A stretch of DNA of 64,000 nt from the IMG/VR virus record IMGVR_UViG_3300027608_000020. The stretch is one strand, 5' to 3'. Within the stretch, counting starts at the first letter, position 1; every line of letters starts with the position of its first letter. A program made the translations under genes and the position numbers. This stretch comes from a virus (taxonomy: Duplodnaviria; Heunggongvirae; Uroviricota; Caudoviricetes). Below the pieces are notes generated by a model. That model saw only the letters and a program-made list of their open reading frames with translations, did no database searches and had not been told where the DNA came from. Shown here piece after piece: positions 1 through 64,000 of this stretch.

Positions 1-494
1 TTGAAGTGGAAAAAACTACAGAAGGTCCAGCATGTTCTGCGTTGTTGTTTAAAGATTATATCAACAATGACCAAGAGTTAGTCATTGCCAACTGCGATCA
101 AATTATGGAATGGAACAGTAATTTATTTTTTCATAATGTGAGATTGTATGATGGTGCAGTTGTTACATATCATAGCGATACTGAAAAAAACAGTTATGTA
201 AAACTTGACCGAGAGGGTAATGCTGTACAGTTTGCAGAAAAGGAAGTTATCAGTAACGTCAGCCTGAATGGTATCCATTATTGGCATCGAGGCAGTTACT
301 TTGTTAATAGTGCCGAAGAAATGATCAAAGCAGACGATCGTGCGCCAAACGGAGAATTCTATGTTGCTACTACATATAACTACATGATTAAAGCAAACAA
401 GTCAGTGGGCATATATCATATACCTAACGAGCAACACCATGCGGTGGGAGTGCCGGTAGACCTAGAAAGATTTTTAAAATATGAAAAAACATAA
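1..494 (+). CDS. sugar-phosphate nucleotidyltransferase-like protein, C-terminal part (5' end lies outside the window)
   Basis: ORF 6..494; F-x-EKx...GIYH layout resembles the C-terminal region of RmlA/GlmU-type NTP transferases; no start context inside the window. Confidence 0.4.
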   Translation, partial: EVEKTTEGPACSALLFKDYINNDQELVIANCDQIMEWNSNLFFHNVRLYDGAVVTYHSDTEKNSYVKLDREGNAVQFAEKEVISNVSLNGIHYWHRGSYFVNSAEEMIKADDRAPNGEFYVATTYNYMIKANKSVGIYHIPNEQHHAVGVPVDLERFLKYEKT

Positions 495-804
495 ACTTAG
501 AGACTTTCATAGAGGGTGGTTCATTGGCAACTTTGATCCTGCCGTATTAAAAACAGAAAATATAGAAGTTGGGGTACTAACACATCTTAAAGGTGAGCAG
601 TGGCCAAAGCATTATCATGCCATTGCTACCGAATACAATGTATTAGTAAAAGGCCTAATGAGGGTCAACGGAGAAACATTAGTCGAAGGTGACGTGTTTA
701 TATTTGAACCAGGCGAACCAGCCGATCCGGAATTTTTAGAAGACTGTATTGTTGTGTGCGTCAAATCACCCAGTCTACCAGGAGACAAATATGAAGTTCT
801 TTAG
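481..804 (+). CDS. cupin-domain protein
   Basis: 107 aa; HYH...E...G...GD...G..P cupin-2 motif pattern; overlaps neighbours by a few codons (operon-like). Confidence 0.6.
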   Translation: MKKHKLRDFHRGWFIGNFDPAVLKTENIEVGVLTHLKGEQWPKHYHAIATEYNVLVKGLMRVNGETLVEGDVFIFEPGEPADPEFLEDCIVVCVKSPSLPGDKYEVL

Positions 805-1984
805 AACAAGAAATGAAATAGATTTAAACAAATATTATATAGCAACTTTTGAAATGAAGTCTGCTTCTACACTTAAAGATGCCGCATGGAACCTAGCTAT
901 TGGACAAAGTGTAGGTAATCCCAATGTACGTAACGAATGGGAAACCGACGAGCTGTTTGAAAACCATAGTTGTATTATTGTAGGTGACGAAGATTGGTTA
1001 GAAAATAATGTAGTGGGAAATGTTGAAATTGCATTCCCTGTAGCTAATACAGACTGGGATACTGATGGTATCAGTCACATGCTTTGCCAATTAATGGGCG
1101 GACACGTCGACATTGATATTATTACTAAATGTCGTTTGATAAAATTAGAGTTGCCCAAAACAGTAACTGACCATTTCCTTGGACCTAAGTTTGGTTTAAG
1201 CGGGTTCCGTGAGTTTACAGGACAATATAATAAGCCGTTGCTCGGTAGTATTGTTAAGCCTAAAATTGGCATTACTCCTGAAGTATTGCTAGAGATGGTT
1301 AAACAAATGGTAGACGGTGGGGTTGATTTTATCAAAGAAGATGAAATTATGAGTAACCCTGCGTGTGCCCCATTAGATCGCAGAGTAGACATCATTGCCA
1401 ACTACCTTGCTAAACAAAGTCGTAAGGTTGTGTTCTGTCATACCATTAATGCAGACCCGCATGTTATTGTAGATCGTGTAAATCGTGTACACGAACTAGG
1501 AGGCAACGGTGTACATATTAATGTGTTCAGCGGACTTGGTGTTTATAACAGTATTCGTAAAATGAATCTACCTTTGTTCCTGCATTTTCAAAAATCTGGT
1601 GATAAAGTGTTCACAGATAAAAATCATAGGTTTAGCATAGCTTGGACTGTGATTTGTCAATTAGCAACAATGATGGGTGTAGACACCATACAAACTGGAA
1701 TGATGGGCGGATATAGTAACGACGACCCTGAAGAAATTAAACAATGCCTTGAAATACTACGGGCAGGAAATACCACTCCTGCATTGAGTTGCGGATTTCA
1801 TCCTGGACTTGTAGAAAAAATTAATTCACTTGCGGGTACGGACTATCTTGCTAACGCAGGAGGGGCTGTACACGGTCACCCTGGCGGAACTATTGCAGGT
1901 GCGGGTGCAATGCGACAAGCCATAAATAGAGAATATAGCGTTGAATATCATCAGGCTATCTCTAAATGGGGTCTTATTACATAA
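791..1984 (+). CDS. RuBisCO large-subunit-like protein (RLP/RbcL family)
   Basis: RBS GGAGA 8 nt upstream of ATG 791; KPLLGSIVKPKIGIT (cf. RbcL KPKLGLS lysine loop), GGVDFIKEDE (cf. GGLDFTKDDE), C-terminal GGAVHGHPGG (cf. GGGTLGHPWG). Confidence 0.8.
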   Translation: MKFFRTRNEIDLNKYYIATFEMKSASTLKDAAWNLAIGQSVGNPNVRNEWETDELFENHSCIIVGDEDWLENNVVGNVEIAFPVANTDWDTDGISHMLCQLMGGHVDIDIITKCRLIKLELPKTVTDHFLGPKFGLSGFREFTGQYNKPLLGSIVKPKIGITPEVLLEMVKQMVDGGVDFIKEDEIMSNPACAPLDRRVDIIANYLAKQSRKVVFCHTINADPHVIVDRVNRVHELGGNGVHINVFSGLGVYNSIRKMNLPLFLHFQKSGDKVFTDKNHRFSIAWTVICQLATMMGVDTIQTGMMGGYSNDDPEEIKQCLEILRAGNTTPALSCGFHPGLVEKINSLAGTDYLANAGGAVHGHPGGTIAGAGAMRQAINREYSVEYHQAISKWGLIT

Positions 1985-2685
1985 TGAAAATTGCAATCGT
2001 GATGACTGGGCATGTAAAGGGTTGGAAGAAAACTTATGAAGGTTTACAAAACTGTGTTCTAGGTCATCATGATGTTGACCTGTATATAAGCACATGGGAC
2101 GTAGATAATGCCGGACGAAACGGCGATAAAGATAAGTTTCCCGCAGTTGAAATTGATCCTGTTATAGAACTATACAAACCTAAAAAATATTGTATAGAAA
2201 ATCATACCAAATACCACGAAAATAGATTTCCTACAATAAGTTTTGAAGATAGAGATGATGATGTGTTCAAAGTTGACGGACATGCAAAAGGCCACGGCTC
2301 ATATTGGGTTGAAAGAATGCGTGACATGTGGTACATTATTAAACAAGGGTATCTATTAATAGACAACCCGGAAGAATACGATCTAATTATGAGACTGAGA
2401 TTTGACATAGTGTTTACCAATATTGTTTTTCAATCAACAGATGTTCCGATTTTTTTATGGGTTAACCCAGAAAAAAAACACGTTTTTGATTTATTTGGTT
2501 ACGGTCCGCCAGATGCCATGAAAATATATTTCCATGTATTTGATCACATAGAGTCTATGTACAGAAATGACAATGTAAATATTGCACACTCAGATGAAAT
2601 GCTGGGCAAGTACCTAATGACCTATAATAATATCATGCCTAAACACGATCAATCTATTACACATATCGGAGCGTGGTCTAATTGA
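1984..2685 (+). CDS. hypothetical protein
   Basis: ATG overlaps the RLP stop (TAATG); 233 aa ORF. Confidence 0.5.
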   Translation: MKIAIVMTGHVKGWKKTYEGLQNCVLGHHDVDLYISTWDVDNAGRNGDKDKFPAVEIDPVIELYKPKKYCIENHTKYHENRFPTISFEDRDDDVFKVDGHAKGHGSYWVERMRDMWYIIKQGYLLIDNPEEYDLIMRLRFDIVFTNIVFQSTDVPIFLWVNPEKKHVFDLFGYGPPDAMKIYFHVFDHIESMYRNDNVNIAHSDEMLGKYLMTYNNIMPKHDQSITHIGAWSN

Positions 2686-3137
2686 AATTAATTGCCCATC
2701 GAGGACTTGTTAACGGTCCAAACAAAACTTTAGAAAACCAACCTCATAACATACGATCTACATTAGATCAAGGGTACGACTGTGAAATTGACCTTTGGGT
2801 GTTCGGTGATCGATTGTATCTAGGACACGACGGTCCACAATACAATGTTACAAACGAATTCATAGCCAATCCTAAGTTATGGATACACGCTAAGAATCTT
2901 GAAGCCTTCTATTGGCTTACTGACACACAGTTAACATATTTCTGGCATGAAAACGATAAGTTTACGCTTACCAGTAATGGATACATTTGGTCGTACCCTG
3001 AGCAGGGTCTTACAAACAAAAGTATACGACTAATGCCCGAATGGGCAGATCCGGAGTTGACAACAGTAAAAGAGAGTGTATGCTATGGAGTGTGTAGTGA
3101 TTACATTCTAAAAATAAATCAGCTACTTAGTGGCTAA
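2682..3137 (+). CDS. glycerophosphodiester phosphodiesterase (GDPD)-like protein
   Basis: N-terminal IAHRG motif with downstream E/D/H residues; apparent TTG start overlapping the upstream stop; GGAGCG 8 nt upstream. Confidence 0.5.
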   Translation: MKLIAHRGLVNGPNKTLENQPHNIRSTLDQGYDCEIDLWVFGDRLYLGHDGPQYNVTNEFIANPKLWIHAKNLEAFYWLTDTQLTYFWHENDKFTLTSNGYIWSYPEQGLTNKSIRLMPEWADPELTTVKESVCYGVCSDYILKINQLLSG

Positions 3138-3155
3138 TTTACAACACCACTGGGG

Positions 3156-3184
3156 TTGACAGAGATAAATAAACACTATATAAT
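3156..3184 (+). promoter_or_regulatory. sigma70-like promoter TTGACA-17-TATAAT
   Basis: exact consensus hexamers with 17-nt spacer. Confidence 0.55.
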
Positions 3185-3249
3185 AAATACTTAGACGGTT
3201 AGGAAAGTAAGTTGTTAAAAACTATTTTGTTCAAAAGAGCAAATAGGGG

Positions 3250-3278
3250 TTGACAACAGAACTAAATAACTGTATAAT
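3250..3278 (+). promoter_or_regulatory. sigma70-like promoter TTGACA-17-TATAAT
   Basis: exact consensus hexamers with 17-nt spacer, 70 nt downstream of the previous promoter. Confidence 0.55.
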
Positions 3279-3519
3279 TAACACATAGACAGCAATAATG
3301 CTGTTTGTGAATTTAAGGAAATTGGAAACAAAAATGCAATCATTTGTAAGTCATCAGCAATTTAATACGATGCCCAAACTGGCAGGTGTAATAGCCTGTT
3401 CTTGGTTATCGATTAATGGCGGAAGTCTATCATATGATCGTACACCAGAGATTCGCAGGGTCCGGAGGACTGTCGTGTAACACACAAGTTAACACAACAA
3501 ACTTCAAGGACCCTAGGAT

Positions 3520-3545
3520 TAAAAACCCTGGGGTTTTTTGTTTTC
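3520..3545. terminator. hairpin plus T-run (aaaaaccctggggtttttt), possibly bidirectional
   Basis: A-run / GC hairpin / T-run arrangement. Confidence 0.4.
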
Positions 3546-3556
3546 CGCAAGGAAAG

Positions 3557-3727
3557 ATGACAGAAATAGACATACGAAAACGTATTAAAGAAGCAGAGTT
3601 TACTAGACAGCATACTATTAGTCCAGAACAATTTAAAAAATTGATCGAAGACAAAATGGCTCGTGCTAAACAGTACAGCAATGCAAGGTGCAACAAAGTG
3701 GAAACGAGGTCCACGCAACACACCTAA
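3557..3727 (+). CDS. small hypothetical protein (56 aa)
   Basis: AAGGAAAG RBS upstream of ATG; part of ORF-track 3416..3727 downstream of the terminator. Confidence 0.25.
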   Translation: MTEIDIRKRIKEAEFTRQHTISPEQFKKLIEDKMARAKQYSNARCNKVETRSTQHT

Positions 3728-3920
3728 ACTAGTTGCAAACGGGCGGCGTACCGGATGGCTTATCCTTATGTGGATAAAAAAATGGTTACGTATTAAAGCA
3801 TTCTCTATCCTCCACAAGAGGTGACAAGTGGGTTCATCCATGTAGAGTGCTTTAATACACACATTCTATTTCACCTTTTGACGGTGTCAAAACGCATAGC
3901 GGAGAGTGTGTAACAATTTT

Positions 3921-4009
3921 GGGAGCCTGTTCCCCTCAGCGGACTGTAAATCCGTTGCCTTTAATTGGGGGGTGGCTGGCGGATGGTTCGATTCCTTCAG
4001 GCTCCACCA
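3921..4009 (+). tRNA. tRNA-Tyr(GTA), long variable arm
   Basis: anticodon arm gcgga-ctGTAaa-tccgt; T-arm GGTTCGATTCC; CCA encoded. Confidence 0.65.
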
Positions 4010-4015
4010 AGTTAT

Positions 4016-4090
4016 GCCGTTGTAGTCCTCTGGGAGGGCACTGGATTGTCTATCCAATTAAGGCGGGTTCGATTCCCGTCGACGGCGCCA
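4016..4090 (+). tRNA. tRNA-like, Asp(GTC)-like, atypical (weak D stem, U37)
   Basis: 7-bp acceptor gccgttg/cgacggc, T-arm gcggg-ttcgatt-cccgt, loop ttGTCta; likely a degenerate duplicate of the canonical Asp at 4746. Confidence 0.45.
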
Positions 4091-4097
4091 ATTTTAT

Positions 4098-4173
4098 TCC
4101 CCAGTAGCACAGCGGTAGTTGCACTTGACTGTTAATCAAGGTGTCGGTAGTTCGATCCTACCCTGGGGAGCCA
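4098..4173 (+). tRNA. tRNA-Asn(GTT)
   Basis: anticodon arm cttga-ctGTTaa-tcaag; acceptor tccccag/ctgggga; CCA. Confidence 0.75.
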
Positions 4174-4253
4174 ATTAATAAACATATTAGACGTCTGGCT
4201 AGTCCTTGGAGGCTAGTGGAATGTAGTTCTCCGGGCTAGTATGTTTTTTAATT

Positions 4254-4329
4254 GGGCTGGTAGTGATACTGGGGTACACGGGGCACTTGCAATGCTCAGA
4301 TTGGAGTTCGATCCTCCACCGGTCCACCA
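4254..4329 (+). tRNA. tRNA-Ala(TGC)
   Basis: loop ctTGCaa; G3:U70 pair in the acceptor stem (Ala identity); CCA. Confidence 0.7.
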
Positions 4330-4336
4330 AGTTAAT

Positions 4337-4422
4337 GGATAGTTGTGCGCTGGGCGCAAGCTGGTTTGCTAAACCGGTCTATTGTGAAAACGGTAACAGT
4401 TCGATTCTGTATCTATCCACCA
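4337..4422 (+). tRNA. tRNA-Ser(GCT), class II
   Basis: anticodon arm ctggt-ttGCTaa-accgg; long variable arm; CCA. Confidence 0.65.
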
Positions 4423-4428
4423 GTTTGT

Positions 4429-4504
4429 TGCGGGTAAGGTCTGGTCACTACTCCGGTCTCATAAGCCAGGAGCATCGTTGGTTCGAATCCAACACCCGCT
4501 ACCA
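4429..4504 (+). tRNA. tRNA-Met or Ile2 (CAT)
   Basis: loop ctCATaa; T-arm gttgg-ttcgaat-ccaac; 1:72 U.U mismatch; CCA. Confidence 0.6.
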
Positions 4505-4509
4505 ATTTT

Positions 4510-4569
4510 AGGATCAGTTCAGCAAACTTAAAAACTTTTTTATTATTCAAAAAAACCAAAGTTGATCCT
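4510..4569. repeat. array spacer hairpin, copy 1 (TTTTAGG-atca-GTTCAGCAAA...tgat-CCTGTTGTATTT)
   Basis: 7-bp stem aggatca/tgatcct enclosing an AT-rich loop; flanks conserved with the other copies. Confidence 0.6.
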
Positions 4570-4578
4570 GTTGTATTT

Positions 4579-4652
4579 CCTCTTGTAGTTAAATGGTATA
4601 ACAGTCGGCTGATAACCGGCCATTACAAGTTCGATTCTTGTCGAGAGGACCA
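4579..4652 (+). tRNA. tRNA-Ile(GAT)
   Basis: anticodon arm gtcgg-ctGATaa-ccggc; CCA. Confidence 0.75.
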
Positions 4653-4660
4653 ATTTTTAT

Positions 4661-4738
4661 GTAGGTGTGGCGGAGTGGCCCAACGCAACGGTCTGCAAAA
4701 TCGTAAAACCGTCAGTTCAAATCTGACCACCTACTCCA
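4661..4738 (+). tRNA. tRNA-Cys(GCA)
   Basis: anticodon arm acggt-ctGCAaa-atcgt; T-arm gtcag-ttcaaat-ctgac; acceptor gtaggtg/cacctac; CCA. Confidence 0.65.
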
Positions 4739-4745
4739 AGTTAAT

Positions 4746-4822
4746 GCTCCGGTAGTGTAGCGGTTTATCACGCAACCCTGTCACGGTTGAGGTCACGGGT
4801 TCGATTCCCGTCCGGGGCGCCA
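4746..4822 (+). tRNA. tRNA-Asp(GTC)
   Basis: caacc-ctGTCac-ggttg; close to E. coli tRNA-Asp; CCA. Confidence 0.8.
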
Positions 4823-4827
4823 GTTTT

Positions 4828-4877
4828 AGGATCAGTTCAGCAAACTTAAGCAACTTTCTTTTATCCAGAAACTAAAA
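4828..4877. repeat. array spacer hairpin, copy 2
   Basis: same motif and same stem (aggatca/tgatcct) as copy 1. Confidence 0.6.
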
Positions 4878-4897
4878 AGTTGATCCTGTTGTATTTT

Positions 4898-4972
4898 ACT
4901 CACGTCGTCTAGTGGCTAGGACGCTACCCTTTCAAGGTGGAGAAGCGGGATCGATACCCGTCGTGAGTACCA
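4898..4972 (+). tRNA. tRNA-Glu(TTC)
   Basis: ctacc-ctTTCaa-ggtgg; TCGTCTAG D region as in bacterial tRNA-Glu; CCA. Confidence 0.7.
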
Positions 4973-4978
4973 ATTTTT

Positions 4979-5052
4979 GCCCTTTTAGTTAAATGGTATA
5001 ACAACTGTTTTGTAATCAGTAATTGGCAGTTCGATTCTGTCATGGGGCACCA
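4979..5052 (+). tRNA. tRNA-Thr(TGT)
   Basis: loop ttTGTaa; acceptor gcccttt/atggggc; CCA. Confidence 0.6.
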
Positions 5053-5058
5053 ATTTAT

Positions 5059-5133
5059 GTATCCTTAGTGTTAACGGCAGCACGACAGTCTCCAAAACTG
5101 CTAGTGGGAGTTCAAATCTCTCAGGGTACGCCA
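5059..5133 (+). tRNA. tRNA-Trp(CCA)
   Basis: agtCTCCAAAactg as in E. coli tRNA-Trp; T-arm gggag-ttcaaat-ctctc; CCA. Confidence 0.75.
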
Positions 5134-5138
5134 TTTTT

Positions 5139-5193
5139 AGGTTGCGTTCAGCAAATTCAAAAATTCAACTTTTAATTGAAAAATAAGCAACCT
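5139..5193. repeat. array spacer hairpin, copy 3 (covarying stem aggttgc/gcaacct)
   Basis: same flanks TTTTAGG...GTTCAGCAAA...CCTGTTATTTT with compensatory changes in the 4 inner stem pairs. Confidence 0.6.
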
Positions 5194-5203
5194 GTTATTT
5201 TGT

Positions 5204-5277
5204 TGGGGCATTGTGTAATGGTAGCACAACAGACTTTGACTCTGTTAGTTTAGGTTCGATCCCTAATGCCCCTGCCA
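5204..5277 (+). tRNA. tRNA-Gln(TTG)
   Basis: acaga-ctTTGac-tctgt; weak 1:72 pair and G73 as in bacterial tRNA-Gln; CCA. Confidence 0.75.
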
Positions 5278-5284
5278 GTTTTAT

Positions 5285-5360
5285 CTCTCTTTCGGTTAGC
5301 GGCTATGCCACCTGGTTTGGGGCCAGGATTTCGTGGGTTCGAGTCCCACAGGAGAGACCA
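5285..5360 (+). tRNA. tRNA-Pro(TGG)-like, atypical D-arm
   Basis: cctgg-ttTGGgg-ccagg; T-arm gtggg-ttcgagt-cccac; D region does not fold canonically; canonical Pro(TGG) at 10540. Confidence 0.5.
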
Positions 5361-5368
5361 AGTTCTAT

Positions 5369-5444
5369 GGTGTTAGTAGTGTAGTGGTCTGCACATTGCT
5401 CTGTGAAAGCGATAGTATGGGATCGTTCCCCATCTAACACCCCA
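5369..5444 (+). tRNA. tRNA-His(GTG) with encoded G-1
   Basis: ttgct-ctGTGaa-agcga; extra 5' G opposite C73; CCA. Confidence 0.75.
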
Positions 5445-5455
5445 ATAAGTTTTAT

Positions 5456-5531
5456 GCCAAGATAGCTCATCAGGTAGAGCACCAGTTTGAAGCATTGGGT
5501 GTGGTTGGTTCGAGTCCAACTCTTGGTACCA
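5456..5531 (+). tRNA. tRNA-Phe(GAA)
   Basis: ccagt-ttGAAgc-attgg; GATAGCTCA D region; CCA. Confidence 0.75.
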
Positions 5532-5536
5532 GTTTT

Positions 5537-5647
5537 AGGATAGGTTCAGCAAATAACTTAACTACTTCTCTTGAAAAGAAAAGGAACGGTTCGACTCCGT
5601 AGCCGCAAGGTTTGGTGTAACGGTAGCACTATGTTAAAAACTATCCT
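5537..5647. repeat. array spacer hairpin, copy 4 (stem aggatag/ctatcct), enlarged loop carrying a tRNA T-arm-like fragment
   Basis: TTTTAGGATAGGTTCAGCAAA...CTATCCTGTTATTTT; loop includes ggaacGGTTCGACTCCgt and a D-arm-like tggtgtaacggtagcac that do not assemble into a cloverleaf. Confidence 0.5.
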
Positions 5648-5668
5648 GTTATTTTAAAAGGAAATCAA

Positions 5669-5797
5669 ATGGCAAATGTCAAAAAAGGTAACCTAACAGC
5701 GCCTCCACAATGGTGGAAGCATTTGAAAGATTGGAAACGAGTGTTCTGGAAATCAGAACGCCAAGCACAGAAACGTAACATTAAACAAGGAGAATGA
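5669..5797 (+). CDS. small basic hypothetical protein (42 aa) inside the tRNA array
   Basis: AAAGGAAA RBS then ATG; MANVKKGNLTAPPQWWKHLKDWKRVFWKSERQAQKRNIKQGE. Confidence 0.25.
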   Translation: MANVKKGNLTAPPQWWKHLKDWKRVFWKSERQAQKRNIKQGE

Positions 5798-5883
5798 CAT
5801 GAAACGTTCAGGTAAACGATAGTGTCATCCTAGACCCCCGTATGGTCCTGGATGGCACGTGAAAGACAATTCTTTACGATCCA

Positions 5884-5959
5884 TCCACAGCTGGCGTTAA
5901 CGGTAGCGTACTCGGCTCTTAACCGATGAGGTGTCAGTTCAAATCTGACGCTGTGGACC
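5884..5959 (+). tRNA. tRNA-Lys(CTT)
   Basis: tcgg-ctCTTaa-ccga; acceptor ccacagc/gctgtgg; T-arm gtcag-ttcaaat-ctgac; CCA. Confidence 0.6.
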
Positions 5960-5962
5960 ATA

Positions 5963-6036
5963 TGGGGGTAAAACTTTAAGGTGAAGTACCGGACTTTTAA
6001 TCCGGCTAACTCGGATCGTTACCGAGTACCCCTACC
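5963..6036 (+). tRNA. tRNA-Lys(TTT)
   Basis: ccgga-ctTTTaa-tccgg; acceptor gggggta/tacccct; CCA. Confidence 0.75.
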
Positions 6037-6113
6037 ATATAAAAACACACTGGTCTACCGCCACCGAGAGGTAGTTAAAGACAATGACAAGCAACAGCCA
6101 GTGTGTTTCTATA
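6037..6113. repeat. long hairpin H1 (about 19-bp stem tATAAAAACACACTGG / CCAGTGTGTTTCTATa enclosing about 43 nt)
   Basis: near-perfect inverted repeat starting right at the CCA of tRNA-Lys(TTT). Confidence 0.6.
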
Positions 6114-6118
6114 TGGTG

Positions 6119-6192
6119 ACTATATAAAAACACGCTCGCGGCTCCCGGGGCTGGGGGTACGTTGTACGACTACCCTAGAGTGTGTTTCTATA
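6119..6192. repeat. long hairpin H2 (ctATATAAAAACACgctc / gagtGTGTTTCTATATgg), tandem to H1
   Basis: second inverted repeat of the same sequence family with a GC-rich loop; ends at the 5' end of the next tRNA. Confidence 0.55.
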
Positions 6193-6268
6193 TGGTAACG
6201 TAGCATAGTGGCTAATGCACCACCTTCATACGGTGTTTATCGTGAGTTCGAGTCTCACCGTTACTACC
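6193..6268 (+). tRNA. tRNA-Met or Ile2 (CAT)
   Basis: cacc-ttCATac-ggtg; T-arm gtgag-ttcgagt-ctcac; CCA. Confidence 0.65.
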
Positions 6269-6273
6269 AATTT

Positions 6274-6349
6274 TGCCCCTTTCGTATAATGGATAATACA
6301 CTAGGCTACGAACCTGGGAATGGTGGTTCGATTCCATCAGGGGGCACCA
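6274..6349 (+). tRNA. tRNA-Arg(ACG)
   Basis: ctagg-ctACGaa-cctgg; D stem gtat/atac; CCA. Confidence 0.75.
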
Positions 6350-6582
6350 AGTTTTGTAAGTGTCAGCAAGTGAAGTCACGCTGTCTAGGTTTCTTCGAAG
6401 GACCAAAGCAGTAAAAGGCAAATGGGTTCAACTCCCACCCGCGGGGAACTGCGGAGGTCCGTAACGGGGACTACGCTGGATGGATCCCAAGTGATATCCA
6501 TCGTGCTCGAGGTCAGGCTAGGCGGCCGGTAAGTCCTGAATAAATCTACGATAAATGCGGCGTAGGCTTACAAATTCAATAT

Positions 6583-6658
6583 GTCCCTATCGTCTAGTGG
6601 CCTAGGACACCAGCCTTTCACGTTGGGTACACGAGTTCGAATCTCGTTAGGGACGCCA
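6583..6658 (+). tRNA. tRNA-Glu(TTC), second copy
   Basis: ccagc-ctTTCac-gttgg; TCGTCTAGTGG D region; perfect acceptor gtcccta/tagggac; CCA. Confidence 0.75.
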
Positions 6659-6674
6659 TATATAGGAGTAGATC

Positions 6675-6848
6675 ATGAAAACATTATTTTTTGAAAATGT
6701 CTTTAACAAAGAAAAATTCTATTGTAAAGACACCAAAGACATCCGTGTAATAGACGGCATAGAATATCTACGAGTTTTTAAAGATGGCACACAACGAGAT
6801 TGTCTAGTAAAGAAAGATAGTCTTAGAAAAGTACAAGAAAAGAAATAA
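6675..6848 (+). CDS. small hypothetical protein (57 aa) inside the tRNA array
   Basis: AGGAG RBS 6 nt upstream of ATG; MKTLFFENVFNKEKFYCKDTKDIRVIDGIEYLRVFKDGTQRDCLVKKDSLRKVQEKK. Confidence 0.3.
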   Translation: MKTLFFENVFNKEKFYCKDTKDIRVIDGIEYLRVFKDGTQRDCLVKKDSLRKVQEKK

Positions 6849-6849
6849 T

Positions 6850-6923
6850 GCTTCGGTAGTTTAATGGCAGAACAATGCCGTGACATGGCGTAGATGGGAG
6901 TTCAATTCTCCAACGAAGTACCA
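6850..6923 (+). tRNA. tRNA-Val(GAC)
   Basis: atgcc-gtGACat-ggcgt (cf. E. coli ccttGACatgg); CCA. Confidence 0.65.
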
Positions 6924-6928
6924 ATTAT

Positions 6929-7004
6929 GCGGGTAAGGTGTTTATGGATACACATCAGTCTTCCAAACTGAAGTAGACCGGTTCGATACCGGCTACCCGC
7001 TCCA
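6929..7004 (+). tRNA. tRNA-Gly(TCC)
   Basis: tcagt-ctTCCaa-actga; acceptor gcgggta/tacccgc; CCA. Confidence 0.75.
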
Positions 7005-7005
7005 T

Positions 7006-7094
7006 GGGGGGTTATCGGGGCTGGGCCCTGCGCTGTCTTGAAAACAGATGGACTTTTAACGAGGTTGGAGTTCGATTCTACCATCCCCCCGCCA
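7006..7094 (+). tRNA. tRNA-Ser(TGA), class II (imperfect T stem)
   Basis: ctgt-ctTGAaa-acag as in bacterial tRNA-Ser(UGA); long variable arm; 6-bp G-C acceptor; CCA. Confidence 0.5.
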
Positions 7095-7101
7095 AATTAT
7101 T

Positions 7102-7193
7102 GCCAGCGAGACTTGGAAGTCAGAGAGGTCTTATAAGCCTTTTAGCGCCAGATTAGCGTTCTTGAGAGGGTTCGATCCCCTCCGCTGGTACCA
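7102..7193 (+). tRNA. unusual 92-nt tRNA-like gene (anticodon TAT? plus a second 5-bp/7-nt-loop hairpin in the variable-arm position)
   Basis: perfect acceptor gccagcg/cgctggt, A73-CCA, T-arm gaggg-ttcgatc-ccctc; internal hairpins gaggt-ctTATaa-gcctt and agcgc-cagatta-gcgtt; short D hairpin gact-tgga-agtc. Confidence 0.45.
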
Positions 7194-7202
7194 GTTTTAT
7201 TT

Positions 7203-7277
7203 CCGGCTTTCGTATAATGGAAAATACAATAGGCTTCTACCCTGTGAATAGGAGTTCGATTCTTCTAGGCCGGACCA
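7203..7277 (+). tRNA. tRNA-Arg(TCT)
   Basis: atagg-ctTCTac-cctgt; D stem gtat/atac; CCA. Confidence 0.75.
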
Positions 7278-7286
7278 AGTTTTTAT

Positions 7287-7363
7287 GCCCCGTTACGCTA
7301 ATTGGTAGTGCGGATTCTCTCAAAAGGAGTTGGCTGTCTGTTCGAATCAGACACGGGGTACCA
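7287..7363 (+). tRNA. short-variable-arm tRNA, anticodon CAA (Leu codon UUG); family member 1
   Basis: gccccgt-TACGCTAATTGGTAGTGCGG-attct-ctCAAaa-ggagt-tggct-gtctg-TTCGAAT-cagac-acggggt-A-CCA; 77 nt. Confidence 0.7.
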
Positions 7364-7522
7364 GTTTAGGGATAGACGACACAATGAGTCCCAGATAGTC
7401 TAGCATGGCTTTGGTTGGCCATGTGACACCGCAGACGACTATAAGGTAGTATAAACTCTTGTGTTCGAGACAATCCGATGAGGCTTGCTAACAACAAGAT
7501 AGTCGGGCTCCCGCCTTATAAT

Positions 7523-7599
7523 GCCTTCGTACGCTAATTGGTAGTGCGGCTTGCCTTAGAAGCAGGTGGTTGGGGGTTCGAATCCGCCCGAAGGTACCA
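7523..7599 (+). tRNA. short-variable-arm tRNA, anticodon TAG (Leu codons CUA/CUG); family member 2
   Basis: gccttcg-TACGCTAATTGGTAGTGCGG-cttgc-ctTAGaa-gcagg-tggtt-...TTCGAAT...cgaaggt-A-CCA; 77 nt. Confidence 0.7.
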
Positions 7600-7669
7600 A
7601 ACCAGGATAGTGTGAAAGAGAACTATCGACAGTCCGTCTAGGGCCAATTGGGTGAGAAGCCCATTCAAT

Positions 7670-7746
7670 GCCCCTGTACGCTAATTGGTAGTGCGGATAG
7701 ACTTAAAATCTGTTGGTTGGCGGTTCGAATCTGCCCAGGGGTACCA
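7670..7746 (+). tRNA. short-variable-arm tRNA, anticodon TAA (Leu codons UUA/UUG); family member 3
   Basis: gcccctg-TACGCTAATTGGTAGTGCGG-ataga-ctTAAaa-tctgt-tggtt-ggcgg-TTCGAAT-ctgcc-caggggt-A-CCA; 77 nt. Confidence 0.7.
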
Positions 7747-7803
7747 TTACTTGTCCTGGCCAAGATAATAGAAATAAATAGAATGTTACCAATAAGGCTT
7801 AAC

Positions 7804-8736
7804 ATGAAAAAGAAACTCTGCTTAGTATATCAACTGTTTACAAAGTGCAATATAGGTTGCAAGTATTGTTATAATTATTTTGATCAAGATGTACGTCCTT
7901 TCAATTATTATACATCTAAAGTTGGTAAACTCTTAGAATTATACCATGATGAAACTTGTTTTGTTTTAAATGGTGGTGAGCCCTTGTTGCTTAAAGGATT
8001 TCAACATCTAGTAAATCAAGCGACTGAGAAGGCAAAAACATATACCTATACTAACGGTACTCTAAGCACATGGCACTATAAGAGATTTATTGATAGTCTT
8101 GAGCACAAAGACAAGTTTTACATGACAATCAGTTTACACTTTATGGAAGTGCTAAGAGATAACAAGTTACCGGACAAATACTTTAAAAATATTGAACTTT
8201 TTGCTAAGAATATTCCCAACTTAAAAATCAACCTAGTAGTTGATGAAGAGTTTCAAGGTGAATACTTGCAAGTGATTAGACAAACTATGAGAGAAATTAA
8301 ACAAAGAACTTCTCTTAAGAATGTTAATATTTTGATTGCAGATCACATGTATGAAGATGAATTTAAACTATTACGTGTGTTAAATCAAGATTTTATTGAC
8401 TTTGTTGAAGAAATTGACAGTAATTTTGCTTATAAAAATTGCATGTGGGACAATACCAGACAATCATTAACAGAAATGATTAAAGACATAAAAGAAAATA
8501 TTGTGCTAAAGTTAGCCGGAAAGGATTTTAAGATTCCGTATGAATATGAATTTGGACAAATATTTTTTCTAGAAAGTCCCGAAGGAATGATTGTTCAGGA
8601 ATTTTTCGGTGAAGGACGTCAAGAACATAAAATACCGTTTGATCAATTTGACGCATTTGTTGAAGATATCAAACCAAAAGTACAAAGCAAGCCTCTTAGA
8701 AAAATTACAACATTATCCTCTGTTGGAATAATCTAA
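7804..8736 (+). CDS. radical SAM domain protein (possible QueE-like)
   Basis: CNIGCKYC (CxxxCxxC) near the N-terminus and FVLNGGEPLL SAM-binding motif; start moved to ATG 7804 (TAAGG RBS) because the ORF-track 5' extension overlaps tRNA 7670..7746; no SPASM Cys cluster. Confidence 0.7.
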   Translation: MKKKLCLVYQLFTKCNIGCKYCYNYFDQDVRPFNYYTSKVGKLLELYHDETCFVLNGGEPLLLKGFQHLVNQATEKAKTYTYTNGTLSTWHYKRFIDSLEHKDKFYMTISLHFMEVLRDNKLPDKYFKNIELFAKNIPNLKINLVVDEEFQGEYLQVIRQTMREIKQRTSLKNVNILIADHMYEDEFKLLRVLNQDFIDFVEEIDSNFAYKNCMWDNTRQSLTEMIKDIKENIVLKLAGKDFKIPYEYEFGQIFFLESPEGMIVQEFFGEGRQEHKIPFDQFDAFVEDIKPKVQSKPLRKITTLSSVGII

Positions 8737-8910
8737 TCACAAATTATTGATAAAGCGAAGTGCTTTGTTGACGTTGGTAAAATATCGCACAGTTAGTTCT
8801 ATATCGTAGATATCTCGAACCATAACGATGCAGACACCCTCATGTAATGATAGATGAAAGTGTAATCCTCCGGGGGTAACGCTTTCGTATGTCTTCATAC
8901 AAATATTTAC

Positions 8911-8933
8911 CGCTTTCGTACCTAGGGGTACCA
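8911..8933 (+). pseudogene. remnant of a fourth member of the short-arm tRNA family (5' acceptor/D start fused to the 3' acceptor-CCA)
   Basis: cgctTTCGTAC-CtAGGGGTACCA vs gccTTCGTACgc... and ...cAGGGGTACCA of family members 2 and 3. Confidence 0.45.
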
Positions 8934-8939
8934 ATCATT

Positions 8940-9013
8940 GCTCTTATAGTTTAATGGAAGAACACTGTCTTGGTATGACAGGAATCGTAGTTCGATTCTA
9001 CGTTAGAGCACCA
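8940..9013 (+). tRNA. tRNA-Thr(GGT)
   Basis: ctgtc-ttGGTat-gacag; T-arm cgtag-ttcgatt-ctacg; CCA. Confidence 0.7.
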
Positions 9014-9020
9014 AAAGGTA

Positions 9021-9049
9021 TTGACAATAAATTAGATTTACTGTATAAT
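9021..9049 (+). promoter_or_regulatory. sigma70-like promoter TTGACA-17-TATAAT
   Basis: exact consensus; precedes the rpoZ-like gene. Confidence 0.55.
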
Positions 9050-9071
9050 CAATACATAAAGGAATTAAACA

Positions 9072-9311
9072 ATGGCACGTATTACAAGTCAGTTAGCAGT
9101 TGAACAAATTGGTAATAGATACGATCTAGTATTAGTTGCATCTATTCGTGCCCGGGAATTAACACGGGGACACATGCCTTTGGTAAGTAAGAAAGGTGGG
9201 CCAATTGTTACAGCCCTACGAGAAATTGAAGAAGGAAAAATCGGAAAAGATTATTTGTTAAAACTCAAAAAAGACGCAAGTAAAAATTATCGCGGGTTAG
9301 AGAAACGGTAA
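9072..9311 (+). CDS. rpoZ: DNA-directed RNA polymerase omega subunit homologue
   Basis: ARITSQLAVEQIGNRYDLVLVASIRARE...TALREIEEGKI aligns with bacterial RpoZ ([28 protein letters not shown]...IALREIEEGLI); last 21 nt overlap the fMet tRNA. Confidence 0.7.
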   Translation: MARITSQLAVEQIGNRYDLVLVASIRARELTRGHMPLVSKKGGPIVTALREIEEGKIGKDYLLKLKKDASKNYRGLEKR

Positions 9312-9364
9312 CTCACGAGTCTCATAAGCTCGAGATCCTGGTTCGATTCCGGGACCCGCAACCA
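9291..9364 (+). tRNA. initiator tRNA-fMet(CAT)
   Basis: CGCGGG...CCCGCAACCA ends identical to E. coli tRNA-fMet, including the C1.A72 mismatch; loop ctCATaa. Confidence 0.75.
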
Positions 9365-9436
9365 GTTTAGGTTAATTACAGCGATTTAAAAATGGCGACT
9401 GCTAGGTCATTAAACTAGTATTAACCTGTTGAATTT

Positions 9437-9520
9437 TGCCCCGGTGGTGTAATGGTAGCCACGCTGGTCTTAGAAGCCAGTGTCGAAAGGCGTGTCGGTT
9501 CGAGTCCGACCTGGGGCACC
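9437..9520 (+). tRNA. tRNA-Leu(TAG), canonical class II (long variable arm)
   Basis: ctggt-ctTAGaa-gccag; long variable arm; T-arm gtcgg-ttcgagt-ccgac; A73-CCA. Confidence 0.7.
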
Positions 9521-9680
9521 AATAATTGATAGCTCTCGGCAGGTATCGTATATGGACGCATATACTACACGACATCCACTGGCATGGTGCGAAGTCTAAT
9601 ATAACTGCTGTTAGATGCTTTGGAACTGTTAGCGCAGGACTCCTAAATAGACACGTTGTCATAGACGGCGAGTGCTATCA
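9521..9680. repeat. about 160-nt segment bounded by a 13-bp inverted repeat (AATAATTGATAGC / GCTATCAATTATT)
   Basis: exact reverse-complement termini between the tRNA-Leu and tRNA-Ser genes. Confidence 0.5.
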
Positions 9681-9686
9681 ATTATT

Positions 9687-9776
9687 GGTGTGGTCCTATA
9701 ATGGTATTAGAGCAGATTGCTAATCTGTCGGTCGGCGTAATCCGGCTTCTGAGTTCGAGTCTCAGTCACACCGCCA
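9687..9776 (+). tRNA. tRNA-Ser(GCT), class II, second copy
   Basis: gcaga-ttGCTaa-tctgt; long variable arm cggtcggcgtaatccggc; T-arm ctgag-ttcgagt-ctcag; CCA. Confidence 0.65.
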
Positions 9777-9795
9777 ATTTTTTTAAGAGGTAATA

Positions 9796-9981
9796 ATGTA
9801 TATTAAACCAGGTCCTAGTTACAAAATGAGTTCACAAGCAAAGCGATTTGCGGCACAAATCCTTGATCCACATAAGCGTGGAGAGTTTTTACGTAGTACA
9901 GTTCAAGCAGAACTTGCATCGTTGATTAAACCCGTCAGGGAGAAAAAGACTCGTACTGAGTCGGATGTAGGAAGTGATTGA
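9796..9981 (+). CDS. hypothetical protein
   Basis: AAGAGG RBS; 61 aa. Confidence 0.4.
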   Translation: MYIKPGPSYKMSSQAKRFAAQILDPHKRGEFLRSTVQAELASLIKPVREKKTRTESDVGSD

Positions 9982-10214
9982 TGTCTAAAGGAAGTAGACC
10001 TCGTCCATATAGTGTTAGCCAAGAAAAGTTTGGCAATAACTATGATGCAATTTTTGGAAAGAGAAATATGTCACCAAGTGTAGAAGAAATGAAAAAAGGT
10101 ACATGCGGTTGCGGCCGCAGTCCAACTGGTAATTGTTGCGGTTGGCACGGCTTGACAGAAGAACAATATCAAGCTAGACTAGCAGAATATATTGCAGAAA
10201 AAACTGACGAATAA
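9978..10214 (+). CDS. hypothetical Cys-rich small protein
   Basis: GTCGCGRSPTGNCCGWHG cysteine cluster; start overlaps the upstream stop (ATGA). Confidence 0.45.
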   Translation: MMSKGSRPRPYSVSQEKFGNNYDAIFGKRNMSPSVEEMKKGTCGCGRSPTGNCCGWHGLTEEQYQARLAEYIAEKTDE

Positions 10215-10220
10215 GATATT

Positions 10221-10295
10221 GCCTGGTTAGCTCAGGGGTAGAGCAACGCCTTTACACGGCGAAGGTCCGCGGTTCGAAACCGTGACCAGGTACCA
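10221..10295 (+). tRNA. tRNA-Val(TAC)
   Basis: cgcc-ttTACac-ggcg; T-arm cgcgg-ttcgaaa-ccgtg; CCA. Confidence 0.7.
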
Positions 10296-10300
10296 GTAGT

Positions 10301-10549
10301 ATGATAGATTACATTACAACATTTTTTGCAATTTTTTTACTTGACGTTGTGTATACTTACTATCTGCGATGTGTAGCAAATGACAATGTGCTGGGAGCAA
10401 GTTTTTGGTCAGTAGCATGTTATATATTAGGAAGCATAGCAGTTATAAATTATACAACTAACCATTGGTTGATGATTCCGGCAATGGCAGGTGCGTTTTG
10501 CGGAACTTATGTTGGAATGAAAATTAGAAAGAAGAATAACGGTGTGTAG
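10301..10549 (+). CDS. small membrane protein
   Basis: 82 aa with 2-3 hydrophobic segments; 3' end overlaps the next tRNA by about 10 nt. Confidence 0.4.
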   Translation: MIDYITTFFAIFLLDVVYTYYLRCVANDNVLGASFWSVACYILGSIAVINYTTNHWLMIPAMAGAFCGTYVGMKIRKKNNGV

Positions 10550-10616
10550 CTCAGCTTGGTAGAGCTCTGCGTTTGGGACGCAGTGGTCGCATGTTCGAAT
10601 CGTGTCACACCGACCA
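10540..10616 (+). tRNA. tRNA-Pro(TGG)
   Basis: CGGTGTGTAGCTCAGCTTGGTAGAGC...ctgcg-ttTGGga-cgcag... near-identical layout to E. coli tRNA-Pro(UGG); CCA. Confidence 0.8.
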
Positions 10617-10635
10617 TATTAATAAAGGAAATAAA

Positions 10636-10908
10636 ATGAGTCAAGTTAGAGCAAGTCATATTTTAGTGCCCACATTGGCAGAGGCAGTAGATTTAAAAGA
10701 GAAAATCTCTGCTGGGGAAGATTTTGCGGCAGTGGCCCGTAGTTTTAGTAAGTGCCCAAGCGGACAGAACGGTGGCGATCTAGGACAGTTTAGTACAGGT
10801 ATGATGGTTAAGCCTTTTGAAGATGCAACCTTTAGCCTGCCAATCGGGCATATTAGCGGACCTGTACAAACACAATTTGGATATCACATCATTCACCGTA
10901 CTGGTTAA
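10636..10908 (+). CDS. PpiC/parvulin-type peptidyl-prolyl cis-trans isomerase
   Basis: ASHILV...GGDLGQF...MVKPFEDA...GPVQTQFGYHII parvulin signature; AAGGAA RBS; ORF-track 5' extension overlaps the tRNA. Confidence 0.7.
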   Translation: MSQVRASHILVPTLAEAVDLKEKISAGEDFAAVARSFSKCPSGQNGGDLGQFSTGMMVKPFEDATFSLPIGHISGPVQTQFGYHIIHRTG

Positions 10909-11445
10909 ATGAAACCTGTATTAATGATACATGAAGTCGGAGAGGCTTTATTTGATCTTCCCTTAGAAGATTATATATTAACCTTTGACGACGGATTGTA
11001 TAGCCAATATTATTATTGGCCGCAGATTAAAAACATTAATACAGACAAGTATTTTTTTGTTAGTTCAAATATATATTGCAGAGATAGCAGGCAGAATTTG
11101 AATTTTCCCACTTGTGAAGAAGCACATGCTAAAGCAAGGGCAGGGAACTTTGAAGACTATATGACCGTTGAGCAGTTAAAAGAACTAACACTCGATCCTA
11201 ATGTAACTGTTGGTGGCCACGGTCATAATCATATTGATCTGGGCATCATACAGGGATTACAAAAGAAAATTGATGTTATAATTAGTGATACAGAGGCAAT
11301 GATGTATTGGTTTAAGTTAAATCTTGGATACTATCCACATGCCTTTTGTTTTCCATATAACAATGATGCAGATAAAGTATACACTTCTATTCTTAAGAAA
11401 AGAGGGTTTACAGAGTTGTTTGGCGGGGAAAGAAATAACCCGTGA
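10909..11445 (+). CDS. polysaccharide deacetylase (NodB / CE4 family)
   Basis: LTFDDG and GGHGHNH NodB-homology motifs; TAAATG overlap with the upstream gene. Confidence 0.7.
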   Translation: MKPVLMIHEVGEALFDLPLEDYILTFDDGLYSQYYYWPQIKNINTDKYFFVSSNIYCRDSRQNLNFPTCEEAHAKARAGNFEDYMTVEQLKELTLDPNVTVGGHGHNHIDLGIIQGLQKKIDVIISDTEAMMYWFKLNLGYYPHAFCFPYNNDADKVYTSILKKRGFTELFGGERNNP

Positions 11446-11898
11446 TCCCGTACACGTAATAAACGGGGGTAGGGCAGTTACCATAGAGAGTGCTAGGTGT
11501 TCAGTGCATTGACCATCCGAGCTCATGATAGAGTCACCGGGAACGCATTGGGTGAGGCATAACACCTTTCCAAAAGAAGAAATGTTATGGACAGAGTAAC
11601 CGCTCAGTCTAGGGCTCATGTGGTGTGAGTAGCTAGACACTTTATTAAAATATACTTTCGTCTACGTTGCCCAAACCCGGGGGAGCCTCGCAAAGGAAAT
11701 GTGCATAGCACACGGTACAACAAGCATAAGACACTTGTTGGAAGTATATTTTAATAAAGTTATTTTATAAATGCTTTCTGTAGTAGCTACAATGGAACAC
11801 CGAAATACTTGTCAATGTCGACCATGTACAAGGACCGGCCATGAAGAGCAGGGCTACCGTGGATTCAAGCGCCGCAGAGAGCACCTATAAAGTGAATT
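11446..11898. other. about 450-nt non-coding region, locally GC-rich, containing a 20-bp long-range inverted repeat
   Basis: no ORF over 60 aa with start context; IR CTTTATTAAAATATACTTTC (11641-11660) / GGAAGTATATTTTAATAAAG (11741-11760). Confidence 0.4.
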
Positions 11899-12393
11899 AT
11901 GGAAATACAAAAACCTAACTTGGCCAAGGGTCGAAACAGCTATGATTCGACCAGCACGGGATCTATAATTCCTTTTTTCAATAGGAATGTTACTCCCTAT
12001 GCCACCGAAGCGGGCGGACCAAAGTTTGAAATGGTCCCTGTTGAAAAACAAAAAGACCTAATGATTAATCATGCTAGGATGTATGCCCAGCAAGAATACG
12101 ATCGCATTATGGAATTAGTTGCTGTTCTAGAAAAACAGGCACTCCAAATCAAACGTAGATTAGAAATTACCGATGCTGTACACGGAGCGGTATATGCTTT
12201 TCAACCGGTAATGGGTAACGCATATTGGATAGTTTGGGATGAAAGAAAGCAACATACTTTGCTTACACAGAACGGACCTCTAGATTGGTCATCTAGTCCT
12301 CCTGTCGATTATAAGTATATGGCGCATGTAAAATACATGGGCGACCATACTTGGTTAGAAATAGACGAAAACGGAAATCCAACAAATGACTAA
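11899..12393 (+). CDS. hypothetical protein
   Basis: 164 aa ORF. Confidence 0.5.
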   Translation: MEIQKPNLAKGRNSYDSTSTGSIIPFFNRNVTPYATEAGGPKFEMVPVEKQKDLMINHARMYAQQEYDRIMELVAVLEKQALQIKRRLEITDAVHGAVYAFQPVMGNAYWIVWDERKQHTLLTQNGPLDWSSSPPVDYKYMAHVKYMGDHTWLEIDENGNPTND

Positions 12394-13180
12394 ACGAATT
12401 TTAATTATGGGCCTGCCGGGCGCAGGCAAAACTTATCTAGCACAACATATTGTAGAACATCTACAAGCAGAAAAGAAACGTGTAGGTTGGCTTAACGCTG
12501 ACGATGTACGCAAAAAGTACGATGACTGGGATTTTAGTGAAGCTGGACGTATTCGTCAAAGTAAACGTATGCGTGATCTAGCAGATGCTATAACAGACAT
12601 TGACTATGTTATCTGTGACTTTGTTGCACCCTTAGTTGAGATGCGTAATAATTTTAAAGCAGATTGGACTGTATGGGTTGACACTATCCGTGAAGGTCGC
12701 TATGCAGATACAAATGCCATGTTTGTAGAACCTGAAGTTTATGACTTCCGTATTACAGAACAAAAAGCAGAAAAGTGGGGTGAGTTTATTGCCGCACATA
12801 TTATAGATAATCGTAAGCGACCCGTATTCGATTGGAAGAAAGAAACAGTACAGATGCTAGGTCGTTGGCAACCGTGGCATGATGGACATCGTGCCTTGTT
12901 TGAACGATTGCTTGCTAAGACTGGTCAAGTTATTATTCAAGTACGTGATGTGCAAGGATGGCAAGGCAGTAATCCTTTTGAAGTAGCTAGAGTTAAAAGT
13001 TTTATCAAACGTGACCTAGATCCCTTATACCAAGGACAGTATGAAATACAAGTTGTTCCTAACATTGTACACATTGGTTGGGGCCGTGGTGTAGGGTATA
13101 CTGCCGGCGAAGAGTCATTTGACGAAACAATAACTGATATTAGTGCTACTAAGATTCGAAAAGAATTAGGACTAAAATGA
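12386..13180 (+). CDS. two-domain protein: P-loop kinase (ribosylnicotinamide-kinase-like) plus HxGH nucleotidyltransferase (NMN adenylyltransferase-like)
   Basis: Walker A GLPGAGKTY at the N-terminus; C-terminal GRWQPWHDGH (cf. NadM/NadR GRFQPFHxGH) ... ISATKIR. Confidence 0.55.
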   Translation: MTKRILIMGLPGAGKTYLAQHIVEHLQAEKKRVGWLNADDVRKKYDDWDFSEAGRIRQSKRMRDLADAITDIDYVICDFVAPLVEMRNNFKADWTVWVDTIREGRYADTNAMFVEPEVYDFRITEQKAEKWGEFIAAHIIDNRKRPVFDWKKETVQMLGRWQPWHDGHRALFERLLAKTGQVIIQVRDVQGWQGSNPFEVARVKSFIKRDLDPLYQGQYEIQVVPNIVHIGWGRGVGYTAGEESFDETITDISATKIRKELGLK

Positions 13181-13626
13181 AGCAGAAATTAGTCAATGCT
13201 TATATGCAGACTGCAAAAACGTTTGCAGAACTTAGTCATGCTCGTAGATTACATGTTGGGGCTATTGTGGTCAAGGATGATAGAATTATTAGTATTGGCT
13301 ATAACGGTATGCCGGCTGGTTGGGATAACAATTGTGAAGATGAAGTTGTTGTTGGTTTAGTCGATGGAGTGCCCCAGCGAGAAATAAAAGAACTTAAAAC
13401 TAGACCAGAGGTATTACATGCAGAAACTAATGCGATTGCTAAATTGGCTAAGTCAAACGAATCTGGCCTTGGCAGTGATATGTTTATTACTCATAGTCCT
13501 TGTTTGGATTGTGCCAAATTAATTTATCAAAGCGGAATAAAACGTGTATGGTACGGGGAAGCATACAGAAATACAGACGGTGTAGAATTTTTAACCAAGA
13601 GTGGTATAGAAGTAAATAAAGTGTAA
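13177..13626 (+). CDS. dCMP (deoxycytidylate) deaminase
   Basis: HAETNA ... PCxxC zinc-binding cytidine/dCMP deaminase signature. Confidence 0.8.
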   Translation: MKQKLVNAYMQTAKTFAELSHARRLHVGAIVVKDDRIISIGYNGMPAGWDNNCEDEVVVGLVDGVPQREIKELKTRPEVLHAETNAIAKLAKSNESGLGSDMFITHSPCLDCAKLIYQSGIKRVWYGEAYRNTDGVEFLTKSGIEVNKV

Positions 13627-13627
13627 T

Positions 13628-13701
13628 GCGGGATTGGTGAAGTGGTATCTCGAAACCTTGCCAAGGTTTAGTGACGAGTTCGATTCTCGTATCCCGCTCC
13701 A
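13628..13701 (+). tRNA. tRNA-Gly(GCC)
   Basis: aaacc-ttGCCaa-ggttt; acceptor gcgggat/atcccgc; CCA. Confidence 0.8.
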
Positions 13702-13715
13702 ACTTTAAAGGTTAT

Positions 13716-14135
13716 ATGGAAAAAATTAAAAAGGCTTTTTGGTTTACACTGGGCATGATTTGCCTAGGTATTGCCTACATTGGAGTAGTAACACCTGGTA
13801 TACCCTGGAGTACACCTACTGTGGGTGCCGCGTTTTGTTTTGCTAAAAGCAGTGACCGCTGGCATAACTGGATTATGAATCACAAATTGTTTGGACCATT
13901 TCTTCGTAATTGGTCTGAAAAACGTGTGTTCCCTACGTATGGCAAATGGGCCATGGTAATCACTATGGACATCAGTTTAATTATTCTTTGGTTTACTACA
14001 GGGAACTGGAAACTGGTTGCAGGAGTTGGCCTAGGTATGTTATTATGTGCTGTATGGGCGTTACGGTATCCTAGCAGTCCGGAAGAATATGAGCGCCGTA
14101 AACAAGCTGGAGAAAAAATAGGATGGTTCAAGTAA
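13716..14135 (+). CDS. DUF454/YbaN-family inner-membrane protein
   Basis: GIPWSTPTVGAAFCFAKSSDRWHNW pattern typical of YbaN; AAAGG RBS; start moved downstream of the tRNA. Confidence 0.55.
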   Translation: MEKIKKAFWFTLGMICLGIAYIGVVTPGIPWSTPTVGAAFCFAKSSDRWHNWIMNHKLFGPFLRNWSEKRVFPTYGKWAMVITMDISLIILWFTTGNWKLVAGVGLGMLLCAVWALRYPSSPEEYERRKQAGEKIGWFK

Positions 14136-14320
14136 CATTACCCAAAGACGGAAGCAGATGGTCTGGAAACGATAGTAAGATCTTTTTTGTAATTCGAACT
14201 ATCGATCTTCCCGATGGACACACATGGGTCCATTACAGAGAAAAAAGCAATACTGAGCCAAGAGAATACAGTTGCTATGTAGAAAGCTTCCTCCAACGTT
14301 TTAGAGAGTTACCAGAATGA
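14123..14320 (+). CDS. hypothetical protein
   Basis: 65 aa; overlapping starts and stops in an operon-like run. Confidence 0.4.
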   Translation: MVQVTLPKDGSRWSGNDSKIFFVIRTIDLPDGHTWVHYREKSNTEPREYSCYVESFLQRFRELPE

Positions 14321-14673
14321 GATTAGAAGGTTTTGTTAAAAAGGGTTGGGGTTCTGAATTAATTTGGGCCACCAATGACAAGTACTGCGGAAAATTGATG
14401 CGATTTAATACTGGTGCAAAGTTTAGTCTGCACTTTCACAAAGATAAAGAAGAAACGTGGTATGTATTAGATGGCTTATTTTTTGTCAAGTGGATCGATA
14501 CTACTACCGCTGAAGAATACACAACATATCTCAAACCGGGAGATACATGGCATAATGAACCATGCAAGCCTCATCAATTAATTTGCCAAGAAGAAGGTAC
14601 AATAATTGAAGTTAGTACTCCGGATTCGGTTGAAGACAACTATCGTGTGGGTAAAGGCGATAGTCAAAAATGA
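14317..14673 (+). CDS. cupin-domain protein
   Basis: GWGSE...HFHKDKEETWYVLDG cupin motif. Confidence 0.55.
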   Translation: MRLEGFVKKGWGSELIWATNDKYCGKLMRFNTGAKFSLHFHKDKEETWYVLDGLFFVKWIDTTTAEEYTTYLKPGDTWHNEPCKPHQLICQEEGTIIEVSTPDSVEDNYRVGKGDSQK

Positions 14674-15089
14674 CCACGGTGATGGTGAATGGTACATTTG
14701 ATGTACTTCACCCGGGGCATATTGCGTTGTTAAACACCGCACATAGTTATGGTGACTATCTTATTGTTGCCATTGACACAGATCGTCGTGTTCGAGAACT
14801 TAAGGGCAATAGTCGACCTATCAATAATCAAAACGATCGCAGGATCATGCTATCTGCTCTTAAAGCAGTAGACATTGTTGAATTATTTGATAGCACTGAA
14901 GATTTGATTGGTTTGATGAAACGTTACCAGCCAGACGTATATGTCAAAGGCAGCGACTGGAAACAGGATAAAAAATCTACAGCACACGAATATTGTAACA
15001 AAGTAGTATATTTTGACAGGATTGAAGAATATTCTTCTACAGATATCATAGCCCGCTGTAGTTCAATGGATAGAACGGGGTCCTCCTAA
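14670..15089 (+). CDS. cytidylyltransferase-family nucleotidyltransferase (RfaE domain II / TagD-like)
   Basis: NGTFDVLHPGHI (HxGH) ... RVRELKG...RPI ... SALKAVDIV; 3' end reads into tRNA-Arg. Confidence 0.7.
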   Translation: MTTVMVNGTFDVLHPGHIALLNTAHSYGDYLIVAIDTDRRVRELKGNSRPINNQNDRRIMLSALKAVDIVELFDSTEDLIGLMKRYQPDVYVKGSDWKQDKKSTAHEYCNKVVYFDRIEEYSSTDIIARCSSMDRTGSS

Positions 15090-15126
15090 GACTCAAATCC
15101 AGGTTCGATTCCTGGTGGTGGGACCA
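15052..15126 (+). tRNA. tRNA-Arg(CCT)
   Basis: gggtc-ctCCTaa-gactc; D stem gttc/gaac; T-arm ccagg-ttcgatt-cctgg; CCA. Confidence 0.65.
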
Positions 15127-15130
15127 TATA

Positions 15131-15179
15131 TGGCCAAACTCACTGTGGCGTAGACCATACAGTTTGGTTTTCTTTTAGG
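15131..15179 (+). terminator. hairpin (ccaaact...agtttgg) followed by a T-run
   Basis: inverted repeat then ttttctttt immediately after the tRNA. Confidence 0.4.
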
Positions 15180-15208
15180 TTGACTTATGGTAAAACCAGC
15201 GTTATAAT
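15180..15208 (+). promoter_or_regulatory. sigma70-like promoter TTGACT-17-TATAAT
   Basis: near-consensus hexamers, 17-nt spacer. Confidence 0.5.
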
Positions 15209-15214
15209 AGTGGT

Positions 15215-15442
15215 ATGTATAAAATAATAGGAAAAGAAGAAACACTCAAAGTTCTTACACTTGCCGAAGCAATGAACGTTGCTAAGTGCATGAACGAATT
15301 TGTAAGAATCGTTGGAACAGATTTTGAAATCGTTGGGATGTTTGGTGTGGACGCTGTGAAGAACGGACTATGCCCAGACGGTGTTGCCTACGATTGGAAT
15401 AAGGCATCACGTATTGGTCGTGTTAAAAAGGAACGAGTGTAA
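15215..15442 (+). CDS. hypothetical protein
   Basis: 75 aa. Confidence 0.45.
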   Translation: MYKIIGKEETLKVLTLAEAMNVAKCMNEFVRIVGTDFEIVGMFGVDAVKNGLCPDGVAYDWNKASRIGRVKKERV

Positions 15443-15648
15443 TGGCAATATCAAGAGCAGAACAAAGTGTTACTAAGTATAATCTAGAACAATATCGGTT
15501 GGATCAGGCTCGTTTGGGGAAACAAAGAACCGATGATTACAGCAAAAAGATTGAAGAGCGTAGGCTTGATCAAATCATAGCAGAACGAGTAGCAAGAAAT
15601 ATTCGTTTAGATTTAGACAAAGGTCGACACATTGACATTGAATGTTAA
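15442..15648 (+). CDS. hypothetical protein
   Basis: 68 aa; ATG overlaps the upstream stop. Confidence 0.4.
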   Translation: MAISRAEQSVTKYNLEQYRLDQARLGKQRTDDYSKKIEERRLDQIIAERVARNIRLDLDKGRHIDIEC

Positions 15649-15658
15649 GGAGGCAATT

Positions 15659-16216
15659 ATGCCATGGATTCAAAACGTTGCACTAAGCGACATCAAAAAA
15701 GGGTTTCATTTTGACCCCGGAGTTAATGCCATGCTGATTCAGATTGTGGATCCGCCTGGTGATTTTCCTGTACCAAAATATACGTTCAAAGAAGTTCATC
15801 AGTTTGAATTTTTAGACATTGAAGAAAAGGATTTTGCACTTGAAGAATCTATGCGTTGCAGTCACGAGCAGGCCGCCGAGCTTGTTCGATTATTGCAACA
15901 TGCATTAGAGAATAGGATGAACGTCATTGTGCATTGTGTAGCAGGTGTATGTCGTAGCGGTGCAGTTTGCGAGCTTGGTGTCATGATGGGGTTTGATGAT
16001 ACTGAAGTTTTTCGTAGTCCCAACCTGTTAGTCAAGCATCGCATGATGAAACACCTAGGATGGACCTATGATGAAAATGAGCCGCACTCTATTAATGGGG
16101 TGACACTCGAGTCAGGTTTGATCATTCCTAAGAAAGCAATAGACTGGACCAATGACAATGAGAAAGTTTTTACATTAGCGGCTGAGAGACGAGAACGTAG
16201 AAAATTAATACCTTGA
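15659..16216 (+). CDS. dual-specificity / tyrosine protein phosphatase
   Basis: HCVAGVCRSGA (CX5R P-loop); AGGAGG RBS before ATG 15659. Confidence 0.7.
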   Translation: MPWIQNVALSDIKKGFHFDPGVNAMLIQIVDPPGDFPVPKYTFKEVHQFEFLDIEEKDFALEESMRCSHEQAAELVRLLQHALENRMNVIVHCVAGVCRSGAVCELGVMMGFDDTEVFRSPNLLVKHRMMKHLGWTYDENEPHSINGVTLESGLIIPKKAIDWTNDNEKVFTLAAERRERRKLIP

Positions 16217-16241
16217 CAGACTCTGTGTCTGATGTTATAAT
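16213..16241 (+). promoter_or_regulatory. sigma70-like promoter TTGACA-17-TATAAT
   Basis: exact consensus. Confidence 0.55.
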
Positions 16242-16268
16242 ATTACATTAAACAGTGAAAGGCATATA

Positions 16269-16439
16269 ATGGCTGGCAAAGCAAAATCAGTTTATCTCAC
16301 AGTAACTACCTTGGATCACAAAACAGTTTTCCATCGTATGTTTTTTGATGCAAAGCACTATAACGATTACGTCAAGACTGAAGAGTTTAAAGCAAAGTAT
16401 CCGACAACAGAATTTAAAATTGTAAAAGAGACATATTAA
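16269..16439 (+). CDS. small hypothetical protein (56 aa)
   Basis: AAAGG RBS; fills the gap between annotated ORFs. Confidence 0.3.
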   Translation: MAGKAKSVYLTVTTLDHKTVFHRMFFDAKHYNDYVKTEEFKAKYPTTEFKIVKETY

Positions 16440-16454
16440 AGAAAGGAGGGCAAG

Positions 16455-17060
16455 ATGCCTAGTGTATTTTTAGTTAGCGACACGCATTTCGGACATACCG
16501 GCGTCTGCCGCTTCACTCGTAACGATGGTGTTACAAAATTACGTCCATGGGACTCTGCTGAGGAAATGGACGAAGCAATGGTCAAGGCGTGGAACGAAAG
16601 GGTAAAACCCACTGACAAGGTCTACCATTTAGGTGACGTAGTTATTAACCGTAAGGCTTTAAGTACCTTAGCCCGTTTAAACGGCGACAAGGTTTTGATT
16701 CGCGGCAACCACGACATCTTCCGCGATGACGAGTACAGGATATACTTTAGAGAATTACGTGCATATCATGTTATGGACGGAATGATCTTAAGCCATATTC
16801 CGTTACACTCAGATTCAATGGGGCGATTTGGCACTAACATTCACGGACATACTCATGCAAATCGTGTGAAGAAGGCTCGTGGTGTTGATGCTAGAACTGG
16901 AGAGGTTTTATACAGCGATGAGAACGATGTACGGTATCATTGCGTTTGCGTAGAACAAACTCCGGACTTTGCGCCTATCTTGTTTGAAGATGTTAAAGGG
17001 CGTATTAAGGAAGAAGGCGGTAGTATTGACTTTAGGAACGGAAACGGTCCTACAATGTAA
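16455..17060 (+). CDS. calcineurin-like metallophosphoesterase (Ser/Thr phosphatase-like)
   Basis: DTHFGH, GDVV, GNHD, GHTH metallophosphatase motifs. Confidence 0.7.
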   Translation: MPSVFLVSDTHFGHTGVCRFTRNDGVTKLRPWDSAEEMDEAMVKAWNERVKPTDKVYHLGDVVINRKALSTLARLNGDKVLIRGNHDIFRDDEYRIYFRELRAYHVMDGMILSHIPLHSDSMGRFGTNIHGHTHANRVKKARGVDARTGEVLYSDENDVRYHCVCVEQTPDFAPILFEDVKGRIKEEGGSIDFRNGNGPTM

Positions 17061-17690
17061 TTAGGCTATTTCTACTATAGGATGTAGTTTAATGGTTGGA
17101 TGGTCTAGTAGTGGTGTATAATCATAACTGACCATCCAACCCCAACTTTCATCTTTACGTAATTTGCTAGAATCAGCTTTTGGTCTAACAGCCCAGGGTA
17201 AGGCTCCATTCATCATATGGAATCGTGCTACTGGGTCTTTTTTATTGAATATGTATTCTTGTACTTCTTCAATACCGGGATTCTTTTTAAAGTTTTTACG
17301 AAGACTAGGTATTGGGCTTAATGTAATAAACTTTGAAATTCCTACATATCTTTTTTGTAGGTCTGCGGCGGCCTCAAATATTAATTCTTTTACAGACCCC
17401 TTGGCATTGTCTGCACCGGGTAACCGGAATACGGAATAAAACACAGCATAGTTAAAATCTACATCTTCCCGTTTATTCCAAAGTTCATTTGCAGTAGTGG
17501 GGCATTTATTTTTGAGCGCCACCTGAAGCATGGCACAAGGTTTGCCGTCCATGATAAGAGTATAAATGAGTCTATCATTTCCCAATCTTCTCATTAAATT
17601 CTTTTTTTCGTCCGTTGGATGTACCGGATCTAATTTGATTAAATCAATCCAGTTTGAATCAAACTCAGGTTGAAGATTGCACATGACCAT
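17061..17690 (-). CDS. malonyl-CoA decarboxylase (MCD) C-terminal catalytic-domain-like protein
   Basis: ITLSPIPSLRK (cf. MCD STLSPIPGF) and ARFHMMNGA (cf. RFHLGNGA). Confidence 0.55.
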   Translation of the reverse strand: MVMCNLQPEFDSNWIDLIKLDPVHPTDEKKNLMRRLGNDRLIYTLIMDGKPCAMLQVALKNKCPTTANELWNKREDVDFNYAVFYSVFRLPGADNAKGSVKELIFEAAADLQKRYVGISKFITLSPIPSLRKNFKKNPGIEEVQEYIFNKKDPVARFHMMNGALPWAVRPKADSSKLRKDESWGWMVSYDYTPLLDHPTIKLHPIVEIA

Positions 17691-17779
17691 GTTATTACTC
17701 TCTCATAACGCTATTTATAACGGTAGTTAATTTACTCACAATTACTTGACTTAAATACAATAACATGTTAAAGTTAACT

Positions 17780-17887
17780 GTGGCTGTAAGCGAAATTGGC
17801 ATAGCTCCGAAAAACCCGCCAAAGGTTTCAGGGATAGGTTTGAAGCCTAGCTTCACCTTGTAGGTTCAAGTCCTACCAGCCACACCA
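17780..17887 (+). tRNA. unusual 108-nt tRNA-like gene (two internal 7-nt-loop hairpins; TGA-type loop tttgaag in the second)
   Basis: perfect acceptor gtggctg/cagccac, A73-CCA, T-arm gtagg-ttcaagt-cctac; hairpins aaacc-cgccaaa-ggttt and tagg-tttgaag-ccta. Confidence 0.4.
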
Positions 17888-17894
17888 TTTTTAA

Positions 17895-17969
17895 GGGTCC
17901 TTAGTTCAACGGATAGAATGCCATGCTTCGAACTTGGCGATGTGGGTTCGATTCCTGCAGGGCCCGCCA
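17895..17969 (+). tRNA. tRNA-Arg(TCG) (one anticodon-stem mismatch)
   Basis: ccatg-ctTCGaa-cttgg; acceptor gggtcct/agggccc; CCA. Confidence 0.55.
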
Positions 17970-18031
17970 TATTATATACAAATATAATGGAAAGTTTTTT
18001 TAGGATAATTACTGATATATAGGGTAAGATC

Positions 18032-18760
18032 ATGAAAAAAGACGCCGCTTTTGACTGGTTCCAATTGGATAGAAAAACTCTTTTTGATATTTTATATCAA
18101 ACTCATGACAAAATAGTCAATCAACAACTTACGCCCGAGCAAATCCAGCGTAAGTTTAAAAATCAAATTAACCAATATATTCCTATTAGGTTTAGAAAAC
18201 TTTATTCAACTAAAGTAGATCCGGGAAAAGTTTGGATCGGTGGTGCATACTATAGTGACTTTGATGCAGAATATAAAAAATGCATTGAAATTAATTTCAA
18301 TTATCATAATAAAACAAAACCTGTAAAATTAAGTCCTAGAATGTTCTCTAGAATATGTTCAACATTTGCCGATACTGTGCTACATGAAATTATACACATG
18401 AGACAACACCGCCGTAGGAACTGGAAAACAACACCAGAGTTTCCTAGTACGGCCAGTAGAACTAAGCAAAGAGAAGAGCAGGGTTACCTAGGATGTAGAG
18501 ACGAGATTGATGCGTATGCATTTAATACTGCCTGTGAATTACATGAAATGTTTAACGGCAAAAAAACAAAGATTATAAACTACATAAATCAAAATCACAA
18601 AGGTAGATATACAAAAAATTGTTATATCATGTATCTAAAAGCATTTGGACACGATCACGGTCATCCTATAATAAAACATTTTAAGAAAAAAATAGTCAGT
18701 TATCTACCGCAAGCAGAAGTTGGGAAACCATATAAAAATAGCGAGTGGATTAATCATTAA
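18032..18760 (+). CDS. hypothetical protein with an HExxH (zinc metallopeptidase-like) motif
   Basis: VLHEIIHMRQ. Confidence 0.45.
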   Translation: MKKDAAFDWFQLDRKTLFDILYQTHDKIVNQQLTPEQIQRKFKNQINQYIPIRFRKLYSTKVDPGKVWIGGAYYSDFDAEYKKCIEINFNYHNKTKPVKLSPRMFSRICSTFADTVLHEIIHMRQHRRRNWKTTPEFPSTASRTKQREEQGYLGCRDEIDAYAFNTACELHEMFNGKKTKIINYINQNHKGRYTKNCYIMYLKAFGHDHGHPIIKHFKKKIVSYLPQAEVGKPYKNSEWINH

Positions 18761-18854
18761 TCTGACAGGGGCATTTCTGCATAGCAGATAGCAGTAGGTG
18801 AGAGGCCTATCAATCTAGTCGGAGGAACCACACGCCCTGCGGAGTCCGACAAGG

Positions 18855-18883
18855 TTGACAACATTCCTTAATTGTTGTATAGT
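18855..18883 (+). promoter_or_regulatory. sigma70-like promoter TTGACA-17-TATAGT
   Basis: consensus -35, 17-nt spacer. Confidence 0.5.
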
Positions 18884-18917
18884 ATAAGTTATTGCTGTAT
18901 GAAGCAGAAGGAAAGTT

Positions 18918-19019
18918 ATGTTAGGTTTATGTTTATTTTTAGCATTTTGGGTAGTATTTGGTATAGGTTATCTAACTAGAGATAAATCCAAAGACGAAGA
19001 AAAAACTTCGATCTTTTGA
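18918..19019 (+). CDS. small membrane peptide (33 aa)
   Basis: AGGAAAG RBS; MLGLCLFLAFWVVFGIGYLTRDKSKDEEKTSIF. Confidence 0.25.
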   Translation: MLGLCLFLAFWVVFGIGYLTRDKSKDEEKTSIF

Positions 19020-19025
19020 CCACTG

Positions 19026-19379
19026 ATGTCAGACTATCAGTTGGTCTGTTCTTTGATTAAAACTCAAGAACAAGTTGTTTACGATTACACCAAAAATAAA
19101 TGCAGTCTTATATTCACTGTATCCGTAATTAAAAACAAAGTTCGGTCTAAAAAAATCTCCACAGCAGTTTTCAAGTATGATAGAGATAACAAATGGTATC
19201 CGCATCACATTGAAGTATATTCCGGTTACAAACGAACGGGTGTTGCCACGGTGATGTACGACATTGTGCAAAGTGAGATTGACGGAGTACTAGTTCCAAG
19301 CGATGAACAAAGCGATGCGGCCCGAGAGTTTTGGCGTAACAGGTTATTGACAACTCCTCTGAATAAATATATACTGTAG
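19026..19379 (+). CDS. hypothetical protein (possible GNAT-like fold)
   Basis: 117 aa; RTGVATVMYD resembles the GNAT motif A region (weak). Confidence 0.4.
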   Translation: MSDYQLVCSLIKTQEQVVYDYTKNKCSLIFTVSVIKNKVRSKKISTAVFKYDRDNKWYPHHIEVYSGYKRTGVATVMYDIVQSEIDGVLVPSDEQSDAAREFWRNRLLTTPLNKYIL

Positions 19380-19394
19380 GTTATTGCTGTATGA

Positions 19395-19446
19395 AGCAAA
19401 GAGAAAAGTGTTCTGGACGGGGGTGCGAATCCCCCCATCTCCACCA
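19395..19446 (+). ncRNA. ssrA: tmRNA (ssrA) acceptor piece of a permuted two-piece tmRNA gene; 5' boundary uncertain
   Basis: tGGACgggggTGCGAATcccccCATCTCCACCA matches the canonical tmRNA 3' end (GGAC, T-arm, acceptor 3' strand, A73, CCA). Confidence 0.7.
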
Positions 19447-19516
19447 TAAGCATACTAGGTCGTTGAGTTAAAAAGTCGCATGTGATGCGCTCAGACTAAA
19501 ATAGTATGCTTTTGAT

Positions 19517-19722
19517 GGGGATGCATAGTTTCGACAGGGCAACAAGTAAATGAGTGGACAGCTCGGGAAAGCAGAACCCGTAGGATTGGGGTAACTCGGT
19601 CGTAGAAGCACAACACGTAAACGCAAACGACGAACAGTTCGCATTGGCCGCCTAACAGCCGCCTAGGGTAGGAAATACCTCGTAACAGAAACCACCAAGC
19701 CCACTTCGGTGGGCTTTTTTTT
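19517..19722 (+). ncRNA. ssrA: tmRNA coding piece (5' acceptor strand GGGGATG with G3.U70; tag ORF GCAAACGACGAACAGTTCGCATTGGCCGCCTAA = (A)ANDEQFALAA*)
   Basis: GGGGATGCATAGTTTCGACAGGG parallels E. coli GGGGCTGATTCTGGATTCGACGGG; tag 19623..19655 ends in ALAA and stops at UAA; ends at terminator 19697-19722. Confidence 0.7.
19697..19722 (+). terminator. rho-independent terminator (aagcccac-ttcg-gtgggctt plus T8)
   Basis: GC hairpin followed by a T-run. Confidence 0.7.
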
Positions 19723-19754
19723 GACTAAATAGCAGATAACAAGGATAAAATATC

Positions 19755-20483
19755 ATGGGAAGACCACTAAAAAAACGACTATTTGGCAACACCAACTTTG
19801 GGCTAGCGAGTACCACCACTGACGACGGACTAGGGGGCGGCAGAATTGCCAGTATAACAACTCAGGTCAAAGGCAGCCCCAACGTGACTGGCACACTCAC
19901 TGTGACCATACCTGCACCCACAGAACCAGGTGGTGTGACTGCAACTGCTACAGCCACAGTCACAAGTGGCAATGTTACCTTTGTAATAACCAATCCAGGA
20001 TCGGGCTACAGATCCGTCGTATTGCCCACAGTTACCAGCACCAGCGGACAAGACGTTGGCGATGACGAGGGTGGGTTGGGCTACCGTTTTAACGCAGTGG
20101 TAACTGGTGGTGTGGAACACATTAGAATCACAGCCAACATACTGGGGCTGACTAATAACACAGCTGACATTGTGAGACAGATGAGCAGCCGTAAATTCCT
20201 AGTTAAAAACGCCAATGGTGTGGCAGCGGCTCGACTGCATCCCGCAGGCATATACTACCATAGCAACTTGCCCGCAGGCTTCATGATCTTTTATGCAACA
20301 GACAATGCGTCAGCTAGATATGTGGTATCAAAGATCACAGCACATAGAGTGACCATAGTACGAGATCCCACAAGTAGCGGATGGTTGTTTGCGTCAGGTA
20401 CCAGTGTGCGGTGGCGCAGAAACAGTGGAGCAGACGGCGCTAGAACCAACGCTGATGTCTATCTAGACACACTATTGAACTAA
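19755..20483 (+). CDS. hypothetical Thr/Gly-rich protein (possible structural protein)
   Basis: 242 aa; GC content higher than the surroundings. Confidence 0.5.
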   Translation: MGRPLKKRLFGNTNFGLASTTTDDGLGGGRIASITTQVKGSPNVTGTLTVTIPAPTEPGGVTATATATVTSGNVTFVITNPGSGYRSVVLPTVTSTSGQDVGDDEGGLGYRFNAVVTGGVEHIRITANILGLTNNTADIVRQMSSRKFLVKNANGVAAARLHPAGIYYHSNLPAGFMIFYATDNASARYVVSKITAHRVTIVRDPTSSGWLFASGTSVRWRRNSGADGARTNADVYLDTLLN

Positions 20484-20560
20484 TTTTAGTCAAATAGACT
20501 TTAGTTCAAATATAATACAGACTGTAACACTAGTGTAATCGATTTTGCGTTAAATAGTTA

Positions 20561-21445
20561 ATGCAAAAAACTTACCGTAGTATTTTTGTGAGTGATGTCC
20601 ACTTGGGTACAAAAGACTGCAAGGCGGAACAACTCAATAATTTTCTCAAGCATAATTCATGCGATACTCTCTACCTCGTTGGTGATATCATCGATGCGTG
20701 GAAGATACAACAAAACAAATGGCGATGGAAACAAAGCCATACCAATGTAGTACGCAGAGTACTGGGACACGCCAAGCGTGGCACTAGAGTTGTATTCATA
20801 GCAGGCAATCATGATGAATTTTTAAGACCTATGATACCATATGGTTTTAGTTTTGGTCTGATTGAGATAAAAAATCAAACAGAACACATAGGCGCAGATG
20901 GTAAGCACTATCTGGTCACACACGGTGACTTATTTGACGGCATAACTCGTCTGGCACCCTGGATAGCTTTCTTAGGAGATAAAGCATATGACATTGTTCT
21001 TACAGTCAACAATAAGTTTAATTGGATTCGTCGCCGCATGGGTTTTGGGTACTTTAGCCTTAGCAAGTATCTTAAGTACAAGGTTAAAAAAGCAGTAGAC
21101 TTCGTGTTCAAGTTTGAAGAGAACTTGGCCAACTACTGTAAGAAGCGCGGCTTTGATGGAGTCATATGTGGACACATACATCACGCTGAGATAAAAGAAA
21201 TCAACGGTGTGATGTACATGAATGACGGCGACTGGGTCGAAAGTTGTACAGCACTTGTGGAGCATCACGATGGCCGTTGGGAGATAATTATATGGACCAA
21301 GGAGAAGGACGATGTGGATAATGTTATTGTTAGCGATACATTCAAACAATCCAAACGACATTCCCGGAAGGATAAGTCTGTTGTTTCCGGACCAGAAATC
21401 GTGCGAATTGACTCTGAAGACAATGTCATATCAACTAAAGTTTGA
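20561..21445 (+). CDS. LpxH-like calcineurin-type metallophosphoesterase
   Basis: SDVHLG, GDIID, GNHDE, THGD, GHIHH, DGDW motifs. Confidence 0.65.
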   Translation: MQKTYRSIFVSDVHLGTKDCKAEQLNNFLKHNSCDTLYLVGDIIDAWKIQQNKWRWKQSHTNVVRRVLGHAKRGTRVVFIAGNHDEFLRPMIPYGFSFGLIEIKNQTEHIGADGKHYLVTHGDLFDGITRLAPWIAFLGDKAYDIVLTVNNKFNWIRRRMGFGYFSLSKYLKYKVKKAVDFVFKFEENLANYCKKRGFDGVICGHIHHAEIKEINGVMYMNDGDWVESCTALVEHHDGRWEIIIWTKEKDDVDNVIVSDTFKQSKRHSRKDKSVVSGPEIVRIDSEDNVISTKV

Positions 21446-21466
21446 AAGTTTTAAGGTAGTAGGCGA

Positions 21467-22483
21467 ATGCAAAAAACAATCCTAATTGTTACAGATAATT
21501 TACCGGAGCAGATCAATGGTGTGGTTACAACCTACAAAAATATTGAGGCGTGTGCGGTTCGGGACAACTATCGTGTTGTATATCTTGATCCCAGGAGGTT
21601 CCGCTATGTTGATTGCCCTGGCTACAACGAAGTCAAGATTGCCTTTCCCTGGAAAATGGGCCAGATATTTGAGGAGATCAATCCGGATCATATCCACATC
21701 GCCACAGAGGGTCCTATGGGTTTGTGTGCTAGACAATATCTTGACAAACACGGTTATCGCTACAACACTGCTTATCATACTAAGTTTCCAGAAGGAATTA
21801 GAAAGCTGTTTGGCGTACCTGAGGCCCTTACTTGGCCTTTAGTACGTTGGTTCCACAAACACAGTGGTAAAGTATTAACCACTACAGATTCTATGGTAGC
21901 AGAACTTAAAGAACACGGGTTTGACGGAGAATTAATTTCATGGACTCGCGGAGTCGATCGTGATATATTCAATCCAAGTCAGCGTACAGGCACAGTAGTA
22001 AATGGCCCTATACTAGTATGTGTTAGCCGTGTGAGCAAAGAAAAGAATCTAGAAGCGTTCTTTGAAATGCCCTATGCGGGTGTTAAGTTCATGGTAGGTG
22101 ATGGTCCTATGTTGGAAGAGTACAGAACGCAGTATCCCGATGTAAAGTTTGTGGGTGCCAAGCGTGGTCAAGAACTAGCCAAATACTTTGCCATGGCAGA
22201 TGTATTTGTATTTCCCAGCCGTTGGGAAACATTTGGTATTGTTATGATTGAAGCAATGGCTTGCGGAACTCCTGTTGCCGCATATCCCGTACAAGGACCC
22301 TTGGATGTTATCGAACAGGGAGTAACTGGATTTATGGAAGAAGATTTAGCCACTGCTGTATATCGTTGTATGGGACTTAATAGAGACACAGTATTAGCAG
22401 GTAGCCAGAAATGGTCATGGCAGAGAGCTTGGGAGATATTCCGAGATAATTTAGTAGAAAAAGAAAAATTGGCTGCAAATTAA
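21467..22483 (+). CDS. glycosyltransferase, GT4 (GT-B) family
   Basis: ETFGIVMIEAMACGTPV (E-x7-E region) and the general GT4 layout. Confidence 0.7.
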   Translation: MQKTILIVTDNLPEQINGVVTTYKNIEACAVRDNYRVVYLDPRRFRYVDCPGYNEVKIAFPWKMGQIFEEINPDHIHIATEGPMGLCARQYLDKHGYRYNTAYHTKFPEGIRKLFGVPEALTWPLVRWFHKHSGKVLTTTDSMVAELKEHGFDGELISWTRGVDRDIFNPSQRTGTVVNGPILVCVSRVSKEKNLEAFFEMPYAGVKFMVGDGPMLEEYRTQYPDVKFVGAKRGQELAKYFAMADVFVFPSRWETFGIVMIEAMACGTPVAAYPVQGPLDVIEQGVTGFMEEDLATAVYRCMGLNRDTVLAGSQKWSWQRAWEIFRDNLVEKEKLAAN

Positions 22484-22504
22484 GCAATAATAAACCAATA
22501 TCTG

Positions 22505-22535
22505 TTGACATTGTAGTTAACGCGGATATATAATA
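22505..22535 (+). promoter_or_regulatory. sigma70-like promoter (TTGACA ... TATAAT); 15-mer ATATCTGTTGACATT repeated at 23449
   Basis: consensus -35; overlapping TATATA/TATAAT candidates 17-19 nt downstream. Confidence 0.5.
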
Positions 22536-22575
22536 GAGAATGATTTTATAAATCATCTTTTAAAAGGAAATATTA

Positions 22576-23133
22576 ATGAAGAAGTTTATCGTAATGGCCG
22601 CATTGTTGGCCGCAGGTACTGCCTTTGCAGGTGGGTTTGGCGCTGTTGAATACAGTAGCCGTGATGGTGTAGACAGTACCGCAGACGCTCGTGCTACTAA
22701 AGTAACAATGGGCACAGACCTAAATCAGACATTCAAAGCTGATTTTAGCCTGCGTCAAAAGACTGATACTAGTAGCAACCTTAGCGACACCCGATTTGAA
22801 GGTGGCTTAACCGGCACAGTTCCAACTGCGGTAAAAGGCCTAAGCGTTTATGGCCGCGGTGCTGTTGGTGAGAAGTTCAAAACTGCAACTAACTATACCT
22901 ACTACTCAGTAGAGCCGGGCGTCAAGTATGCCGTGACTCAAGACTTGAGTGTTAAGGCAGGGTACCGTTATCGTGCCGCAACTGACAGCGTTAATGCTGA
23001 CACTACTCGCGCATATCGTTTAGGTGCTGAGTATGCACTGACCAAGAACTACTTTGTTGGTCTAGGCTACGATCAAGTTCGCGGTGACAGCCAGTACAAT
23101 GCTACTAACGTCAGCGTTGGCTTTAAGTTCTAA
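22576..23133 (+). CDS. outer-membrane beta-barrel protein with signal peptide
   Basis: MKKFIVMAALLAAGTAFA signal; alternating amphipathic strands; C-terminal ...VGFKF (terminal Phe). Confidence 0.6.
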   Translation: MKKFIVMAALLAAGTAFAGGFGAVEYSSRDGVDSTADARATKVTMGTDLNQTFKADFSLRQKTDTSSNLSDTRFEGGLTGTVPTAVKGLSVYGRGAVGEKFKTATNYTYYSVEPGVKYAVTQDLSVKAGYRYRAATDSVNADTTRAYRLGAEYALTKNYFVGLGYDQVRGDSQYNATNVSVGFKF

Positions 23134-23182
23134 TTAAATCGTCCGCAAAGATTGAGCGGTGCCGGAACTCGTAACCGGCAGA

Positions 23183-23210
23183 AAAAAGATCTTCGGATCT
23201 TTTTTTTTTG
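23183..23210 (+). terminator. rho-independent terminator (aaagatc-ttcg-gatcttt plus T9)
   Basis: hairpin followed by a T-run after the OMP gene. Confidence 0.65.
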
Positions 23211-23327
23211 ACTGTAAGTAGTAACACTAAGTCAAAACAATGATTTTCACTATATGATTTAGACTATTTTTACTGTATCATAAGGATACATACTACTGTA
23301 GTATGCTAACTTAAAAGGAGAATTATT

Positions 23328-23402
23328 ATGAAATGGACAACACCACAAGCAAGCGACATGCGTTTCGGTTTTGAAATCACAATGTATATTGCTAACCGTT
23401 AA
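23328..23402 (+). CDS. pqqA: PqqA-like peptide (24 aa; PQQ precursor peptide family)
   Basis: AAAGGAG RBS 7 nt upstream; MKWTTPQASDMRFGFEITMYIANR vs Pseudomonas PqqA [23 protein letters not shown] (about 15/23 identical, E-x-T-x-Y core conserved); terminator right after. Confidence 0.6.
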   Translation: MKWTTPQASDMRFGFEITMYIANR

Positions 23403-23414
23403 TCATACACACAG

Positions 23415-23441
23415 AAAAAAAAGGCCTACGGGCCTTTTTTA
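23415..23441 (+). terminator. rho-independent terminator (aaggcc-tacg-ggcctt plus T6)
   Basis: A-run / hairpin / T-run. Confidence 0.65.
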
Positions 23442-23457
23442 TTTGGCTATTATATCT

Positions 23458-23486
23458 GTTGACATTGACCGGTATTTCTCATATAC
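23458..23486 (+). promoter_or_regulatory. sigma70-like promoter TTGACA-17-TATACT
   Basis: near-consensus hexamers, 17-nt spacer. Confidence 0.5.
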
Positions 23487-23515
23487 TAGTGCTATGAATA
23501 ACAAATGGACTAATC

Positions 23516-23929
23516 GTGCTTGATTGCTTAATTTTAGGAGATAGTATTGCTGTAGGTACACACCAGTTTAAACCGGAATGTACTATAGTAGCCAAAGGTG
23601 GGATTAATTCTCAGCAATGGAATAACAATTATTCAAAAGATTTAAGGTTGAAGCCAGCAAAGACTGTTATTATTAGTTTGGGCTCAAATGACCACAGTGG
23701 TGTGAATACATTCAAAGAACTGCTAACAATGCGTCAACGAGTTGATGCTAAACATGTTTTTTGGATCATGCCAGCAATTAAACCAAACGTACAAGATGTA
23801 GTTCAGATCATTGCTAAAAACTTTGGCGATACTGTATTGCCAATAACACGATTACAACCAGACAAGATCCATCCTAGTTGGGCTGGATACAAACAATTAG
23901 CAGAGAGTACAAAAAATGAAACTAAATGA
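23516..23929 (+). CDS. SGNH/GDSL-family hydrolase
   Basis: LGDSIAVG (block I), GSNDHS (block III), DKIHPS (block V). Confidence 0.65.
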   Translation: MLDCLILGDSIAVGTHQFKPECTIVAKGGINSQQWNNNYSKDLRLKPAKTVIISLGSNDHSGVNTFKELLTMRQRVDAKHVFWIMPAIKPNVQDVVQIIAKNFGDTVLPITRLQPDKIHPSWAGYKQLAESTKNETK

Positions 23930-24569
23930 TGTTATTACAGCCGCAGGTGCAAGAGTGAGCGGCGGCGATCCATATATGTGGAAATGCTATGGCGACAATG
24001 CTAACTTTATTGAATTTCGAGATACTGATGGGCAGTCGTATGCTCATGCTATATACGATACAGAAAACTATACTGTATATGAAGTTCATGTAGAAGTTCC
24101 CGGACAGGAGCAGGCATTTCGTTGGCTGAATCCAGATTTTAAACAAGCATACTACACAGAAGCTGCCACCATGGGAGTTGATCCAAATGCGGCATGGGAT
24201 GATGTAGGTTATACACATGTAGACACAGAAGAACTAATGTTAGAATATCTTAAAGATATTGGAGAAACTTACTACGACAATCTACCGATTATCAAAAGTA
24301 AAAGTGAATCATTCACTATGCCTATGCCCGGCACACTAGGCGGTGCCACAATTACATTTAAAGAAAACGATATGAACACTTACATGGTAAACCTCGATGT
24401 CCGTCACCTCCTTGAAGTTAAAGCATCTTCAATGGATGAGGCAATTGAAAAAGCAACTCACTTCCAAGAAACTATGCCCAAGGGATGGGGCGACCACGAC
24501 AATTTTGATGTCTGTTGGGTTGATACTTACATTGTTAAAGAATCAGCTGAACGCGATATCAATATTTAA
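23916..24569 (+). CDS. hypothetical protein
   Basis: 217 aa. Confidence 0.5.
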   Translation: MKLNDVITAAGARVSGGDPYMWKCYGDNANFIEFRDTDGQSYAHAIYDTENYTVYEVHVEVPGQEQAFRWLNPDFKQAYYTEAATMGVDPNAAWDDVGYTHVDTEELMLEYLKDIGETYYDNLPIIKSKSESFTMPMPGTLGGATITFKENDMNTYMVNLDVRHLLEVKASSMDEAIEKATHFQETMPKGWGDHDNFDVCWVDTYIVKESAERDINI

Positions 24570-24619
24570 TTATCCTGGTACTTAATAAAGATAACTATAA
24601 AAAACCAACAAGGATCATA

Positions 24620-25432
24620 ATGAACAAAGGTAAACTTAACATCCCAACTAAGCAAACTATTCCGGACCGCAGGCCCGTACCGCAAGGCGCCCCAATGGGA
24701 GCCCCACAGACACCCCTGTCAAACTTTAACCCGTTCCCTAAGGGTCAACCTCCTGCACCAACCCCTAACAATCAAAATAATCCGTTTGTTCCTAATCCAG
24801 GTAAACAACCCAGTATTATGATTGCTGTTCCAGCAATGGAAATGGTTAATGCAGAATTTGCACAACACCTAGCCATGGCGGCAGCTAATATGGTTGCCAA
24901 TGGTATTAAAATCAACTGTGCATTTAACATTGGATCAGTAATCACTATTGCTCGAAGAAATCTTGCAGATATCTTTATGAAGAGTGATTTTGATTACATC
25001 TGGTGGGTAGACAGTGATATGAAATTCCCGATCGATGCTCCTATTCGATTGTTAAATCGTAAGGTGCCAATTGTAGGTGTCAACTATCGCCGACGACGAT
25101 TCCCCAATCCTAACTTTACAGGTATGATGGGTGCGGCAGGACAATATACCGAATTCCACACAACAGATCAAAGCCCTTCGATGGAATTGATTGATGTGTT
25201 ACCACATGGATGTGTACTTGTACATCGTTCAGTGTATGAAAAAATTCAGGGACCATTCTACTTACAAGAATATATTCCTGAATTGAATCTAGAGATTGGA
25301 GAAGATATATTCTTCTGTCAACAGGTTCAAAAGGCTGGCTACCAGATTTGGTGTGACCAGGATTTAAGCCGTGAAACTGCTCACATTGGTATTTTCCACT
25401 TTAATTACAATTTGAGCGTTCCACAACAATAA
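24620..25432 (+). CDS. putative glycosyltransferase (DxD motif) with Pro-rich N-terminus
   Basis: WWVDSDM DxD-like motif; Pro/Asn-rich linker. Confidence 0.4.
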   Translation: MNKGKLNIPTKQTIPDRRPVPQGAPMGAPQTPLSNFNPFPKGQPPAPTPNNQNNPFVPNPGKQPSIMIAVPAMEMVNAEFAQHLAMAAANMVANGIKINCAFNIGSVITIARRNLADIFMKSDFDYIWWVDSDMKFPIDAPIRLLNRKVPIVGVNYRRRRFPNPNFTGMMGAAGQYTEFHTTDQSPSMELIDVLPHGCVLVHRSVYEKIQGPFYLQEYIPELNLEIGEDIFFCQQVQKAGYQIWCDQDLSRETAHIGIFHFNYNLSVPQQ

Positions 25433-25441
25433 GGGACTAGT

Positions 25442-25609
25442 ATGTTTGAATCGATAGAAATCCGTAAGGTACAAAATGGTGTTATCGTCACTTTACGAAG
25501 TGATGATAATGACGATCAGGAATATGTATATGATACTGACCGTAAGGCCGTTAAGTTTGTAAAAGATTTGCTGGATTCTAAATCGAAAGAAAAAGTACCT
25601 GCCGAATAA
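25442..25609 (+). CDS. small hypothetical protein (55 aa)
   Basis: AAGGGA RBS. Confidence 0.3.
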   Translation: MFESIEIRKVQNGVIVTLRSDDNDDQEYVYDTDRKAVKFVKDLLDSKSKEKVPAE

Positions 25610-25702
25610 GATGATGGCAATGAAACAGTTTGCCATTATCTTTTTTGTTAAAAATTACAATAGATTATTGTTAAGCACAGTTAGTTAACGGAACTAAATA
25701 AA

Positions 25703-26068
25703 ATGGAATCAGTATTTTTACTTTTAATCCTCCTACAAATAAAACATTGGTATATTGACTTTGTTAATCAATCAATAAAGGAAGTGCATAGTAAAGCAAT
25801 ATATGGTAATTATCACGGTATTAACCATAGCGCAAAACAAGGTATTGGCACAATGTTTGCCATTGTATGTGTAACTGGATTCCCCTACATTGCCTTTGCG
25901 GCAATACTAGGATTATTAGATTCTTTAATTCATTACCATATTGATTGGGCCAAAATGAACTACGGAAACCGCGATATTCAAAATCCTGTATTCTGGAATC
26001 ATCTAGGACTGGATCAAATGGCCCACCAAATAACTTACATAGGTATTGCATACCTAACAATAACATGA
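25703..26068 (+). CDS. membrane protein
   Basis: 121 aa, multiple TM segments. Confidence 0.45.
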   Translation: MESVFLLLILLQIKHWYIDFVNQSIKEVHSKAIYGNYHGINHSAKQGIGTMFAIVCVTGFPYIAFAAILGLLDSLIHYHIDWAKMNYGNRDIQNPVFWNHLGLDQMAHQITYIGIAYLTIT

Positions 26069-26553
26069 AAACAGAATATAATATTAAGGATCAAGTTTGG
26101 ATCCATATGGGCGAACAAAGCCTAGTACAAGGTAGAGTTGTAGAAATTATTACACTTGACCACTTAAACGAAAATCATAAAGAAGGTCACGAGTTGTATG
26201 TGCTTGAAATTAAAACAGGCATCGACGATATATATGAAGTACGTGAGTTTGATCAAATTAGCCCAGATGCTAAAGGACCAATCATGTGCTATCGTAATAT
26301 GGATATGAAACTAGCAGGCCGTTATCTAAAGAAAGTTGGAATTAAAATTCCTGTAAATGCTCATGTAAGTAGCACAGATAATCCAATTGATTTTCCAACA
26401 GAAGACGAACCTACTTCGGAACAAATTCATGCCGCAATAGAGCGAGCAGAACATGCAAAAAATCAACCTTTCAATGTACGACCTGCCGGTAAACGACCTG
26501 CAAAGAAAAGAACGTTTACCAAACGAAAGAAAGCAGATGTCGGTAACACTTGA
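26065..26553 (+). CDS. hypothetical protein with basic C-terminal tail
   Basis: ATG overlaps the upstream stop (ATGA). Confidence 0.45.
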   Translation: MKTEYNIKDQVWIHMGEQSLVQGRVVEIITLDHLNENHKEGHELYVLEIKTGIDDIYEVREFDQISPDAKGPIMCYRNMDMKLAGRYLKKVGIKIPVNAHVSSTDNPIDFPTEDEPTSEQIHAAIERAEHAKNQPFNVRPAGKRPAKKRTFTKRKKADVGNT

Positions 26554-26860
26554 ACAGGCTCTTGATAAGTTAGATCATGTAATAAAGGGTTGGGTAAATA
26601 TGATTGAAGATCCAACTATTAGACCTGTTTTAAATAAAAAACATAAAGCATGGACATTGTATCTAGAAGAAGTGTGGCCTCCCGAAATAATTAATAAAAG
26701 TTCTAGTAGTCACGCATTAGACACTAGGGTTGATTGGGTAGTAAATGAGTTGTCCAAATGGAACGGAGTTCGACGAACAGCATGGGATACCTGGGCATTC
26801 GACGACAAAAAAGATGGTGAGAAGTTTTTAACGTTGTATCACTTGATATGGACAAAGTGA
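26537..26860 (+). CDS. hypothetical protein
   Basis: in-frame ATG downstream of the overlap. Confidence 0.4.
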   Translation: MSVTLEQALDKLDHVIKGWVNMIEDPTIRPVLNKKHKAWTLYLEEVWPPEIINKSSSSHALDTRVDWVVNELSKWNGVRRTAWDTWAFDDKKDGEKFLTLYHLIWTK

Positions 26861-27156
26861 GATGTCGTGAATATGACAAAGACGGCTATCGTTGTGTAGA
26901 AGAAATACACAAAGTAGTTGTACATAAATTCAGTATGGGTGATGTTGAAGATCCGGACTTATATGCCGCACAACCACTCTGGGAATGGCAAGAAAGCGAA
27001 GCAGGCAAGTTTGTTATGGAACATGCTATTGAAACTCCAATTTGGCACAGGCGGGCCGATCCATACAATTATGGACATCAATATGTAATTGTTGCAGAAT
27101 TGGAAAAGAAAAAGTTGTCAGAATTTTATTTAAGATTTGACAAAGTTAAGATTTGA
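26848..27156 (+). CDS. hypothetical protein
   Basis: 102 aa. Confidence 0.45.
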   Translation: MDKVRCREYDKDGYRCVEEIHKVVVHKFSMGDVEDPDLYAAQPLWEWQESEAGKFVMEHAIETPIWHRRADPYNYGHQYVIVAELEKKKLSEFYLRFDKVKI

Positions 27157-27188
27157 CTGTATAATTACTATATTAAGAAAGAAACATC

Positions 27189-28028
27189 ATGCGAGCACAC
27201 TACTGGACTTGTTCAAAATTCGCCGATTGGCTTCGAGGCACCGCCAAACTTAAGGCAGGTACTTCTGAAGAATGGGACGACTGGACTAATACTGCAAAAA
27301 TGAAACATAACTTTCGTTATTGGTTGGCGGAAGACGGCCTGGACTATATTCAAAAGTTTGTTTACTACATACCGGACCGGCTAAATGACATACGCTATTA
27401 TATTAACAATCGCTGGGTTTCTCACAGCCATGCTCTTACAGCCCATGCTCGCGACATACAACCGGGTTCTTGGTGCGATGTTGGCAATCGTTTTCTTCCT
27501 TGTATGTTCAATGAGCTTGTGGACTTTGTGGAAATAGAACAAGCATGGCATCACTGCATATGGAGTGATGAGGCTAAGACTGAATTTGAAGTGCCTTGGT
27601 ACCGTAAGGGTTGGTTACGACTACGTACATGGCGCAGTCCAGAAGCCGGTATGGCTTACTTAACTTGGGCAAGTGGACTTACTGTTGACGAAAACATGGG
27701 TGCTGAACCAGGAAGCAAAGGATTCGGTGAACCTACATATCAGGCCAAATCTGCTAAGGAAATTATCGAGCTTTACACTTGGTGGACCGTTACCTATCGC
27801 AATCGTCCAGATCCGTATGAAGCAAGTGGTTGGTCAGCTCACTGCGATGCTATGCGTGTTAAGTACCCAGGTAGCTTTTTCTCAAGCCTAAATAGCAAAG
27901 ACGCAGAAGATAAGAAATCTAGCGATAAAGCTCATAAACTTCTTACCAAGATTGAAAAGGCTTATGAAGCAGAAGATGAAGCTATGATGATTCGCCTTAT
28001 TAAAATTCGTGAAAGCCTATGGACTTAA
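27189..28028 (+). CDS. hypothetical protein
   Basis: 279 aa. Confidence 0.5.
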   Translation: MRAHYWTCSKFADWLRGTAKLKAGTSEEWDDWTNTAKMKHNFRYWLAEDGLDYIQKFVYYIPDRLNDIRYYINNRWVSHSHALTAHARDIQPGSWCDVGNRFLPCMFNELVDFVEIEQAWHHCIWSDEAKTEFEVPWYRKGWLRLRTWRSPEAGMAYLTWASGLTVDENMGAEPGSKGFGEPTYQAKSAKEIIELYTWWTVTYRNRPDPYEASGWSAHCDAMRVKYPGSFFSSLNSKDAEDKKSSDKAHKLLTKIEKAYEAEDEAMMIRLIKIRESLWT

Positions 28029-28124
28029 CTAGTACACTTTGCTGTCAAGCACCAAAAAACTATTCGGAAGAGCATGACTGTTACTATTGTCAGCCTTGTA
28101 ACATCTGGGTAGAAGACAAGTGCG

Positions 28125-28409
28125 ATGATCCAACTTGTGAATATTGCATCAATAGACCTAACACTCCAAATAAAAATGACTGAACAAAAACGTACAATTA
28201 CATTTGCGCCCGGATGCTTTGATAGCTTCGAGGGTACACAAGAAGAACTTAACGAACTTCAAGCAGAAATCACGCGGTTAGTTGAATCTGGCGAATTTGA
28301 AGGAAAATCTCGCCCGGTTGACATTGATGAATTGCTTGAGGAAGATCCTGAGTACGCAGAAAAAGTACTTAAAAGTTTGTCTGACGATAATCAAAGAACA
28401 TTACAATGA
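28125..28409 (+). CDS. hypothetical acidic protein (true start may be ATG 28176)
   Basis: 94 aa ORF. Confidence 0.4.
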   Translation: MIQLVNIASIDLTLQIKMTEQKRTITFAPGCFDSFEGTQEELNELQAEITRLVESGEFEGKSRPVDIDELLEEDPEYAEKVLKSLSDDNQRTLQ

Positions 28410-28759
28410 AAGCACAAACTCCTGCTGAAGGTATTCTATTACATAAAGATTTCGGCGATGCTAAGTCTTATACAGTACCTTGTGACTGTGGTGACACCAA
28501 TCATACCCATAACGTCTGGATTGAATCAGACGAGTGCGGAGTCACTGTTACCACATATACCACACAAAAAACAAAATGGTGGGAACTTAACCGATGGCAA
28601 GTTATTTGGACATTACTTACCAAAGGCTATGTTGAATATGAAGCTTCGCTCATAATGTCTAAACAGCAGGCTTTTAATTATGCAGAAACCTTAAAGAAAG
28701 CATCTAATGATGTTGAAATCTTCCGTACACAAAGAAAGTCCGTTTCAACAGTGGCTTAG
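28406..28759 (+). CDS. hypothetical protein
   Basis: 117 aa. Confidence 0.45.
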   Translation: MKAQTPAEGILLHKDFGDAKSYTVPCDCGDTNHTHNVWIESDECGVTVTTYTTQKTKWWELNRWQVIWTLLTKGYVEYEASLIMSKQQAFNYAETLKKASNDVEIFRTQRKSVSTVA

Positions 28760-28863
28760 AGCAAAATGGTTTGAGCATCTAGAAGAATTAGATGCTTGGA
28801 ACATGCCTAGGCCGCAATATGGTCCCGATAAATATTTTCAAACGTATAAATGGTGGTTAAAAC

Positions 28864-29427
28864 GTGAGTACCGATTCCAAAATAAACAGCAGTCCTGAAC
28901 GCAATACCTTTCAATTGGAATGTGCAAGAGAACGGGCTAAAGAAGATGGCAAGGAAGTTCCGGAGTATTATGAAAACTTTTGGAAGTCGGCCAAACAGCA
29001 AGATGAAGAAAATCTTGTAGATCCAAAATGGCAAAAAGATAATATGGAGTATGATCTCCGTAGTACCAAATGGATTTGTGACAAGGTCAAGGCAAATGAC
29101 AATTATGCTCAAAACTTGTACGCGGCCATGTGCAATATGCAGTTTATCAAATTGGATATTATACCTATACTAAAGGACCAACGCTGGAGTGCCAGTTGGC
29201 GTCATAGTGGAGGAATAGTTGCCGACATGCGTGAACAGGGTGACTATATTGATTGGTACTGTAGTGGTATTGGCAATAAAGAAGCTGGATTTGGACTAGA
29301 TGGTTTTACCCCCACACCCGATCCGGACGGACGTGACTATGTGCCAGAAAGTGTAGTTACCGAAGAAATTCGAGAAGATTTAAAAAAACTAGGCTGGGTT
29401 GCAGTCGAATGGGATGATGAGGATTAA
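28864..29427 (+). CDS. hypothetical protein
   Basis: 187 aa. Confidence 0.5.
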   Translation: MSTDSKINSSPERNTFQLECARERAKEDGKEVPEYYENFWKSAKQQDEENLVDPKWQKDNMEYDLRSTKWICDKVKANDNYAQNLYAAMCNMQFIKLDIIPILKDQRWSASWRHSGGIVADMREQGDYIDWYCSGIGNKEAGFGLDGFTPTPDPDGRDYVPESVVTEEIREDLKKLGWVAVEWDDED

Positions 29428-29671
29428 TATGGATATGGATCGAGCGGCAGTATTTTTAGCAGGAAGTATTTTAACAATGATGGGGTTTATAGTTATAGTT
29501 ATTGGGCTTGTTGTTGCTAACAATATCATTAACAAATATTGGAAACCTGTACGTATTTTTACATTGGACAGCTGGAATATGAATCCGACCGGACGATTTA
29601 TACAAGAACACGATCCCCAAATGACTAGAGAAGAACCAAAAGTAGAAGAAATTGGTAAAACCAAGTCTTGA
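29399..29671 (+). CDS. small membrane protein
   Basis: hydrophobic core VFLAGSILTMMGFIVIVIGLVVA. Confidence 0.4.
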   Translation: MQSNGMMRINMDMDRAAVFLAGSILTMMGFIVIVIGLVVANNIINKYWKPVRIFTLDSWNMNPTGRFIQEHDPQMTREEPKVEEIGKTKS

Positions 29672-29696
29672 CACAGAGCCAAAATGGTGCTATACT
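29668..29696 (+). promoter_or_regulatory. sigma70-like promoter TTGACA-17-TATACT
   Basis: drives the downstream tRNA-like gene. Confidence 0.5.
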
Positions 29697-29708
29697 ATAA
29701 GTATAGTT

Positions 29709-29782
29709 TAAACAAAAAGCGGGATTAGTTTAATGGTAAAACGAGATCCTTCCAAGTTCAAGTCAGCGGTTCGATTCCGCTA
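29709..29782 (+). tRNA. tRNA-Gly(TCC)-like with a defective anticodon stem (3/5 pairs)
   Basis: acceptor gcgggat/atcccgc identical to tRNA-Gly(GCC) at 13628; loop ctTCCaa; T-arm agcgg-ttcgatt-ccgct; CCA. Confidence 0.5.
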
Positions 29783-29808
29783 TCCCGCTCCACACTAAAG
29801 GCACCAAA

Positions 29809-30990
29809 ATGGTTACTAAACTCAAAACAGCATCAATTGCACTTCGTCAAAACGCAAAACGCGACCACAGTCCAAAGTGGGACGATATTGAAGGGCTCAC
29901 AGCAGAGCAATTTACACGGAGGTTCCGCCAGGCAATGGATTGGTACCGTTTGGAAAGTTCCGGCAAAGAACTAAAGCCAAAGGTTATTGACTGGATGGGT
30001 CGTAACGGATACGACAAGGTCACAATCCAAAGTTTCAAGAAAACAAAAGACAATCGTTGTAGTCCTACTGTAGGTGCTATTGCCGCCTGCTTGATTAAAG
30101 GCATGCCTGAAAAACGTTCTGGGTTTAATCAAGATCGTAATGTTGCAGAATGGTTACGAAATGAAATTACCAATATCATTGTTGAAGGCAAGAACGATAA
30201 AGACGACAGCGAAGCTGTTGTAGATACAAAGCCTGTAATTGCACCGCCGAGTATTCAAGACCGGTTGCGTGAAACCGCAGGAGACATGGGCGAAGAACTT
30301 GACTACGCTATTGACAGTTGGATCACTGATCCAGAAGCATTTGATCCAAAAGCATTCAAAGTTGTAAACTTACTTAAAGGTAAGGGTGCCAAGGCCGCTC
30401 ATGCTCGAATAATCAAACAATACTTCCAACGTGGATTGGATGAGCTTCATGAACTTGCCAGCGGTAATGCAGATGAACAGTTGAGAGAAGCATACAAACA
30501 TGTTAGTCGCAAGAATGTTAAAAAACTAATAGACTTCTACGAAAGTATTGGTGCCGCGTGTGAGCAGATTGCCGCAGAGCAAAAAGTTCTTAAGAAGCCA
30601 CGTGCTACAAAAGTTAAGCCGGCAGAAGAATTGGTTAAGAAAATGAAGTTTATGCTAAGTGATCCTAAACTTGGTATTACTTCAGTGCCACTGGCAGGTC
30701 TAATTGGCGCTCAACTAGCAATTGTTTACAATACTAAGACTCGTAAAATTGGTGTCTATGTTCCTAAAACAAGTGCAGGCCTGGGTGTCAAAGGTACTAG
30801 CATTACGGAGTTTACTGACAAGAGCTTTCAAAAGACTTTGCGTAAGCCAGTAGAACAACTTAAAGAGTTTAAAGAACAAAATACACAGAAGCGTGTTGAG
30901 GCTTGGTTTGTTAAAAATGTTAAGACTACAGAAACATTACTTAACGGACGTATGAGTGAAGATATTGTATTGTTGAAAGTGTACAAATGA
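29809..30990 (+). CDS. hypothetical protein
   Basis: 393 aa. Confidence 0.55.
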   Translation: MVTKLKTASIALRQNAKRDHSPKWDDIEGLTAEQFTRRFRQAMDWYRLESSGKELKPKVIDWMGRNGYDKVTIQSFKKTKDNRCSPTVGAIAACLIKGMPEKRSGFNQDRNVAEWLRNEITNIIVEGKNDKDDSEAVVDTKPVIAPPSIQDRLRETAGDMGEELDYAIDSWITDPEAFDPKAFKVVNLLKGKGAKAAHARIIKQYFQRGLDELHELASGNADEQLREAYKHVSRKNVKKLIDFYESIGAACEQIAAEQKVLKKPRATKVKPAEELVKKMKFMLSDPKLGITSVPLAGLIGAQLAIVYNTKTRKIGVYVPKTSAGLGVKGTSITEFTDKSFQKTLRKPVEQLKEFKEQNTQKRVEAWFVKNVKTTETLLNGRMSEDIVLLKVYK

Positions 30991-31457
30991 CAAAAAAGAT
31001 TTATTACGAAAAGGTTGGACGTAGTTATAAACCCGTGTCTGAATATGACAGCAAGTACTTGGACAGTTTTCCAAAAGGTGATCATTTAGTAAGCGTGTAT
31101 CCGGGAGGTAGCAGTCGTAGGTTCAAGATTACTCCGGCGTATGCTCCTATGATTGCCGCGGCTCGAATTGCCGAAGATGCTATCAGCAAAAGCATTATGG
31201 ATGCCAGTGCTTTGCGTGTTCCCAAACGTGATGAGCCATTGACTCCTGCTCAGTTGAAAGCATGGAAGGCTTTGGCCAAAGCATTTGGCAAGGATCAGTA
31301 TGCCCTTGAATGGTGTAGCTATAGAGAAGCCGCGGAAGCAGGTGCCAAAGCCATGCAAGTGGAAGCAGACAAGCTCTTGGCTCACGAATCTGTACGCAAA
31401 GCGTATGATCATTTTTTATTGTTGTGTGAACTTACAAAGGAGAACTCCTATGATTAG
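30987..31457 (+). CDS. hypothetical protein
   Basis: 156 aa. Confidence 0.5.
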   Translation: MTKKIYYEKVGRSYKPVSEYDSKYLDSFPKGDHLVSVYPGGSSRRFKITPAYAPMIAAARIAEDAISKSIMDASALRVPKRDEPLTPAQLKAWKALAKAFGKDQYALEWCSYREAAEAGAKAMQVEADKLLAHESVRKAYDHFLLLCELTKENSYD

Positions 31458-31626
31458 ACTTTGGTTAGCTTTTGCTATACTTGCAATTCTTATTCACTTT
31501 GGCATTACTGCCTGGAGAAATCTCAACGGTAGGGAACGTTGGACGTTGACAAAATCTATCGCATATAGTATAATTGTTTCATTATTAGCTATTCTAGTAA
31601 TGACCGTGATCGTAATTTTATTTTAA
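31450..31626 (+). CDS. small membrane protein (58 aa)
   Basis: AAGGAG RBS; two TM helices. Confidence 0.35.
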   Translation: MIRLWLAFAILAILIHFGITAWRNLNGRERWTLTKSIAYSIIVSLLAILVMTVIVILF

Positions 31627-31634
31627 GGAAAACC

Positions 31635-32435
31635 ATGAAACGTATTTTGACTTTATCCGTTCTTGCCGCGGCTGTGCTGGCAACAGGGTGTACTCGTATT
31701 GAAACTGGAGAAGTTGGTCTCCGTGTGGGCTTTGACAAACAGGTTAGCACCGGTGAACTGCTACCTGGCTCGTTTAATCAGACTATCATTGGGAACGTTA
31801 TTACATTCCCAATCAAAGAGATTAGTGTCAAAGTTGAAGACATGACTCCATTGGCCAAAGACAACAGCACAATGAAAGACTTTGACACATTGGTTACCTA
31901 CAACATCAATCAAGCACAGGTGGCTGAGATTTACAATGCCAAGAACCGTAGCTTTCACGCTGTTCACGATGGCGATGTCTATTTGATGTACAATTACATC
32001 TTCAATGCCGCACGTAACGCTATCTATAAGGCCGCACGTAAGTATGAAGCATTGGAAATGGGCGATGCTCGTCAGGCGATGGAAACTGAAATCAAAGAAC
32101 AGATTGTACGCACCTTGGCTGAAGAAAAGTTGGACGGTACTATCGTTATTGGTCAAGTATTGATTCGTAACATTATTCCAGCAGACTCTGTTGTAGCCAG
32201 TGCTAACGAATTAGTCAAAGCCAAGAACGAATATAAGACTGAAGAAGTCAAAGTAGCCACCGCTAAAAAGCGTAACGAAAGTATGCAAGCCAACCCAATG
32301 GCAATTCCTTTGCTCAAAGCCGAAGCCGAAGCCGAAGCCATGCGTCAACTGCCAGTTGCAATTGCCAACTTCAAAGGTCAGACCTTGGTCATCAATGGTG
32401 TTGTAACTCCAACAGTACAAACCAACGGAAAATAA
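31635..32435 (+). CDS. SPFH/band-7 (prohibitin/HflK-like) domain lipoprotein
   Basis: lipobox LATGC; SPFH-like core; AEAEAEA coiled-coil segment. Confidence 0.6.
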   Translation: MKRILTLSVLAAAVLATGCTRIETGEVGLRVGFDKQVSTGELLPGSFNQTIIGNVITFPIKEISVKVEDMTPLAKDNSTMKDFDTLVTYNINQAQVAEIYNAKNRSFHAVHDGDVYLMYNYIFNAARNAIYKAARKYEALEMGDARQAMETEIKEQIVRTLAEEKLDGTIVIGQVLIRNIIPADSVVASANELVKAKNEYKTEEVKVATAKKRNESMQANPMAIPLLKAEAEAEAMRQLPVAIANFKGQTLVINGVVTPTVQTNGK

Positions 32436-32557
32436 GATGGGCTTACTAGAAGTCGTAGTCTACGGTTTCTTTACTGCCTTTGGGTGGTGGGGTGCCAATC
32501 ATTATGTGATTGAACCCTACTTTCCTCCACCTATTGAACGTAAGGAAGAAAAGAAAA

Positions 32558-32767
32558 ATGAAAAATGAATTTATTCAAGATGAGTATGGTAATAAACCAG
32601 TAGAACCCATGGTGGTTAATCTTACTCGAGCTCATATTAAACAGATGGCAGAAATGGCAGAACACTTTAGCGAGATAGGTGATTTTGAATTACATATCGA
32701 AGGAGATCAAAAAACTCTTAGATTTGTTCTGGCATTAGATAACGAGTCCAAAGGAAAAATAAAATGA
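32558..32767 (+). CDS. hypothetical protein
   Basis: start moved to an internal ATG with RBS. Confidence 0.35.
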   Translation: MKNEFIQDEYGNKPVEPMVVNLTRAHIKQMAEMAEHFSEIGDFELHIEGDQKTLRFVLALDNESKGKIK

Positions 32768-33030
32768 CATTGCCTGATGAACGATATCGTGCAGTAGTGC
32801 AAACTATACGATTCCTAACAGACTTGCAGTCCTCGACGGTATATCCTAGGGTGCCTAAACAAGTTAGGAAAGATGCTCTTAGTTTGTTGAGACATTATCC
32901 CAGTGCTTGGGATATGAAAGCGGCTAGTGAACTAGCACCGCATGTATTCCAAGAACGGATGGAGCCGTTGTATAGAATGGTTAAACAATACGATATGGAA
33001 AAGAAAGAACAAAATGAAAATCGGTCTTAG
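32764..33030 (+). CDS. hypothetical protein
   Basis: 88 aa. Confidence 0.4.
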   Translation: MTLPDERYRAVVQTIRFLTDLQSSTVYPRVPKQVRKDALSLLRHYPSAWDMKAASELAPHVFQERMEPLYRMVKQYDMEKKEQNENRS

Positions 33031-33445
33031 TTACAGTCGGTGTATTAAAGACATTGTTGACGGCAAGGTTGATATCGATGATGTCCTAATACTAATTACT
33101 CGTACAGATTTTGATCCGCACAACGATGACCAGTGGACTGGTATTTGGGAAGGTTACGGTGGTGGGCAGACATTTGGAAGCCCGTTTAGTAATCCGGAAT
33201 GGATTGATCATCCTGTTGAAGATGAGAGTAAGTTCCGCGAAGTCAGTATTAAACTATATGATTCTGGAAAGATGCATCAGCCTCGCCAGTTTGGAGCTCG
33301 TCCGCAACGCCGTCCTGAGATTTGGCTAGAAACAGTTCTGCCAAGTAGTGAGCTGATTACAAATCCAGCCGCTAAGAAAGCGTGGGACACTTTCCAAATA
33401 GTTGCAGGTCTTACAAATACAAGACTTGATAAGGAATATAAATGA
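33014..33445 (+). CDS. hypothetical protein
   Basis: internal ATG after the overlap. Confidence 0.45.
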   Translation: MKIGLSYSRCIKDIVDGKVDIDDVLILITRTDFDPHNDDQWTGIWEGYGGGQTFGSPFSNPEWIDHPVEDESKFREVSIKLYDSGKMHQPRQFGARPQRRPEIWLETVLPSSELITNPAAKKAWDTFQIVAGLTNTRLDKEYK

Positions 33446-33924
33446 AACAAGAACTAGATTCTTTGTTGTGCGAGAAGTATCCAAAGATGATGGTTAACCG
33501 CAACAAGGACATGATGGAAACTTGTATGTGTTGGGGTTTTGAATGTGGCGATGGCTGGTTCAATATCTTAGATCAGCTTATGGGAAATATCCAACATCAC
33601 ATTGACTGGAAGGAAAAACAGCGTGGCTGGGCAATTACTTTTAATAGTACAGCTTCGCTAGAAGACATGCGGCCAGTTCCGGATGCTATTCCGCAGGTAA
33701 CGCTAGACCAAGTTAAAGAAAAATTCGGTACACTACGTTTCTACTATACAGGTGGAGATGACTATATCAGCGGACTAGTTGCAATGGCCGAAGCTATGAG
33801 TGGTGTTACTTGTGAATCATGTGGTAACCCCGGTAAGAGTACAGGTGGTGGGTGGATCAAAACTATCTGCGAGCCATGTGAGGAAGCACGGCTACATGGA
33901 AAATTAATAAATGAAATTCTTTGA
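33442..33924 (+). CDS. hypothetical Cys-rich (zinc-finger-like) protein
   Basis: CMCWGFECGDGW ... CESCGNPG ... CEPCEE. Confidence 0.45.
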   Translation: MKQELDSLLCEKYPKMMVNRNKDMMETCMCWGFECGDGWFNILDQLMGNIQHHIDWKEKQRGWAITFNSTASLEDMRPVPDAIPQVTLDQVKEKFGTLRFYYTGGDDYISGLVAMAEAMSGVTCESCGNPGKSTGGGWIKTICEPCEEARLHGKLINEIL

Positions 33925-34318
33925 GCCATTACGTGATGACCTAATGGTACAGCAACAGATAGCCAATAGTTGGGAACATATGGTGGGTGTTATCATGTTG
34001 AACCAAACTGGTCGCAAACCTGTGAAACTGACCTTACCGGAATTCCTCTACTGGTTTCCCACACCACACGCATTGATTGCGGCAGATGAAGAATTTGTTA
34101 AAAGCATTATCAAACCCCTGGGTATGAACAATATTAGATATAAGCGATTGGTAGGTATGAGTTGCGACTACCTAACATGGGATGGAAATAATGCTACCGA
34201 TCTATACGGAATTGGTAAGTATGGTAGTGATAGTTATGAGATTTTCTTTAAGCAGAACTATTCAGTAACTCCAACAGATAAAGAATTAATAAGATATTTA
34301 AAAAAGGAAATAGTATGA
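33911..34318 (+). CDS. hypothetical protein
   Basis: 135 aa. Confidence 0.45.
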
Positions 34319-34905
34319 ATTTAATCCCAATGGTCATTGAAAAGACCAGTACAGGCGAACGTGCCTTTGATATTTACAGTCGGTTACTTAATGAGCGTAT
34401 TATCTTCTTAAATGGCCCAGTAGGCGATGAGAGTGCGGCTACTATTGTTGCACAATTTTTGCATTTAGAGAGTGCCGATTGCGACAAAGATATTCACTTT
34501 TATATCAATAGCCCGGGTGGTGTAGTAACATCTGGCATGGCAATCTACGATGTAATGCAGTTTGTTAAACCCAATGTATGTACCTATGTTATGGGACAAG
34601 CCTGTAGCATGGGAAGTTTACTTGCCACTTCTGGTGCTCCTGGTAAACGCTATATGCTACCAAACGCTCGTCATATGATTCACCAACCTAGTGGCGGTGC
34701 CGGTGGACAGGCTACTGACATGGAAATTCAAGTTGCTGAAATTGTAAAGATGAAAAAGACCCTCACTCAGATCTATGTGGATCATAACAGCAAGGGCAAG
34801 ACATATGATCAGTTAATTATGGACATGGAAAGGGATAAATTCATGAGCGCCTCGGAGGCCCTTGAATATGGACTTATTGATCAAATTGTTAAAAAACGCA
34901 ATTAA
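34315..34905 (+). CDS. clpP: ATP-dependent Clp protease proteolytic subunit ClpP
   Basis: FLNGPVGDE...INSPGG...GQACSMGS (catalytic Ser)...HQP (His); 196 aa. Confidence 0.85.
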
Positions 34906-35725
34906 TGCTCTACTTATTGTAGCGGTGTTATCCACATCTGCGTTTGCAAAACAAAACAAAAAATCAACAATACGTCCCCAGAACGGAATCTTAGCAACAA
35001 ATTATATTGTTAAAGATCTCGATACTGGGGAAGTTTTTAAAGAAAAAAACAGTCAAGAAATAAGAAGCATTGCTTCTATTACTAAACTAATGACTGTGGT
35101 AGTGGTTTTAAATGCCCATCAAAAGCTAGATGAAGTTTTAACCATCAACAAAACTAAGGGAATTCATTCTAGACTTCCCAATGGCACAAAAATAACTAGA
35201 TCTGATTTATTATTGTTGTCCTTGATGAGCAGTGACAATGTTGCCGCAAAAGTCCTGGCTCAAAATTATCCTGGGGGAGAAGAATCGGCCTTGGCCGCGA
35301 TGAATGCTACTGCTGACTCATTGGGTATGCACAATACAAGATTTGTCGATCCTACAGGACTGTTTGAAGAGAATGTTAGCACAGTTATTGATCTGGCTAA
35401 GTTAATAGACTATGCTTACGCATTTGACATTATTAGGAATTTTTCAACAAAAACCAGCAAAAGAATACAAGTTCCCGGCCGAAAGAAATCGTATTTTGTT
35501 GATTTCCGTACAACAAATTCCCTGGTTGTTAAAGACACTAGTATAGGCCTTAGTAAGACAGGCTGGATACAAAAATCTGGTGGTTGCTTGGTTATGATTA
35601 TAAAGGACCGAGGACGTAGGCTTGCCGTAATCCTGCTAAATAGTAGGAACACCCATACTCGGATACGAGACGGTGCATTACTTACGGAATACGACAATGT
35701 CAGAAATAACAGGAATTTTAGATAA
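34862..35725 (+). CDS. D-alanyl-D-alanine carboxypeptidase (S11 / PBP5-DacA family) with signal peptide; start uncertain
   Basis: SxxK (ASITK), SxN (SSDN), KTG (SKTGW) motifs. Confidence 0.65.
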
Positions 35726-36620
35726 CACCACTCAACAAGTACTCGTTTTAAATGATGATCACGTTATTCTTCGTGGAAACGTTAAAATACACGGAGTGCT
35801 TGACGTAGGACTTGTACGCACAACTGAAATCATATCAGATTCTAGATATGAAAAGAAGTTTCTTGTTTTTGCGGCACCTGAAGGTACACAACTTGCCGGT
35901 ACAGGGTTGTTATGGCAAGATAAAATACAAAACAAGCAACTTGTTTATAGAACAAACCCTGATTGTTTCTTCCTTTCAGAGCATGTCGACTTACCCAATG
36001 AAAAAGCATATCTAATTGGTGGGCAACCTGTTATAACTGCTACCGAATTAGGTGCATCTATTACCAAGAGTAATCTAAGAAATATAGGAACACTCGATAA
36101 ACTAAATGTAGCAGGTAATGTTAACTTCGGAGATTTTGTATTTTCCACAAGACAAAGATTTAGTATCGGAAGAGAAGACGGCGATGCTGTGTTTTCAGTA
36201 TTCGACGAACCTAATAATGTTCAAATTATTTTAGAAGGCAATGAAGACGGACGAGCTAAAATTGGAACATTCAATAACAAAGGTGTTGATATTGTTGTTG
36301 GCAATCAAACTCGATTAACTGTAGGTACTAACGGAAATATTGTTCTTGGTCGTGAATCAAATTCAAATACATTGATTAATCTTTATGGCAAAGTAGGTGT
36401 TAATGTTAAAAACCCAAGTGAAGAATTTGAAGTATCAGGAAATATTAAATTCCAAAATAAACTATTTGCTGTAGGAGATCGAGCACCAACTGTTGGATCA
36501 TATCAAGTAGGTGATATTGTTTGGAACAGCGGTCCTATGATTAGTAACTACATTGGTTGGGTTTGCACCATGGGCGGCTCGCCAGGTACTTGGGCACCCT
36601 TTGGTCAGATCGTAGGATAA
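35697..36620 (+). CDS. hypothetical protein (possible structural or fibre protein)
   Basis: in-frame ATG after the overlap; Gly/Asn-rich. Confidence 0.45.
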   Translation: MSEITGILDNTTQQVLVLNDDHVILRGNVKIHGVLDVGLVRTTEIISDSRYEKKFLVFAAPEGTQLAGTGLLWQDKIQNKQLVYRTNPDCFFLSEHVDLPNEKAYLIGGQPVITATELGASITKSNLRNIGTLDKLNVAGNVNFGDFVFSTRQRFSIGREDGDAVFSVFDEPNNVQIILEGNEDGRAKIGTFNNKGVDIVVGNQTRLTVGTNGNIVLGRESNSNTLINLYGKVGVNVKNPSEEFEVSGNIKFQNKLFAVGDRAPTVGSYQVGDIVWNSGPMISNYIGWVCTMGGSPGTWAPFGQIVG

Positions 36621-36679
36621 ACTACTAACAAAAATTCGTAAGTGTTCAGAGTAAATATATTTACTCAGGGGGAAACATT

Positions 36680-37009
36680 ATGGAAAATCAAACTCAAATT
36701 CAAACTCAAATTCAAACTTTAAGGCAATTCGAAAAGCAACGTAAATTATGGATGGCTCTTAGCGCAATAGTACTGGTATCAGTATTAGGCATCATTTTTG
36801 ATTGGGCAACAATATATCAATATAAACTAGAATGGTTAGTAGGAGCAGGTGGCTTGCTGTTAACTATAGTATGGTGGTATTGGACTATGCGAATCACTAA
36901 AGAACTGATTACTATCAAAATTAACGATAGAGAAATCTTACAAGATATCATTGAAGATATAAAGCATATAAGAAAAGAAATACTAAGAACTTTACCCAAT
37001 AGGGATTGA
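36680..37009 (+). CDS. membrane protein with an N-terminal tandem repeat (QTQIQTQIQT)
   Basis: 12-nt DNA repeat aaactcaaattc x2.5; two TM segments. Confidence 0.4.
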   Translation: MENQTQIQTQIQTLRQFEKQRKLWMALSAIVLVSVLGIIFDWATIYQYKLEWLVGAGGLLLTIVWWYWTMRITKELITIKINDREILQDIIEDIKHIRKEILRTLPNRD

Positions 37010-37034
37010 CAAGTTAAATAGTAGTCTATATAAT
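37006..37034 (+). promoter_or_regulatory. sigma70-like promoter TTGACA-17-TATAAT
   Basis: exact consensus upstream of the QueD-like gene. Confidence 0.55.
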
Positions 37035-37123
37035 AAGTCATCAGCGGACTTTTCACGTCATTCATCCCGCTTTATAAACTCTGCATGTCGTCAAACTTGC
37101 TACCTTAATAAAGGAGACTAGAG

Positions 37124-37573
37124 ATGGCAAAATATTTCTCAACAAAACATTACGGACACAACATTGGTCTGTCGGCGGTATTTCGTCAACCTAATGCAGA
37201 TCACAGTCATTGTCACCTGCTACACGGTTACAGTCTAGCGTTCACATTCACATTTGGGTGTGACTCATTAGACAATAAAAACTGGGCGGTGGATTTTGGC
37301 GGACTCAAACCGCTGAAAGCATGGCTAGAAGATAACTTTGATCACAAGATGGCCTTAGACAAGACAGATCCCCATCTGGCCAAGTTTCGAGAACTAGAAG
37401 CATTAGACCTAGCAGAGATCCGTATCTTTGACGGAGTTGGTGTAGAGAAGTTTGCTGAACATGCTTTTAACTTTGCTGACCAATTGATACGTGAAAAGAG
37501 TGGTGGTCGTTGTCATTGTGTACGAGTTGAGTGTGCTGAACACGGCGCCAATTCGGCAACTTACGAAGCTTAA
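37124..37573 (+). CDS. queD: 6-pyruvoyl-tetrahydropterin synthase family protein (QueD/PTPS)
   Basis: [10 protein letters not shown] (CxxxHGH) motif; size about 150 aa. Confidence 0.65.
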
Positions 37574-37794
37574 TGAATAGAGATATGTACATGAAATTCA
37601 AATTAGGCGATTTAGTTAAAAAAATATCCGGGTCGCAATGGCACGGAACTGTTGTCGGTACATACTCAACGGAATTAACTCCAGAAGGTTATGCTGTTGA
37701 GAGCTCTACCGAAAAGGGATCTGTGCAGATCTATCCTGCAAAGGCTCTTGAGCTATGGAACGCTAATGAAACAACTTTGGCGGCTTTGGGCTAA
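37573..37794 (+). CDS. hypothetical protein
   Basis: 73 aa. Confidence 0.4.
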
Positions 37795-38059
37795 AGCATT
37801 GGGTGAAAAATCAGGCAGTACGGATGTAGAAGCGGACAGAATCGCTTTTATTCGTACTGCTATTGTGTTATGCTATATAATAACAAACTGCTTTATTATA
37901 GCAAGTGTAATCAGGCATTGGAATTAAAATGATAGATAAAGATTGGTTAGAAAGAGTAATCACAGCATACAAAGCGTACCCGTATCCAAACGTAGAAATT
38001 GAACATTTTTTAAATTGGTTATATTCTCAGTACGGCATTGTCCCACCAAAAGGAAAAGA

Positions 38060-38992
38060 ATGAAAAAAGTTTTAGTAACCGGCGGTGCCGGGTTTCTCGG
38101 TAGTCACTTATGTGATAGATTGGTAACCGAAGGACATCATGTTCTTTGCGTAGATAATTATTTTACAGGTGCAAAGAAAAACATCGAACATTTACTCGAA
38201 TATAAAAACTTTGAAGTAATTCGTCAAGATATTTGTTTTCCGTTATATGTAGAAGTAGACGAGATCTATAACCTAGCATGTCCTGCTAGTCCTCAGGCAT
38301 ATCAGTGGGACCCTATTCATACGATGAAAACAAATGTTTTAGGCGCCTATAATTTATTAGGCCTTGCTAAAAGAACAGGTGCTAGAATCTTACAGGCTAG
38401 CACCAGCGAAGTTTACGGTGATCCCAAAGTACATCCACAGCCCGAAGAGTACTGGGGGAATGTAAATCCAATTGGTATACGTAGTTGCTACGATGAAGGC
38501 AAACGTGCCGCCGAAACATTATTTTACGACTATTATAGAGTACATAACGTAAATGCAAAGATTGTTCGTATCTTTAATACATACGGGCCCCGTATGGCTA
38601 CTGATGATGGTCGTGTAGTAAGTAACTTTATTGTACAAGCATTGCGAGGAAAAAACATAACAGTATACGGAAGTGGTCAACAAACCCGTAGTTTCTGTTA
38701 TGTAGACGATCTTATTGACGGAATGATGGCTATGATGAATACGGATGACGAAATGATTGGTCCGTTGAATTTAGGAAATCCTGGAGAGTTTACAATGTTT
38801 GATTTGGCCGAGATGGTTATTAAACTTACAGGAACAGAGAGCCAAATACTGCAAATGCCGTTGCCGCAAGATGATCCAAAACAACGACAGCCAAATATAA
38901 ACAAAACAAAAAAAGTTTTACAATGGGAACCAAAAATTGATTTAGAAACTGGATTACAAAAAACGATTGACTATTTCCGAAAAATAGTGTAA
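38060..38992 (+). CDS. UDP-glucuronate decarboxylase (UDP-xylose synthase) / ArnA-C-like SDR
   Basis: [10 protein letters not shown] Rossmann motif; [10 protein letters not shown]; CYDEGKR (YxxxK); FNTYGPRM; AAGGAAAAG RBS before ATG 38060. Confidence 0.85.
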
Positions 38993-39001
38993 AATAATAC
39001 T

Positions 39002-39484
39002 ATGGAACATAATTATACACCTCCTTTGTTAGATTTTGCCGATAGCGACTTGCCCGTTGATGCTCGTTATCAAATGATTAAATCTATGCTTGCAGAACAC
39101 GAATGTATTGTAGACTTTAAAAAAGTAAATGGTGAAGTTCGAACATTACCATGCACATTACGAGAAGATTTACTGCCTGCGGCAAGCCGTGTGATAAGTG
39201 AAGATATTATAGACGTTCCACCCAATGATGGTCTGATCACAGTATGGGCAACCGATGTGCAGGCATGGCGGGCTATGCGTACTATGAATGTTATTTCTGT
39301 TAAACTGCCTCCAATAAAATATCTACTTACTGTAGAAGAAGATCCAGAGACTGGAGAATTAATCCTTCCGTTTACTCCCGAGATGCTAGCCCAAATGGGA
39401 TGGAAAGAAGGTGACACCCTGAGCTGGGATGACAACGGCGACGGTTCTTTTATGCTTTCAAAGAAAGACAAATCTAGTGACTAA
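39002..39484 (+). CDS. hypothetical protein
   Basis: 160 aa. Confidence 0.45.
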   Translation: MEHNYTPPLLDFADSDLPVDARYQMIKSMLAEHECIVDFKKVNGEVRTLPCTLREDLLPAASRVISEDIIDVPPNDGLITVWATDVQAWRAMRTMNVISVKLPPIKYLLTVEEDPETGELILPFTPEMLAQMGWKEGDTLSWDDNGDGSFMLSKKDKSSD

Positions 39485-40505
39485 ACGAATTGGTTTTGCC
39501 TGCAAGTGGATTGATCACGCAGGACAAGTTAATGGTATCGACGCTAAGGACGATGCTAAGAAATATAATACTGGCTCCACTACTGTTGCATGGTTAAATA
39601 GACAGAGCAAAGAAGTCGCAGAGCAAAGACTTTGGGACTTAATGGTAGGTAACATTGAGTCTACTCGGTTGCTCGTCGAACGTGTAGGAGCACTAGATGA
39701 AAATCTTAGAATGGTACGACTCTCAAGCGATATACTGCCTGTATATACTCAGCGTGATTGGGCTGGGTTTTGGCGGACTAGCAACGTTAGAACATATCTC
39801 GAAAGAGAATTTAGAACCGTGGGAGATGCGGCTCGCAAGAACGGTGTTCGGTTGTCTATGCATCCTGGCCAGTTTACTGTGCTGGCAAGCGATAACCCAG
39901 GTATTGTTGAAAGATCAATAGAGGAGTTTGAATATCATGCAGATATGGCCAGGTACATGGGTTACGGTAAATCATTTCAGGACTTTAAAATCAACGTCCA
40001 CATCTCGGGTAAACAAGGTCCCGAAGGTATTCGATCTGCCTACAAAAGACTTACCCCCGAAGCAAGAAATTGTATCACAATTGAAAACGAAGAAAACTCC
40101 TGGGGCTTAGATGACTGCCTTACTATTAGCGATATCGTTCCTATTGTGCTTGACATTCACCATCACTGGATACGTGAGGGGGAATATATCAGTAACCAAG
40201 ATAGTCGTGTTATTCGTGTCCTGGACAGTTGGCGTAGTATGCGCCCTACTTGTCATTATTCAGTATCTCGGGAAGATTATCTCGTGGATCATGACACTAA
40301 CATAATGCCCCATCATCACACGTTACTAACTGCCGGATACAAAAAACAAAAGCTCAGAGCACATTCTGATTTCTACTGGAATACAGCAGTTAACGAATGG
40401 GCTTTGAGCTTTCTCAATACGCACGATATTATGTGCGAATCAAAAGGCAAAAATATTGCCTCGTTTGCCTTGCACGATAAGGCTAAAGAATTACGCCTTC
40501 TTTAA
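39429..40505 (+). CDS. uvdE: UV DNA damage endonuclease (UvdE/UVDE family); start uncertain
   Basis: VRLSSDILP, RLSMHPGQF, INVHISG, LDIHHHW, C-terminal RAHSDFYWN (cf. UVDE AHSDYI). Confidence 0.65.
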   Translation: MTTATVLLCFQRKTNLVTKRIGFACKWIDHAGQVNGIDAKDDAKKYNTGSTTVAWLNRQSKEVAEQRLWDLMVGNIESTRLLVERVGALDENLRMVRLSSDILPVYTQRDWAGFWRTSNVRTYLEREFRTVGDAARKNGVRLSMHPGQFTVLASDNPGIVERSIEEFEYHADMARYMGYGKSFQDFKINVHISGKQGPEGIRSAYKRLTPEARNCITIENEENSWGLDDCLTISDIVPIVLDIHHHWIREGEYISNQDSRVIRVLDSWRSMRPTCHYSVSREDYLVDHDTNIMPHHHTLLTAGYKKQKLRAHSDFYWNTAVNEWALSFLNTHDIMCESKGKNIASFALHDKAKELRLL

Positions 40506-40763
40506 AGTAGTAGGTTTCTTAACTACAGCTTTTTTAGCGGCTGGCTTCTTAGTGGCCGGCTTCTTAGCAGCCGAGGTAGCAGGAGTAGCACGTGGTTTAC
40601 GTACTTTCTTTACTACTTCTTCAACTACTGCTTCAACCGCCTTAACTTCTTCAACTACAGCTTTTTCTACAGCTTTAACTTCCTCGATTACCTCGATCTG
40701 TTTTCTGTTAAGAAAAAAGAACGCTACTAAGGCAATAAAAATAACACCAATGATATATTCCAT
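40491..40763 (-). CDS. membrane-anchored protein with a Lys/Ala-rich basic tail (histone H1/AlgP-like low complexity)
   Basis: minus-strand ORF with AAGGA RBS; N-terminal TM, then EEVKAVE repeats and a KKPATKKPAAKK tail; convergent with uvdE. Confidence 0.5.
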   Translation of the reverse strand: MEYIIGVIFIALVAFFFLNRKQIEVIEEVKAVEKAVVEEVKAVEAVVEEVVKKVRKPRATPATSAAKKPATKKPAAKKAVVKKPTTLKKA

Positions 40764-40880
40764 TTTAAGATTTCCTTATAAAAATGTATGTGTTTATTTA
40801 CCCGCGAATAAATACTTCATCAAGAAATTGATTAGCACATAAAGGAGGACCGGCGATCGATCATAGTATGATCATAATTT

Positions 40881-40909
40881 TTGACAAGAGAGTTTGAAAC
40901 CTTTATAAT
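40881..40909 (+). promoter_or_regulatory. sigma70-like promoter TTGACA-17-TATAAT (SufC-like gene may be leaderless)
   Basis: exact consensus; the -10 ends 7 nt before ATG 40917. Confidence 0.5.
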
Positions 40910-40916
40910 AAAAACA

Positions 40917-41648
40917 ATGCTAACAATAAAAAACGTGTCTGCGGTAGTTGATACTAAAGACCTACTAAAAAATATATCAATAAACATCAAACAGGGCGAG
41001 ATTCATGCAATCTTGGGCCCTAAACATTCTGGCAAAAGCAGTCTTGCTCATTTAATTGCCGGGCATCCTTCAATAATTCAAACTGAGGGATCGATTACTT
41101 TTAAACATAAAAACATAACTAGATTAGATTGTGAGGATAGGGCAAAGTTAGGTATACACACAACTTTTCAAAATCCTCCAGAAATCTACGGGCTTAGAAA
41201 CATAGACCTAATTAAAGCTATGATGAAAGCCAAGAAAGATACTCGTTCCGAAAACGAATTAGAAAAAGATTATAAGGTATTGTGTACTATGCTCGAATTA
41301 CCATCAGGGCATGGGGATGCGATGATGGATTACGATTTTATGAATCTATCAGAATTTAAGAAAAACGAAATTCTTCAGATGTTGATGTTAGATCCAGATT
41401 TTGTCATTATAGATGAAATAGATTCTAATTTAGAGGAAGAAGACCTACAGATATTAGGCGCCGTTTTAAACAGCTATGTAGATGGTAAAAAATCAATGGC
41501 CGTAATTACAAATAATCAACAATTTTTAGACATGATTGTTCCTACCCATGTGCATGTTATTGTAGACGGGGAAATTAAAGAACATGGTGGTCCAGAATTA
41601 TATAAAAGGATAATAGAAGATGGCTATTCACAGTTTTCTCAAAGCTGA
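40917..41648 (+). CDS. sufC: SufC-like ABC ATPase with a degenerate signature motif
   Basis: Walker A ILGPKHSGKSS; NLSEFKKNEILQM in place of FSGGEKKRNEILQM; Walker B IIDEIDSNLE; parallels E. coli SufC throughout. Confidence 0.65.
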   Translation: MLTIKNVSAVVDTKDLLKNISINIKQGEIHAILGPKHSGKSSLAHLIAGHPSIIQTEGSITFKHKNITRLDCEDRAKLGIHTTFQNPPEIYGLRNIDLIKAMMKAKKDTRSENELEKDYKVLCTMLELPSGHGDAMMDYDFMNLSEFKKNEILQMLMLDPDFVIIDEIDSNLEEEDLQILGAVLNSYVDGKKSMAVITNNQQFLDMIVPTHVHVIVDGEIKEHGGPELYKRIIEDGYSQFSQS

Positions 41649-42444
41649 AAAAGGCGACCCAGATTGGCAATATTCCCCAGAAAAATATTTTGGTAAAGAG
41701 TTTAAAGTTGTTGAGGCTAGCACCGTTGAGCTTGCAGAAGGTCACAGCAATACTATGGTACTGCGGCAAAATCCTACAGAAAAGGAATTGTTAGCAAAAC
41801 ATATTAAGATTCAAGTTAAGCCCGAGGGTAAGTTGGATTTAATTGTAATTAACGAAGCAGATCATAAACTACAACAGGTATTTTTGTACGATATTCATGT
41901 AGCGGAAGGCGCTGGAATCAATTTTGGAATGTTTGTTAAAAACGGAAAATTCAACAAACACATTATCCAAGTATATTTAGAAGAAGGTGCTGAATTTAAT
42001 TCGTATGGTCTTATGATGAATACCGTGGGCGGCGACACTGAAATTATTACAAAGATTATTCATCAACATATTGATTCTAGTAGTAATCAGATTATTCTTG
42101 GAGTTGCCGGAAAGGACAGTCAAACAGTATTTCAAGGGATGACTGTTCTCGATAAAGGGTCAGAGGGTAGTGAAGCACACATTGAAAGCGGAAACTTTAT
42201 AATAGGAGAAAACGGTAGATGCCGCAGTAGGCCTGACATTTACACCGATTGCAACGAGGTTGTATCTTCCTTAGGTTCCACAACAGATCACTTAAATCTC
42301 GATAAACTTTACTATCTGCAAAGTAAAGGACTTGATATATTAACTGCTACTAAAACTATTTTAGATAGCTTCCAAAATCAAGCAATTAACATTGTACCGT
42401 ACGATGATGTTCGAGAAGAAGTAAAAGAATTGTTTGCTATTTGA
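41620..42444 (+). CDS. sufD: SufD/SufB-family protein (Fe-S cluster assembly scaffold component)
   Basis: C-terminal beta-helix region GNFIIGENGRCRSRPDIYTDCNEVVSSLGSTTDHLNLDKLYYLQSKG. Confidence 0.6.
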   Translation: MAIHSFLKAEKGDPDWQYSPEKYFGKEFKVVEASTVELAEGHSNTMVLRQNPTEKELLAKHIKIQVKPEGKLDLIVINEADHKLQQVFLYDIHVAEGAGINFGMFVKNGKFNKHIIQVYLEEGAEFNSYGLMMNTVGGDTEIITKIIHQHIDSSSNQIILGVAGKDSQTVFQGMTVLDKGSEGSEAHIESGNFIIGENGRCRSRPDIYTDCNEVVSSLGSTTDHLNLDKLYYLQSKGLDILTATKTILDSFQNQAINIVPYDDVREEVKELFAI

Positions 42445-42519
42445 TCCTATTTAAAGGTTTACTATTTTAGGTAAATACCTTTATGATTTCAAAATGTAGA
42501 TATTTTTGGTGGGTGAAAT

Positions 42520-45500
42520 ATGTCGTTTAATCCCTCTCATTCATTTTCAGGTAACGGCGTACCTGGTCAATTAACTGTTACATATACAACAGGGTCAACA
42601 TCCTGGAATATTGTTACACAAAGTTTACCAGGGCTTGCTACTTACGGCACCTTTCCTAATACACTAAACGCCAATACTATACAAACCCAAGGATTTAACT
42701 ATGCTTGGCCGTATAGAGGTGGTAAAAATCTGCCAACGTCCGGAACAAACTCTAAGGTACCATATGGTATATTAGGTGTTAGTACTATAGGTGTTGTATT
42801 TTTTAGCCCAAACGCAGGAATTAGCACTGGGGGAAGCAATGGCACAACCTGGACCGTAAACTTTGTTGACGCAGAAATATTTGGCGAAGACTCTAGCAGT
42901 GGAAGCCCAAATATCTCAGGCATATACCATTATGTCGATACAAGATTTATCAATGACGATTCTTGGGGTGCTATTTCTAATAGAACTTCCGGATATGTCG
43001 AATCAGATGGTCATAGCAAAATATTAGGTTGGGCGTTAGACGGATACCCTATCTACGGTCCATACGGATATTCTAATCCAGTAAGTGCTTCTAGTACAGC
43101 AACACTAATGGTTTCGGGTTACAGGACTACATCTAAAGTTAATCGGCCTGCCGCAAGAACACTAGTTGTTAACGGAACAGTAACTTCGGCTACATCATTC
43201 TTAGTTTATAGTGTATCAGGTATAGTGCCGGGAATGTCCATAACCGGCAATTCTATCACAACTGCCACTAAGGTTACAAAAATTATTGGTGCCAATATAT
43301 ATACTAACACTCCCGTGTCAATTGGTACAGGTGAAGTTATTAATGCATCGTTTGATTTAGGAACATTAGTCGAAGATTGGGATTATTTAACAAGCAACAC
43401 CGTTACCCTAGATCTATACAATGGAAGATATTGTGTAACTCCGGACTATCCTTTAGGCACCTATGCATATTTTGCCACACAAGATTCTAACGGTACTCCA
43501 ACCTTTCCATATTTGGTTGGTCCTTATTTTTATGGGGCGTTAACTGCGGATAGCAATAACTCATCTCTATCATCGCTAACTGCAAGTGCTGGGACGTTTT
43601 CCCCTACTTTTAATTCAACTATAACAAATTATCTATTAACGGTAGGTAATCTTACTACTAGTTTAACATTTACTCCTGTTTCGGCAAGTATATATTCTAC
43701 TATCCTGTTTAATACATCAACAACAGTAACATCCGGATCTGCAACACCAGTTGTACAATTACCCGTTGGATACACTACTAGTACCATTAGGGTAACTTCT
43801 CAATACAGAACAACTAGTACATATACTATAAGTATCAACCGAGTAAAAAGTCCCGACAATGCTTTACAAAGTTTATCATTTAATGCAGGCACATTATTTC
43901 CTGCATTTAGAAGCACAGTAACTACCTATTCATTAACTGTTGATACAGCAGTTAGCAAATTAGGAATAACTCCAATAATATCAAACCAATTTGCTTCAAT
44001 TGCCATTAACGGAAATACTGCAACTTCTGGTCTTGTCTATCTTGAAGATCTAGTTTATGGAAGAAATGTTGAAACTATTGTTGTTACTGCACAGGATTTA
44101 ACTACTCGAACTTATACTATTAACGTTTCTAGATTAAGTAATATTTCATTATTATCAGCTCTTTCGATTAGTGTAGGATCGTTTACTGCAAGTTTCAATA
44201 GTAACACATTTTTCTATACAGCATATCTTGCCAATACCATAACCACTGTTAGAGCTAATGCAACTTCGATTGATACCGCTGGAACTATATACATCAACGG
44301 AATATTGGCACAGTCAGGAATATTATCACAACCTATTAATTTAAAATTAGGTGTTAATGCAATTGATGTTAGAATTATTTCTTCAGACCAATCAACCACG
44401 CACTTTTATAGAATAACTATTAATAGAGGATTTAGCAGTACAGCAACATTAAGTTTTCTGTTACTTTCATCAGGTACACTTGCTCCGGCGTTTAGTTCAA
44501 CTATAACAAACTATATTGCTACTGTAACTAACTTCATATCAACTATAAACGTAACTCCTACAGCTTCTCAGGAATATTCGTATGTGGTAGTTAATGATCG
44601 AAATGTACCTCCGGGGCGCACGTCAGAACCTATTAATCTACTAGTTGGTAATAACAATATAGTTATTGCGGTTACCGCACCAGATAATGTTACACAAAAT
44701 ATTTACAATGTGGTTGTTAGAAGGTTGGGCAGTTCTAACTCTCGTCTTTCTAATTTTGTAACAAATGCAATATTAACTCCGCAGTTCCAGTCATTGGTCA
44801 CAAGTTATTCTGCAAATGTTGGTTATACAATATCATCGTTAAAAATTACTCCCACAGTAGAAGAAAGTAACGCCACTGTCACTGTTAATAATATATCTGT
44901 ACTGTCCGGCCAATCAACTGGTTCAATTCCTTTATCTATAGGAACTAACACTATACGAACTGTAGTACTTGCTCAAGATAGTATAACTACTTCTACATAT
45001 AGATTAACTGTTAATCGTTCTGCTAACTACGATAATTCATTATCTGTTGTTGATATAACCTCGGGTATATTGTATCAGAGTCCTACTCTCCAAGAAGGAT
45101 TTGTTCAAGATATAAACACGTATACCAGCTATGCCTCGCACTTTACCACATCAACAGATATATTTGTTGTGGCAAATGACGTAGGAGCTACATTAAAAAT
45201 TAACGGATCAACAGTACTTTCAGGTGCAACTACTACTGTGCCACTTATAGGTTATAACTACGTTAACTCTCTCACAAATAAAATTGAATGGGTTGGTAAT
45301 AACACTATCAGTATTGTCTGTACTGCGGCTGACCCGTCCTATGTTAATACAACAACATTATATATTACCAGGGTTGGTAGCAATATTTCAACTCTTACTA
45401 ATTTAATATTAAATGTAGGTACATTAGACCCTGCATTTAGTTTTAATATTAATGATTATTTTATTGGCCTTCCATATAATTTCACAACTCCATTCCAATT

Positions 45501-48351
45501 TAAACCTTTTGTAACAGATCCAACTTCAACCGTGTCAGTTAACAATGTTGGAGTAGCGTCCGGTACTTTCTCTGATCCTATTACAATACCTGTAGGTCTT
45601 ACTCGTATACCAATTGTTGTTAGAGCAAACTCGGGAGATAGTGTTACTACCTATAATGTGTTTATTGGGCGGGCGGCCGAAGGGTTCAGCACTTCTACCA
45701 ATCTAACTAGTATAGAACTAAGCACCGGATCTTATTACCCTGCATTTAATTCAACGGTAACTGTTTACAATTCTAATTTTACATACGATGTTTCTTCTAT
45801 AAAGATTAAACCGTTCAAATCGTCTACACGGGCAACTATCAAAGTTAATGGTGTGAGCGTTACATCGGGCGAATTTTCACAAGATATTCCTGTAGTAGTG
45901 GGCAATTCAACTGCTACTATTACAATAACCGCAGAAGATTTAATTACTAAACAAAGTTATTATATAAATCTTTCAAAGACAGGTAGCGCAAATTCGTATC
46001 TAAAAAACATCCATGTAAATTCAGGATTTTTAGAACCGTCATTTAACAAAGATATAACACAATATGTTGTAAACATTCCGAGCTCAGTAAGTACTGTTGC
46101 TATTAAATCGTTTGTTGATAATATTCAGGCTCAAGTTAGCATCGATACATTAGGTATAGTTCCGGAAAATTGGTCATTTCCTATCACTGTTCAAACAGGA
46201 AGCAATATTGTAAAAGTAGTTGTGCTTGCAGGTGACCTAATTTCAAGAACAATTTATCAAATTAACTTTATTAAAGGTAGTGAACAATTTACTGCACCGA
46301 TTGTTGCTCCACAACAACCACTTCCAACTCCTGTATGGACCACACCTCCTGGGTTTATCTATACTGCCACTGAATTAGTTTATTCTAGCAGAACTATTAA
46401 TGCATCAGGAGATAATATAGCTTACCGACTAATTTCTGGATCATTACCTAGTGGTATGTCATTGACTACGTCGTCGGGAAACATTGCCGGAATTCCAACA
46501 TCTGTATATCAAACTACAAATTCAACATTTGTTATTCGAGCACAAAATACCCATGGTGTAGCTGACCGAAAATTCTATATCGACGTTAATGGCCCAACAG
46601 CGCCAGTTATAACAACACCGGGACCAAAACCTACAATTGGGCCGAGTGGGGAACGCTTTCTAATCAATGGACAGTTTGTTAATTTCCAATTTACAGCAAC
46701 ATACGATGTATTGGCTCCAAATAAACCAATTGTGTTTTATATTGAAGACGGTGAAGGACAATTACCGCCTGGACTAACTCTTAGTCAAACAGGACACTTA
46801 TACGGACAAGTTCAAGATTCTCTTACTTTATTTTATAGGGCCGGTTCCAACGGAACCTATGATGCCGAAGGGTATGATATTAATCCTTACGAACACGAAA
46901 GTCAACAGGCATTTGGTGTAAGTGGACGTTATGTTAATAAAGTATATCAATTCTCCTTAACTGCGGCCAACGGATCTGCTAAGGTTAAAGCACAATATGC
47001 CATAGATGTTAATGATCCAACAACACTAATACCTAACGGAACTTATCCCGTGCCGCCGCAATGGATGACTCCGGCTAATTTGGGATCAGTACGATCAGGA
47101 ACATATCAAGTTATACAATTAGAAACATACGACTGCGATCCTGGTGCAGGAACAATTACCTATGATTGGAATATTGTTAATCAAAATAACTCCAGTATAT
47201 TACCGCCCGGATTAGAATTAAATCCAACAACCGGCGGCATAAGCGGTCGCATACAATATTCTCCTACGTATAGTACAACATACACATTTAAAGTTAGAGT
47301 TTCTAAATATAATATTCTTAAGAACCAAACACAATTTAGAGATAGAACATTTAGTCTAACAATTTTAGGAGCTGTACTGAGCAAAATGACATGGGTCACT
47401 AATGACATTGTCGGTGCAGTATATCCAGGCGAACAATCAGAATTAAGCATAAAATCAGTCCATGAAGATACCTACTTAAAAATCACATACGCATTACAAT
47501 CAGGAACATTACCTCCGGGATTAACATTTACTACAGATGGTGCTATTCAGGGTAAAGTAGTTTACGGAACTTCGGCAGGAACATATACGATTACAGTTAG
47601 AGCAACTGACAGTAATTCATCGAGCCAACTGGTTAAAACATTTAAGATTAATGTTTTGGCATACACTGGATCTCGATATACACAAATATTATTTCAACCA
47701 TTGTTGTCTAGTGCAGTTCGAGACCAATTTAATACATTTATCACTGACCAATATATATTCGATCCTAATTTATTATATAGACCGTACGATCCAGAATTTG
47801 GCGCACAATCTAAAATAGAGTTTGTGTTTGAATACGGAATAGAGCAACTTAATCTAGGTGATTATGTAGCGGCTATGCAAAATTATTTTTCTAGAAGAAA
47901 ACTTTATTTTGGTAAATTAACATCGGCGTTTGCTCTAGATAATACCGGAAATAAAATATACGAAGTTGTGTACGTTAAATTAACCGATAACATGATTAGC
48001 GATTCTGGACAAACTGTTAGCGAATCGGTAGAATATGACAATACTACTTTATATCCAAATAGTATAGATAACATGCGGGGTGCTTTAGAATCAATTGCAG
48101 ATGTAGACGAATATCTATTGCCAAAATTCATGAGAACTGTACAAGATTCTTCGGGCATCCCGTTAGGAAGAATATTATGCATGCCGTTGTGTTATTGTTT
48201 GCCCGGAAATAGCCAGACAATAATTAGAAGAATTGAAGCATATGGCATCGATTTTAAAACAATTAACTTCGATATTGATAGGTTAATTGTATTAAACACC
48301 CTGGACAATTCTGTTGCTAAATATTTGCTATTCCCCAATAGAGAGGTATAA
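42520..48351 (+). CDS. giant fibre/adhesin-like protein (1943 aa) with an N-terminal YHYH-like domain, at least 8 cadherin-like beta-sandwich repeats and He_PIG Ig-like repeats
   Basis: GIYHYV; repeated L..L.(S/N).G.L.P.F.S.(I/V)T.Y modules about 95 aa apart; LPPGL(T/E)(L/F) repeats. Confidence 0.7.
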   Translation: MSFNPSHSFSGNGVPGQLTVTYTTGSTSWNIVTQSLPGLATYGTFPNTLNANTIQTQGFNYAWPYRGGKNLPTSGTNSKVPYGILGVSTIGVVFFSPNAGISTGGSNGTTWTVNFVDAEIFGEDSSSGSPNISGIYHYVDTRFINDDSWGAISNRTSGYVESDGHSKILGWALDGYPIYGPYGYSNPVSASSTATLMVSGYRTTSKVNRPAARTLVVNGTVTSATSFLVYSVSGIVPGMSITGNSITTATKVTKIIGANIYTNTPVSIGTGEVINASFDLGTLVEDWDYLTSNTVTLDLYNGRYCVTPDYPLGTYAYFATQDSNGTPTFPYLVGPYFYGALTADSNNSSLSSLTASAGTFSPTFNSTITNYLLTVGNLTTSLTFTPVSASIYSTILFNTSTTVTSGSATPVVQLPVGYTTSTIRVTSQYRTTSTYTISINRVKSPDNALQSLSFNAGTLFPAFRSTVTTYSLTVDTAVSKLGITPIISNQFASIAINGNTATSGLVYLEDLVYGRNVETIVVTAQDLTTRTYTINVSRLSNISLLSALSISVGSFTASFNSNTFFYTAYLANTITTVRANATSIDTAGTIYINGILAQSGILSQPINLKLGVNAIDVRIISSDQSTTHFYRITINRGFSSTATLSFLLLSSGTLAPAFSSTITNYIATVTNFISTINVTPTASQEYSYVVVNDRNVPPGRTSEPINLLVGNNNIVIAVTAPDNVTQNIYNVVVRRLGSSNSRLSNFVTNAILTPQFQSLVTSYSANVGYTISSLKITPTVEESNATVTVNNISVLSGQSTGSIPLSIGTNTIRTVVLAQDSITTSTYRLTVNRSANYDNSLSVVDITSGILYQSPTLQEGFVQDINTYTSYASHFTTSTDIFVVANDVGATLKINGSTVLSGATTTVPLIGYNYVNSLTNKIEWVGNNTISIVCTAADPSYVNTTTLYITRVGSNISTLTNLILNVGTLDPAFSFNINDYFIGLPYNFTTPFQFKPFVTDPTSTVSVNNVGVASGTFSDPITIPVGLTRIPIVVRANSGDSVTTYNVFIGRAAEGFSTSTNLTSIELSTGSYYPAFNSTVTVYNSNFTYDVSSIKIKPFKSSTRATIKVNGVSVTSGEFSQDIPVVVGNSTATITITAEDLITKQSYYINLSKTGSANSYLKNIHVNSGFLEPSFNKDITQYVVNIPSSVSTVAIKSFVDNIQAQVSIDTLGIVPENWSFPITVQTGSNIVKVVVLAGDLISRTIYQINFIKGSEQFTAPIVAPQQPLPTPVWTTPPGFIYTATELVYSSRTINASGDNIAYRLISGSLPSGMSLTTSSGNIAGIPTSVYQTTNSTFVIRAQNTHGVADRKFYIDVNGPTAPVITTPGPKPTIGPSGERFLINGQFVNFQFTATYDVLAPNKPIVFYIEDGEGQLPPGLTLSQTGHLYGQVQDSLTLFYRAGSNGTYDAEGYDINPYEHESQQAFGVSGRYVNKVYQFSLTAANGSAKVKAQYAIDVNDPTTLIPNGTYPVPPQWMTPANLGSVRSGTYQVIQLETYDCDPGAGTITYDWNIVNQNNSSILPPGLELNPTTGGISGRIQYSPTYSTTYTFKVRVSKYNILKNQTQFRDRTFSLTILGAVLSKMTWVTNDIVGAVYPGEQSELSIKSVHEDTYLKITYALQSGTLPPGLTFTTDGAIQGKVVYGTSAGTYTITVRATDSNSSSQLVKTFKINVLAYTGSRYTQILFQPLLSSAVRDQFNTFITDQYIFDPNLLYRPYDPEFGAQSKIEFVFEYGIEQLNLGDYVAAMQNYFSRRKLYFGKLTSAFALDNTGNKIYEVVYVKLTDNMISDSGQTVSESVEYDNTTLYPNSIDNMRGALESIADVDEYLLPKFMRTVQDSSGIPLGRILCMPLCYCLPGNSQTIIRRIEAYGIDFKTINFDIDRLIVLNTLDNSVAKYLLFPNREV

Positions 48352-48356
48352 TAACA

Positions 48357-49223
48357 ATGACCAGCCAAATCGACCCTAGTAAAATTGACACCACTTATCC
48401 AATCCCAGGAAGAGACAACGATAGTCAAGGATTTAGAACTAATTTTAGCTCAATTAAGCAGGGACTAACTCAGGCAGCAAGTGAAATTAGTATACTGCAA
48501 GCACAAAAGGCAGACCTGCGTGAACCTAGCATTTTTGAAAATCAGACTCAAGCATATTCAACACTAACCGGTGCGTTGGTAACTTGGGGTGGTGTTGGTA
48601 TCGGACAAGACTTGTTTGTTGGTGGCAATGTATATGTTTCCGGAAGAATGGTTTCTAGTGGGACTGCTGTTTTGACTACTGGAACTATTGCTCCTACAGC
48701 GATAACAACTACATCGGACATAACATTTAGTGGAACATACGGACAGCCTAACTTCACCCTTACGGCTCTTATCCCAGGTCATAAAACTTTTAGGAATTCT
48801 CTTTCGGTTGGCGTAACAAATCGACAAACAGGAACATCGTTAGTATACATAGGAACAACTGTAACTAATCAAACAGGAATCTATATAAGAGCAAACGGTG
48901 TTAATAACGGAACTGCATTAATATTAGATACAGCAAGTGATACAGGCGCCGGCCTCGGTAGCCCTGATTTTTCTTATATCAAATTCAACAAAAGTCCCTC
49001 AGGAGTAACTGCAACGATAGCAACCATTATATTAGATGATGCTACTTCTTCAGTAAAAACAACTGGCAATTGGATTTTCTCAGGCAATCTTAGGGTTGCC
49101 GGTGACATTCCGGCCAGTGCAACCGCTACTGGCAGTATTGGTACTATTACCGCCGACTCTAGATATTTCTATATATGCACAGGCACAAACATGTGGAGTC
49201 GAATTTCATTAGGCGCATGGTAA
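48357..49223 (+). CDS. hypothetical structural (fibre-associated?) protein
   Basis: 288 aa, Thr/Gly-rich, directly downstream of the giant gene. Confidence 0.5.
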   Translation: MTSQIDPSKIDTTYPIPGRDNDSQGFRTNFSSIKQGLTQAASEISILQAQKADLREPSIFENQTQAYSTLTGALVTWGGVGIGQDLFVGGNVYVSGRMVSSGTAVLTTGTIAPTAITTTSDITFSGTYGQPNFTLTALIPGHKTFRNSLSVGVTNRQTGTSLVYIGTTVTNQTGIYIRANGVNNGTALILDTASDTGAGLGSPDFSYIKFNKSPSGVTATIATIILDDATSSVKTTGNWIFSGNLRVAGDIPASATATGSIGTITADSRYFYICTGTNMWSRISLGAW

Positions 49224-49224
49224 T

Positions 49225-49467
49225 ATGTATCATCCGTTATTAGCTGATCCGTCAACTTTAAAAGATTCCGAATTAGAAAATAAAATAATCGATCTTTCTC
49301 AAAAGTATCATACGGCGGCTCGATTTGGTCAAGGTATTATGTGTGATCAAATTGTTGTTATCTTAGATTCACTTAGACAAGAACAACTAAAAAGAAGTCA
49401 TGCTCTTCTTACAAAAACCAGAAACAATCAAAATAAAGATCTCGGCGATCTAATCAAAGTTAATTGA
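49225..49467 (+). CDS. hypothetical protein
   Basis: 80 aa. Confidence 0.4.
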   Translation: MYHPLLADPSTLKDSELENKIIDLSQKYHTAARFGQGIMCDQIVVILDSLRQEQLKRSHALLTKTRNNQNKDLGDLIKVN

Positions 49468-49492
49468 CCTTGCTCAAATAACCTGTTATACT
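49464..49492 (+). promoter_or_regulatory. sigma70-like promoter TTGACC-17-TATACT
   Basis: near consensus. Confidence 0.4.
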
Positions 49493-49498
49493 GTCAGT

Positions 49499-50020
49499 AT
49501 GGATATTGACAAATACGGTAATGTAATTTTAGACAGCAAAGAAGCATTTGAGTCTTTGTATTCCGGACGACTACAAGATTTTGAAAATATCTTTTTACAA
49601 AATACATCCGATGTAGTGCAGTTCAATTCGTCTGTGAGTACTAATGCAGATCATATTCCAAAAATCCATCAATATACTGAGCCTAATTATACCATGGAGT
49701 TTGCTGATAGTCTTAGACAGGATATCTGGTATATGCCCGAAAACTATAAAATATTTGATATTAAAAATTGGGTTTTAGAGCAGGCTCCGGATATTGTTGC
49801 ACAGATTAGGGTAAAAGAAGAACTAGACCTATTTGCCCAACATAATATGATCACGTTGTTAAAGTACCTTAAATACTTAGTTGACACAATGCGTGAAAAC
49901 AAAATAGTATGGGGCGTAGGGCGAGGCAGTAGTGTAGCCAGTTACGTGCTATACCTAATAGGTGTTCATAAAATAAACAGTATCAAATACGAGCTAGATA
50001 TTAAAGAATTCCTAAAATAA
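49499..50020 (+). CDS. hypothetical protein
   Basis: 173 aa. Confidence 0.45.
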   Translation: MDIDKYGNVILDSKEAFESLYSGRLQDFENIFLQNTSDVVQFNSSVSTNADHIPKIHQYTEPNYTMEFADSLRQDIWYMPENYKIFDIKNWVLEQAPDIVAQIRVKEELDLFAQHNMITLLKYLKYLVDTMRENKIVWGVGRGSSVASYVLYLIGVHKINSIKYELDIKEFLK

Positions 50021-50029
50021 GGAGAAATT

Positions 50030-50326
50030 ATGAAACGAATTTATAAAACAATGCAGGGTAAAGAAATTGACATGGAAGCATTAATGGCCAAACACGAGAC
50101 CATGCCCGCAGTAGGTAATGTACGTGTTAATGCTCGAGGCGATGAACTAGGCCCAGATGGTAAAATTATTAAAACTAGAGAATCTGTTTTGGCAGAATAT
50201 TATGACAATGATCCTAGGACAGTATCCGACGAAGAACTGTCATTAAGTCAAGTAAAAATTAATACCCCTAAACGTCCAACTATAGAACCTGCACAACCTA
50301 AAAGTAAAATTAAGGAAACAAAATGA
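50030..50326 (+). CDS. hypothetical protein
   Basis: 98 aa. Confidence 0.4.
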   Translation: MKRIYKTMQGKEIDMEALMAKHETMPAVGNVRVNARGDELGPDGKIIKTRESVLAEYYDNDPRTVSDEELSLSQVKINTPKRPTIEPAQPKSKIKETK

Positions 50327-50700
50327 CTGTAAAAGGAACTATCAGGCCGTTAGGAAATAAGGTACTTATTTCTGATATGAATTTCGGCATGGATAAAACA
50401 AAAAGCGGTATTTTGTTACAGAGCGATGATGGTAAAAGTTCAGGTATTCATCCTCGCTGGGGGAAAGTGTTTGCTATTGGACCAGATCAAACAGATGTTG
50501 AAGTGGGCCAATGGATTCTTATGGAACACGGTCGTTGGAGTAGAGGACACAAGTACGAGGCCGAAAACGGCGAAATTATAGATATACGATTAGCCGATAA
50601 TAATGCTATACTGTGTGTAAGCGATGAAGCGCCTGACGATGCAATGCGTGTTAAAATTGGCGCCCTTAACTTGAATGTATCCGATGCACAACCAAATTGA
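50323..50700 (+). CDS. GroES-like co-chaperonin (Hsp10 / T4 gp31-type)
   Basis: IRPLGNKVLIS...KSGILL...GKVFAIGPD...VEVGQWILM matches the GroES mobile-loop and roof layout. Confidence 0.6.
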   Translation: MTVKGTIRPLGNKVLISDMNFGMDKTKSGILLQSDDGKSSGIHPRWGKVFAIGPDQTDVEVGQWILMEHGRWSRGHKYEAENGEIIDIRLADNNAILCVSDEAPDDAMRVKIGALNLNVSDAQPN

Positions 50701-51121
50701 TTTAAACAAATACAAAGATTTTGTAGAAGCCGTTACCAGCAAAGAAAGCAACGACCTTACCACATTCATGAACCGTATGGATGAAGTGGATGGGAATTAT
50801 ATTGGCGAAGGAGAACACGGTCCCGATACTAATGTTCCGTTGTTAATTACTGCATGTCTCGGGCTTGCGGCCGAAGCAGGGGAATTTATTGAAATTCCTA
50901 AAAAGATACTGTTTCAAGGAAAACCATTTACTGAAGAAAATCTCTTTCATATGAAAAGAGAGTTAGGTGATGTAATGTGGTATTGGATCAATGCATGCCG
51001 TGCTTTAAATCTAGATCCCAATGATGTTATTGCAGAAAATGTTAACAAACTTAAAGCTCGATATCCGGGTGGAGAGTTTGATGCCTTTTATTCAGAAAAT
51101 CGCAAAGACGGAGATCTATAA
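50675..51121 (+). CDS. MazG-like nucleotide pyrophosphohydrolase
   Basis: LGLAAEAGE ... KRELGDVMWY MazG motifs. Confidence 0.65.
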   Translation: MYPMHNQIDLNKYKDFVEAVTSKESNDLTTFMNRMDEVDGNYIGEGEHGPDTNVPLLITACLGLAAEAGEFIEIPKKILFQGKPFTEENLFHMKRELGDVMWYWINACRALNLDPNDVIAENVNKLKARYPGGEFDAFYSENRKDGDL

Positions 51122-51585
51122 TGCCAACTGCTTATATATTAGTTGGCATCCCTGGTAGCGGAAAAACTACGTGGGTTGGACATAGAAAAACTGATTGGGA
51201 TACAACAGTCTTTGTAAGTACTGATAAGTTTGTTGACCAAGAAGCATCTAACCAAAATAAAACCTATTCAGAAGTGTTTAACGACTCAATGCAGGCCGCA
51301 TTAACTAAAATGATTAATGATGTTATTGATGCTAGAAGCGCCGGCAAAGATATTATTTGGGATCAAACTAGTACTACCATTCAAAGTCGTAAACGCAAAT
51401 TCAATATGTTGCCCGACTATAAAATGATTGCTGTAGTATTTCGTACTCCAGAACAAGAAGAATTACAGCGCCGATTGAACAGCAGACCTGGAAAAGTTAT
51501 ACCAGATGATGTTGTGCAGTCTATGATTAACAATTTCGAAGAACCTACTAAAGAAGAAGGATTTGACGAAATCATTTATGTGTAG
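51121..51585 (+). CDS. P-loop kinase (AAA_33 / polynucleotide-kinase-like)
   Basis: ILVGIPGSGKTT Walker A; about 150-aa kinase fold. Confidence 0.55.
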   Translation: MPTAYILVGIPGSGKTTWVGHRKTDWDTTVFVSTDKFVDQEASNQNKTYSEVFNDSMQAALTKMINDVIDARSAGKDIIWDQTSTTIQSRKRKFNMLPDYKMIAVVFRTPEQEELQRRLNSRPGKVIPDDVVQSMINNFEEPTKEEGFDEIIYV

Positions 51586-51588
51586 TAT

Positions 51589-51831
51589 ATGGGACACAAA
51601 TATAAAATTGACATAAACTCGATCGCCGGCCAGATCAATTCAGCCGCATACGAATCGTGCAGTCCTTATAACGACGGTTTTGTAGGTTGGGGATATAAAC
51701 AAGACCTATATAGACTAAAATGGATTTTAGAAGATGCATTAAATCGTTGTTCAAAGTATGCTCCAGAAGAAGAATGGCTTCGAGAACACGATAAAAAGAA
51801 AGTTATAAAATATCTATCCAAAAAGGACTAA
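51589..51831 (+). CDS. hypothetical protein
   Basis: 80 aa. Confidence 0.4.
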   Translation: MGHKYKIDINSIAGQINSAAYESCSPYNDGFVGWGYKQDLYRLKWILEDALNRCSKYAPEEEWLREHDKKKVIKYLSKKD

Positions 51832-51832
51832 C

Positions 51833-52003
51833 ATGAAAGACTTAACAAAATTACCAGACCCAACAAAACACCTATACATTAGCCTAATAAAAAGCGTTAT
51901 CCGGATTAGCGCAGGGGGTTGTTTAATGATTGGCAACATATTCTTTGCAGGCTTTTTATTAATTTTTGCCGAAGCATTGGGCATTCTCGAGGAATTGGTA
52001 TGA
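51833..52003 (+). CDS. small membrane protein (56 aa)
   Basis: AAGGA RBS; hydrophobic C-terminus; stop overlaps the next start. Confidence 0.3.
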   Translation: MKDLTKLPDPTKHLYISLIKSVIRISAGGCLMIGNIFFAGFLLIFAEALGILEELV

Positions 52004-52191
52004 TTGATAAAAACGCAGTGGCAAGGCGTATGGAAGAACTAATGGCTCCTGTAGAACAACAAATTATGATGTGTGACACCAGAGAAGAGTTACTAATGAT
52101 GGCATGTGCCATGATGCAACGCACACATGAAATATTTGTACATGAACTAGGCAAAGCTGGTTCCAAACAAATGTACAAGGATTACGTATGA
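52000..52191 (+). CDS. hypothetical protein (63 aa)
   Basis: GAGGA RBS; internal ATG of ORF 51919..52191. Confidence 0.35.
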   Translation: MIDKNAVARRMEELMAPVEQQIMMCDTREELLMMACAMMQRTHEIFVHELGKAGSKQMYKDYV

Positions 52192-52652
52192 TTTTTAATA
52201 AAATAAAAGAATTAAAAGAGTCAGGTAAAAAAGTAGGCATTACATTTTCAACATTTGATTTATTCCATGCTGGGCATGTTGCTATGCTTAGTGAAGCAAA
52301 GAACCACTGCGATTACTTAATTGCCGCATTGCAAACTGACCCAACTATTGACCGCCCAGGTAATAAAAATCCTCCAATCCAAAGTATTGTAGAAAGACAA
52401 ATTCAACTAAGCACAAATCGTAATGTGGACGAAGTTGTTGTTTATCAAACTGAAAAAGACCTAGAAGACCTATTGCTTATTCTACCTGTAGATGTTAGAA
52501 TATTAGGTGTAGAATACGCAGACAAAGAGTTTACAGGTAAACAAATCTGTATTAGTCGAGGAATTGAAATTGTTTATAATGGACGAGATCATTCTTTTAG
52601 TAGTTCAAGTTTGCGTAAACGTGTAGCAGAAGCAGAAGGAAAAAAGAAATGA
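52188..52652 (+). CDS. cytidylyltransferase (TagD / glycerol-3-phosphate cytidylyltransferase-like)
   Basis: GITFSTFDLFHAGH (HxGH). Confidence 0.7.
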   Translation: MIFNKIKELKESGKKVGITFSTFDLFHAGHVAMLSEAKNHCDYLIAALQTDPTIDRPGNKNPPIQSIVERQIQLSTNRNVDEVVVYQTEKDLEDLLLILPVDVRILGVEYADKEFTGKQICISRGIEIVYNGRDHSFSSSSLRKRVAEAEGKKK

Positions 52653-53011
52653 GTCAATACGGACAAGTACACGCAACCGCTAAAATGTCAAGTTCAAGGA
52701 ACGTAGCACGATTGGAAAAAAAACTTATGAGGAAAAGAACATTAAAACAAAGATTTAAAGAATGGTTATTTGATGATGGATCTGATTCTTCCCCTAACGA
52801 AATTCGTATAGACGAAGACAGCGTTCAACTGTCTAGGGAAACTAGTGTTCGCTTTGAAATACATCAAGCCGCAGGTGGACGAGTTGTACAAACTCGTCGA
52901 TACGACCAACGCAAAGATCGTCACATGGAAGGACTGTATATTATTACACCCGACCAAGACTTTGGCAGAGAAATTGATAAAATTATTACAATGGAAGCGT
53001 TGAAAGCATGA
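52649..53011 (+). CDS. hypothetical protein
   Basis: 120 aa. Confidence 0.4.
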   Translation: MSQYGQVHATAKMSSSRNVARLEKKLMRKRTLKQRFKEWLFDDGSDSSPNEIRIDEDSVQLSRETSVRFEIHQAAGGRVVQTRRYDQRKDRHMEGLYIITPDQDFGREIDKIITMEALKA

Positions 53012-53256
53012 ATGAAAATGTAAAAGCACTAGTAGATACGGTAGGAACAGACATCAGTGGAAAATGGATTAGTGCCGAAAAACTTGAAACATTTGCAAAA
53101 GATGTTATAGTAGAATGTCTAAAACAAATAGAAATAGCAAATTCACAACATTGTGCGTATACTACTTTTGATTTAGGCATAGTTAATTGTGCAAAAGAAA
53201 AAATTACCGATCATATTAAAGAACATTTTAACGTAACAAGCATTGAGGTATTTTAA
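53008..53256 (+). CDS. hypothetical protein
   Basis: 82 aa. Confidence 0.4.
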   Translation: MNENVKALVDTVGTDISGKWISAEKLETFAKDVIVECLKQIEIANSQHCAYTTFDLGIVNCAKEKITDHIKEHFNVTSIEVF

Positions 53257-54185
53257 TGATAGAATTATGGGTAGAAAAATATCGGCCGAAAACAACAAAC
53301 GAATATGTATTTCGAGATGAAAATCAAAGAAAACAAATTACCACGTGGATTAAAGACAAAAGTATTCCGCATCTGTTGTTAAGCGGCAGTCCGGGTATTG
53401 GTAAAACTACCCTTGCTAAAATGTTGATTGGTGAAATTGGCATTGAAGAATATGATGTTCTTGAAATGAACGCAAGTCGAGAACGTGGTATTAAAGAAGT
53501 ACAAGAACGTATTACTAACTTTGTCAGTATGATTCCGTTTGGTCCATTTAAGGTTGTACTGTTAGATGAGGCAGATTATCTAACACCAGAAGCACAGGCG
53601 GCCCTGCGTGGCGTTATGGAAGAGTTTTCAGGTACTAGTAGATTCATACTAACCTGCAATCATCCTAATAAGATTATTCCAGCAATTCATAGTCGATGCC
53701 AAAGTATGCATTTTACCAGCATTGACCAAACAGAGTTTACTGCTCGTGTTGCTACAATTTTAGTAGAAGAAAATGTAGAGTTTGATTTAGACACGCTCGA
53801 CACTTATGTTAAAACAACATATCCCGATCTACGTAAATGTATTAATTTTGTACAACAAAATGTACAAGACGGATCTTTGATTGGGGCCAATAGCAGTGAT
53901 GCAGGACAAGCAGACTATAAAATTGCTATGGTTGAATTGTTTAAGAAACAAAAGCTACAAGAAGCTCGTAAATTGATATGTTCGAGTGCAAGACCTGAAG
54001 AGCTCGGCGGCGTGTTCCGCTGGATGTACGATAATATAGATTTGTTTGGCGCAGATGAAGAAACAAAAGATAGTGCTCTATTAATCATCAAACAAGGATT
54101 AGTTGATCACGGATTAATTGCAGATCCAGAAATTAACTTATCTGCTACACTGGTAAAACTGGGAAGATTAGTTCGAGGACAATAA
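53256..54185 (+). CDS. AAA+ sliding-clamp loader small subunit (RFC small / gp44-like)
   Basis: WVEKYRP; SGSPGIGKTT; VVLLDEADYLT; SRC; RFC boxes in order. Confidence 0.8.
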   Translation: MIELWVEKYRPKTTNEYVFRDENQRKQITTWIKDKSIPHLLLSGSPGIGKTTLAKMLIGEIGIEEYDVLEMNASRERGIKEVQERITNFVSMIPFGPFKVVLLDEADYLTPEAQAALRGVMEEFSGTSRFILTCNHPNKIIPAIHSRCQSMHFTSIDQTEFTARVATILVEENVEFDLDTLDTYVKTTYPDLRKCINFVQQNVQDGSLIGANSSDAGQADYKIAMVELFKKQKLQEARKLICSSARPEELGGVFRWMYDNIDLFGADEETKDSALLIIKQGLVDHGLIADPEINLSATLVKLGRLVRGQ

Positions 54186-54261
54186 CAAAACCGCGTAACA
54201 ATTTCTGATGCAGGTCGGATTGTTACGCGGTTTCTCTCGAGTTTAGTTAGGTATTATGTTG

Positions 54262-55062
54262 TTATTCGGACTCCTTGTAGATCGATAAAACTTCCTTAAC
54301 AACTGGGTGACGCTCAACGTCTCTTGTTTCAAACCTTGCCATGGCAATCATACGATACTCACCTCCTTGTCCGTATAAATTGCAAAATTCTAGCAATCCG
54401 TTTTCCCTAGGTCGGTCTGCTTGATTCAAGTCTCCAGTAACTACCATACGACTATTGTTGCCTAGTCTGGTTAATAACATCTTCATCTGTGAGGGTGTGG
54501 CGTTTTGCATTTCGTCTGCAACAACAAATGCATTTTTAAAAGTGCGGCCACGCATATAAGCAAGAGGCGATATTTCTATCACATTATCTTCTAGCATTGC
54601 GGCAATTTCTTTTGGATGATAGTATTCTTCAAATACATCCATAATAGGTCTTGTCCACGGCTCCATTTTTTGATTTAATGTACCGGGTAAAAACCCGTGC
54701 TCTTCATCTACACTTACAGCCGGCCTTGTGATAATAATTTTGCTAATCACTCCCTCCTGGTAAAGTTTAATGGCCATCTGTACACCCAGCATAGTTTTAC
54801 CCGTGCCAGCTGGCCCGATTGCAAAAACTATGTATTTTCTGGGATTTTTCAACAGTTCGAGATAGGTTTCTTGTGCAAGATTCCTTGGAACTATTTGGAC
54901 TTGCGGCTTCTTTCTTTGAAATTGTTTAATTTCAATTAAGTTTTCGCCACGTTGATCAATACGTTGATCACGTTCTTTTCTACGTACTCTAGACAAATTA
55001 TGCCCCTTTTTTAAGAACGACCTGCAACAATATTTACATCCAATTTGAAAAAAGGCTTTCAA
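54262..55062 (-). CDS. phoH: PhoH-like ATPase (start uncertain; possible TTG at 54996 with AAGGGG RBS)
   Basis: FAIGPAGTGKT ... VVTGDLNQADRP PhoH signature on the minus strand. Confidence 0.75.
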   Translation of the reverse strand: MKAFFQIGCKYCCRSFLKKGHNLSRVRRKERDQRIDQRGENLIEIKQFQRKKPQVQIVPRNLAQETYLELLKNPRKYIVFAIGPAGTGKTMLGVQMAIKLYQEGVISKIIITRPAVSVDEEHGFLPGTLNQKMEPWTRPIMDVFEEYYHPKEIAAMLEDNVIEISPLAYMRGRTFKNAFVVADEMQNATPSQMKMLLTRLGNNSRMVVTGDLNQADRPRENGLLEFCNLYGQGGEYRMIAMARFETRDVERHPVVKEVLSIYKESE

Positions 55063-55119
55063 ATAGGGAGTTTTTGTATCAGCGAATCAAAACATAAATA
55101 ATGCATTAAGAGACTATTC

Positions 55120-55665
55120 ATGCACGATATAATCGACGTTATTAAAAATCTAGAAACACTAACTGTTAACGACAGCGCCTTTAAAGTATTAAAAGACTTT
55201 GAAAGAGTTCTCGATGAATTGGATATCTATGTTTTTCCTAATTGGGAAGAAGGCGAATTAGTGACCGGCCCAGAAATGAGCAGATATACAGTTGCTTGTA
55301 AATTCATGTGGCCCTATGAAAATATGCCAGATCCTATGGGCGGCGCCAGGTTAACTGATTATGGTTGTAAAGTAGGCTATGCAAAAGATCATGTGCTAAT
55401 TCCGCGTAAGATACACGACCCCAGCGACTTCCGTCCTGGCACAAAGAAAGGCAAGATAGATGCACATCCAGTTTGGATCGTTACAGTTACTATGCCAACA
55501 AAATTAATGCAAGATATCTTCCAAGGTTATCTTGACAAAGAGAACGCAGCCAATTCAGACTTAATGAGATACAAAGGCATAGACGATCAAATGACCGATG
55601 CAGAACCTCAACAGGAGATCCCAGCAGATGATACCGCAACACAAGAACCAGCACAGCAAGCCTAA
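55120..55665 (+). CDS. hypothetical protein
   Basis: 181 aa. Confidence 0.45.
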   Translation: MHDIIDVIKNLETLTVNDSAFKVLKDFERVLDELDIYVFPNWEEGELVTGPEMSRYTVACKFMWPYENMPDPMGGARLTDYGCKVGYAKDHVLIPRKIHDPSDFRPGTKKGKIDAHPVWIVTVTMPTKLMQDIFQGYLDKENAANSDLMRYKGIDDQMTDAEPQQEIPADDTATQEPAQQA

Positions 55666-55702
55666 ATTGTTTGAAGGTCTAAGGTCTGGAGATCTCGTTG
55701 AT

Positions 55703-56401
55703 ATGGTTTCTCCTACGTTTAGTCTTGATCAATTTAAAAGTAAAATGGGCAAAGACAAAGATGTAGTTGTCATGTCTTTTAAAGTTAAAGAAAAATTACC
55801 TGCAACCGACCTAATGGAATTTATTGAAAAAGGTTATCAGTTTGCATTAGATGCTGATATGAGTACAGGCGAAGAACGCGACGGACAGTATAGCGTGTTT
55901 GTTGAACTTGAAAGAACTCAAGATGTACCTAGACAGATTATGGAAATACTTAACGGAGTAGGATTATTGTGTGATTGTAAAGAGTGGAATTTTAGATATT
56001 TCAAAGATATGAATTTATACGATGCCACCGAACATGCTCTTTCAGAACAACTACCATTAACTGAAGTTGACTACTCTAATAAAATGTTAACTTTAAAACA
56101 GGAAAAAGTTACCGAGTTTTTTAATCAAGGTGCTATTGATAGCGCAGATATAGATGAAGCAAATAACTTAGCAATTCACAAACCGTATGCAGAAACTTTA
56201 AATCTTAAACTACTAGCACTAGGTGAATATAATACAATTAAAGAAAGTATACAGGGCGGTATACAATTAGATGATAACAGTAGAAATCAAACTGTCTATC
56301 TTGAAAAATATTTAGGAAATTACGAAATCCATAAACTAGATAATAAGTTTCTAATTAAGAACGGAGATAATGCAATCATAGTGCAAAAGGAAGGTTGGTA
56401 A
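55703..56401 (+). CDS. hypothetical protein
   Basis: GGAG RBS before an internal ATG; avoids the 67-nt overlap. Confidence 0.45.
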   Translation: MVSPTFSLDQFKSKMGKDKDVVVMSFKVKEKLPATDLMEFIEKGYQFALDADMSTGEERDGQYSVFVELERTQDVPRQIMEILNGVGLLCDCKEWNFRYFKDMNLYDATEHALSEQLPLTEVDYSNKMLTLKQEKVTEFFNQGAIDSADIDEANNLAIHKPYAETLNLKLLALGEYNTIKESIQGGIQLDDNSRNQTVYLEKYLGNYEIHKLDNKFLIKNGDNAIIVQKEGW

Positions 56402-56402
56402 A

Positions 56403-56903
56403 ATGTGGATGTTGCATTTTATTCCAGATAGCTTGCTACTCTGGGTAATACATGGTATGCTGATTGCTGGGGTAGTGGGATTTCTACTATCCTTTTTTCT
56501 TTTGAATCGCTTATTGCGTTGGTTCCCACAACTTGCACCAATACATTTATTACTACAAATATTAAGCATAGTATTACTTGTCGGCGGGGTATATTTTAAA
56601 GGTGGATACAGCACCGAAGCAGAATGGAGAGCTCGAGTTGCAGAAATGGAACAAAAGATCGCAGAAGCTGAAGCAAAGAGTCAACAAACTAATACAGTAA
56701 TTAAAACTAAAATAGTTAACAAAATTAAAACAGTTAAAGAATATCAAATAGTATATCAAGATAGAATAAAAGAAGTTGAGAAAATAATTGATGCAGAATG
56801 CAAGGTTGCCCCCGAAGCAATTATAATACTTAATGATGCGGCAAGATTAAGAAAAGGCACAGTTATAGTAAGTCCAGTAACCTCAGTAGAGGTCAACAAA
56901 TGA
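56403..56903 (+). CDS. membrane protein with periplasmic coiled coil (i-spanin-like)
   Basis: N-terminal TM segments plus EAEAK coiled coil; immediately upstream of a lipoprotein gene with overlapping stop/start. Confidence 0.4.
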   Translation: MWMLHFIPDSLLLWVIHGMLIAGVVGFLLSFFLLNRLLRWFPQLAPIHLLLQILSIVLLVGGVYFKGGYSTEAEWRARVAEMEQKIAEAEAKSQQTNTVIKTKIVNKIKTVKEYQIVYQDRIKEVEKIIDAECKVAPEAIIILNDAARLRKGTVIVSPVTSVEVNK

Positions 56904-57184
56904 AATTAATTAAATTATTTGTCCTTGTAATTTTTATCATACTTGCATTTTTAATTACAGGATGTTCTTCAACAGCGCCTGTAAAAAGAAACTTTCCTAG
57001 CGTACCTGAAGAACTATTGGTATCCTGCCCAGAATTAAAAGAAGTACCCGAAACAGTTAAATTAAGCGAAGTAATTAGTGTAGTGGTTGATAATTATGGA
57101 CAGTATCATCAATGTGCAATTAAATCCGAAGGATGGATTGAATGGTACAAATCACAAAAAGAAATATTTGAAAGTGTAAAATGA
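56900..57184 (+). CDS. small lipoprotein (o-spanin-like)
   Basis: lipobox LITGC; 94 aa. Confidence 0.45.
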   Translation: MKLIKLFVLVIFIILAFLITGCSSTAPVKRNFPSVPEELLVSCPELKEVPETVKLSEVISVVVDNYGQYHQCAIKSEGWIEWYKSQKEIFESVK

Positions 57185-57594
57185 AAAAATTAATATTATT
57201 GTCATTGATAGTAACACTAACTGGATGTGCATCTTTTGCAGATTTAAAAGAAGCATACCTAATGAAATACGATAGTAACGAATATTATCAAATATCAGAC
57301 ATTAGAACTAGTGCTTACTATGCCAAACAGAATTGTAGCAACCATGACGAATCAAAACAGCAGGCGGGAATTATTTCTAAAAAGACATTAGCATTTAAAA
57401 ACTTTGTAGAACATTTACCTAATAATAGTAAAGTTATTACAGCGTCAGTTAATCTTGACGGTATTGCACAAGGGCTAAAAGATCAATATCAAAAAAATGA
57501 TAAAGTAAGTGCTGTATTTTGTAAAATTAAGTTTGAATCTATAGAAACATCTGCAGAAACAATGCAAAGAACAATAGGAGCTAAACCCAAATGA
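57181..57594 (+). CDS. lipoprotein
   Basis: lipobox TLTGC. Confidence 0.45.
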   Translation: MKKLILLSLIVTLTGCASFADLKEAYLMKYDSNEYYQISDIRTSAYYAKQNCSNHDESKQQAGIISKKTLAFKNFVEHLPNNSKVITASVNLDGIAQGLKDQYQKNDKVSAVFCKIKFESIETSAETMQRTIGAKPK

Positions 57595-57845
57595 GTATAG
57601 AGTATCATCAAAGTCTGTTATCAGGTATACAAAGCCACGATCCTGAGTTTATGCAGGCTGCACAATCTATAAATGAATTAACCGAAATGTGTAAAGAAGG
57701 AAATGTAAGTCCTCAAGAATATGCAGAGTTACTAAGAGACATCCAACGAAAGATTAATATTAAACAAAGTATGTCTGAATTAGAAAACTTATCAAAATTA
57801 AATACCGCTATAAATGGATTAATATCTATTGCCGGTGCTGTCTAA
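57591..57845 (+). CDS. hypothetical protein
   Basis: 84 aa. Confidence 0.35.
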   Translation: MSIEYHQSLLSGIQSHDPEFMQAAQSINELTEMCKEGNVSPQEYAELLRDIQRKINIKQSMSELENLSKLNTAINGLISIAGAV

Positions 57846-57964
57846 GAAAAATTATGCATATTGAAGAATGTCCGCTATGCGGCGGCAAACACCCTAAGAA
57901 GTAAACTACCAACTTAATCTTAAAAAGTCATCCATTAAATACTAACAGAAACAGGAGGTTTTTA

Positions 57965-58588
57965 ATGTCTGACTTTATTCTATCTAAAGCTCAATTAGCA
58001 GAAATCATCAAGGGAAATCCTTACATCGATCACTGGCATGGGGCTTTAGCACAAGCATTACCCGATTACGATATTAACACGCCAGAGAGAGTTGCGGCTT
58101 TTATGGCGCAAACTGCTCACGAGAGTGGCGAATACAGAGCAATTAAAGAAAACTTAAATTACAGGGCCGCAAGCCTACGTAAAGTTTTTCCTAAATATTT
58201 CCCAACAGACGAGCTAGCTGCCGCATACGCACAAAAGCCAGAAAAGATTGCTAACAGAGTCTATGCCAACAGAATGGGAAATGGTCCAGAGGAGTCCGGT
58301 GACGGTTATCGTTACTGCGGAAGAGGATTAATACAACTAACTGGAAAAAACAACTATCAAGCATTTGCAGATAGCATTGAAATTACTCCAGAAGAAGTTT
58401 CAGAATTCTTAGCAACATTCGAAGGTGCTGTACAAAGCGCCTGCTGGTTCTGGGAAGCAAACAATCTTAACCAATGGGCAGACAAAGGTGATATCGTAAC
58501 ATTGACCAAGCGTATCAACGGCGGTACCATTGGCCTTGAAGATCGTATTAAACATTATAATCATGTATTACATGTATTAGGAGTATAA
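57965..58588 (+). CDS. GH19 (chitinase class I-like) endolysin
   Basis: AQTAHESG ... YCGRGLIQLTGKNNY catalytic region of GH19 lysozymes; AGGAGG RBS. Confidence 0.8.
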   Translation: MSDFILSKAQLAEIIKGNPYIDHWHGALAQALPDYDINTPERVAAFMAQTAHESGEYRAIKENLNYRAASLRKVFPKYFPTDELAAAYAQKPEKIANRVYANRMGNGPEESGDGYRYCGRGLIQLTGKNNYQAFADSIEITPEEVSEFLATFEGAVQSACWFWEANNLNQWADKGDIVTLTKRINGGTIGLEDRIKHYNHVLHVLGV

Positions 58589-58590
58589 AC

Positions 58591-58734
58591 ATGTTAGAAA
58601 CATTATTTTGGATTTTTGTTGGAGCATTTGTTGGATGGAATTTTCCTCAACCCGACTTTGCAAGGAACATACAAACCAAGTACTTACAAAAGTACATTGA
58701 CAAGTTAAAAGTTATTTTATTTTTCTGGAAGTAA
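58591..58734 (+). CDS. small TM protein (47 aa), holin candidate
   Basis: AGGAGTA RBS; single TM; directly after the endolysin. Confidence 0.3.
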   Translation: MLETLFWIFVGAFVGWNFPQPDFARNIQTKYLQKYIDKLKVILFFWK

Positions 58735-58744
58735 GGAGTAAACA

Positions 58745-59308
58745 ATGTCAATGATTGATTCAATATTAAACTTAGTTACAAAACAACCTAAAGATGCAGA
58801 TGCAGTCAAGCATCCAGTAGGTTCACGTTCAGAGCGTGAAGCCAAAATCAAAGACAAAGCAGGTATGGTTATCTCCATCTTTGCTTTGTTGTTGGCAGTG
58901 AATGCCTGGTACGGCGGCAAGTTAGGTAGCACAGTATTAAACAATACACTAGGTGCTAACAACACATGGGCACAGTATCAAGCCAAAGCAGGTCGAGGTG
59001 TTACCTACGAAATTGCGGCAAAGACCTCAACTGATCCAAAACTAAGAGCAGAATTCCAAGCTGAGAAAGAACGCATGGATGTAGACAAGAAAGAACTTGC
59101 TGTTAAAGCAAAAGAACTAGAAGCAGTTCGTGAAGAAGCCAAGAAGTCTAGCCCATGGATTGGTTATGCATCGACTGCTTATCAACTAGCAATCGTTGTT
59201 CTATCAGCAAGTATTTTAGCAGTTAGCATGGCCATGTTCTGGGGAAGTTTTGTAGTAGCAGGATTTGGATTGTTATTGAGTCTTAACGGTCTGTACCTCT
59301 GGTTCTAA
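58745..59308 (+). CDS. membrane protein
   Basis: AAGGAG RBS; 2-3 TM segments. Confidence 0.45.
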   Translation: MSMIDSILNLVTKQPKDADAVKHPVGSRSEREAKIKDKAGMVISIFALLLAVNAWYGGKLGSTVLNNTLGANNTWAQYQAKAGRGVTYEIAAKTSTDPKLRAEFQAEKERMDVDKKELAVKAKELEAVREEAKKSSPWIGYASTAYQLAIVVLSASILAVSMAMFWGSFVVAGFGLLLSLNGLYLWF

Positions 59309-59321
59309 AGGAGCTAGCGGT

Positions 59322-59936
59322 GTGGACCCAATTACAATAGGACTTGCATTTACGGCCGCACAATCTGCTGTAAGTTATATTAAACAAGCCGTTGCACTGG
59401 GCAAAGACATCAATAGTCTTGCAGGACAATTTAGTAAGTTTTTTGAAAGTTCAGATGCTATTCATCGTGAGCGATCAAAGGTAAAAGCCAAGGCGCAACG
59501 TCTTGGTAAAACTGATGCCGAGCTAGGGCATGAAGCTCTGCAGATTGCCATGCACAGTGATGCTCTAAGACAAGCAGAGCGTGATCTTAAAGATATGATT
59601 CTCTGGCAGTTAGGCAAGCCACAGATTTGGGAACAGATGATTGCCGAGCGTACCAGACTATTTAAAGAACGTGCAGAAGCGGAGCGTGAAGAAGCGGAAC
59701 GCCAACTAGCGCATAAGAAGAAAATGGCAGACATGTTTATTTTTGGTATGTATTTTATTGCAGGTGCAGTTATTTTATTTGCAGTTGCTATGGGTGGTGT
59801 TGGCGTATACGGAGCCATGGAAGAAAAAAGAATATATGAACAAAAGGTAGCAACTCGCAACGCACTTATCCGGCAGCAACAAAAAGAACGCGAAGCTCGT
59901 GAAAAGAAAGAACGAGAAGACTACGCTAAAAATTAA
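59322..59936 (+). CDS. membrane-anchored coiled-coil protein (paralogue of 60219..61001)
   Basis: shared MDP(I/L)T(I/L)...A.SAV N-terminus; C-terminal TM. Confidence 0.45.
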   Translation: MDPITIGLAFTAAQSAVSYIKQAVALGKDINSLAGQFSKFFESSDAIHRERSKVKAKAQRLGKTDAELGHEALQIAMHSDALRQAERDLKDMILWQLGKPQIWEQMIAERTRLFKERAEAEREEAERQLAHKKKMADMFIFGMYFIAGAVILFAVAMGGVGVYGAMEEKRIYEQKVATRNALIRQQQKEREAREKKEREDYAKN

Positions 59937-60218
59937 AGGATAAGTCATGTACTTCAACATAATCATCACCACAAATGACCTAATATTCTTTTTATCTATG
60001 ATACCTTTATTAATGGTGTTTGGAGTCATGTTTAAAGATTGGTACAATGACAAGGACAGATATTAACACACTATGTTTGAATGGATCTTAATATTTGCAC
60101 TAGCCAAAGAACCAGATGTTAAAAAATGGCCCGAGTGGGAGTGTGTGCGATGGACATGGACCGGGGACGTTTATAATCGCACAGTGATATGTTTAGAATG
60201 GCGTAAGAGGACAAACAG

Positions 60219-61001
60219 ATGGATCCCTTAACACTCTTTGCGTTAGCTAACGGAGCAGTCTCCGCAGTTAAGGCTGGGTGTAAACTCTATAAAGATATCA
60301 AGGGTGCAGCCGGTGATGTCAAAGATGTATTAAAAGACATCGATGCACAGTTCCAAAAACTTCACCCTCCTGAAAAACCAGCCACAGTAGAGCAACGTAA
60401 TCAATACATTCGTACAAAAAACGAAGTTGTCGAGTTAAACAAAAAGGCTAACTCGGGCGAGCATACCGGTGTTTACACAGAGATTGGTAATCATCTTGGC
60501 GCATATTACGATAACTTAAACAAATGCATGGCAATTTTTGCTGAAGAAGAACGCCGTAGTAAAACACAATTATATACAGGAGATGATAGTCTAGGTAAAC
60601 GTGCGCTACAACGTGTTCTAATGCGTAAGCAATTAGAACAAATGGGTACTGAATTACGTGAGATAATGGTGTATCAAAGCCCTAAAGAATTGGGTGCGCT
60701 TTATACAGAAGTAGAAGAAATGATGCGTGAAATGGGTAAAGAACAAAAAGTTCTCATCATCAAACAAATGAAAATTCAAGAGGTACAGGATCGTAGACGT
60801 GCGGCCCGTATGAAACAGCTGAGAGAAGAGTTGATCATCGGTGTAGCGATTATAATAATAATATTTGTTATGGGCGGAGTGTTCATGTGGGTAGCATACG
60901 ATAGACAACAAAAATACCCACAATACGGTGACGGATTATTCCCTAAAAGCGAAGAAAAACGCCGAGCTGAAGCTGAACCCAAGATATATGTTGGACGATA
61001 A
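60219..61001 (+). CDS. membrane-anchored coiled-coil protein (paralogue of 59322..59936)
   Basis: MDPLTLFALANGAVSAV N-terminus; C-terminal TM IIGVAIIIIIFVMGGVFMWV. Confidence 0.45.
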   Translation: MDPLTLFALANGAVSAVKAGCKLYKDIKGAAGDVKDVLKDIDAQFQKLHPPEKPATVEQRNQYIRTKNEVVELNKKANSGEHTGVYTEIGNHLGAYYDNLNKCMAIFAEEERRSKTQLYTGDDSLGKRALQRVLMRKQLEQMGTELREIMVYQSPKELGALYTEVEEMMREMGKEQKVLIIKQMKIQEVQDRRRAARMKQLREELIIGVAIIIIIFVMGGVFMWVAYDRQQKYPQYGDGLFPKSEEKRRAEAEPKIYVGR

Positions 61002-61028
61002 TAAATAATTGCACACTAGGAGCGAAAT

Positions 61029-61571
61029 ATGGCAGAAGAAGTTAAAAGCGAGAGCGAACAGAAAAAAGAAGATTGGATGAATTCAAAATGGCGTCCAATG
61101 ATGGGCTGGATGTATATGTTGGTTTGTACTACGGATTTTGTAGTATTTCCTATATTATGGAGCCTGTTACAATCCATAAGTCATGGCGCAGTAAATGTAC
61201 AATGGCAACCAATAACATTACAGGGAGCAGGATTATTCCATATTGCTATGGGTGCCGTTATTGGTATCAGTGCATACGGTCGAACTCAAGAAAAATTAAG
61301 TGGAGCAAACAATGGCGGACTTACCTTACCAACAGGCGGCACAACATATACTCCGCCAGCACCAATTGCAGGCGCCGGATTTGGCGGCGGCACAACACCT
61401 CCGGCAAGTAGCGTTAGCGGAGGCAGCTTTGGAAGCTCATCTACAGCGCCAACAGGCTTTAATAGTGGTTCAGGATTTGGAGCACCAGCGCCTACAACAT
61501 CGACCCCCTCAGTAACAAGCGGATTTGGAGGCAAACCTGCTCCAGCTCCACAAGTAGATCCAGTACTATAA
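61029..61571 (+). CDS. membrane protein with a Gly/Thr/Pro-rich C-terminal tail
   Basis: 2 TM segments; low-complexity tail. Confidence 0.45.
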   Translation: MAEEVKSESEQKKEDWMNSKWRPMMGWMYMLVCTTDFVVFPILWSLLQSISHGAVNVQWQPITLQGAGLFHIAMGAVIGISAYGRTQEKLSGANNGGLTLPTGGTTYTPPAPIAGAGFGGGTTPPASSVSGGSFGSSSTAPTGFNSGSGFGAPAPTTSTPSVTSGFGGKPAPAPQVDPVL

Positions 61572-61580
61572 GGAAAACAA

Positions 61581-61784
61581 ATGAAAAAATTATTAGCATT
61601 ATTACTTGTTGGATTTTTGACAACCAATGTGTATGCAGGTGGTGAAACCAAAGAAGTATGTCATGACAAATTAGATAAGGCCGGCAAGCCTGTCAAAAAT
61701 AAAGACGGTTCCGTAAAACAGGACTGCAAGAAGATTAAAGTTCATAAAAAATTAGAAGGTACAAAAGTACCAGAAAAGAAATAA
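61581..61784 (+). CDS. small secreted protein
   Basis: signal peptide MKKLLALLLVGFLTTNVYA. Confidence 0.4.
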   Translation: MKKLLALLLVGFLTTNVYAGGETKEVCHDKLDKAGKPVKNKDGSVKQDCKKIKVHKKLEGTKVPEKK

Positions 61785-61788
61785 AAAC

Positions 61789-61817
61789 TTGACTCCCAGG
61801 GGAAGGTATAGTATAAT
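61789..61817 (+). promoter_or_regulatory. sigma70-like promoter TTGACT-17-TATAAT
   Basis: near consensus upstream of dnaJ-like gene. Confidence 0.5.
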
Positions 61818-61846
61818 TAATTGTACTATACCTTTTTTCAATTATT

Positions 61847-62713
61847 ATGCTAACAGACCATTACTCAACACTAGGCGTCCAAAAAGACGCTTCATACGAA
61901 GATATAAAAAAAGCCTATCGAAAGTTGGCTGGGCAACATCATCCCGATAAAGGTGGTGATGGCGAAATATTTAAAAATGTGCAAATTGCATACAGTATCT
62001 TAAGCGACCCTACTAGACGTTCAGAATATGATCGAAATCCGCGAGGATCAGATCCCTGGTTTGAAAATCAAAGAGCGCACCAGGCATATAACGGTATGCA
62101 TGTAAATCCAGAAGAAATGTTTGCACATTTTTTTAACCGGCCTCCAGACGTTGATCCATTTTCATTTTTTAGACAACGACCGCAACAGCCTAGAAACTTA
62201 TCAATTAATGTACAGACAAATATTACATTAGAAGAAGCGTTCTATGGTAGAGATTGGTTAGCGGAAGTAACACTACCTAGTGGAAGAAACCAAACTATCA
62301 ATATTAAAATACCAGCAGGTATTCAAGACGGTACCATGTTAAAGGTACAAGGACTAGGTGACGATTCACACCCTCATGTTCCAAGAGGAGACATTCATTT
62401 AACTGTGTCAGTTGCCGCACATAGAGGATTTGTAAGACAAGGCGACGATCTTGTTAAACAAATAAATGTTATGTGTGTCGAGGCAATACTGGGATGCAAA
62501 TTATCAATTGATACAATCGACGGTCGAACATTGGAAGTAACAATTAATCCGGGAACACAGCACGGACAGATACTAAGTGCGGCCGGATATGGTATGCCTA
62601 ATATTAACGACAACAGATTCAGAGGCAGAATGTTGATGCCTATTAATATTGAAATACCCACACAATTAACTCCCGGTCAAGTAGAGTTACTAAGTAAGTT
62701 TCATCAATCATAA
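61847..62713 (+). CDS. DnaJ-family co-chaperone (J domain plus DnaJ C-terminal domains, no zinc finger)
   Basis: J domain with HPD ([10 protein letters not shown]); CTD layout. Confidence 0.8.
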
Positions 62714-62721
62714 ACAATAAT

Positions 62722-63228
62722 ATGTATAAAGTAGTTAAATTCCCCAATGAAATTCTGCGAGAAAGGATGCCTGATTTTGATTTCAGTAATCCTATTGTAG
62801 ATCCAAAAGAGTTAGAAAAAGAAATGATCGAGACTATGATAGCTAATGATGCTATTGGTCTTGCCGCGAATCAAGTCGGTATTAAAACTAGAGTGTTTGT
62901 TATGGGTTCTAAAGAACATCCAGATAATGCTGTAGGAATTTTTAATCCGGTAATCATCGAATCCGGCGGTGATTCAATGGTTGATGATAGTGAAGGTTGT
63001 TTGAGTTTCCCAGGAATATTTGCTAATATAAAACGCCCCAAAGTTATTAAGGCGCAATGGCAAAATAGTTCGGGTGAAACATTAACAACCGAAATAGAAG
63101 GGTACACCGCTAGATGTTTCCTACACGAATTTGATCACCTTGAAGGTATTGTATATCAAGATCGTATTAGTCCCCTAAAATGGGCAATGGCAGTAAAAAA
63201 ATCAACTAAAACTAAAAGGAAATATTGA
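62722..63228 (+). CDS. def: peptide deformylase
   Basis: GLAANQ, EGCLSFPG, HEFDH motifs. Confidence 0.85.
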   Translation: MYKVVKFPNEILRERMPDFDFSNPIVDPKELEKEMIETMIANDAIGLAANQVGIKTRVFVMGSKEHPDNAVGIFNPVIIESGGDSMVDDSEGCLSFPGIFANIKRPKVIKAQWQNSSGETLTTEIEGYTARCFLHEFDHLEGIVYQDRISPLKWAMAVKKSTKTKRKY

Positions 63229-64000
63229 TGTTAGAACCAGATAAAAGTTTAACTGTAATCTTTGAACGAGCTGTAGAATTAGCTACAAAGTATAAACACG
63301 AGTTTCTTACACTAGAACATTTTTTGCATAGTCTATTAGAAGATGAAAAGTTTAAAGAACTTTTAACAAGTTACGGATCCGAAGTTAGTTTACTACAGAA
63401 AGATATCGAAATCTTTCTAAATAAAGAACTAAAAGAAATTATTAATGCAGAATTTGATGATAAACCAAAGAAAACACATTCTATGGAAAGAATGTTGAAT
63501 AGAGCATTTACACAAGTATTGTTTAGCGGACGATCTAAGATTGAACCTATTGATTGTTTCCTTAGCATATTCAGTGAAAAGAAAAGCCATGCATTGTATT
63601 TTATGCGTAAAGCTAAAATTGATAAAGACAAGTTTATTGATTTTCTAAACAAGGAAGGATCTAATACAGATGATATAGATTCCGAAGAAGTTAGTAACAG
63701 ACATTTAGAAAAAATCATTGTGCAATATTGCACAAGTCTAACTGCTAAAGTTAAGGCTAAACAAATAGATCCGGTAATTGGCCGTGAAAAAGAAATTGAA
63801 GAAATTACTCTTGTTCTTGCACGTAGAACCAAGGCTAATGTTATGATGATCGGAGATCCTGGTGTAGGTAAGACTGCTATTGCAGAAGGTCTAGCACGTA
63901 GGATTGAAGAAGGCAACGTTCCTAAGTTTATTAAAGATCATACAGTTTATAGTTTGGATATTAGTGCCATGCTTGCCGGAAGCAAGTATCGTGGAGACTT
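63228..64000 (+). CDS. ClpA/ClpB-family AAA+ chaperone, N-terminal part (3' end outside the window)
   Basis: ATG overlaps the def stop (TGATG); Clp N-domain LTLEHFLHSLL; IDPVIGREKEIEE...GDPGVGKTAIAEGLARRI...GSKYRGD. Confidence 0.75.
   Translation, partial: MLEPDKSLTVIFERAVELATKYKHEFLTLEHFLHSLLEDEKFKELLTSYGSEVSLLQKDIEIFLNKELKEIINAEFDDKPKKTHSMERMLNRAFTQVLFSGRSKIEPIDCFLSIFSEKKSHALYFMRKAKIDKDKFIDFLNKEGSNTDDIDSEEVSNRHLEKIIVQYCTSLTAKVKAKQIDPVIGREKEIEEITLVLARRTKANVMMIGDPGVGKTAIAEGLARRIEEGNVPKFIKDHTVYSLDISAMLAGSKYRGD

What the first reader, a model, noticed from the sequence alone, without database searches (positions are those of the whole stretch)
7287..7746. Family of three paralogous short-variable-arm tRNAs reading leucine codons (CAA, TAG, TAA) alongside a canonical long-arm tRNA-Leu
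Three 77-nt tRNAs (7287-7363, 7523-7599, 7670-7746) share an identical 20-nt D-arm TACGCTAATTGGTAGTGCGG, a TTCGAAT T-loop, a 5-nt variable loop (tggct/tggtt) and A73-CCA. They differ by compensatory changes in the acceptor, anticodon and T stems, with anticodons CAA, TAG and TAA, which are all leucine codon readers. Bacterial and phage tRNA-Leu is normally class II with a long variable arm, and a canonical class II tRNA-Leu(TAG) is present at 9437-9520. The family could be class-I-shaped Leu isoacceptors (LeuRS relies mainly on A73 and core elements), or tRNAs charged by a different synthetase that would recode Leu codons. Paralogues that keep one invariant D-arm while the anticodons diverge argue for selection on a shared identity element.
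Basis: seen in the sequence. Interest (0 to 1): 0.8.

Follow-up and report, generated by a model that had tools for sequence, protein, structure and literature searches.

The report
Short-arm leucine tRNAs in a phage
Three phage tRNA genes read leucine codons but lack the long extra arm that textbook bacterial leucine tRNAs carry; they belong to a large, little-described group found in many phages and some bacteria, and they most likely still carry leucine.

Summary
ARAGORN and the Rfam tRNA model call three 77-nt tRNAs at exactly 7287-7363 (CAA), 7523-7599 (UAG) and 7670-7746 (UAA). All three share an identical 20-nt D-arm, a 5-nt variable loop and A73-CCA.

They are not unique. The same D-arm occurs in 109 tRNAs on 76 viral contigs, every one 77 nt with a leucine anticodon. 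The class-I cloverleaf is backed by strong covariation.

Every published bacterial LeuRS determinant is present and invariant: A73, A15-U48, G18G19, A20a and U8-A14, plus C2-G71, which blocks SerRS. LeuRS is known not to need the long arm.

Arm loss in these phage arrays affects Leu only, not Ser or Tyr. UUA/UUG/CUA codons in three conserved phage proteins align mainly with Leu in solved cellular homologues, so recoding is not supported.

The same tRNA shape is already annotated as tRNA-Leu in Vibrio phage KVP40 and in mycobacteriophages. It also occurs in bacterial tRNA arrays and as a conserved chromosomal gene in Bifidobacteriaceae. The literature mentions it only in passing.

Verdict: these are genuine leucine isoacceptors without the long arm, a new member of an annotated but under-studied kind. 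Interest is moderate.

The parts
7287..7363 (+). tRNA-Leu(CAA), 77 nt, with a class-I shape. Acceptor stem GCCCCGU/ACGGGGU with G1.U72; anticodon at 7321-7323; 5-nt variable loop UGGCU at 7331-7335; A73-CCA encoded.
   Evidence: ARAGORN; Rfam RF00005 48.9 bits; sequence. An identical copy is present in 15 other viral loci.
7523..7599 (+). tRNA-Leu(UAG), 77 nt, with a class-I shape. Acceptor stem GCCUUCG/CGAAGGU with G1.U72; anticodon at 7557-7559; variable loop UGGUU at 7567-7571; one G51.G63 mismatch in the T-stem; A73-CCA.
   Evidence: ARAGORN; RF00005 51.8 bits; sequence. An identical copy is present in 2 other loci. The G51.G63 mismatch is shared by 8 of 53 family members.
7670..7746 (+). 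tRNA-Leu(UAA), 77 nt, with a class-I shape. Acceptor stem GCCCCUG/CAGGGGU with G1.U72; anticodon at 7704-7706; variable loop UGGUU at 7714-7718; A73-CCA.
   Evidence: ARAGORN; RF00005 54.9 bits; sequence. An identical copy is present in 4 other loci. It is 78.5-80% identical to the annotated tRNA-Leu of KVP40-like vibriophages.
7294..7313 (+). Shared D-arm 20-mer, copy 1 (U8 A9, 3-bp stem C10-G25/G11-C24/C12-G23, U13.U22, D-loop A14 A15 U16 U17 G18 G19 U20 A20a G21, G26). It holds the LeuRS core determinants.
   Evidence: Exact match with 0 expected by chance. The positions are invariant in 53 distinct family members. The D-loop motif is nearly exclusive to Leu tRNAs.
7530..7549 (+). Shared D-arm 20-mer, copy 2.
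7677..7696 (+). Shared D-arm 20-mer, copy 3.
9438..9521 (+). Canonical class II tRNA-Leu(UAG), 84 nt, with a 13-nt variable region, A73 and C2-G71. It is the long-arm comparator in the same array and duplicates the UAG anticodon.
   Evidence: ARAGORN; RF00005 54.2 bits. It is 82-83% identical to the annotated tRNA-Leu of Pseudomonas phages.

Best explanation
These are three functional leucine isoacceptor tRNAs that have lost the long variable arm. They are most likely transcribed as part of the phage's 30-plus-gene tRNA array and trimmed by host RNase P and 3' processing enzymes; both steps are inferred. The host leucyl-tRNA synthetase then charges them with leucine. It would recognise the discriminator A73 and the tertiary core (U8-A14, the A15-U48 Levitt pair, G18G19 and A20a in a Leu-type D-loop, and the D/T-loop contacts). 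Bacterial LeuRS needs neither the anticodon nor the long arm. The tRNAs then decode UUG (CAA), UUA/UUG (UAA) and CUA, possibly other CUN codons (UAG). These are the Leu codons that this AT-rich phage uses most. Shown here: the genes, the fold, conservation of all identity positions, the restriction of arm loss to Leu, and the unchanged leucine meaning of the codons. Inferred: charging by LeuRS, expression, and the benefit to the phage (codon supply when host tRNAs are limiting).
For: (1) Two independent tRNA finders call them. (2) 109 tRNAs on 76 viral contigs plus the window carry the same D-arm; all have Leu anticodons (CAA 52, UAA 31, UAG 25, CAG 1) and all are 77 nt. (3) On 36 of the 53 distinct sequences the class-I cloverleaf is 96.7% paired, against 27-49% when partners are slid. 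14 of 20 pairs change on both sides, and no shuffle out of 500 reaches the observed score. (4) U8, A14, A15, G18, G19, A20a, U48, U54, U55, C56, A58, A73 and C2-G71 are invariant in all 53. These are the determinants listed for E. coli LeuRS, where the long arm and anticodon are not needed and arm-less minimal tRNALeu is still charged (PMC9976931; PMC2377443). (5) The D-loop AAUUGGUAG occurs in 66 short and 6 long Leu tRNAs but in only 2 of all other isotypes among 1,060 distinct tRNAs. Short and long Leu tRNAs alike have A73 (123/123) and C2-G71 (122/123). (6) Arm loss is Leu-specific: Tyr is 54 long, 7 intermediate and 1 short; Ser is about 161 long with 3 dubious short. This is expected because SerRS depends on the arm. 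(7) Codon meaning: 20 of 39 UUA/UUG/CUA codons in three phage proteins align with Leu in solved cellular homologues, and the next residue, Val, has 5. In the 58%-identical UDP-glucuronate decarboxylase the figure is 12 of 19. (8) Demand matches supply: UUA 34%, CUA 19% and UUG 16% of Leu codons. (9) The same shape is a syntenic core gene in Bifidobacteriaceae, so bacterial translation systems tolerate it. (10) The phage tmRNA is of the betaproteobacterial type, implying a proteobacterial, E. coli-like LeuRS.
Against: No natural short-arm bacterial or phage tRNA-Leu has been shown to be aminoacylated in anything I could find (10 literature searches). Removing the arm from Aquifex tRNALeu lowers affinity, and the C-terminal domain of prokaryotic LeuRS is reported to contact the arm (abstract of PMC3561953), so charging may be less efficient. 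The host is unknown. Expression and processing were not tested. The codon test rests on only 39 codons and would not detect low-level ambiguous decoding. I could not verify whether Bifidobacteriaceae also keep a long-arm tRNA-Leu(CAA).
Confidence: 0.85

Rival explanations
1. The tRNAs carry leucine as above, but the short arm and the sequence-invariant D-arm are themselves an adaptation of mobile tRNA genes. Losing the arm could make tRNA-Leu portable between hosts by removing any risk of cross-charging by SerRS or TyrRS. It could also let the tRNA escape a host nuclease or toxin, or another host factor, that recognises class II tRNA-Leu. This is not exclusive of the best explanation; it adds a reason for the shape.
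For: Short Leu tRNAs are concentrated in phages and multi-tRNA arrays. In the 77 motif-selected sources short Leu tRNAs outnumber long ones, and CAA is almost always short. 46 of 99 cellular loci with a short Leu tRNA hold 3 or more tRNAs. The exact D-arm has 76 viral hits and none in 185,579 species' genomes. The D-stem shows no compensatory change while all other stems covary freely.
Against: The loci were selected for carrying short Leu tRNAs, so the ratios are biased. Cellular tRNA-Leu isoacceptors also keep their D-arms invariant (Aquifex), so D-arm invariance needs no special explanation. Bifidobacteriaceae keep a short tRNA(CAA) as an ordinary chromosomal gene. I did not identify any nuclease directed at tRNA-Leu. 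Simple neutral loss of a dispensable arm explains the data equally well.
Confidence: 0.15
2. These are recoding tRNAs: a synthetase other than LeuRS, from the host or the phage, charges them, so that UUA/UUG/CUA are read as another amino acid in phage proteins.
For: The shape is atypical for bacterial tRNA-Leu, and the field uses the long arm as a diagnostic for Leu identity (PMC6821328). A canonical long-arm tRNA-Leu(UAG) coexists in the array.
Against: The three anticodons share only A35, so a synthetase that reads the anticodon is unlikely. The Ala mark G3.U70 is absent (C3-G70 is invariant). Ser identity needs a long arm and G73, whereas these have a short arm, A73 and the anti-SerRS pair C2-G71. 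There is no G-1 for His. The one BLAST resemblance to a tRNA-Thr was only generic. UUA/UUG/CUA codons align with Leu in cellular homologues; 20/39 exceeds the 31% rate at which the most Leu-like non-Leu class aligns to Leu, p about 0.007. These codons make up about 5% of all codons, so recoding would alter every protein. No ORF in the window is large enough for an aaRS, apart from the 1,943-aa structural protein, and none of those searched resembles one.
Confidence: 0.03
3. These are decayed tRNA-Leu genes or tRNA-like elements with no role in decoding, for example processing signals, decoys or integration sites.
For: Phage tRNA arrays do contain pseudo-tRNAs; KVP40 has an annotated tRNA-Pseudo. 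The UAG member has one T-stem mismatch.
Against: All four stems are maintained by compensatory change across 53 distinct sequences, with invariant U33, A35, T-loop, A73 and CCA. Each isoacceptor has its own orthologue group across many phages. The anticodon set matches the phage's codon usage.
Confidence: 0.03

Closest known systems
Short-variable-loop tRNA-Leu genes already annotated in cultured phages: Vibrio phage KVP40 tRNA-Leu-1 (UUG) and tRNA-Leu-2 (UUA), and Mycobacterium phage EniyanLRS (Wildcat-like) tRNA-Leu(tag) and tRNA-Leu(caa)
   Same: They are 74-77 nt with a 5-nt variable loop, a Leu-type D-loop (AAUUGGCAG in KVP40), A73 and Leu anticodons, and they sit inside phage tRNA arrays. 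KVP40 Leu-2 also has G1.U72. The window's UAA tRNA is 78.5% identical to KVP40 Leu-2 over positions 14-77 without gaps.
   Different: Their D-stems and variable-loop sequences differ. The exact TACGCTAATTGGTAGTGCGG D-arm lineage was found only in uncultured viral contigs, and the CAA tRNA has no BLAST match in the cultured-phage collection.
Canonical bacterial and phage class II tRNA-Leu (E. coli tRNALeu isoacceptors; the window's own 9438-9521)
   Same: They share A73, C2-G71, the 3-bp D-stem, the 9-nt D-loop AAUUGGUAG with A20a, the A15-U48 Levitt pair, and D-arm invariance among isoacceptors.
   Different: The three have no variable stem-loop: 5 nt (UGGNU, a class-I-like G45 G46 pattern) instead of 10-24 nt. 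They have U13.U22 instead of G13/A22.
Engineered minimal E. coli tRNALeu lacking the variable arm (Larkin et al. 2002, as summarised in PMC9976931)
   Same: It is an arm-less tRNALeu that keeps A73 and the D/T-loop tertiary contacts and is still leucylated and edited by E. coli LeuRS. This is the experimental precedent for the proposed mechanism.
   Different: Those are laboratory constructs. The tRNAs here are natural, evolutionarily maintained genes with a complete class-I core.
Animal mitochondrial tRNA-Leu(UUR)
   Same: It is a class-I-shaped tRNA-Leu whose identity rests on A73 and A14 and which is recognised by a LeuRS without a long arm.
   Different: It belongs to an organellar system with its own LeuRS and relaxed tRNA structure. 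It has no sequence relationship to these tRNAs and a different evolutionary context.
Short tRNA-Leu in bacterial genomes: horizontally acquired tRNA clusters in Mycobacterium (PMC6582537), long tRNA arrays in cyanobacteria, and the chromosomal tRNA(CAA) of Bifidobacteriaceae
   Same: They have a short variable loop, a Leu anticodon, the AAUUGGUAG D-loop and A73.
   Different: Their D-stems differ, and most do not encode CCA. The Bifidobacteriaceae gene is a lone, syntenic core gene, not part of an array.
Recoding tRNAs whose body and anticodon are mismatched (nematode nev-tRNAs, PMC3333845; from my own knowledge, Candida tRNA-Ser(CAG))
   Same: In both, the tRNA class and the anticodon do not match textbook expectation.
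   Different: In those cases the body carries the identity of a different amino acid from the one the anticodon implies. Here body identity marks and anticodon both say leucine, and the codon meaning is unchanged.

Membership tests
Substrate of bacterial LeuRS (leucine identity set, E. coli type) | Discriminator base A73 | tested here: met
   A73 is present in all three tRNAs and in 53 of 53 family members. It is also present in 89/89 short and 34/34 long Leu tRNAs in the related loci and in 110/110 further viral short Leu tRNAs. The requirement is taken from PMC9976931.
Substrate of bacterial LeuRS (leucine identity set, E. coli type) | Tertiary core: U8-A14, trans-Levitt pair A15-U48, G18G19 correctly placed, A20a in the D-loop, and G18:U55, G19:C56, U54:A58 | tested here: met
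   All these nucleotides are present and invariant in 53 distinct sequences. The D-loop is letter-for-letter the E. coli tRNALeu D-loop AAUUGGUAG. Whether the tertiary pairs actually form cannot be tested with these tools.
Substrate of bacterial LeuRS (leucine identity set, E. coli type) | Actual aminoacylation with leucine | not testable with these tools
   This needs a charging assay or acylated tRNA sequencing. The indirect test met is that UUA/UUG/CUA codons align with Leu in solved homologues.
Canonical class II (type II) tRNA-Leu | Long variable arm of more than 10 nt forming a stem-loop | tested here: not met
   The variable region is 5 nt (UGGCU or UGGUU), and a total length of 77 nt including CCA leaves no room for an arm. 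The three are therefore not members of the class II structural type, although they share its identity marks.
Natural short-variable-loop tRNA-Leu (as annotated in KVP40, in mycobacteriophages and in bacterial tRNA arrays) | Leu anticodon, a 4-6-nt variable loop, a Leu-type D-loop with the 20a insertion, and A73 | tested here: met
   A structural pattern encoding these features recovered 129 viral and 101 cellular Leu-anticodon tRNAs.
Functional tRNA (not a pseudogene) | Cloverleaf maintained by compensatory substitutions, with conserved U33, T-loop and 3' end | tested here: met
   96.7% of cells are paired, 14 of 20 pairs change on both sides, no shuffle out of 500 reaches the score, and slid controls give 27-49%.
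Recoding tRNA charged by AlaRS, SerRS, HisRS or ThrRS | Identity marks of the other synthetase: G3.U70 (Ala); long arm plus G73 (Ser); G-1 (His); G1-C72/C2-G71 with a GU-containing anticodon (Thr) | tested here: not met
   C3-G70 is invariant. The arm is short, the discriminator is A73, and the anti-SerRS pair C2-G71 is present. Position -1 is U. 1:72 is mostly G.U and the anticodons are NAA or NAG. The tRNA-Thr BLAST hit was only generic similarity.
Recoding tRNA (any synthetase) | Cognate codons occupy positions conserved for a non-standard amino acid | tested here: not met
   Leu is the plurality partner of UUA (11/19), UUG (5/13) and CUA (4/7) in three proteins compared with solved cellular homologues.

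The most novel reading that the evidence does not exclude
Loss of the long arm is not neutral but a recurrent adaptation of mobile (phage and array-borne) leucine tRNAs. On this reading, the arm-less shape with a sequence-locked D-arm insulates the tRNA from host factors that read the class II architecture. Such factors could include mischarging by SerRS or TyrRS in a foreign host, or a nuclease or toxin directed at tRNA-Leu. That would make these tRNAs host-independent replacement parts that keep phage translation running while host tRNA-Leu is attacked or depleted.
Probability: 0.12. Interest if true: 0.6.

Novelty: new member of a known kind. Interest (0 to 1): 0.38.

Why it matters
Textbooks and recent structural papers define bacterial tRNA-Leu as type II, and annotation and genetic-code studies use the long arm as a diagnostic for leucine identity. 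This window belongs to a large natural population of leucine tRNAs that break that rule. I recovered more than 200 in phages, and the shape also occurs in bacterial tRNA arrays and as a core gene in Bifidobacteriaceae.

These tRNAs are a natural confirmation of the in vitro result that bacterial LeuRS ignores the arm. The fact that only Leu, and not Ser or Tyr, loses the arm shows synthetase recognition rules shaping tRNA architecture in the wild. In practice, isotype predictors and code-reassignment pipelines should not treat a short arm as evidence against Leu.

For this particular locus the message is more modest: these are ordinary codon-supply tRNAs in an unusual but already annotated shape.

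Tried and rejected
(1) My first covariation count used a structure string mis-registered by one column. The slide control exposed the error, and one search is the valid result.

(2) Stenotrophomonas and Bacillus phage genes annotated tRNA-Thr matched the UAG tRNA by BLAST. The sequence shows an ordinary tRNA-Thr(UGU) with a standard D-arm, and the similarity is confined to a chance-similar anticodon stem and the generic T-arm. I rejected it as evidence about identity.

(3) I tested linkage to the radical-SAM gene immediately downstream (7804-8736). It is found in only 2 of 76 family loci, so I rejected a functional link.

(4) The spacers between the three tRNAs (7364-7522 and 7600-7669) are conserved in only 3 and 1 related loci and have no Rfam match. 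In other phages the three genes lie 80-83 nt apart, start to start. I do not treat the spacers as functional parts.

(5) U at -1 opposite A73, which could form an eighth acceptor pair, and G1.U72 turned out to be general to the whole array.

(6) I looked for a phage-encoded synthetase. No ORF in the window is large enough for an aaRS, apart from the 1,943-aa structural protein, and none of those I searched resembles one. The rest of the genome is unseen.

(7) The exact D-arm has no match in 185,579 species' genomes, so no host origin was found.

(8) Ten literature searches found no dedicated study. There are only passing mentions (PMC6582537, PMC6933170).

Full report
OBSERVATION

ARAGORN calls tRNA-Leu(caa) 7287-7363, tRNA-Leu(tag) 7523-7599 and tRNA-Leu(taa) 7670-7746, each 77 nt. 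They sit inside an array of 37 tRNA genes and a tmRNA. An 84-nt long-arm tRNA-Leu(tag) lies at 9438-9521. The Rfam general tRNA covariance model scores the three at 48.9-54.9 bits against a gathering score of 29. The 20-mer TACGCTAATTGGTAGTGCGG occurs three times, with none expected even at 3 mismatches. The sequence shows the TTCGAAT T-loops, the 5-nt variable loops UGGCU/UGGUU and A73-CCA. The window is a tailed phage, with baseplate and virion proteins, about 39% G+C, and no close relative among cultured phages.

THE FAMILY BEYOND THE WINDOW

The exact D-arm 20-mer is present in 76 stretches of uncultured viral contigs, often two or three times per contig. ARAGORN on those loci plus the window finds 109 tRNAs carrying it. 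Every one is 77 nt and every one has a leucine anticodon: CAA 52, UAA 31, UAG 25, CAG 1. They collapse to 53 distinct sequences. The same 20-mer has no match in one genome from each of 185,579 bacterial and archaeal species.

Outside the D-arm the three window tRNAs are only 62-72% identical to one another. Each has identical copies in 2-15 other contigs. Identity is higher within an anticodon group (77-81%) than between groups (58-68%). So these are old paralogues, each with its own orthologues, not recent duplicates.

STRUCTURE

On 36 of the 53 distinct sequences, the class-I cloverleaf with a 3-bp D-stem and a 5-nt variable loop is 96.7% paired. 14 of 20 pairs change on both sides, across 158 cells. 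No shuffle out of 500 reaches the observed covariation score, and sliding the 3' partners by 1-3 columns drops pairing to 27-49%. One search was my own mis-registered structure string and should be ignored. The 1:72 pair covaries as G.U, G-C and A-U, so the acceptor stem is an ordinary 7 bp.

IDENTITY

[quoted passage not shown] It also lists C2-G71 as an antideterminant against SerRS.

All of these nucleotides are present in the three tRNAs and invariant in all 53 family members. The 9-nt D-loop AAUUGGUAG is letter for letter that of E. coli tRNALeu. Among 1,060 distinct tRNAs in these phage loci, that D-loop occurs in 66 short and 6 long Leu tRNAs and in only 2 tRNAs of any other isotype. 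Short and long Leu tRNAs alike have A73 (123/123) and C2-G71 (122/123).

D-arm invariance among Leu isoacceptors is itself a known property of cellular tRNALeu sets (Aquifex, PMC2377443). Here the D-arm shows only 9 single substitutions among 62 close relatives and no compensatory pair change, while the other three stems covary freely.

The three anticodons share only A35, so a synthetase that reads the anticodon is unlikely. The marks for Ala (G3.U70), Ser (long arm, G73) and His (G-1) are absent.

ARM LOSS IS LEU-SPECIFIC

In the same phage arrays Tyr tRNAs are 54 long, 7 intermediate and 1 short. Ser tRNAs are about 161 long with 3 dubious short calls. Leu tRNAs are mostly short, for every Leu anticodon. 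Intermediates with 9-nt variable regions exist. This is the pattern expected if the arm is lost only where the cognate synthetase does not need it, since SerRS uses arm size as its major identity element.

TEST OF RECODING

If the tRNAs inserted another amino acid, UUA/UUG/CUA codons in conserved phage proteins would not sit at leucine positions. I compared three phage proteins with experimentally solved cellular homologues:
- the UDP-glucuronate decarboxylase (38015-38992), 58% identical to human UXS1 (2b69);
- the RuBisCO-like protein (749-1984) against 4nas;
- UvdE (39429-40505) against 3tc3.

Leu is the plurality partner of each codon: UUA 11/19, UUG 5/13, CUA 4/7. Pooled, that is 20/39, with Val next at 5. 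In the decarboxylase alone 12 of 19 align to Leu and 17 of 19 to I/L/M/V/F. The 20/39 figure exceeds the highest rate at which any non-Leu residue class aligns to Leu (Met, 31%), p about 0.007. These codons make up about 69% of the phage's Leu codons and about 5% of all codons. No ORF in the window is large enough for an aaRS, apart from the 1,943-aa structural protein, and none of those I searched resembles one. Recoding is therefore not supported.

WHAT IS ALREADY KNOWN

The shape is not new to the databases.
- Vibrio phage KVP40 carries two 77-nt genes annotated tRNA-Leu (UUA and UUG) with a 5-nt variable loop, an AAUUGGCAG D-loop and A73. One also has G1.U72, and 43 related vibriophages match.
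- Mycobacterium phage EniyanLRS has tRNA-Leu(tag) of 75 nt and tRNA-Leu(caa) of 74 nt in the same shape.
- Of the 99 cellular loci, 46 hold three or more tRNAs. These are arrays, some on plasmids or in cyanobacteria, and 53 are lone genes.
- 37 loci from Bifidobacterium, Gardnerella and related genera carry one conserved short tRNA(CAA). For the 35 I oriented, flanking ORFs are found at matching offsets in 25-30 of 34 loci, so it is a vertically inherited core gene.

In the literature I found only passing remarks: a short-loop tRNA-Leu(TAG) in a horizontally acquired Mycobacterium tRNA cluster (PMC6582537), and a survey noting 5-18-nt variable loops in cyanobacterial tRNALeu (PMC6933170). A 2025 structural paper still defines tRNALeu as type II, and a genetic-code study uses lack of the arm as evidence against Leu identity.

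MECHANISM

The best-supported account is that the three tRNAs are leucine isoacceptors made from the phage tRNA array and matured by host enzymes. U at -1 and an encoded CCA are general to the array. Host LeuRS would charge them through A73 and the tertiary core. The host is probably a betaproteobacterium, because the phage tmRNA matches the beta_tmRNA family at 117.9 bits. The tRNAs would then decode UUG, UUA/UUG and CUA (possibly other CUN codons), which are the Leu codons this AT-rich phage prefers.

Shown: the genes, the fold, the identity positions, the Leu-specific arm loss and the unchanged codon meaning. Inferred: expression, charging and the benefit. I put this at 0.85.

Why the arm was lost remains open. 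Neutral loss of a dispensable element explains everything seen. An adaptive reading (portability between hosts, or escape from factors that read the class II shape) is not excluded but has no direct support.

CAVEATS

There are no charging data for any natural short-arm bacterial or phage tRNA-Leu. Deleting the arm lowers affinity for Aquifex LeuRS. The codon test covers only 39 codons. The ratios of short to long tRNAs come from loci selected for having short ones. The rest of the phage genome is unseen.

VERDICT

The leucine-isoacceptor reading and the D-arm inference are supported, and the recoding reading is not. This is a new member, a distinct and widespread uncultured-phage lineage, of a kind already annotated but barely described. 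Interest is moderate. It contradicts a textbook generalisation and a heuristic used in annotation, but the mechanism is what in vitro work predicted decades ago, and equivalent genes have been in GenBank since the KVP40 genome.

Noticed in passing
window 7006-7094 (+): This tRNA folds like tRNA-Sec (Rfam RF01852, 43.2 bits, just under the gathering score of 47). It has a long acceptor stem, a 6-bp D-stem with the 4-nt loop CUGG, a long variable arm and G73-CCA. Its anticodon is UGA (serine codon UCA), not UCA. ARAGORN misses it, and the window has no ordinary tRNA-Ser(UGA). Homologues in 12 related loci keep the UGA anticodon loop while the acceptor and D stems covary. UCA codons align with Ser in 3 of 5 cases. 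From memory it resembles the 'allo-tRNA' and tRNASec-like tRNAs described by Mukai et al. (2017).
   Followed up: partly
window 7102-7193 (+): This is a 92-nt tRNA with a long variable arm (about 24 nt), an atypical short D-arm, G1.U72, A73 and anticodon UAU (AUA codon). ARAGORN calls it tRNA-Ile(tat), and the tRNA-Sec model gives 29.5 bits. It is conserved at 96-100% identity in at least the 12 best of 36 related loci. A class II body with A73 and a non-Leu anticodon recalls the nematode nev-tRNAs that are charged with leucine (PMC3333845). AUA codons align with Ile in 4 of 11 cases and with Leu in 2 of 11, too few to decide.
   Followed up: partly
window 19333-19746 (+): The phage encodes a tmRNA of the betaproteobacterial type (RF01850, 117.9 bits) with tag peptide ANDEQFALAA. 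It also matches the permuted-tmRNA model (119.1 bits). I used it only as a hint to the host.
   Followed up: partly
window 749-1984 (+): This ORF encodes a RuBisCO large-subunit-like protein (Pfam PF00016, 2.9e-35). Its best solved relative is 4nas (deposited as ribulose-bisphosphate carboxylase); RuBisCO-like proteins and 2,3-diketo-5-methylthiopentyl-1-phosphate enolases rank just below. This is an unusual gene for a phage.
   Followed up: partly
window 9072-9311 (+): This 79-aa ORF has an RNA polymerase omega/Rpb6 domain (PF01192, 3.6e-16) and lies inside the tRNA array. Its last 21 bases overlap tRNA-Met at 9291-9364.
   Followed up: no
window 7804-8736 (+): A radical-SAM protein (PF04055, CxxxCxxC near the N-terminus) is encoded immediately after the three Leu tRNAs. 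It is found next to the family in only 2 of 76 related loci, so it is probably not functionally tied to them.
   Followed up: yes
window 38015-38992 (+) and 39429-40505 (+): The phage carries a UDP-glucuronate decarboxylase that is 58% identical to human UXS1 (E 1e-125), next to a UvdE-type UV-damage endonuclease. A family-4 glycosyltransferase lies at 21467-22483.
   Followed up: partly
window 4016-10616, whole tRNA array: G1.U72 wobble pairs close the acceptor stem in at least 10 of the 37 tRNAs (Phe, Lys, Met, two Val, the three short Leu, and the UAU tRNA). Two more have U1.U72. 41 of 53 family members elsewhere also have G1.U72. The reason for this lineage-wide weak first pair is unexplained.
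   Followed up: no
L080-L196, e.g. L080 2724-2798: Bifidobacteriaceae (Bifidobacterium, Gardnerella, Alloscardovia, Bombiscardovia, Pseudoscardovia, Aeriscardovia) carry a conserved, syntenic, lone chromosomal tRNA(CAA) with a 5-nt variable loop, the AAUUGGUAG D-loop and A73. Lone short tRNA(UAA) genes occur in some Alphaproteobacteria and other Actinobacteria. I could not check whether these are the only tRNAs for those codons.
   Followed up: partly
L024 and L058 (viral loci): These loci hold Leu-anticodon tRNAs of 81 nt (CAA and GAG) with about 9-nt variable regions, intermediate between the short and long forms. They are possible steps in arm reduction.
   Followed up: no

Follow-up and report, generated by a model that had tools for sequence, protein, structure and literature searches.

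A phage-borne homologue of the RNA polymerase omega subunit whose gene overlaps an initiator-like tRNA gene

No subunit of bacterial RNA polymerase (RNAP) is, to our knowledge, less well understood than omega, which laboratory strains can do without although it is universally conserved. Host expression machinery encoded by viruses includes phage sigma factors and the tRNAs, tmRNA and translation-related genes of huge phages. Transcripts that carry both mRNA and tRNA are found in the metY-nusA-infB and tufB operons of E. coli and in the tRNA punctuation of mitochondria. In phiKZ/AR9-like jumbo phages, the multisubunit RNAPs are built from beta/beta′ homologues that are split; alpha and omega are explicitly lacking (PMC7598289). 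No description of a phage-encoded omega, nor of the large family of phage omegas considered below, nor of any other kind of phage-encoded host-type core RNAP subunit, was found in the literature searched (most subscription journals are outside its coverage). Phage omega is not mentioned in two jumbo-phage reviews.

The window (the whole stretch of DNA that was analysed, 64,000 nucleotides) carries a gene of this kind. The features that are needed to describe it are given below.

8940-9013, + strand: tRNA-Thr(GGT), upstream neighbour and synteny anchor (ARAGORN; Rfam, 58.7 bits).
9021-9049, + strand: sigma-70 consensus promoter (TTGACA, 9021-9026; 17-nt spacer; TATAAT, 9044-9049).
9059-9063, + strand: Shine-Dalgarno sequence AAGGA, 8 nt 5′ of the rpoZ ATG, read from the sequence.
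9072-9311, + strand: rpoZ-like gene (omega homologue, 79 aa); ATG start, stop codon TAA at 9309-9311.
9291-9311, + strand: rpoZ/tRNA overlap, 21 nt; the last six codons and the stop codon (R G L E K R stop) are tRNA nt 1-21.
9291-9364, + strand: initiator-like tRNA-Met(CAU), CCA encoded (ARAGORN; Rfam tRNA at 9291-9361, 56.9 bits).
9438-9776, + strand: tRNA-Leu(TAG), 172-nt structured spacer RNA and tRNA-Ser(GCT) (ARAGORN, Rfam, predicted spacer fold).
19333-19719: tmRNA of betaproteobacterial type, tag ANDEQFALAA.

The gene resembles bacterial, and especially proteobacterial, rpoZ in size class, conserved core and predicted four-helix fold. It differs in being phage-encoded, in its location within a tRNA array, where it has a consensus promoter of its own, and in its 3′ end, which overlaps a tRNA; the phage family also differs by T5-S6, E29 and a basic instead of acidic C-terminal tail. 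Like other virus-borne host expression components, it is a phage copy of a core part of the host machinery; it is found beside tRNAs, tmRNA, deformylase and chaperone-like genes. Like the phiKZ/AR9-like RNAPs, it is a jumbo-phage product related to a cellular RNAP subunit; unlike them, omega alone is seen here, is of proteobacterial type and probably serves the host enzyme.

The ORF, which an earlier note on this DNA had called an RpoZ homologue, surpasses the curated Pfam and TIGRFAM cut-offs about two-fold (PF01192: 59.4 bits, E 3.6e-16, cut-off 26, HMM positions 3-51 of 53; TIGR00690, rpoZ equivalog: 48.5 bits, cut-off 23.6). Among the 24 sequence matches in the PDB, 23 are bacterial omega chains (E 1e-13 to 1e-12 overall; E. 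coli omega, E 2.5e-12 over residues 1-62) and the last is an archaeal Rpo6/K (E 0.77). The phage ORF and E. coli omega are 56% identical over 62 residues. This similarity is carried by the cores GNRYDLVLVA..RAR and ALREIEEG, which align with the V. cholerae and E. coli omega chains, and not by low-complexity residues. The AF2 model (pLDDT 85.4, pTM 0.72) contains four helices (7-13, 16-31, 44-53, 59-76), and its best 50 Foldseek matches are all RNAP omega chains (probability 1.00; TM 0.5-0.8, maximum 0.79). Judged by profiles, alignment and predicted fold, ORF 9072-9311 is a clear member of the RpoZ/omega family, and the initial identification is upheld. The N-terminus of the protein is MARIT (MARVT in E. 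coli). RpoZ is cited as binding (p)ppGpp through MAR (PMC6416229), a motif linked to ppGpp site 1 in Proteobacteria that marks a subfamily and does not define omega in general; a MAR start is found in 103 of the 120 closest clusters, and the motif is replaced or extended in many distant phage members. The gmk-rpoZ-spoT context, usual in proteobacteria though not defining, is absent: none of the neighbours tested is gmk or spoT, and the genes found around the phage rpoZ are tRNAs, a radical SAM gene, small ORFs and a PPIase gene.

The promoter matches the sigma-70 consensus at 12 of 12 positions and ends 22 nt before the ATG. Its -35 element begins 8 nt past the 3′ end of tRNA-Thr, and the discriminator 3′ of its -10 element is AT-rich. 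With both elements, a spacer within 17 ± 1 nt and a location in front of a gene, it is a sigma-70 promoter of predicted activity; the consensus promoter reported earlier for the 79-aa ORF is thereby recovered. Nine perfect sigma-70 sites are present in the window, all on the + strand, versus 0.06 expected by chance. The place of the promoter upstream of rpoZ is kept in relatives (alignment A1), and the order tRNA-Thr, promoter, rpoZ is common to the related loci L001, L003, L004 and L005/6. The GC content of the rpoZ gene is 38.3%, versus 39.3% for the window; the gene is therefore fully ameliorated. No terminator-like site was found on the + strand between 9364 and 9867, and tRNA-Leu, the spacer RNA and tRNA-Ser are probably on the same transcript as rpoZ.

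The overlap is exact: as the earlier note had stated, the last 21 nt of the ORF are nt 1-21 of the tRNA. It takes in the 5′ strand of the acceptor stem as well as the D stem and D loop, and the D loop holds the rpoZ stop codon, which is reached 18 nt into the tRNA. As in the mRNA-tRNA co-transcripts mentioned above, a tRNA and a protein cistron would share one transcript and tRNA processing would set the mRNA ends; unlike in those, the coding sequence overlaps the mature tRNA by 21 nt, and RNase P would remove the stop codon. The tRNA-Met(CAU) has C1 opposite A72 (non-Watson-Crick) and A11:U24, both characteristic of initiators. Its anticodon stem (A29-U41, G30-C40, U31-G39) contains a single G-C pair instead of three. 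Against what we take to be the E. coli sequences, 6 of the 7 acceptor pairs match tRNAfMet (pair 7:66 is U-A, not G-C), and 58 of 77 positions are identical to tRNAfMet, versus 44-46 for the elongator Met and Ile2 tRNAs. The tRNA-fMet assignment made earlier is thus retained only in part: C1:A72, A11:U24 and G30-C40 agree with it, whereas pair 7:66 of the acceptor stem (6 of 7 pairs matched) and the anticodon stem (one G-C pair) depart from it. In E. coli, G30-C40 alone is sufficient to sustain the cell, and au/GC/gu variants, including a first anticodon-stem pair A-U, are natural (PMC5389676). As the run of three G-C pairs is lacking and natural variants are known, the tRNA at 9291-9364 is termed initiator-like, not a canonical tRNAfMet; its use in the P site is putative. 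It shares CAU, C1:A72, A11:U24 and G30-C40 with tRNAfMet and with the au/GC/gu variants of mycoplasmas and alphaproteobacteria. It differs from these variants by its third pair, U31-G39 (pyrimidine-purine), which is not G-C or G-U, and from known initiator tRNAs by the use of the 5′ third of its gene as coding sequence. A peptide deformylase gene is found at 62722-63228, a circumstantial observation as regards a formylated initiator.

The 3′ end of rpoZ varies among relatives. The overlap is 21 nt in L001 and L002 and 38 nt in L003, where the rpoZ stop codon lies in the tRNA anticodon loop; L005/6 has its own stop codon and a 6-nt spacer; L004 has no tRNA-Met; an overlap of 1 nt is also found among close relatives. 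Because of this variation (+6, -21, -38 nt), the overlap looks like a by-product of tight packing.

PHROG structural and clamp-loader matches, together with a clamp loader that shares 54% identity with its PA5oct counterpart, lead to the element being classed as a phage: from its gene content, it is an uncultured jumbo phage and a distant relative of PA5oct. The tmRNA type, the sole indication of the host, suggests a betaproteobacterium. The window encodes 37 tRNAs, and its other genes include those for a PPIase, a Cpn10-like protein, a DnaJ, a peptide deformylase and a MazG-like pyrophosphohydrolase. A SutA-RBD gene was seen in the variant contig L082; it is absent from the window. PA5oct, the nearest cultured relative, is devoid of RNAP genes and sensitive to rifampicin (PMC7318152).

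In metagenomic jumbo phages, omega genes are common: they are present on at least 143 IMG/VR contigs and form about 90 clusters at 50% identity. The dN/dS of the window rpoZ is 0.15 versus L001, 0.17 versus L002, 0.23 versus L003 and 0.10 versus L006; the family median is 0.33 over 212 pairs. These values (0.1-0.3) indicate purifying selection. Throughout the family, the motifs GNRYDLVL.A..R.RE and TAL.EIE.G hardly vary, and neither frameshifts nor premature stops were seen in the 79 IMG/VR omega ORFs followed to their stop codon (in L017, the contig ends before the ORF does). Compared with cellular omegas, the family is fixed for T5-S6, where these have T-V, and for E29, where they have Q or M. 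The C-terminal tail is basic (median net charge +4 to +5, versus -3 to -32 in gamma- and alphaproteobacterial examples), and some lineages have 10-25 extra N-terminal residues. The fixed substitutions and the altered N-termini hint at a modified, not merely supplementary, function. A C-terminal G.IG.EYL.K motif and a shorter loop were rejected as phage-specific features; since betaproteobacterial omegas have both, only T5-S6 and E29 remain as family markers. Two long proteins that gave six "stretches" in the representative search (P0151, P0210) were dropped, as they lack the omega motif. A tRNA is found within 100 nt of omega in 24 of the 79 loci; in several relatives, omega lies 14-27 nt 3′ of one tRNA and 6-9 nt 5′ of the next.

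Cultured phages give a different picture. A tblastn search of 50,697 deposited phage records gave omega matches in 9, of which 3 were inspected individually. The match in "Acinetobacter phage MD-2021a" is a bacterial gmk-rpoZ-spoT contig; "Campylobacter phage A11a" contains E. coli chromosomal DNA at 100% identity; the third record, a faecal scaffold of 4.4 kb, is unverified and does not represent a genuine phage omega. The remaining matches are 56.3% identical to the phage protein, the same value as E. coli and Salmonella records, and are therefore taken to be host DNA. No genuine omega was thus found in these cultured-phage records, every inspected match being contamination or mislabelled. 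When 1.1 kb and 24 kb of the window were compared with the phage records by megablast, the outcome was only short tRNA matches or no match at all, and PHROGs contains no omega family, its sole match being insignificant and to a tail entry. The rarity of phage omega genes proposed in the earlier note consequently applies to cultured-phage records but not to IMG/VR.

The explanation that we consider probable, with some reserve, is that the gene encodes a functional omega, expressed early by the host sigma-70 RNAP and joining the host core, and that the tRNA overlap is a by-product of packing. Host sigma-70 RNAP would transcribe rpoZ early from the promoter at 9021-9049, rpoZ being the first cistron of a mixed mRNA-tRNA transcript that would extend into tRNA-Met and probably tRNA-Leu and tRNA-Ser. 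The phage omega would bind to beta′ in the host core in the manner of cellular omega and would supplement or replace host omega in a polymerase that the phage lineage needs. The benefit would be an aid to beta′ folding, core assembly and stability through a long jumbo-phage infection. RNAP assembly and stress modulation, the roles put forward in the earlier note, are both putative. The poorly constrained omega C-terminal tail would simply read into the tRNA up to the first in-frame stop codon. Dependence on host RNAP is favoured by the nine perfect + strand sigma-70 promoters and by the lack of RNAP genes in PA5oct. The PPIase, Cpn10-like, DnaJ and deformylase genes, the tmRNA and the 37 tRNAs fit a phage that carries helpers of host expression and folding. 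Some points are difficult to accommodate. Laboratory E. coli can do without omega, which makes the selective gain from a further copy hard to explain; we know of no new beta′ made during infection; and RNase P cleavage at the tRNA 5′ end would remove the rpoZ stop codon, which is awkward for efficient expression.

The fixed T5-S6 and E29 differences and the basic tail could instead reflect a specialised omega that displaces host omega and re-tunes the polymerase rather than aiding its assembly, a reading that we regard as unlikely but worth weighing. Such a protein could change the response at ppGpp site 1, shift the competition between sigma factors or dock phage regulators, and early and tRNA promoters of the phage would thereby remain active when the host is starved and stringent. 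Stable-RNA promoters are classic targets of stringent control, and the gene is repeatedly embedded in tRNA operons; the window also encodes the MazG-like pyrophosphohydrolase. Many lineages replace MAR or add N-terminal residues, but the window protein retains MARIT, like MARVT of E. coli, so its site 1 is probably intact. Betaproteobacterial omegas (P0161-type, Pandoraea) share the short basic C-terminus and the shorter loop, features that may therefore stem from ancestry and not from a new function, and the AT-rich discriminator is not of the stringently inhibited type. A regulator of a phage-like element that acts via omega is known: GafA of RcGTA (PMC9638019). An extended form, doubtful to the same degree, combines a lineage-own replacement omega co-expressed with tRNA operons, a reprogrammed host RNAP and, in the sub-lineage of the window, an overlap that couples omega output to tRNA processing and tmRNA rescue; if it is true, phage early and stable-RNA promoters would escape the host stringent or starvation state, and the furthest step, loss of site 1, would have been taken by lineages whose N-terminus is altered or extended. 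The overlap taken as a regulatory device in its own right is less probable still. RNase P cleavage at 9291 would produce a non-stop rpoZ mRNA, subject to rescue by the tmRNA of the host or the phage copy (19333-19719) with degradation of the tagged omega, and omega output would be inversely coupled to tRNA maturation. The stop codon located inside the tRNA, the phage-encoded tmRNA and the conservation of the overlap in the same frame in L001 and L002, despite a dS of about 1.5 to L002, are in keeping with this. The relatives with no overlap (L005/6, L004) or a different one (L003) are not, and the shared codons are dictated by conserved tRNA positions, the omega tail being otherwise unconserved.

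Service to a phage-encoded multisubunit RNAP, instead of the host enzyme, appears very improbable. Some jumbo phages do encode beta/beta′-like RNAPs, and the visible portion of this genome is 64 kb, but the known enzymes of this type lack alpha and omega (PMC7598289), the protein is of a close proteobacterial type in view of its identity to E. coli omega, the window is rich in perfect sigma-70 promoters and PA5oct has no RNAP genes. Lowest of all is the credit given to a captured host gene fragment that decays as a non-functional hitch-hiker in the tRNA array. The dispensability of omega in the laboratory and an rpoZ C-terminus that has run into a tRNA would suit it; it is already contradicted by the dN/dS values, and the ORF is intact, with promoter and Shine-Dalgarno sequence, has an ameliorated GC content and belongs to a family with an invariant core motif that is spread over many clusters. 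The functional host-directed omega is the reading retained here.

A diverse and selected family of phage omegas would imply that a phage gains from providing or modifying omega while it infects. The set of host expression components known from huge phages would be extended by a core subunit of the transcription machinery. The phage omegas would also be a natural variant set (E29, basic tail, diverse N-termini) for probing proposed omega functions: beta′ assembly, ppGpp site 1, sigma competition. Their repeated embedding in tRNA operons may provide a clean case of mRNA carved from a tRNA precursor. For users of GenBank, the rpoZ matches inspected in "phage" records are contamination or mislabelled bacterial contigs. 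In a scan of bacterial genomes, six of the seven loci found are ordinary cellular omegas (at most 57% identity), and the seventh (L085; 60% identity, phage-type sequence, on a 7-kb MAG contig) is probably a mis-binned phage contig.

The 79-codon ORF at 9072-9311 encodes an omega subunit of RNA polymerase (RpoZ), an unambiguous member of that known family. The product matches Pfam RNA_pol_Rpb6 at 59.4 bits (E 3.6e-16; gathering threshold 26) over 49 of 53 model positions, and the NCBIfam equivalog TIGR00690 (rpoZ) at 48.5 bits (cutoff 23.6). The RpoZ homology proposed in the earlier note is thus supported by the HMM search, and the N-terminal alignment described there extends over residues 1-62 against E. 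coli omega (2.5e-12). Bacterial omega chains make up 23 of the 24 matches in the PDB sequence search, headed by V. cholerae omega (1.3e-13); the weakest match is the archaeal homologue Rpo6/K (E 0.77). The aligned region covers the conserved MAR..., GNR[YF]DLVLVA..RAR and ALREIEEG blocks, not low-complexity sequence. The AlphaFold2 model (56 homologues; mean pLDDT 85.4) has four helices, and omega chains within RNA polymerase complexes account for all of its best 50 Foldseek matches in the PDB. No credible coding sequence was found on the minus strand of the omega region.

Features of the omega locus
8940-9013, + strand: tRNA-Thr(GGT)
9021-9026 and 9044-9049, + strand: sigma-70-type promoter, TTGACA and TATAAT, 17-nt spacer
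9059-9063, + strand: Shine-Dalgarno AAGGA
9072-9311, + strand: omega ORF, ATG at 9072, TAA at 9309-9311
9291-9364, + strand: tRNA-Met(CAT), 74 nt (ARAGORN; Rfam tRNA model 9291-9361, 56.9 bits)
9519-9690, + strand: 172-nt spacer between tRNA-Leu(TAG) and tRNA-Ser(GCT)

The 79-aa ORF and its 21-nt overlap with the tRNA had been described exactly to the base. The consensus promoter also reported matches at 12 of 12 positions; its -35 hexamer begins 8 bases past tRNA-Thr(GGT). Nine perfect TTGACA-N16-18-TATAAT sites are found in the window, against 0.06 expected by chance, all on the + strand (3156, 3250, 9021, 16213, 22505, 27137, 31546, 37006 and 40881; span 3156-40909). This pattern would correspond to early-type transcription driven by host sigma-70 across at least 38 kb.

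The window belongs to an uncultured jumbo phage with 37 tRNA genes and one tmRNA. PHROG matches include virion structural and tail proteins. The clamp loader shares 54% identity with its counterpart in Pseudomonas phage PA5oct; the clamp loaders of Atu_ph07, SCTP-2 and XacN1 are more distant. No nucleotide-level relative was found among 50,697 deposited phage records. A metagenomic contig of 354,680 bp, on which the neighbour genes are the same, carries an omega homologue of 75% identity. The tmRNA (19333-19719, + strand; RF01850 117.9 bits versus 84; RF04321 119.1 bits; tag peptide ANDEQFALAA) is of the permuted, two-piece betaproteobacterial type and therefore suggests a betaproteobacterial host.

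Host-like proteostasis and expression genes (coordinates transferred from two near-identical contigs, L081 and L098)
about 10636-10908: PPIase (rotamase)
about 50323-50700: Cpn10-like protein (weak match)
about 50684-51121: MazG pyrophosphohydrolase
about 54262-55062, - strand: PhoH
about 61847-62713: DnaJ
about 62722-63228: peptide deformylase

The mechanism is probably conventional. The omega gene would be transcribed early by host sigma-70 RNA polymerase, together with the tRNAs; the protein would bind host beta' in the manner of cellular omega, and would supplement or replace host omega in the polymerase needed by a rifampicin-sensitive phage type. We regard this role as likely. The PPIase, Cpn10-like protein, DnaJ, peptide deformylase, tmRNA and tRNAs fit a phage carrying helpers of host folding and expression. 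PA5oct is the nearest cultured relative; it lacks RNA polymerase genes and is rifampicin sensitive (PMC7318152). Neither alpha nor omega is present in the multisubunit RNA polymerases known from other jumbo phages (PMC7598289). That this omega serves a phage-encoded polymerase is highly improbable. The gene is almost certainly not a decaying hitch-hiker either: dN/dS is 0.15, 0.17, 0.23 and 0.10 against the relatives' loci L001, L002, L003 and L006 (median 0.33 over 212 informative pairs), GC content is 38.3% (window, 39.3%), and GNRYDLVL[IV]A..R.RE...G and VTAL.EIE.G..G..YL.K are nearly invariant in the phage omega family. The main rival, a specialised replacement omega that alters the regulation of RNA polymerase, is unlikely. 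It would agree with the substitutions fixed in the phage family (T5-S6 against T-V in cellular omegas; E29 against Q (gamma-type) or M (Burkholderiales-type)), with the basic C-terminal tail (median net charge +4 to +5, against -3 to -32 in gamma- and alphaproteobacterial examples), with the association with stable-RNA operons, and with the N-terminal diversity of the family, in whose distant members MAR is replaced (MTARY, MSNQ, MGLS) or preceded by 10-25 extra residues. However, MAR, the RpoZ motif to which (p)ppGpp binding is attributed (PMC6416229), is kept by the window protein, as by 103 of the 120 closest clusters, and many of the differences are common to betaproteobacterial omegas. 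A short loop and a G.IG.E.LKK ending were rejected as phage-specific because betaproteobacterial omegas have them too; betaproteobacterial ancestry therefore fits.

As the ORF ends at 9311 and the tRNA starts at 9291, the final 21 nt of the ORF are nt 1-21 of tRNA-Met, and the stop codon lies inside the D loop. RNase P cleavage at 9291 would strip this stop codon, so that the rpoZ mRNA would become a potential substrate of tmRNA, which the phage itself encodes. A regulatory role of the overlap through such cleavage and rescue is nevertheless quite improbable. Four different omega 3' ends are found among close relatives:

Window, L001, L002: stop in the D loop, 21-nt overlap
L003: stop formed by UAA of the anticodon loop, 38-nt overlap
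L004: no tRNA-Met downstream
L005, L006: own stop and 6-nt spacer

The overlap codons track the tRNA sequence (RGLEKR in the window, SGMEKR in L002); apart from these tRNA-dictated codons the tail is unconserved. Given the varied ends and these codons, the overlap is read as a putative by-product of extreme packing, tolerated rather than conserved as a device.

A tRNA is found within 5 kb of omega at 52 of 79 IMG/VR loci and within 100 nt of the ORF at 24; at least five tRNAs are present at 33. Members of the window's sub-lineage share one gene order: tRNA-Thr, consensus promoter, rpoZ, tRNA-Met. Flanking tRNA partners vary between lineages. Other lineages have 14-27 nt between the CCA end of a tRNA and the ORF start, a gap that contains a Shine-Dalgarno sequence alone and is too short for a promoter, and the next tRNA follows 6-9 nt past the ORF end. 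From these tight flanks, we infer that the omega mRNA is part of a tRNA precursor transcript whose ends are set by tRNA processing. The promoter at 9021 probably also drives tRNA-Met, tRNA-Leu and tRNA-Ser; no terminator-like site was found on the + strand in 9364-9867.

The two ends of the 172-nt spacer pair in a perfect 15-bp closing stem (CCAATAATTGATAGC at 9519-9533 and its complement at 9674-9688), which takes in the CCA of tRNA-Leu and the opening bases of tRNA-Ser. The spacer has a predicted fold of -58.6 kcal/mol (z = -4.5). It is 92% identical in L005/L006, whose omega is only 75% identical, and is absent from L001, although L001 is a closer relative. Between two copies compared, compensatory double changes occur in 4 of 57 predicted pairs and account for 8 of about 16 substituted columns. 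The Rfam search of the spacer gave no match. Judged from sequence and folding, the spacer is likely to be a structured stable RNA not yet described, or else a processing stalk (RNase III type) of the tRNA operon.

The name tRNA-fMet given to 9291-9364 in the earlier note stands in part. CAU anticodon, C1 opposite A72 and A11:U24 are initiator-like, but the anticodon stem (A29-U41 / G30-C40 / U31-G39) has G30-C40 only, against three G-C pairs in canonical tRNAfMet; for this reason the tRNA is called initiator-like and not filed as a standard tRNAfMet. G30-C40 alone is enough to sustain E. coli, and au/GC/gu variants are natural (PMC5389676). Of 77 positions, 58 are identical to E. coli tRNAfMet and 44-46 to elongator tRNA-Met and tRNA-Ile2. 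The same class is present in five relatives (L001, L019, L020, L028, L049).

Other unusual tRNAs
4429-4504, + strand: second tRNA(CAT), mismatch T1:T72, below the Rfam tRNA threshold
7102-7193, + strand: tRNA-Ile(TAT); in relatives, L003 816-910, L004 1927-2017, L005 3458-3549, L007 2968-3059

In the second tRNA(CAT), the acceptor stem is nearly identical to that of 9291-9364, the D arm and the anticodon stem are irregular, and 56 of 77 positions are identical to E. coli tRNAfMet; this gene may have arisen as a duplicate of an initiator-like tRNA and degenerated. In the window and four relatives, tRNA-Ile(TAT) has an unusual length of 91-95 nt, and Rfam does not report the window copy at the gathering threshold; an insertion, an intron or a mis-called gene may be involved.

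Phage omega genes, described as rare in the earlier note, are so among cultured phages only. Nine matches were obtained by tblastn against deposited phage records, and none of the three examined is a genuine phage omega. 'Acinetobacter phage MD-2021a' (CAKLQH020000003.1, 146712-154921) is an Acinetobacter chromosome contig with gmk-rpoZ-spoT. The 'unverified' record of Campylobacter phage A11a (MG065691.1, 117719-120910) includes ligB-gmk-rpoZ-spoT in a stretch that matches the E. coli chromosome at 100% identity. The third is an unverified 4.4-kb scaffold. The other matches have 56.3% identity, equal to the E. coli and Salmonella matches. In IMG/VR, omega relatives of 50-94% identity are found on at least 143 contigs, several of 315-367 kb. 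In metagenomic data, the best 120 clusters at 90% identity are all on contigs of at most 355 kb. The family marker residues are present in 90 of the 146 best-scoring listed 50%-identity cluster representatives and in 27 of the top-scoring 30 (library of 1.84 billion proteins; 146 of 150 listed, proteins of 200 aa or more being dropped). Across 185,579 species genomes of bacteria and archaea, the scan gave ordinary cellular omegas of at most 57% identity and one phage-type exception. This is L085 (CAZEDO010000145.1), a 7-kb contig of a Lentimicrobiaceae MAG, whose omega starts MGLSAEEAKNMIGNRYDLVL and is essentially that of IMG/VR contigs L038, L041, L044 and L045; the contig probably comes from a phage and was mis-binned into a Bacteroidota MAG. 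In tRNA-free contexts, gmk and spoT were not found among the tested omega neighbours, which include an epimerase, a metallophosphatase, a DSP phosphatase and DUF2828, also present in the window.

Such genes are labelled 'RNA polymerase subunit omega' by the JGI pipeline; no paper describing a phage-encoded omega was found within the searchable literature. Phage omega belongs to the omega family and also counts among the parts of the host expression machinery that viruses encode. Phage omegas are real, widespread and unexploited, and offer natural variants for probing omega function.

Other genes of the window
749-1984, + strand: 411-aa ORF with RuBisCO large-chain catalytic domain (PF00016, 122 bits)
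42520-48351, + strand: 1943-aa protein with YHYH domain, nine cadherin-like beta-sandwich repeats and He_PIG Ig domains

The RuBisCO-like protein occurs in a phage whose probable host is a heterotrophic proteobacterium. The 1943-aa protein, followed by ORFs with tail-protein PHROG matches, is probably a giant fibre or adhesin. L082, a variant contig of the same phage, carries at 6538-6723 a 61-aa gene with a SutA RNA polymerase-binding domain (PF20661), in a segment that replaces the window sequence after about 11641. This gene is absent from the window; strains of the phage therefore differ in a second putative RNA polymerase-binding protein.

Follow-up and report, generated by a model that had tools for sequence, protein, structure and literature searches.

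The functional paradigm of the two-piece tmRNA is that of Caulobacter crescentus (Keiler, Shapiro & Williams 2000, as cited in PMC9004378 and PMC11915505), a cellular gene of the alpha type whose processing has been shown, according to these citing papers. In phages, 402 of 18,146 genomes were found to have a tmRNA, and of the 133 distinct forms among these, 53 are two-piece (Buchholz et al. 2022, PMC9004378); the tmRNA database of 2025 includes 79 phage sequences (PMC11915505). Complete permuted ssrA genes are carried by lytic marine myophages, such as the Methylophilales phage Melnitz and the pelagimyophages, for which the upkeep of the hijacked translation machinery, or the tagging of host proteins for recycling, have been proposed as roles (PMC9004378). 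For huge phages, the translation genes reported include those for tmRNA and SmpB (Al-Shayeb et al. 2020, PMC7162821). The transduction of tmRNA-adjacent islands by jumbo phages, reported in PMC12595487, involves attachment sites at the tmRNA of the host and has no bearing on the gene described here.

This gene lies in a 64-kb stretch of viral DNA that was analysed as a whole (the window, to which all positions refer), and it is a further well-formed case among the two-piece tmRNAs already known from phages. An initial annotation of the same DNA had considered a permuted tmRNA on a phage to be unusual; this does not hold, given the 53 two-piece forms among 133 (PMC9004378), the annotations in GenBank records of Menderavirus, and the same architecture on at least 236 IMG/VR contigs. 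Among 50,697 deposited phage genomes, the sole BLAST-detectable relatives of the RNA are those of the Menderavirus phages of Stenotrophomonas (e.g., OR797040, with an ssrA annotation, MZ326868, and PV130723), some of whose GenBank records annotate ssrA/tmRNA. As in the window, these genes are phage-borne and permuted according to both ARAGORN and Rfam (tmRNA_permuted, 118.5 bits); however, the identity to the window gene is 77–78% and is confined to the acceptor piece, their tag (VAANDDSYTVRIAA) exceeds that of the window in length, and the gene is directly flanked by tRNA genes, whereas that of the window is flanked by its own promoter and terminator. The Menderavirus phages have genomes of 160 kb, whereas the window belongs to a PA5oct-like jumbo phage.

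Similarly to the window gene, the cellular RF01850 genes of the Rhodocyclaceae have the acceptor piece first, the same tRNA-like domain and P2 layout, and tags of the same type (ANDERFALAA, ANDEQFAIAA), while the spacer is 24–49 nt in bacterial genes of the RF01850 type and 70 nt in the window. The genes of the marine phages share with it the complete permuted form, but they belong to the alphaproteobacterial type and have a glutamine riboswitch linked to them, whereas the window gene is beta-like; the Rfam scan of the window at gathering thresholds gave tmRNA and tRNA matches only. The Caulobacter gene has another tag and another pseudoknot set, and the processing shown there, as cited in the above papers, would apply to the window by analogy. 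Like the huge phages, that of the window has a large genome, many tRNAs, a tmRNA, and a peptide deformylase; however, the huge-phage survey also lists phage SmpB, which was not found in the window, and its available portion does not describe a tmRNA together with both a complete ClpA and ClpP (PMC7162821).

ARAGORN called a permuted tmRNA (tmRNA*) at 19354–19746, with the tag ANDEQFALAA. The Rfam scan of the window gave tmRNA_permuted (RF04321) at 19385–19655 with 119.1 bits (E = 1e-22), covering the model at its full length (1–213), and beta_tmRNA (RF01850) at 19333–19719 with 117.9 bits (E = 3e-35), both exceeding their gathering scores (47 and 84, respectively). The RF01850 match, whose model takes in the promoter, P2, the post-P2 hairpin, and the 3' hairpins, includes several non-standard model pairs and insertions of 58 nt and 29 nt. 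The identification as a tmRNA is far beyond a chance match. The T arm, the acceptor 3' strand, and the CCA (ending at 19446) are located upstream of G+1 (19517) and of the tag reading frame, which is the circularly permuted order. Judged from the sequence, this large phage carries a complete circularly permuted two-piece tmRNA gene, which is well conserved; this agrees with the initial annotation, which had described a phage-borne permuted two-piece tmRNA with this tag, and the sequence features that it named were all found where it had placed them.

The gene has a sigma-70-type promoter (TTGACA-N17-TATACT, 19347–19375, + strand) with 11 of 12 consensus matches. Sites of the form TTGACA-N17-TAnnnT number 13 on the + strand of the window and 14 on both strands, 1.3 being expected on both strands. 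Transcription would start at about 19381–19383, at the 5' end of P2. The acceptor piece (about 19383–19446, + strand, its 5' end being placed from where the promoter lies and P2 begins) has an encoded CCA and probably needs little or no 5' trimming, as its P2 distal strand (19386–19390) begins at 19386. A purine-rich internal loop separates this strand from the P2a strand UGUUCUG (19409–19415), which is followed by GAC and by the T arm (19419–19435), composed of GGGGG (19419–19423), the loop UGCGAAU, and CCCCC (19431–19435), having a G in the loop where the near-universal U55 is expected. The acceptor 3' strand CAUCUCC (19436–19442), A73 (19443), and CCA (19444–19446) complete the piece, all of them on the + strand.

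The intervening spacer of 70 nt (19447–19516, + strand), predicted to be excised, folds into its own hairpin, as had been noted in the initial annotation, with −20.2 kcal/mol and z = −3.2 against shuffles. It has a closing stem of 10 bp (19448–19457 with 19502–19511) and an inner hairpin (19477–19489), and its 3' end is the conserved leader UGAU, directly before G+1; the UGAU/G+1 junction is the predicted RNase P site. Cleavage into two paired RNAs would be consistent with the covarying spacer stem, the UGAU leader, and the encoded CCA.

The coding piece (19517 to about 19722, + strand), with its 3' end predicted at the terminator, begins with the acceptor 5' strand GGGGAUG (19517–19523). Its pairing with the acceptor 3' strand gives the 7-bp stem proposed at the outset, including the G3.U70 pair (G19519.U19440), which together with the discriminator A73 (A19443) makes up the alanine identity. 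The D-loop analogue CAUAGUUUCGA (19524–19534), the P2a strand CAGGGCA (19535–19541), and the P2 distal strand ACAGC (19558–19562) follow on the same strand. P2 consists in the window of a P2a helix of 7 bp and a distal helix of 5 bp, with the middle unpaired (no standard pairs in the Rfam alignment). The P2-like segment of the initial annotation is right insofar as P2 is present, starting from C19535; however, the UUUCGA assigned to it is part of the D-loop analogue instead.

In the place where tmRNAs usually have PK1, the window has two hairpins (19564–19567 with 19577–19580, and 19584–19589 with 19596–19601, + strand). These are common to the window and 14 relatives, in which they are 86–88% paired with GC-to-AU and CG-to-GC exchanges, and the second one (19584–19601) is recovered by the minimum-energy fold of the window; most relatives have a single hairpin after P2. 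The tag reading frame (GCA AAC GAC GAA CAG TTC GCA TTG GCC GCC TAA, 19623–19655, + strand), given by ARAGORN, Rfam, and the alignment, has a conserved GUAAAC just upstream of its resume codon GCA. A short post-tag hairpin (19666–19680, + strand), placed by alignment, is the remnant of the first stem of an H-type pseudoknot found at the 3' side in most relatives, whose second stem covaries strongly and has no counterpart in the window. The gene ends, as initially annotated, in an intrinsic terminator (19697–19722, + strand) with a stem of 8 bp at 19697–19716, a UUCG loop, and a run of T8.

The single-sequence minimum-energy fold of the precursor misses P2 (z of only −1.9), and covariation was therefore relied on for this helix. 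The same fold draws an alternative pairing of the motif GUAACAGAA (19683–19691) with UUCUG of P2a, which was rejected because relatives bearing UUCUG (e.g., L035) have ACCCAAU in that place.

Viral relatives were found in IMG/VR by means of a degenerate pattern describing the permuted tRNA-like domain, the spacer being set to 40–70 nt in a first scan and to 71–100 nt in a second one; the first range was counted after ACC up to 70 nt, so that the window type (71 nt) falls outside it. The same architecture is present on 117 viral contigs from the first scan and at least 119 more from the second, together at least 236, and ARAGORN called permuted genes in 112 of the 117 and in 113 of the matches listed, with tags mostly of the form ANDxx[F/Y]ALAA. 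Among the matches listed, the closest relatives are about 80% identical across the whole gene, and an exact 46-mer from the coding piece was absent from IMG/VR. The same phage is present in independent ENA and JGI metagenomes, with 99.9% overall identity to the window; for the tmRNA gene, the identity is 100% in two of these independent contigs. The contigs ERZ27247917 k141_1508007 and JGI 3300000756 continue beyond the window.

In a MAFFT alignment of 87 viral relatives, 86% of the cells of the proposed structure are paired, versus 48–50% when the partners are slid by 1–3 columns, and the observed covariation score was reached by none of 500 column shuffles. The P2 distal helix is 93% paired, with changes on both sides in 6/6 pairs, and P2a is 95% paired, with such changes in 6/7 pairs; the spacer closing stem has them in 9/10 pairs, the T arm in 1/5, and the acceptor stem in 1/7. 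Because most of the T-arm and acceptor bases were fixed by the search pattern, invariance there, including the G3.U70 pair of 87/87 relatives, carries no weight, whereas P2 and the spacer were unconstrained. Together with the 7 pairs of the acceptor stem and the 7-bp P2a and 5-bp distal helices of the window, this covariation supports the co-folding of the two pieces on which the initial annotation depended. Read from the alignment, these compensatory changes show that selection has acted within the viral clade over a long time.

The T-loop position 55 covaries near-perfectly with the base before GUUUCGAC, the equivalent of G18. Among the matches listed, the 55/18 pair of 202 distinct viral copies is U/G in 134, G/A in 64, and G/G in 4, whereas the bacterial copies have U/G in 80/80 and none has G55. 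The window has the G55/A18 form (G19425, A19527). This D-loop/T-loop covariation supports a predicted tRNA-like elbow in the folded RNA.

The 51 distinct tag reading frames of 10 codons have a conserved AND at positions 1–3, F, Y, or W at position 6, and ALAA at positions 7–10. Five synonymous codons are used for Leu8, four for Ala9, and three for Ala10, and positions 4–5 vary freely. Since AND, the aromatic residue, and ALAA are kept through synonymous codon changes, the codon usage indicates that the tag is selected at the peptide level. The window tag has an alanine resume codon (GCA), a TAA stop, and the hydrophobic C-terminal ALAA; the C-terminal ALAA of ssrA tags is recognised by ClpAP and ClpXP in E. 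coli.

A scan of GTDB with the same pattern (spacers of 22–52 nt, one genome per species) gave 82 bacterial loci. Most of them belong to Rhodocyclaceae (Propionivibrio, Accumulibacter, Dechloromonas, and Azonexus), with the tag ANDERFALAA, and the remaining ones are copies with odd tags in unexpected genera (Stenotrophomonas, Herbaspirillum, Variovorax, and Duganella); one permuted Stenotrophomonas copy (L140) has, in its chromosomal context, ordinary cellular genes upstream. By BLAST, the window gene matches the bacterial loci in the T arm/acceptor and the tag only, with at most 92 bits, versus 266 bits for viral relatives. In neighbour-joining of a 130-nt core, which gives a short and unbootstrapped tree, the window falls inside a group of viral sequences, of which contig L012 is the nearest, at a core distance of 7.7%, while the nearest bacterial copy, from Herbaspirillum, is at 28%, and the Rhodocyclaceae genes form a cluster of their own away from the window.

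The viral copies among the matches listed also differ from the bacterial ones in having the CCA fully encoded in 188/202 versus 28/78 (36%) and a median spacer of about 70 nt versus 32 nt. The leader UGAU precedes G+1 in 158/202 of these viral copies and is not among the six commonest bacterial leaders, which cover 64/78 copies. The window gene scores, and would be expected to work, as a two-piece tmRNA of the beta type, yet it appears to belong to a virus-borne clade and not to a cellular lineage. It is here described as beta-like and virus-borne because it does not group with the Rhodocyclaceae or betaproteobacterial chromosomal genes in the core tree.

Based on its gene content, the window is a fragment of a jumbo phage. 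According to the Pfam, PHROGs, and NCBIfam annotation, its genes are almost all on one strand, and they include an RFC-like clamp loader with 54% identity to that of the Pseudomonas jumbo phage PA5oct, followed by those of Atu_ph07, Phosso, SCTP-2, RsoM2USA, and XacN1. Genes of phage type are those for PhoH, MazG, an Rz1-like spanin, and a protein with a faint GH19 match, and there are PHROG matches to virion-structural and tail-fibre proteins; capsid and terminase genes are absent from the window, and many host-like genes are present. As context, 37 tRNA genes (ARAGORN, Rfam) are found between 4016 and 29792, on the + strand as the tmRNA. The PA5oct-like clamp loader, the PHROG matches, the 37-tRNA array, and the lack of a Pfam integrase within the 64 kb together give the phage setting of the gene. 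Megablast of positions 15–35 kb against the 50,697 phage genomes gave no match, so this region has no close relative among deposited phage genomes.

The window also has several genes for proteostasis, and the neighbours named in the initial annotation (ClpP, ClpA-like, DnaJ, GroES-like, and peptide deformylase) were all matched in it by profile searches. These include a ClpP of bacterial type (34315–34905, + strand; PF00574, 257 bits; NCBIfam ClpP subfamily, 297 bits with a cut-off of 249), which is a candidate protease for the tagged proteins, its tie to the tmRNA being a presumed one. DnaJ (61847–62713), peptide deformylase (62722–63228), the Cpn10-like protein (50323–50700) that corresponds to the GroES-like one, and a PpiC-type PPIase (10573–10908) are also encoded. 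A ClpA-type unfoldase (63230–64000, + strand) runs off the window after its N-terminal 256 aa. On sister contigs it is complete (753 aa), and ClpA is the NCBIfam model that it matches best, with 881 bits, which is below the equivalog cut-off of 993. This protein has, by eye, a VGF tripeptide, which we take to be at the site of the ClpP-docking IGL loop of E. coli ClpA. Among the matches listed, 21 loci of one viral scan and 23 of the other have a gene of the ClpP family that follows the tmRNA on its strand, at most about 3 kb downstream. SmpB was searched by tblastn, with an approximate E. coli SmpB sequence as the query, and by Pfam over all reading frames; neither the 64 kb of the window nor the adjoining stretch of roughly 5 kb gave a match, and no SmpB adjoins the viral relatives.

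Here it is proposed that the window gene is, very probably, a functional circularly permuted ssrA gene of a jumbo phage acting in ordinary trans-translation, a reading based on the integrity of the gene, the selection on its structure and on its tag peptide, its own transcription signals, and the co-residence of ClpAP; processing, charging, and degradation would proceed as follows. A single precursor of about 340 nt would be made by the host sigma-70 RNA polymerase, from the promoter at 19347–19375 to the terminator at 19697–19722. As in Caulobacter, GGGGAUG (19517–19523) would pair with CAUCUCC (19436–19442) in the folded precursor, leaving the spacer as a leader-trailer hairpin, and RNase P would cut after the UGAU leader, while 3' trimming would halt at the encoded CCA, so that the spacer is excised. 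Two RNAs would result, the acceptor piece with about 64 nt and the coding piece with about 205 nt, joined via the acceptor stem and P2. Given the G3.U70 pair and A73, the complex could be charged with alanine by the host AlaRS, and then brought by host SmpB and EF-Tu to ribosomes stalled on broken mRNAs. Translation would resume at the GCA at 19623 and append (A)ANDEQFALAA, and the tag ending in ALAA would route the product to the phage ClpAP and/or the host ClpXP. The net effect during infection would be that ribosomes are recycled and truncated proteins are cleared, beside the functions of the 37 tRNAs, deformylase, and chaperones. As SmpB was not found in the window, in the roughly 5 kb next to it, or adjoining the viral relatives, this function would depend on the acceptance of the RNA by a host SmpB, which is assumed to be present. 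Some features of the RNA speak against a functional reading, namely the unpaired middle of P2, the single-sequence fold that misses this helix, the two hairpins in place of PK1, the reduced 3' pseudoknot, and G55, as does the mismatched P2 distal strand of a natural variant (contig L122).

A working tmRNA could also serve mainly for counter-defence or sensing, either rescuing ribosomes stalled by host abortive-infection nucleases that cut mRNA or tRNA, or reporting the level of ribosome stalling. The position of the gene within a large tRNA array and the abundance of early sigma-70-type promoters in the window would fit this, and a sensing role of tmRNA in phage biology is mentioned by Al-Shayeb et al. 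(2020, PMC7162821). We consider it improbable as the main role, because the sequence offers nothing that separates it from general ribosome recycling, and no defence or anti-defence genes were identified adjoining the tmRNA, where the flanking reading frames have no family match. It is, however, compatible with ordinary trans-translation as proposed above, whereas the remaining explanations conflict with the conserved tag frame and the virus-specific features.

One of these is that the RNA acts as a decoy or inhibitor, occupying the host SmpB, AlaRS, or stalled ribosomes and thereby shutting down host trans-translation. The tmRNA of mycobacteriophage DS6A, which has no coding sequence and inhibits the E. 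coli tmRNA (PMC11915505), is a precedent, to which can be added the lack of a phage SmpB in the searches and the reduced pseudoknot set of the window copy. A decoy would need neither an intact tag reading frame, whose amino acids are kept through synonymous changes across the family, nor the conserved context GUAAAC of the resume codon, and the phage encodes the matching protease ClpAP, all of which makes this explanation very improbable. That the gene is a captured host ssrA gene or the remnant of an attP-type integration site, with no role in the phage, is scarcely credible even though tmRNA genes are common integration targets with fragments in prophages (PMC9004378; PMC12595487), because the promoter, both pieces, and the terminator are all in place, which also disposes of the degenerate attP-like fragment considered in the initial annotation, no Pfam integrase is present in the 64 kb, the core is at least 28% away from the nearest bacterial genes versus 8% for viral relatives, the encoded CCA, UGAU leader, and long spacer are shared by viral copies among the matches listed and differ from the bacterial ones, and compensatory changes occur inside the viral clade.

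What is modestly new with respect to the phage tmRNAs already known is the virus-borne clade apart from the Rhodocyclaceae genes, the virus-only covariation of the D-loop and T-loop, and the recurrent ClpP-family gene downstream. The gene favours the view that very large phages carry genes for translation quality control. With its own promoter and terminator, a ClpP and a ClpA-type unfoldase in the same genome, and more than 200 natural variants, it is a clean test case, in which ribosome recycling, amino-acid salvage, or counter-defence, as well as the phage ClpAP as the reader of the tag, could be tested. The virus-only A18:G55 elbow could matter for studies of tmRNA-SmpB recognition. Specialists may also find it of interest how large and how distinct the viral beta-like clade is, as well as the covariation of A18 with G55, the recurrence of the downstream ClpP-family gene, and the natural recombinant described below.

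A broader proposal is that viruses maintain a large lineage of beta-like two-piece tmRNAs, which passes from one phage group to other, unrelated ones, with its own adaptations, a repeated link to a ClpP-family protease, and a tag-and-destroy module. This is put forward tentatively, as a rather unlikely possibility; mobility is suggested by the members present in both the Menderavirus-like phages of about 160 kb and the PA5oct-like jumbo phage, and by a junction inside the gene of contig L122. If true, the phage would supply the tag and the ClpAP machine as a self-contained module, and a shared history of exchange would connect the cellular permuted gene of the beta type with the viral one. The encoded CCA (188/202 among the matches listed), the UGAU leader, the long spacer, and the A18:G55 elbow are the adaptations proposed for such a viral lineage.

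The gene of contig L122 has a P2 distal strand from another lineage, which is mismatched to its partner, and it is regarded as a natural recombinant with its junction inside the tmRNA gene. Either the P2 distal helix is tolerant of such a mismatch, or the L122 copy is impaired.

The tRNA-like elbow of the permuted tmRNA was found in two forms among the viral copies, surveyed over viral loci L003-L324. The near-universal U at T-loop position 55 is replaced by G in 68 of the 202 distinct viral permuted tmRNAs among the matches listed, including that of the window (19425), and in none of the 80 bacterial permuted tmRNAs. This position covaries with the D-loop base preceding GUUUCGAC (position 18; 19527 in the window), the 202 distinct viral copies among the matches listed comprising U55/G18 (n = 134), G55/A18 (n = 64) and G55/G18 (n = 4). 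The covariation looks like a tertiary-pair swap particular to the viral clade.

In most of the viral relatives, an H-type pseudoknot follows the tag (columns 412-479 of A1, the MAFFT alignment of 87 viral relatives), and its second stem (e.g., GGUUGGUU with AACCAACC) is paired in approximately 81-84% of this alignment, with many compensatory changes. This stem is missing or shortened in the window (19664-19696) and in the viral loci L056, L027, L052, L084, and L109, in all of which a terminator hairpin stands in for it.

The contig L122 (JGI 3300013372) belongs to a near-identical strain of the window phage, and its DNA diverges 5' of approximately 19397 (L122:188-300 versus window 19300-19400). 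There, the acceptor piece directly adjoins the 3' half of a tRNA with the anticodon GCA, and the promoter is missing. The P2 distal strand of L122 is GAUCGU, which matches another tmRNA subfamily, while its partner in the coding piece is still ACAGC, so that the P2 distal helix is partly mismatched. The comparison of the two sequences indicates recombination within the tmRNA gene.

Permuted tmRNA genes with unusual tags (e.g., ANEPQFVAYGT, ANADYYDQDEEVILRVA, and ANESFYLKQA) are also present in genome assemblies of Stenotrophomonas (L140, L141, L146, and L148), Herbaspirillum (L149, L159, and L161-163), Variovorax (L151, L176, and L186), and Duganella (L133 and L195). The copies in the Stenotrophomonas assemblies group with a Stenotrophomonas phage gene, and ordinary cellular genes lie upstream of the permuted tmRNA in L140. 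The genes in these assemblies may be second copies of prophage origin.

A stand-alone ClpP-family ORF was found 60-3000 nt downstream of the tmRNA, on the same strand, in 21 of 109 viral loci and in 23 of 113, the latter set being among the matches listed. These ORFs encode 185-204 aa and match Pfam CLP_protease and phrog_1827 ("ATP-dependent protease"), as at L070:1421-2035 and L012:3015-3572 (minus strand), and also in L015 and L055. The adjacency may reflect nothing beyond conserved synteny within one phage group. The end of the window truncates the ClpA-like gene (63230-64000), which is whole on the sister contig L325 (10507-12768) and lies directly 3' of the genes for DnaJ and peptide deformylase in a single gene string. 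On sister contigs, its 753-aa product has Clp_N, two AAA+ modules, and a D2-small domain, lacks the ClpB-type middle domain, and carries a VGF tripeptide at what we take to be the expected ClpP-docking loop.

Perfect TTGACA-N17-TAnnnT sites occur 14 times on both strands of the window versus 1.3 expected, 13 of them on the plus strand (3156, 3250, 9021, 10152, 16213, 18855, 19347, 23459, 27137, 29668, 31546, 37006, and 40881), and probably represent a class of early promoters for the host RNA polymerase. ARAGORN called 37 tRNAs at 4016-29792, none of them tRNA-Tyr, and 32 were confirmed by Rfam. Among the calls unique to ARAGORN, a 92-nt "tRNA-Ile (tat)" (7102-7193) could be a false call or could contain an insertion.

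The cargo inventory includes a 411-aa ORF (749-1984) matching the RuBisCO large-chain catalytic domain (PF00016, 119 bits), whose product is probably a RuBisCO-like protein, an unusual phage cargo. A small ORF (9072-9311) scores 55 bits against the RNA polymerase omega/Rpb6 family. Of two neighboring ORFs (40881-42444), one matches an ABC-transporter ATPase, putatively SufC-like from its location, and the other matches the SufBD core of Fe-S cluster assembly. A 1943-aa protein (42520-48351) combines a YHYH domain with eight cadherin-like beta-sandwich repeats and with He_PIG Ig-like domains; ORFs with tail-fiber C-terminal similarity come after its gene, and the protein is thus possibly a giant adhesin or fiber.
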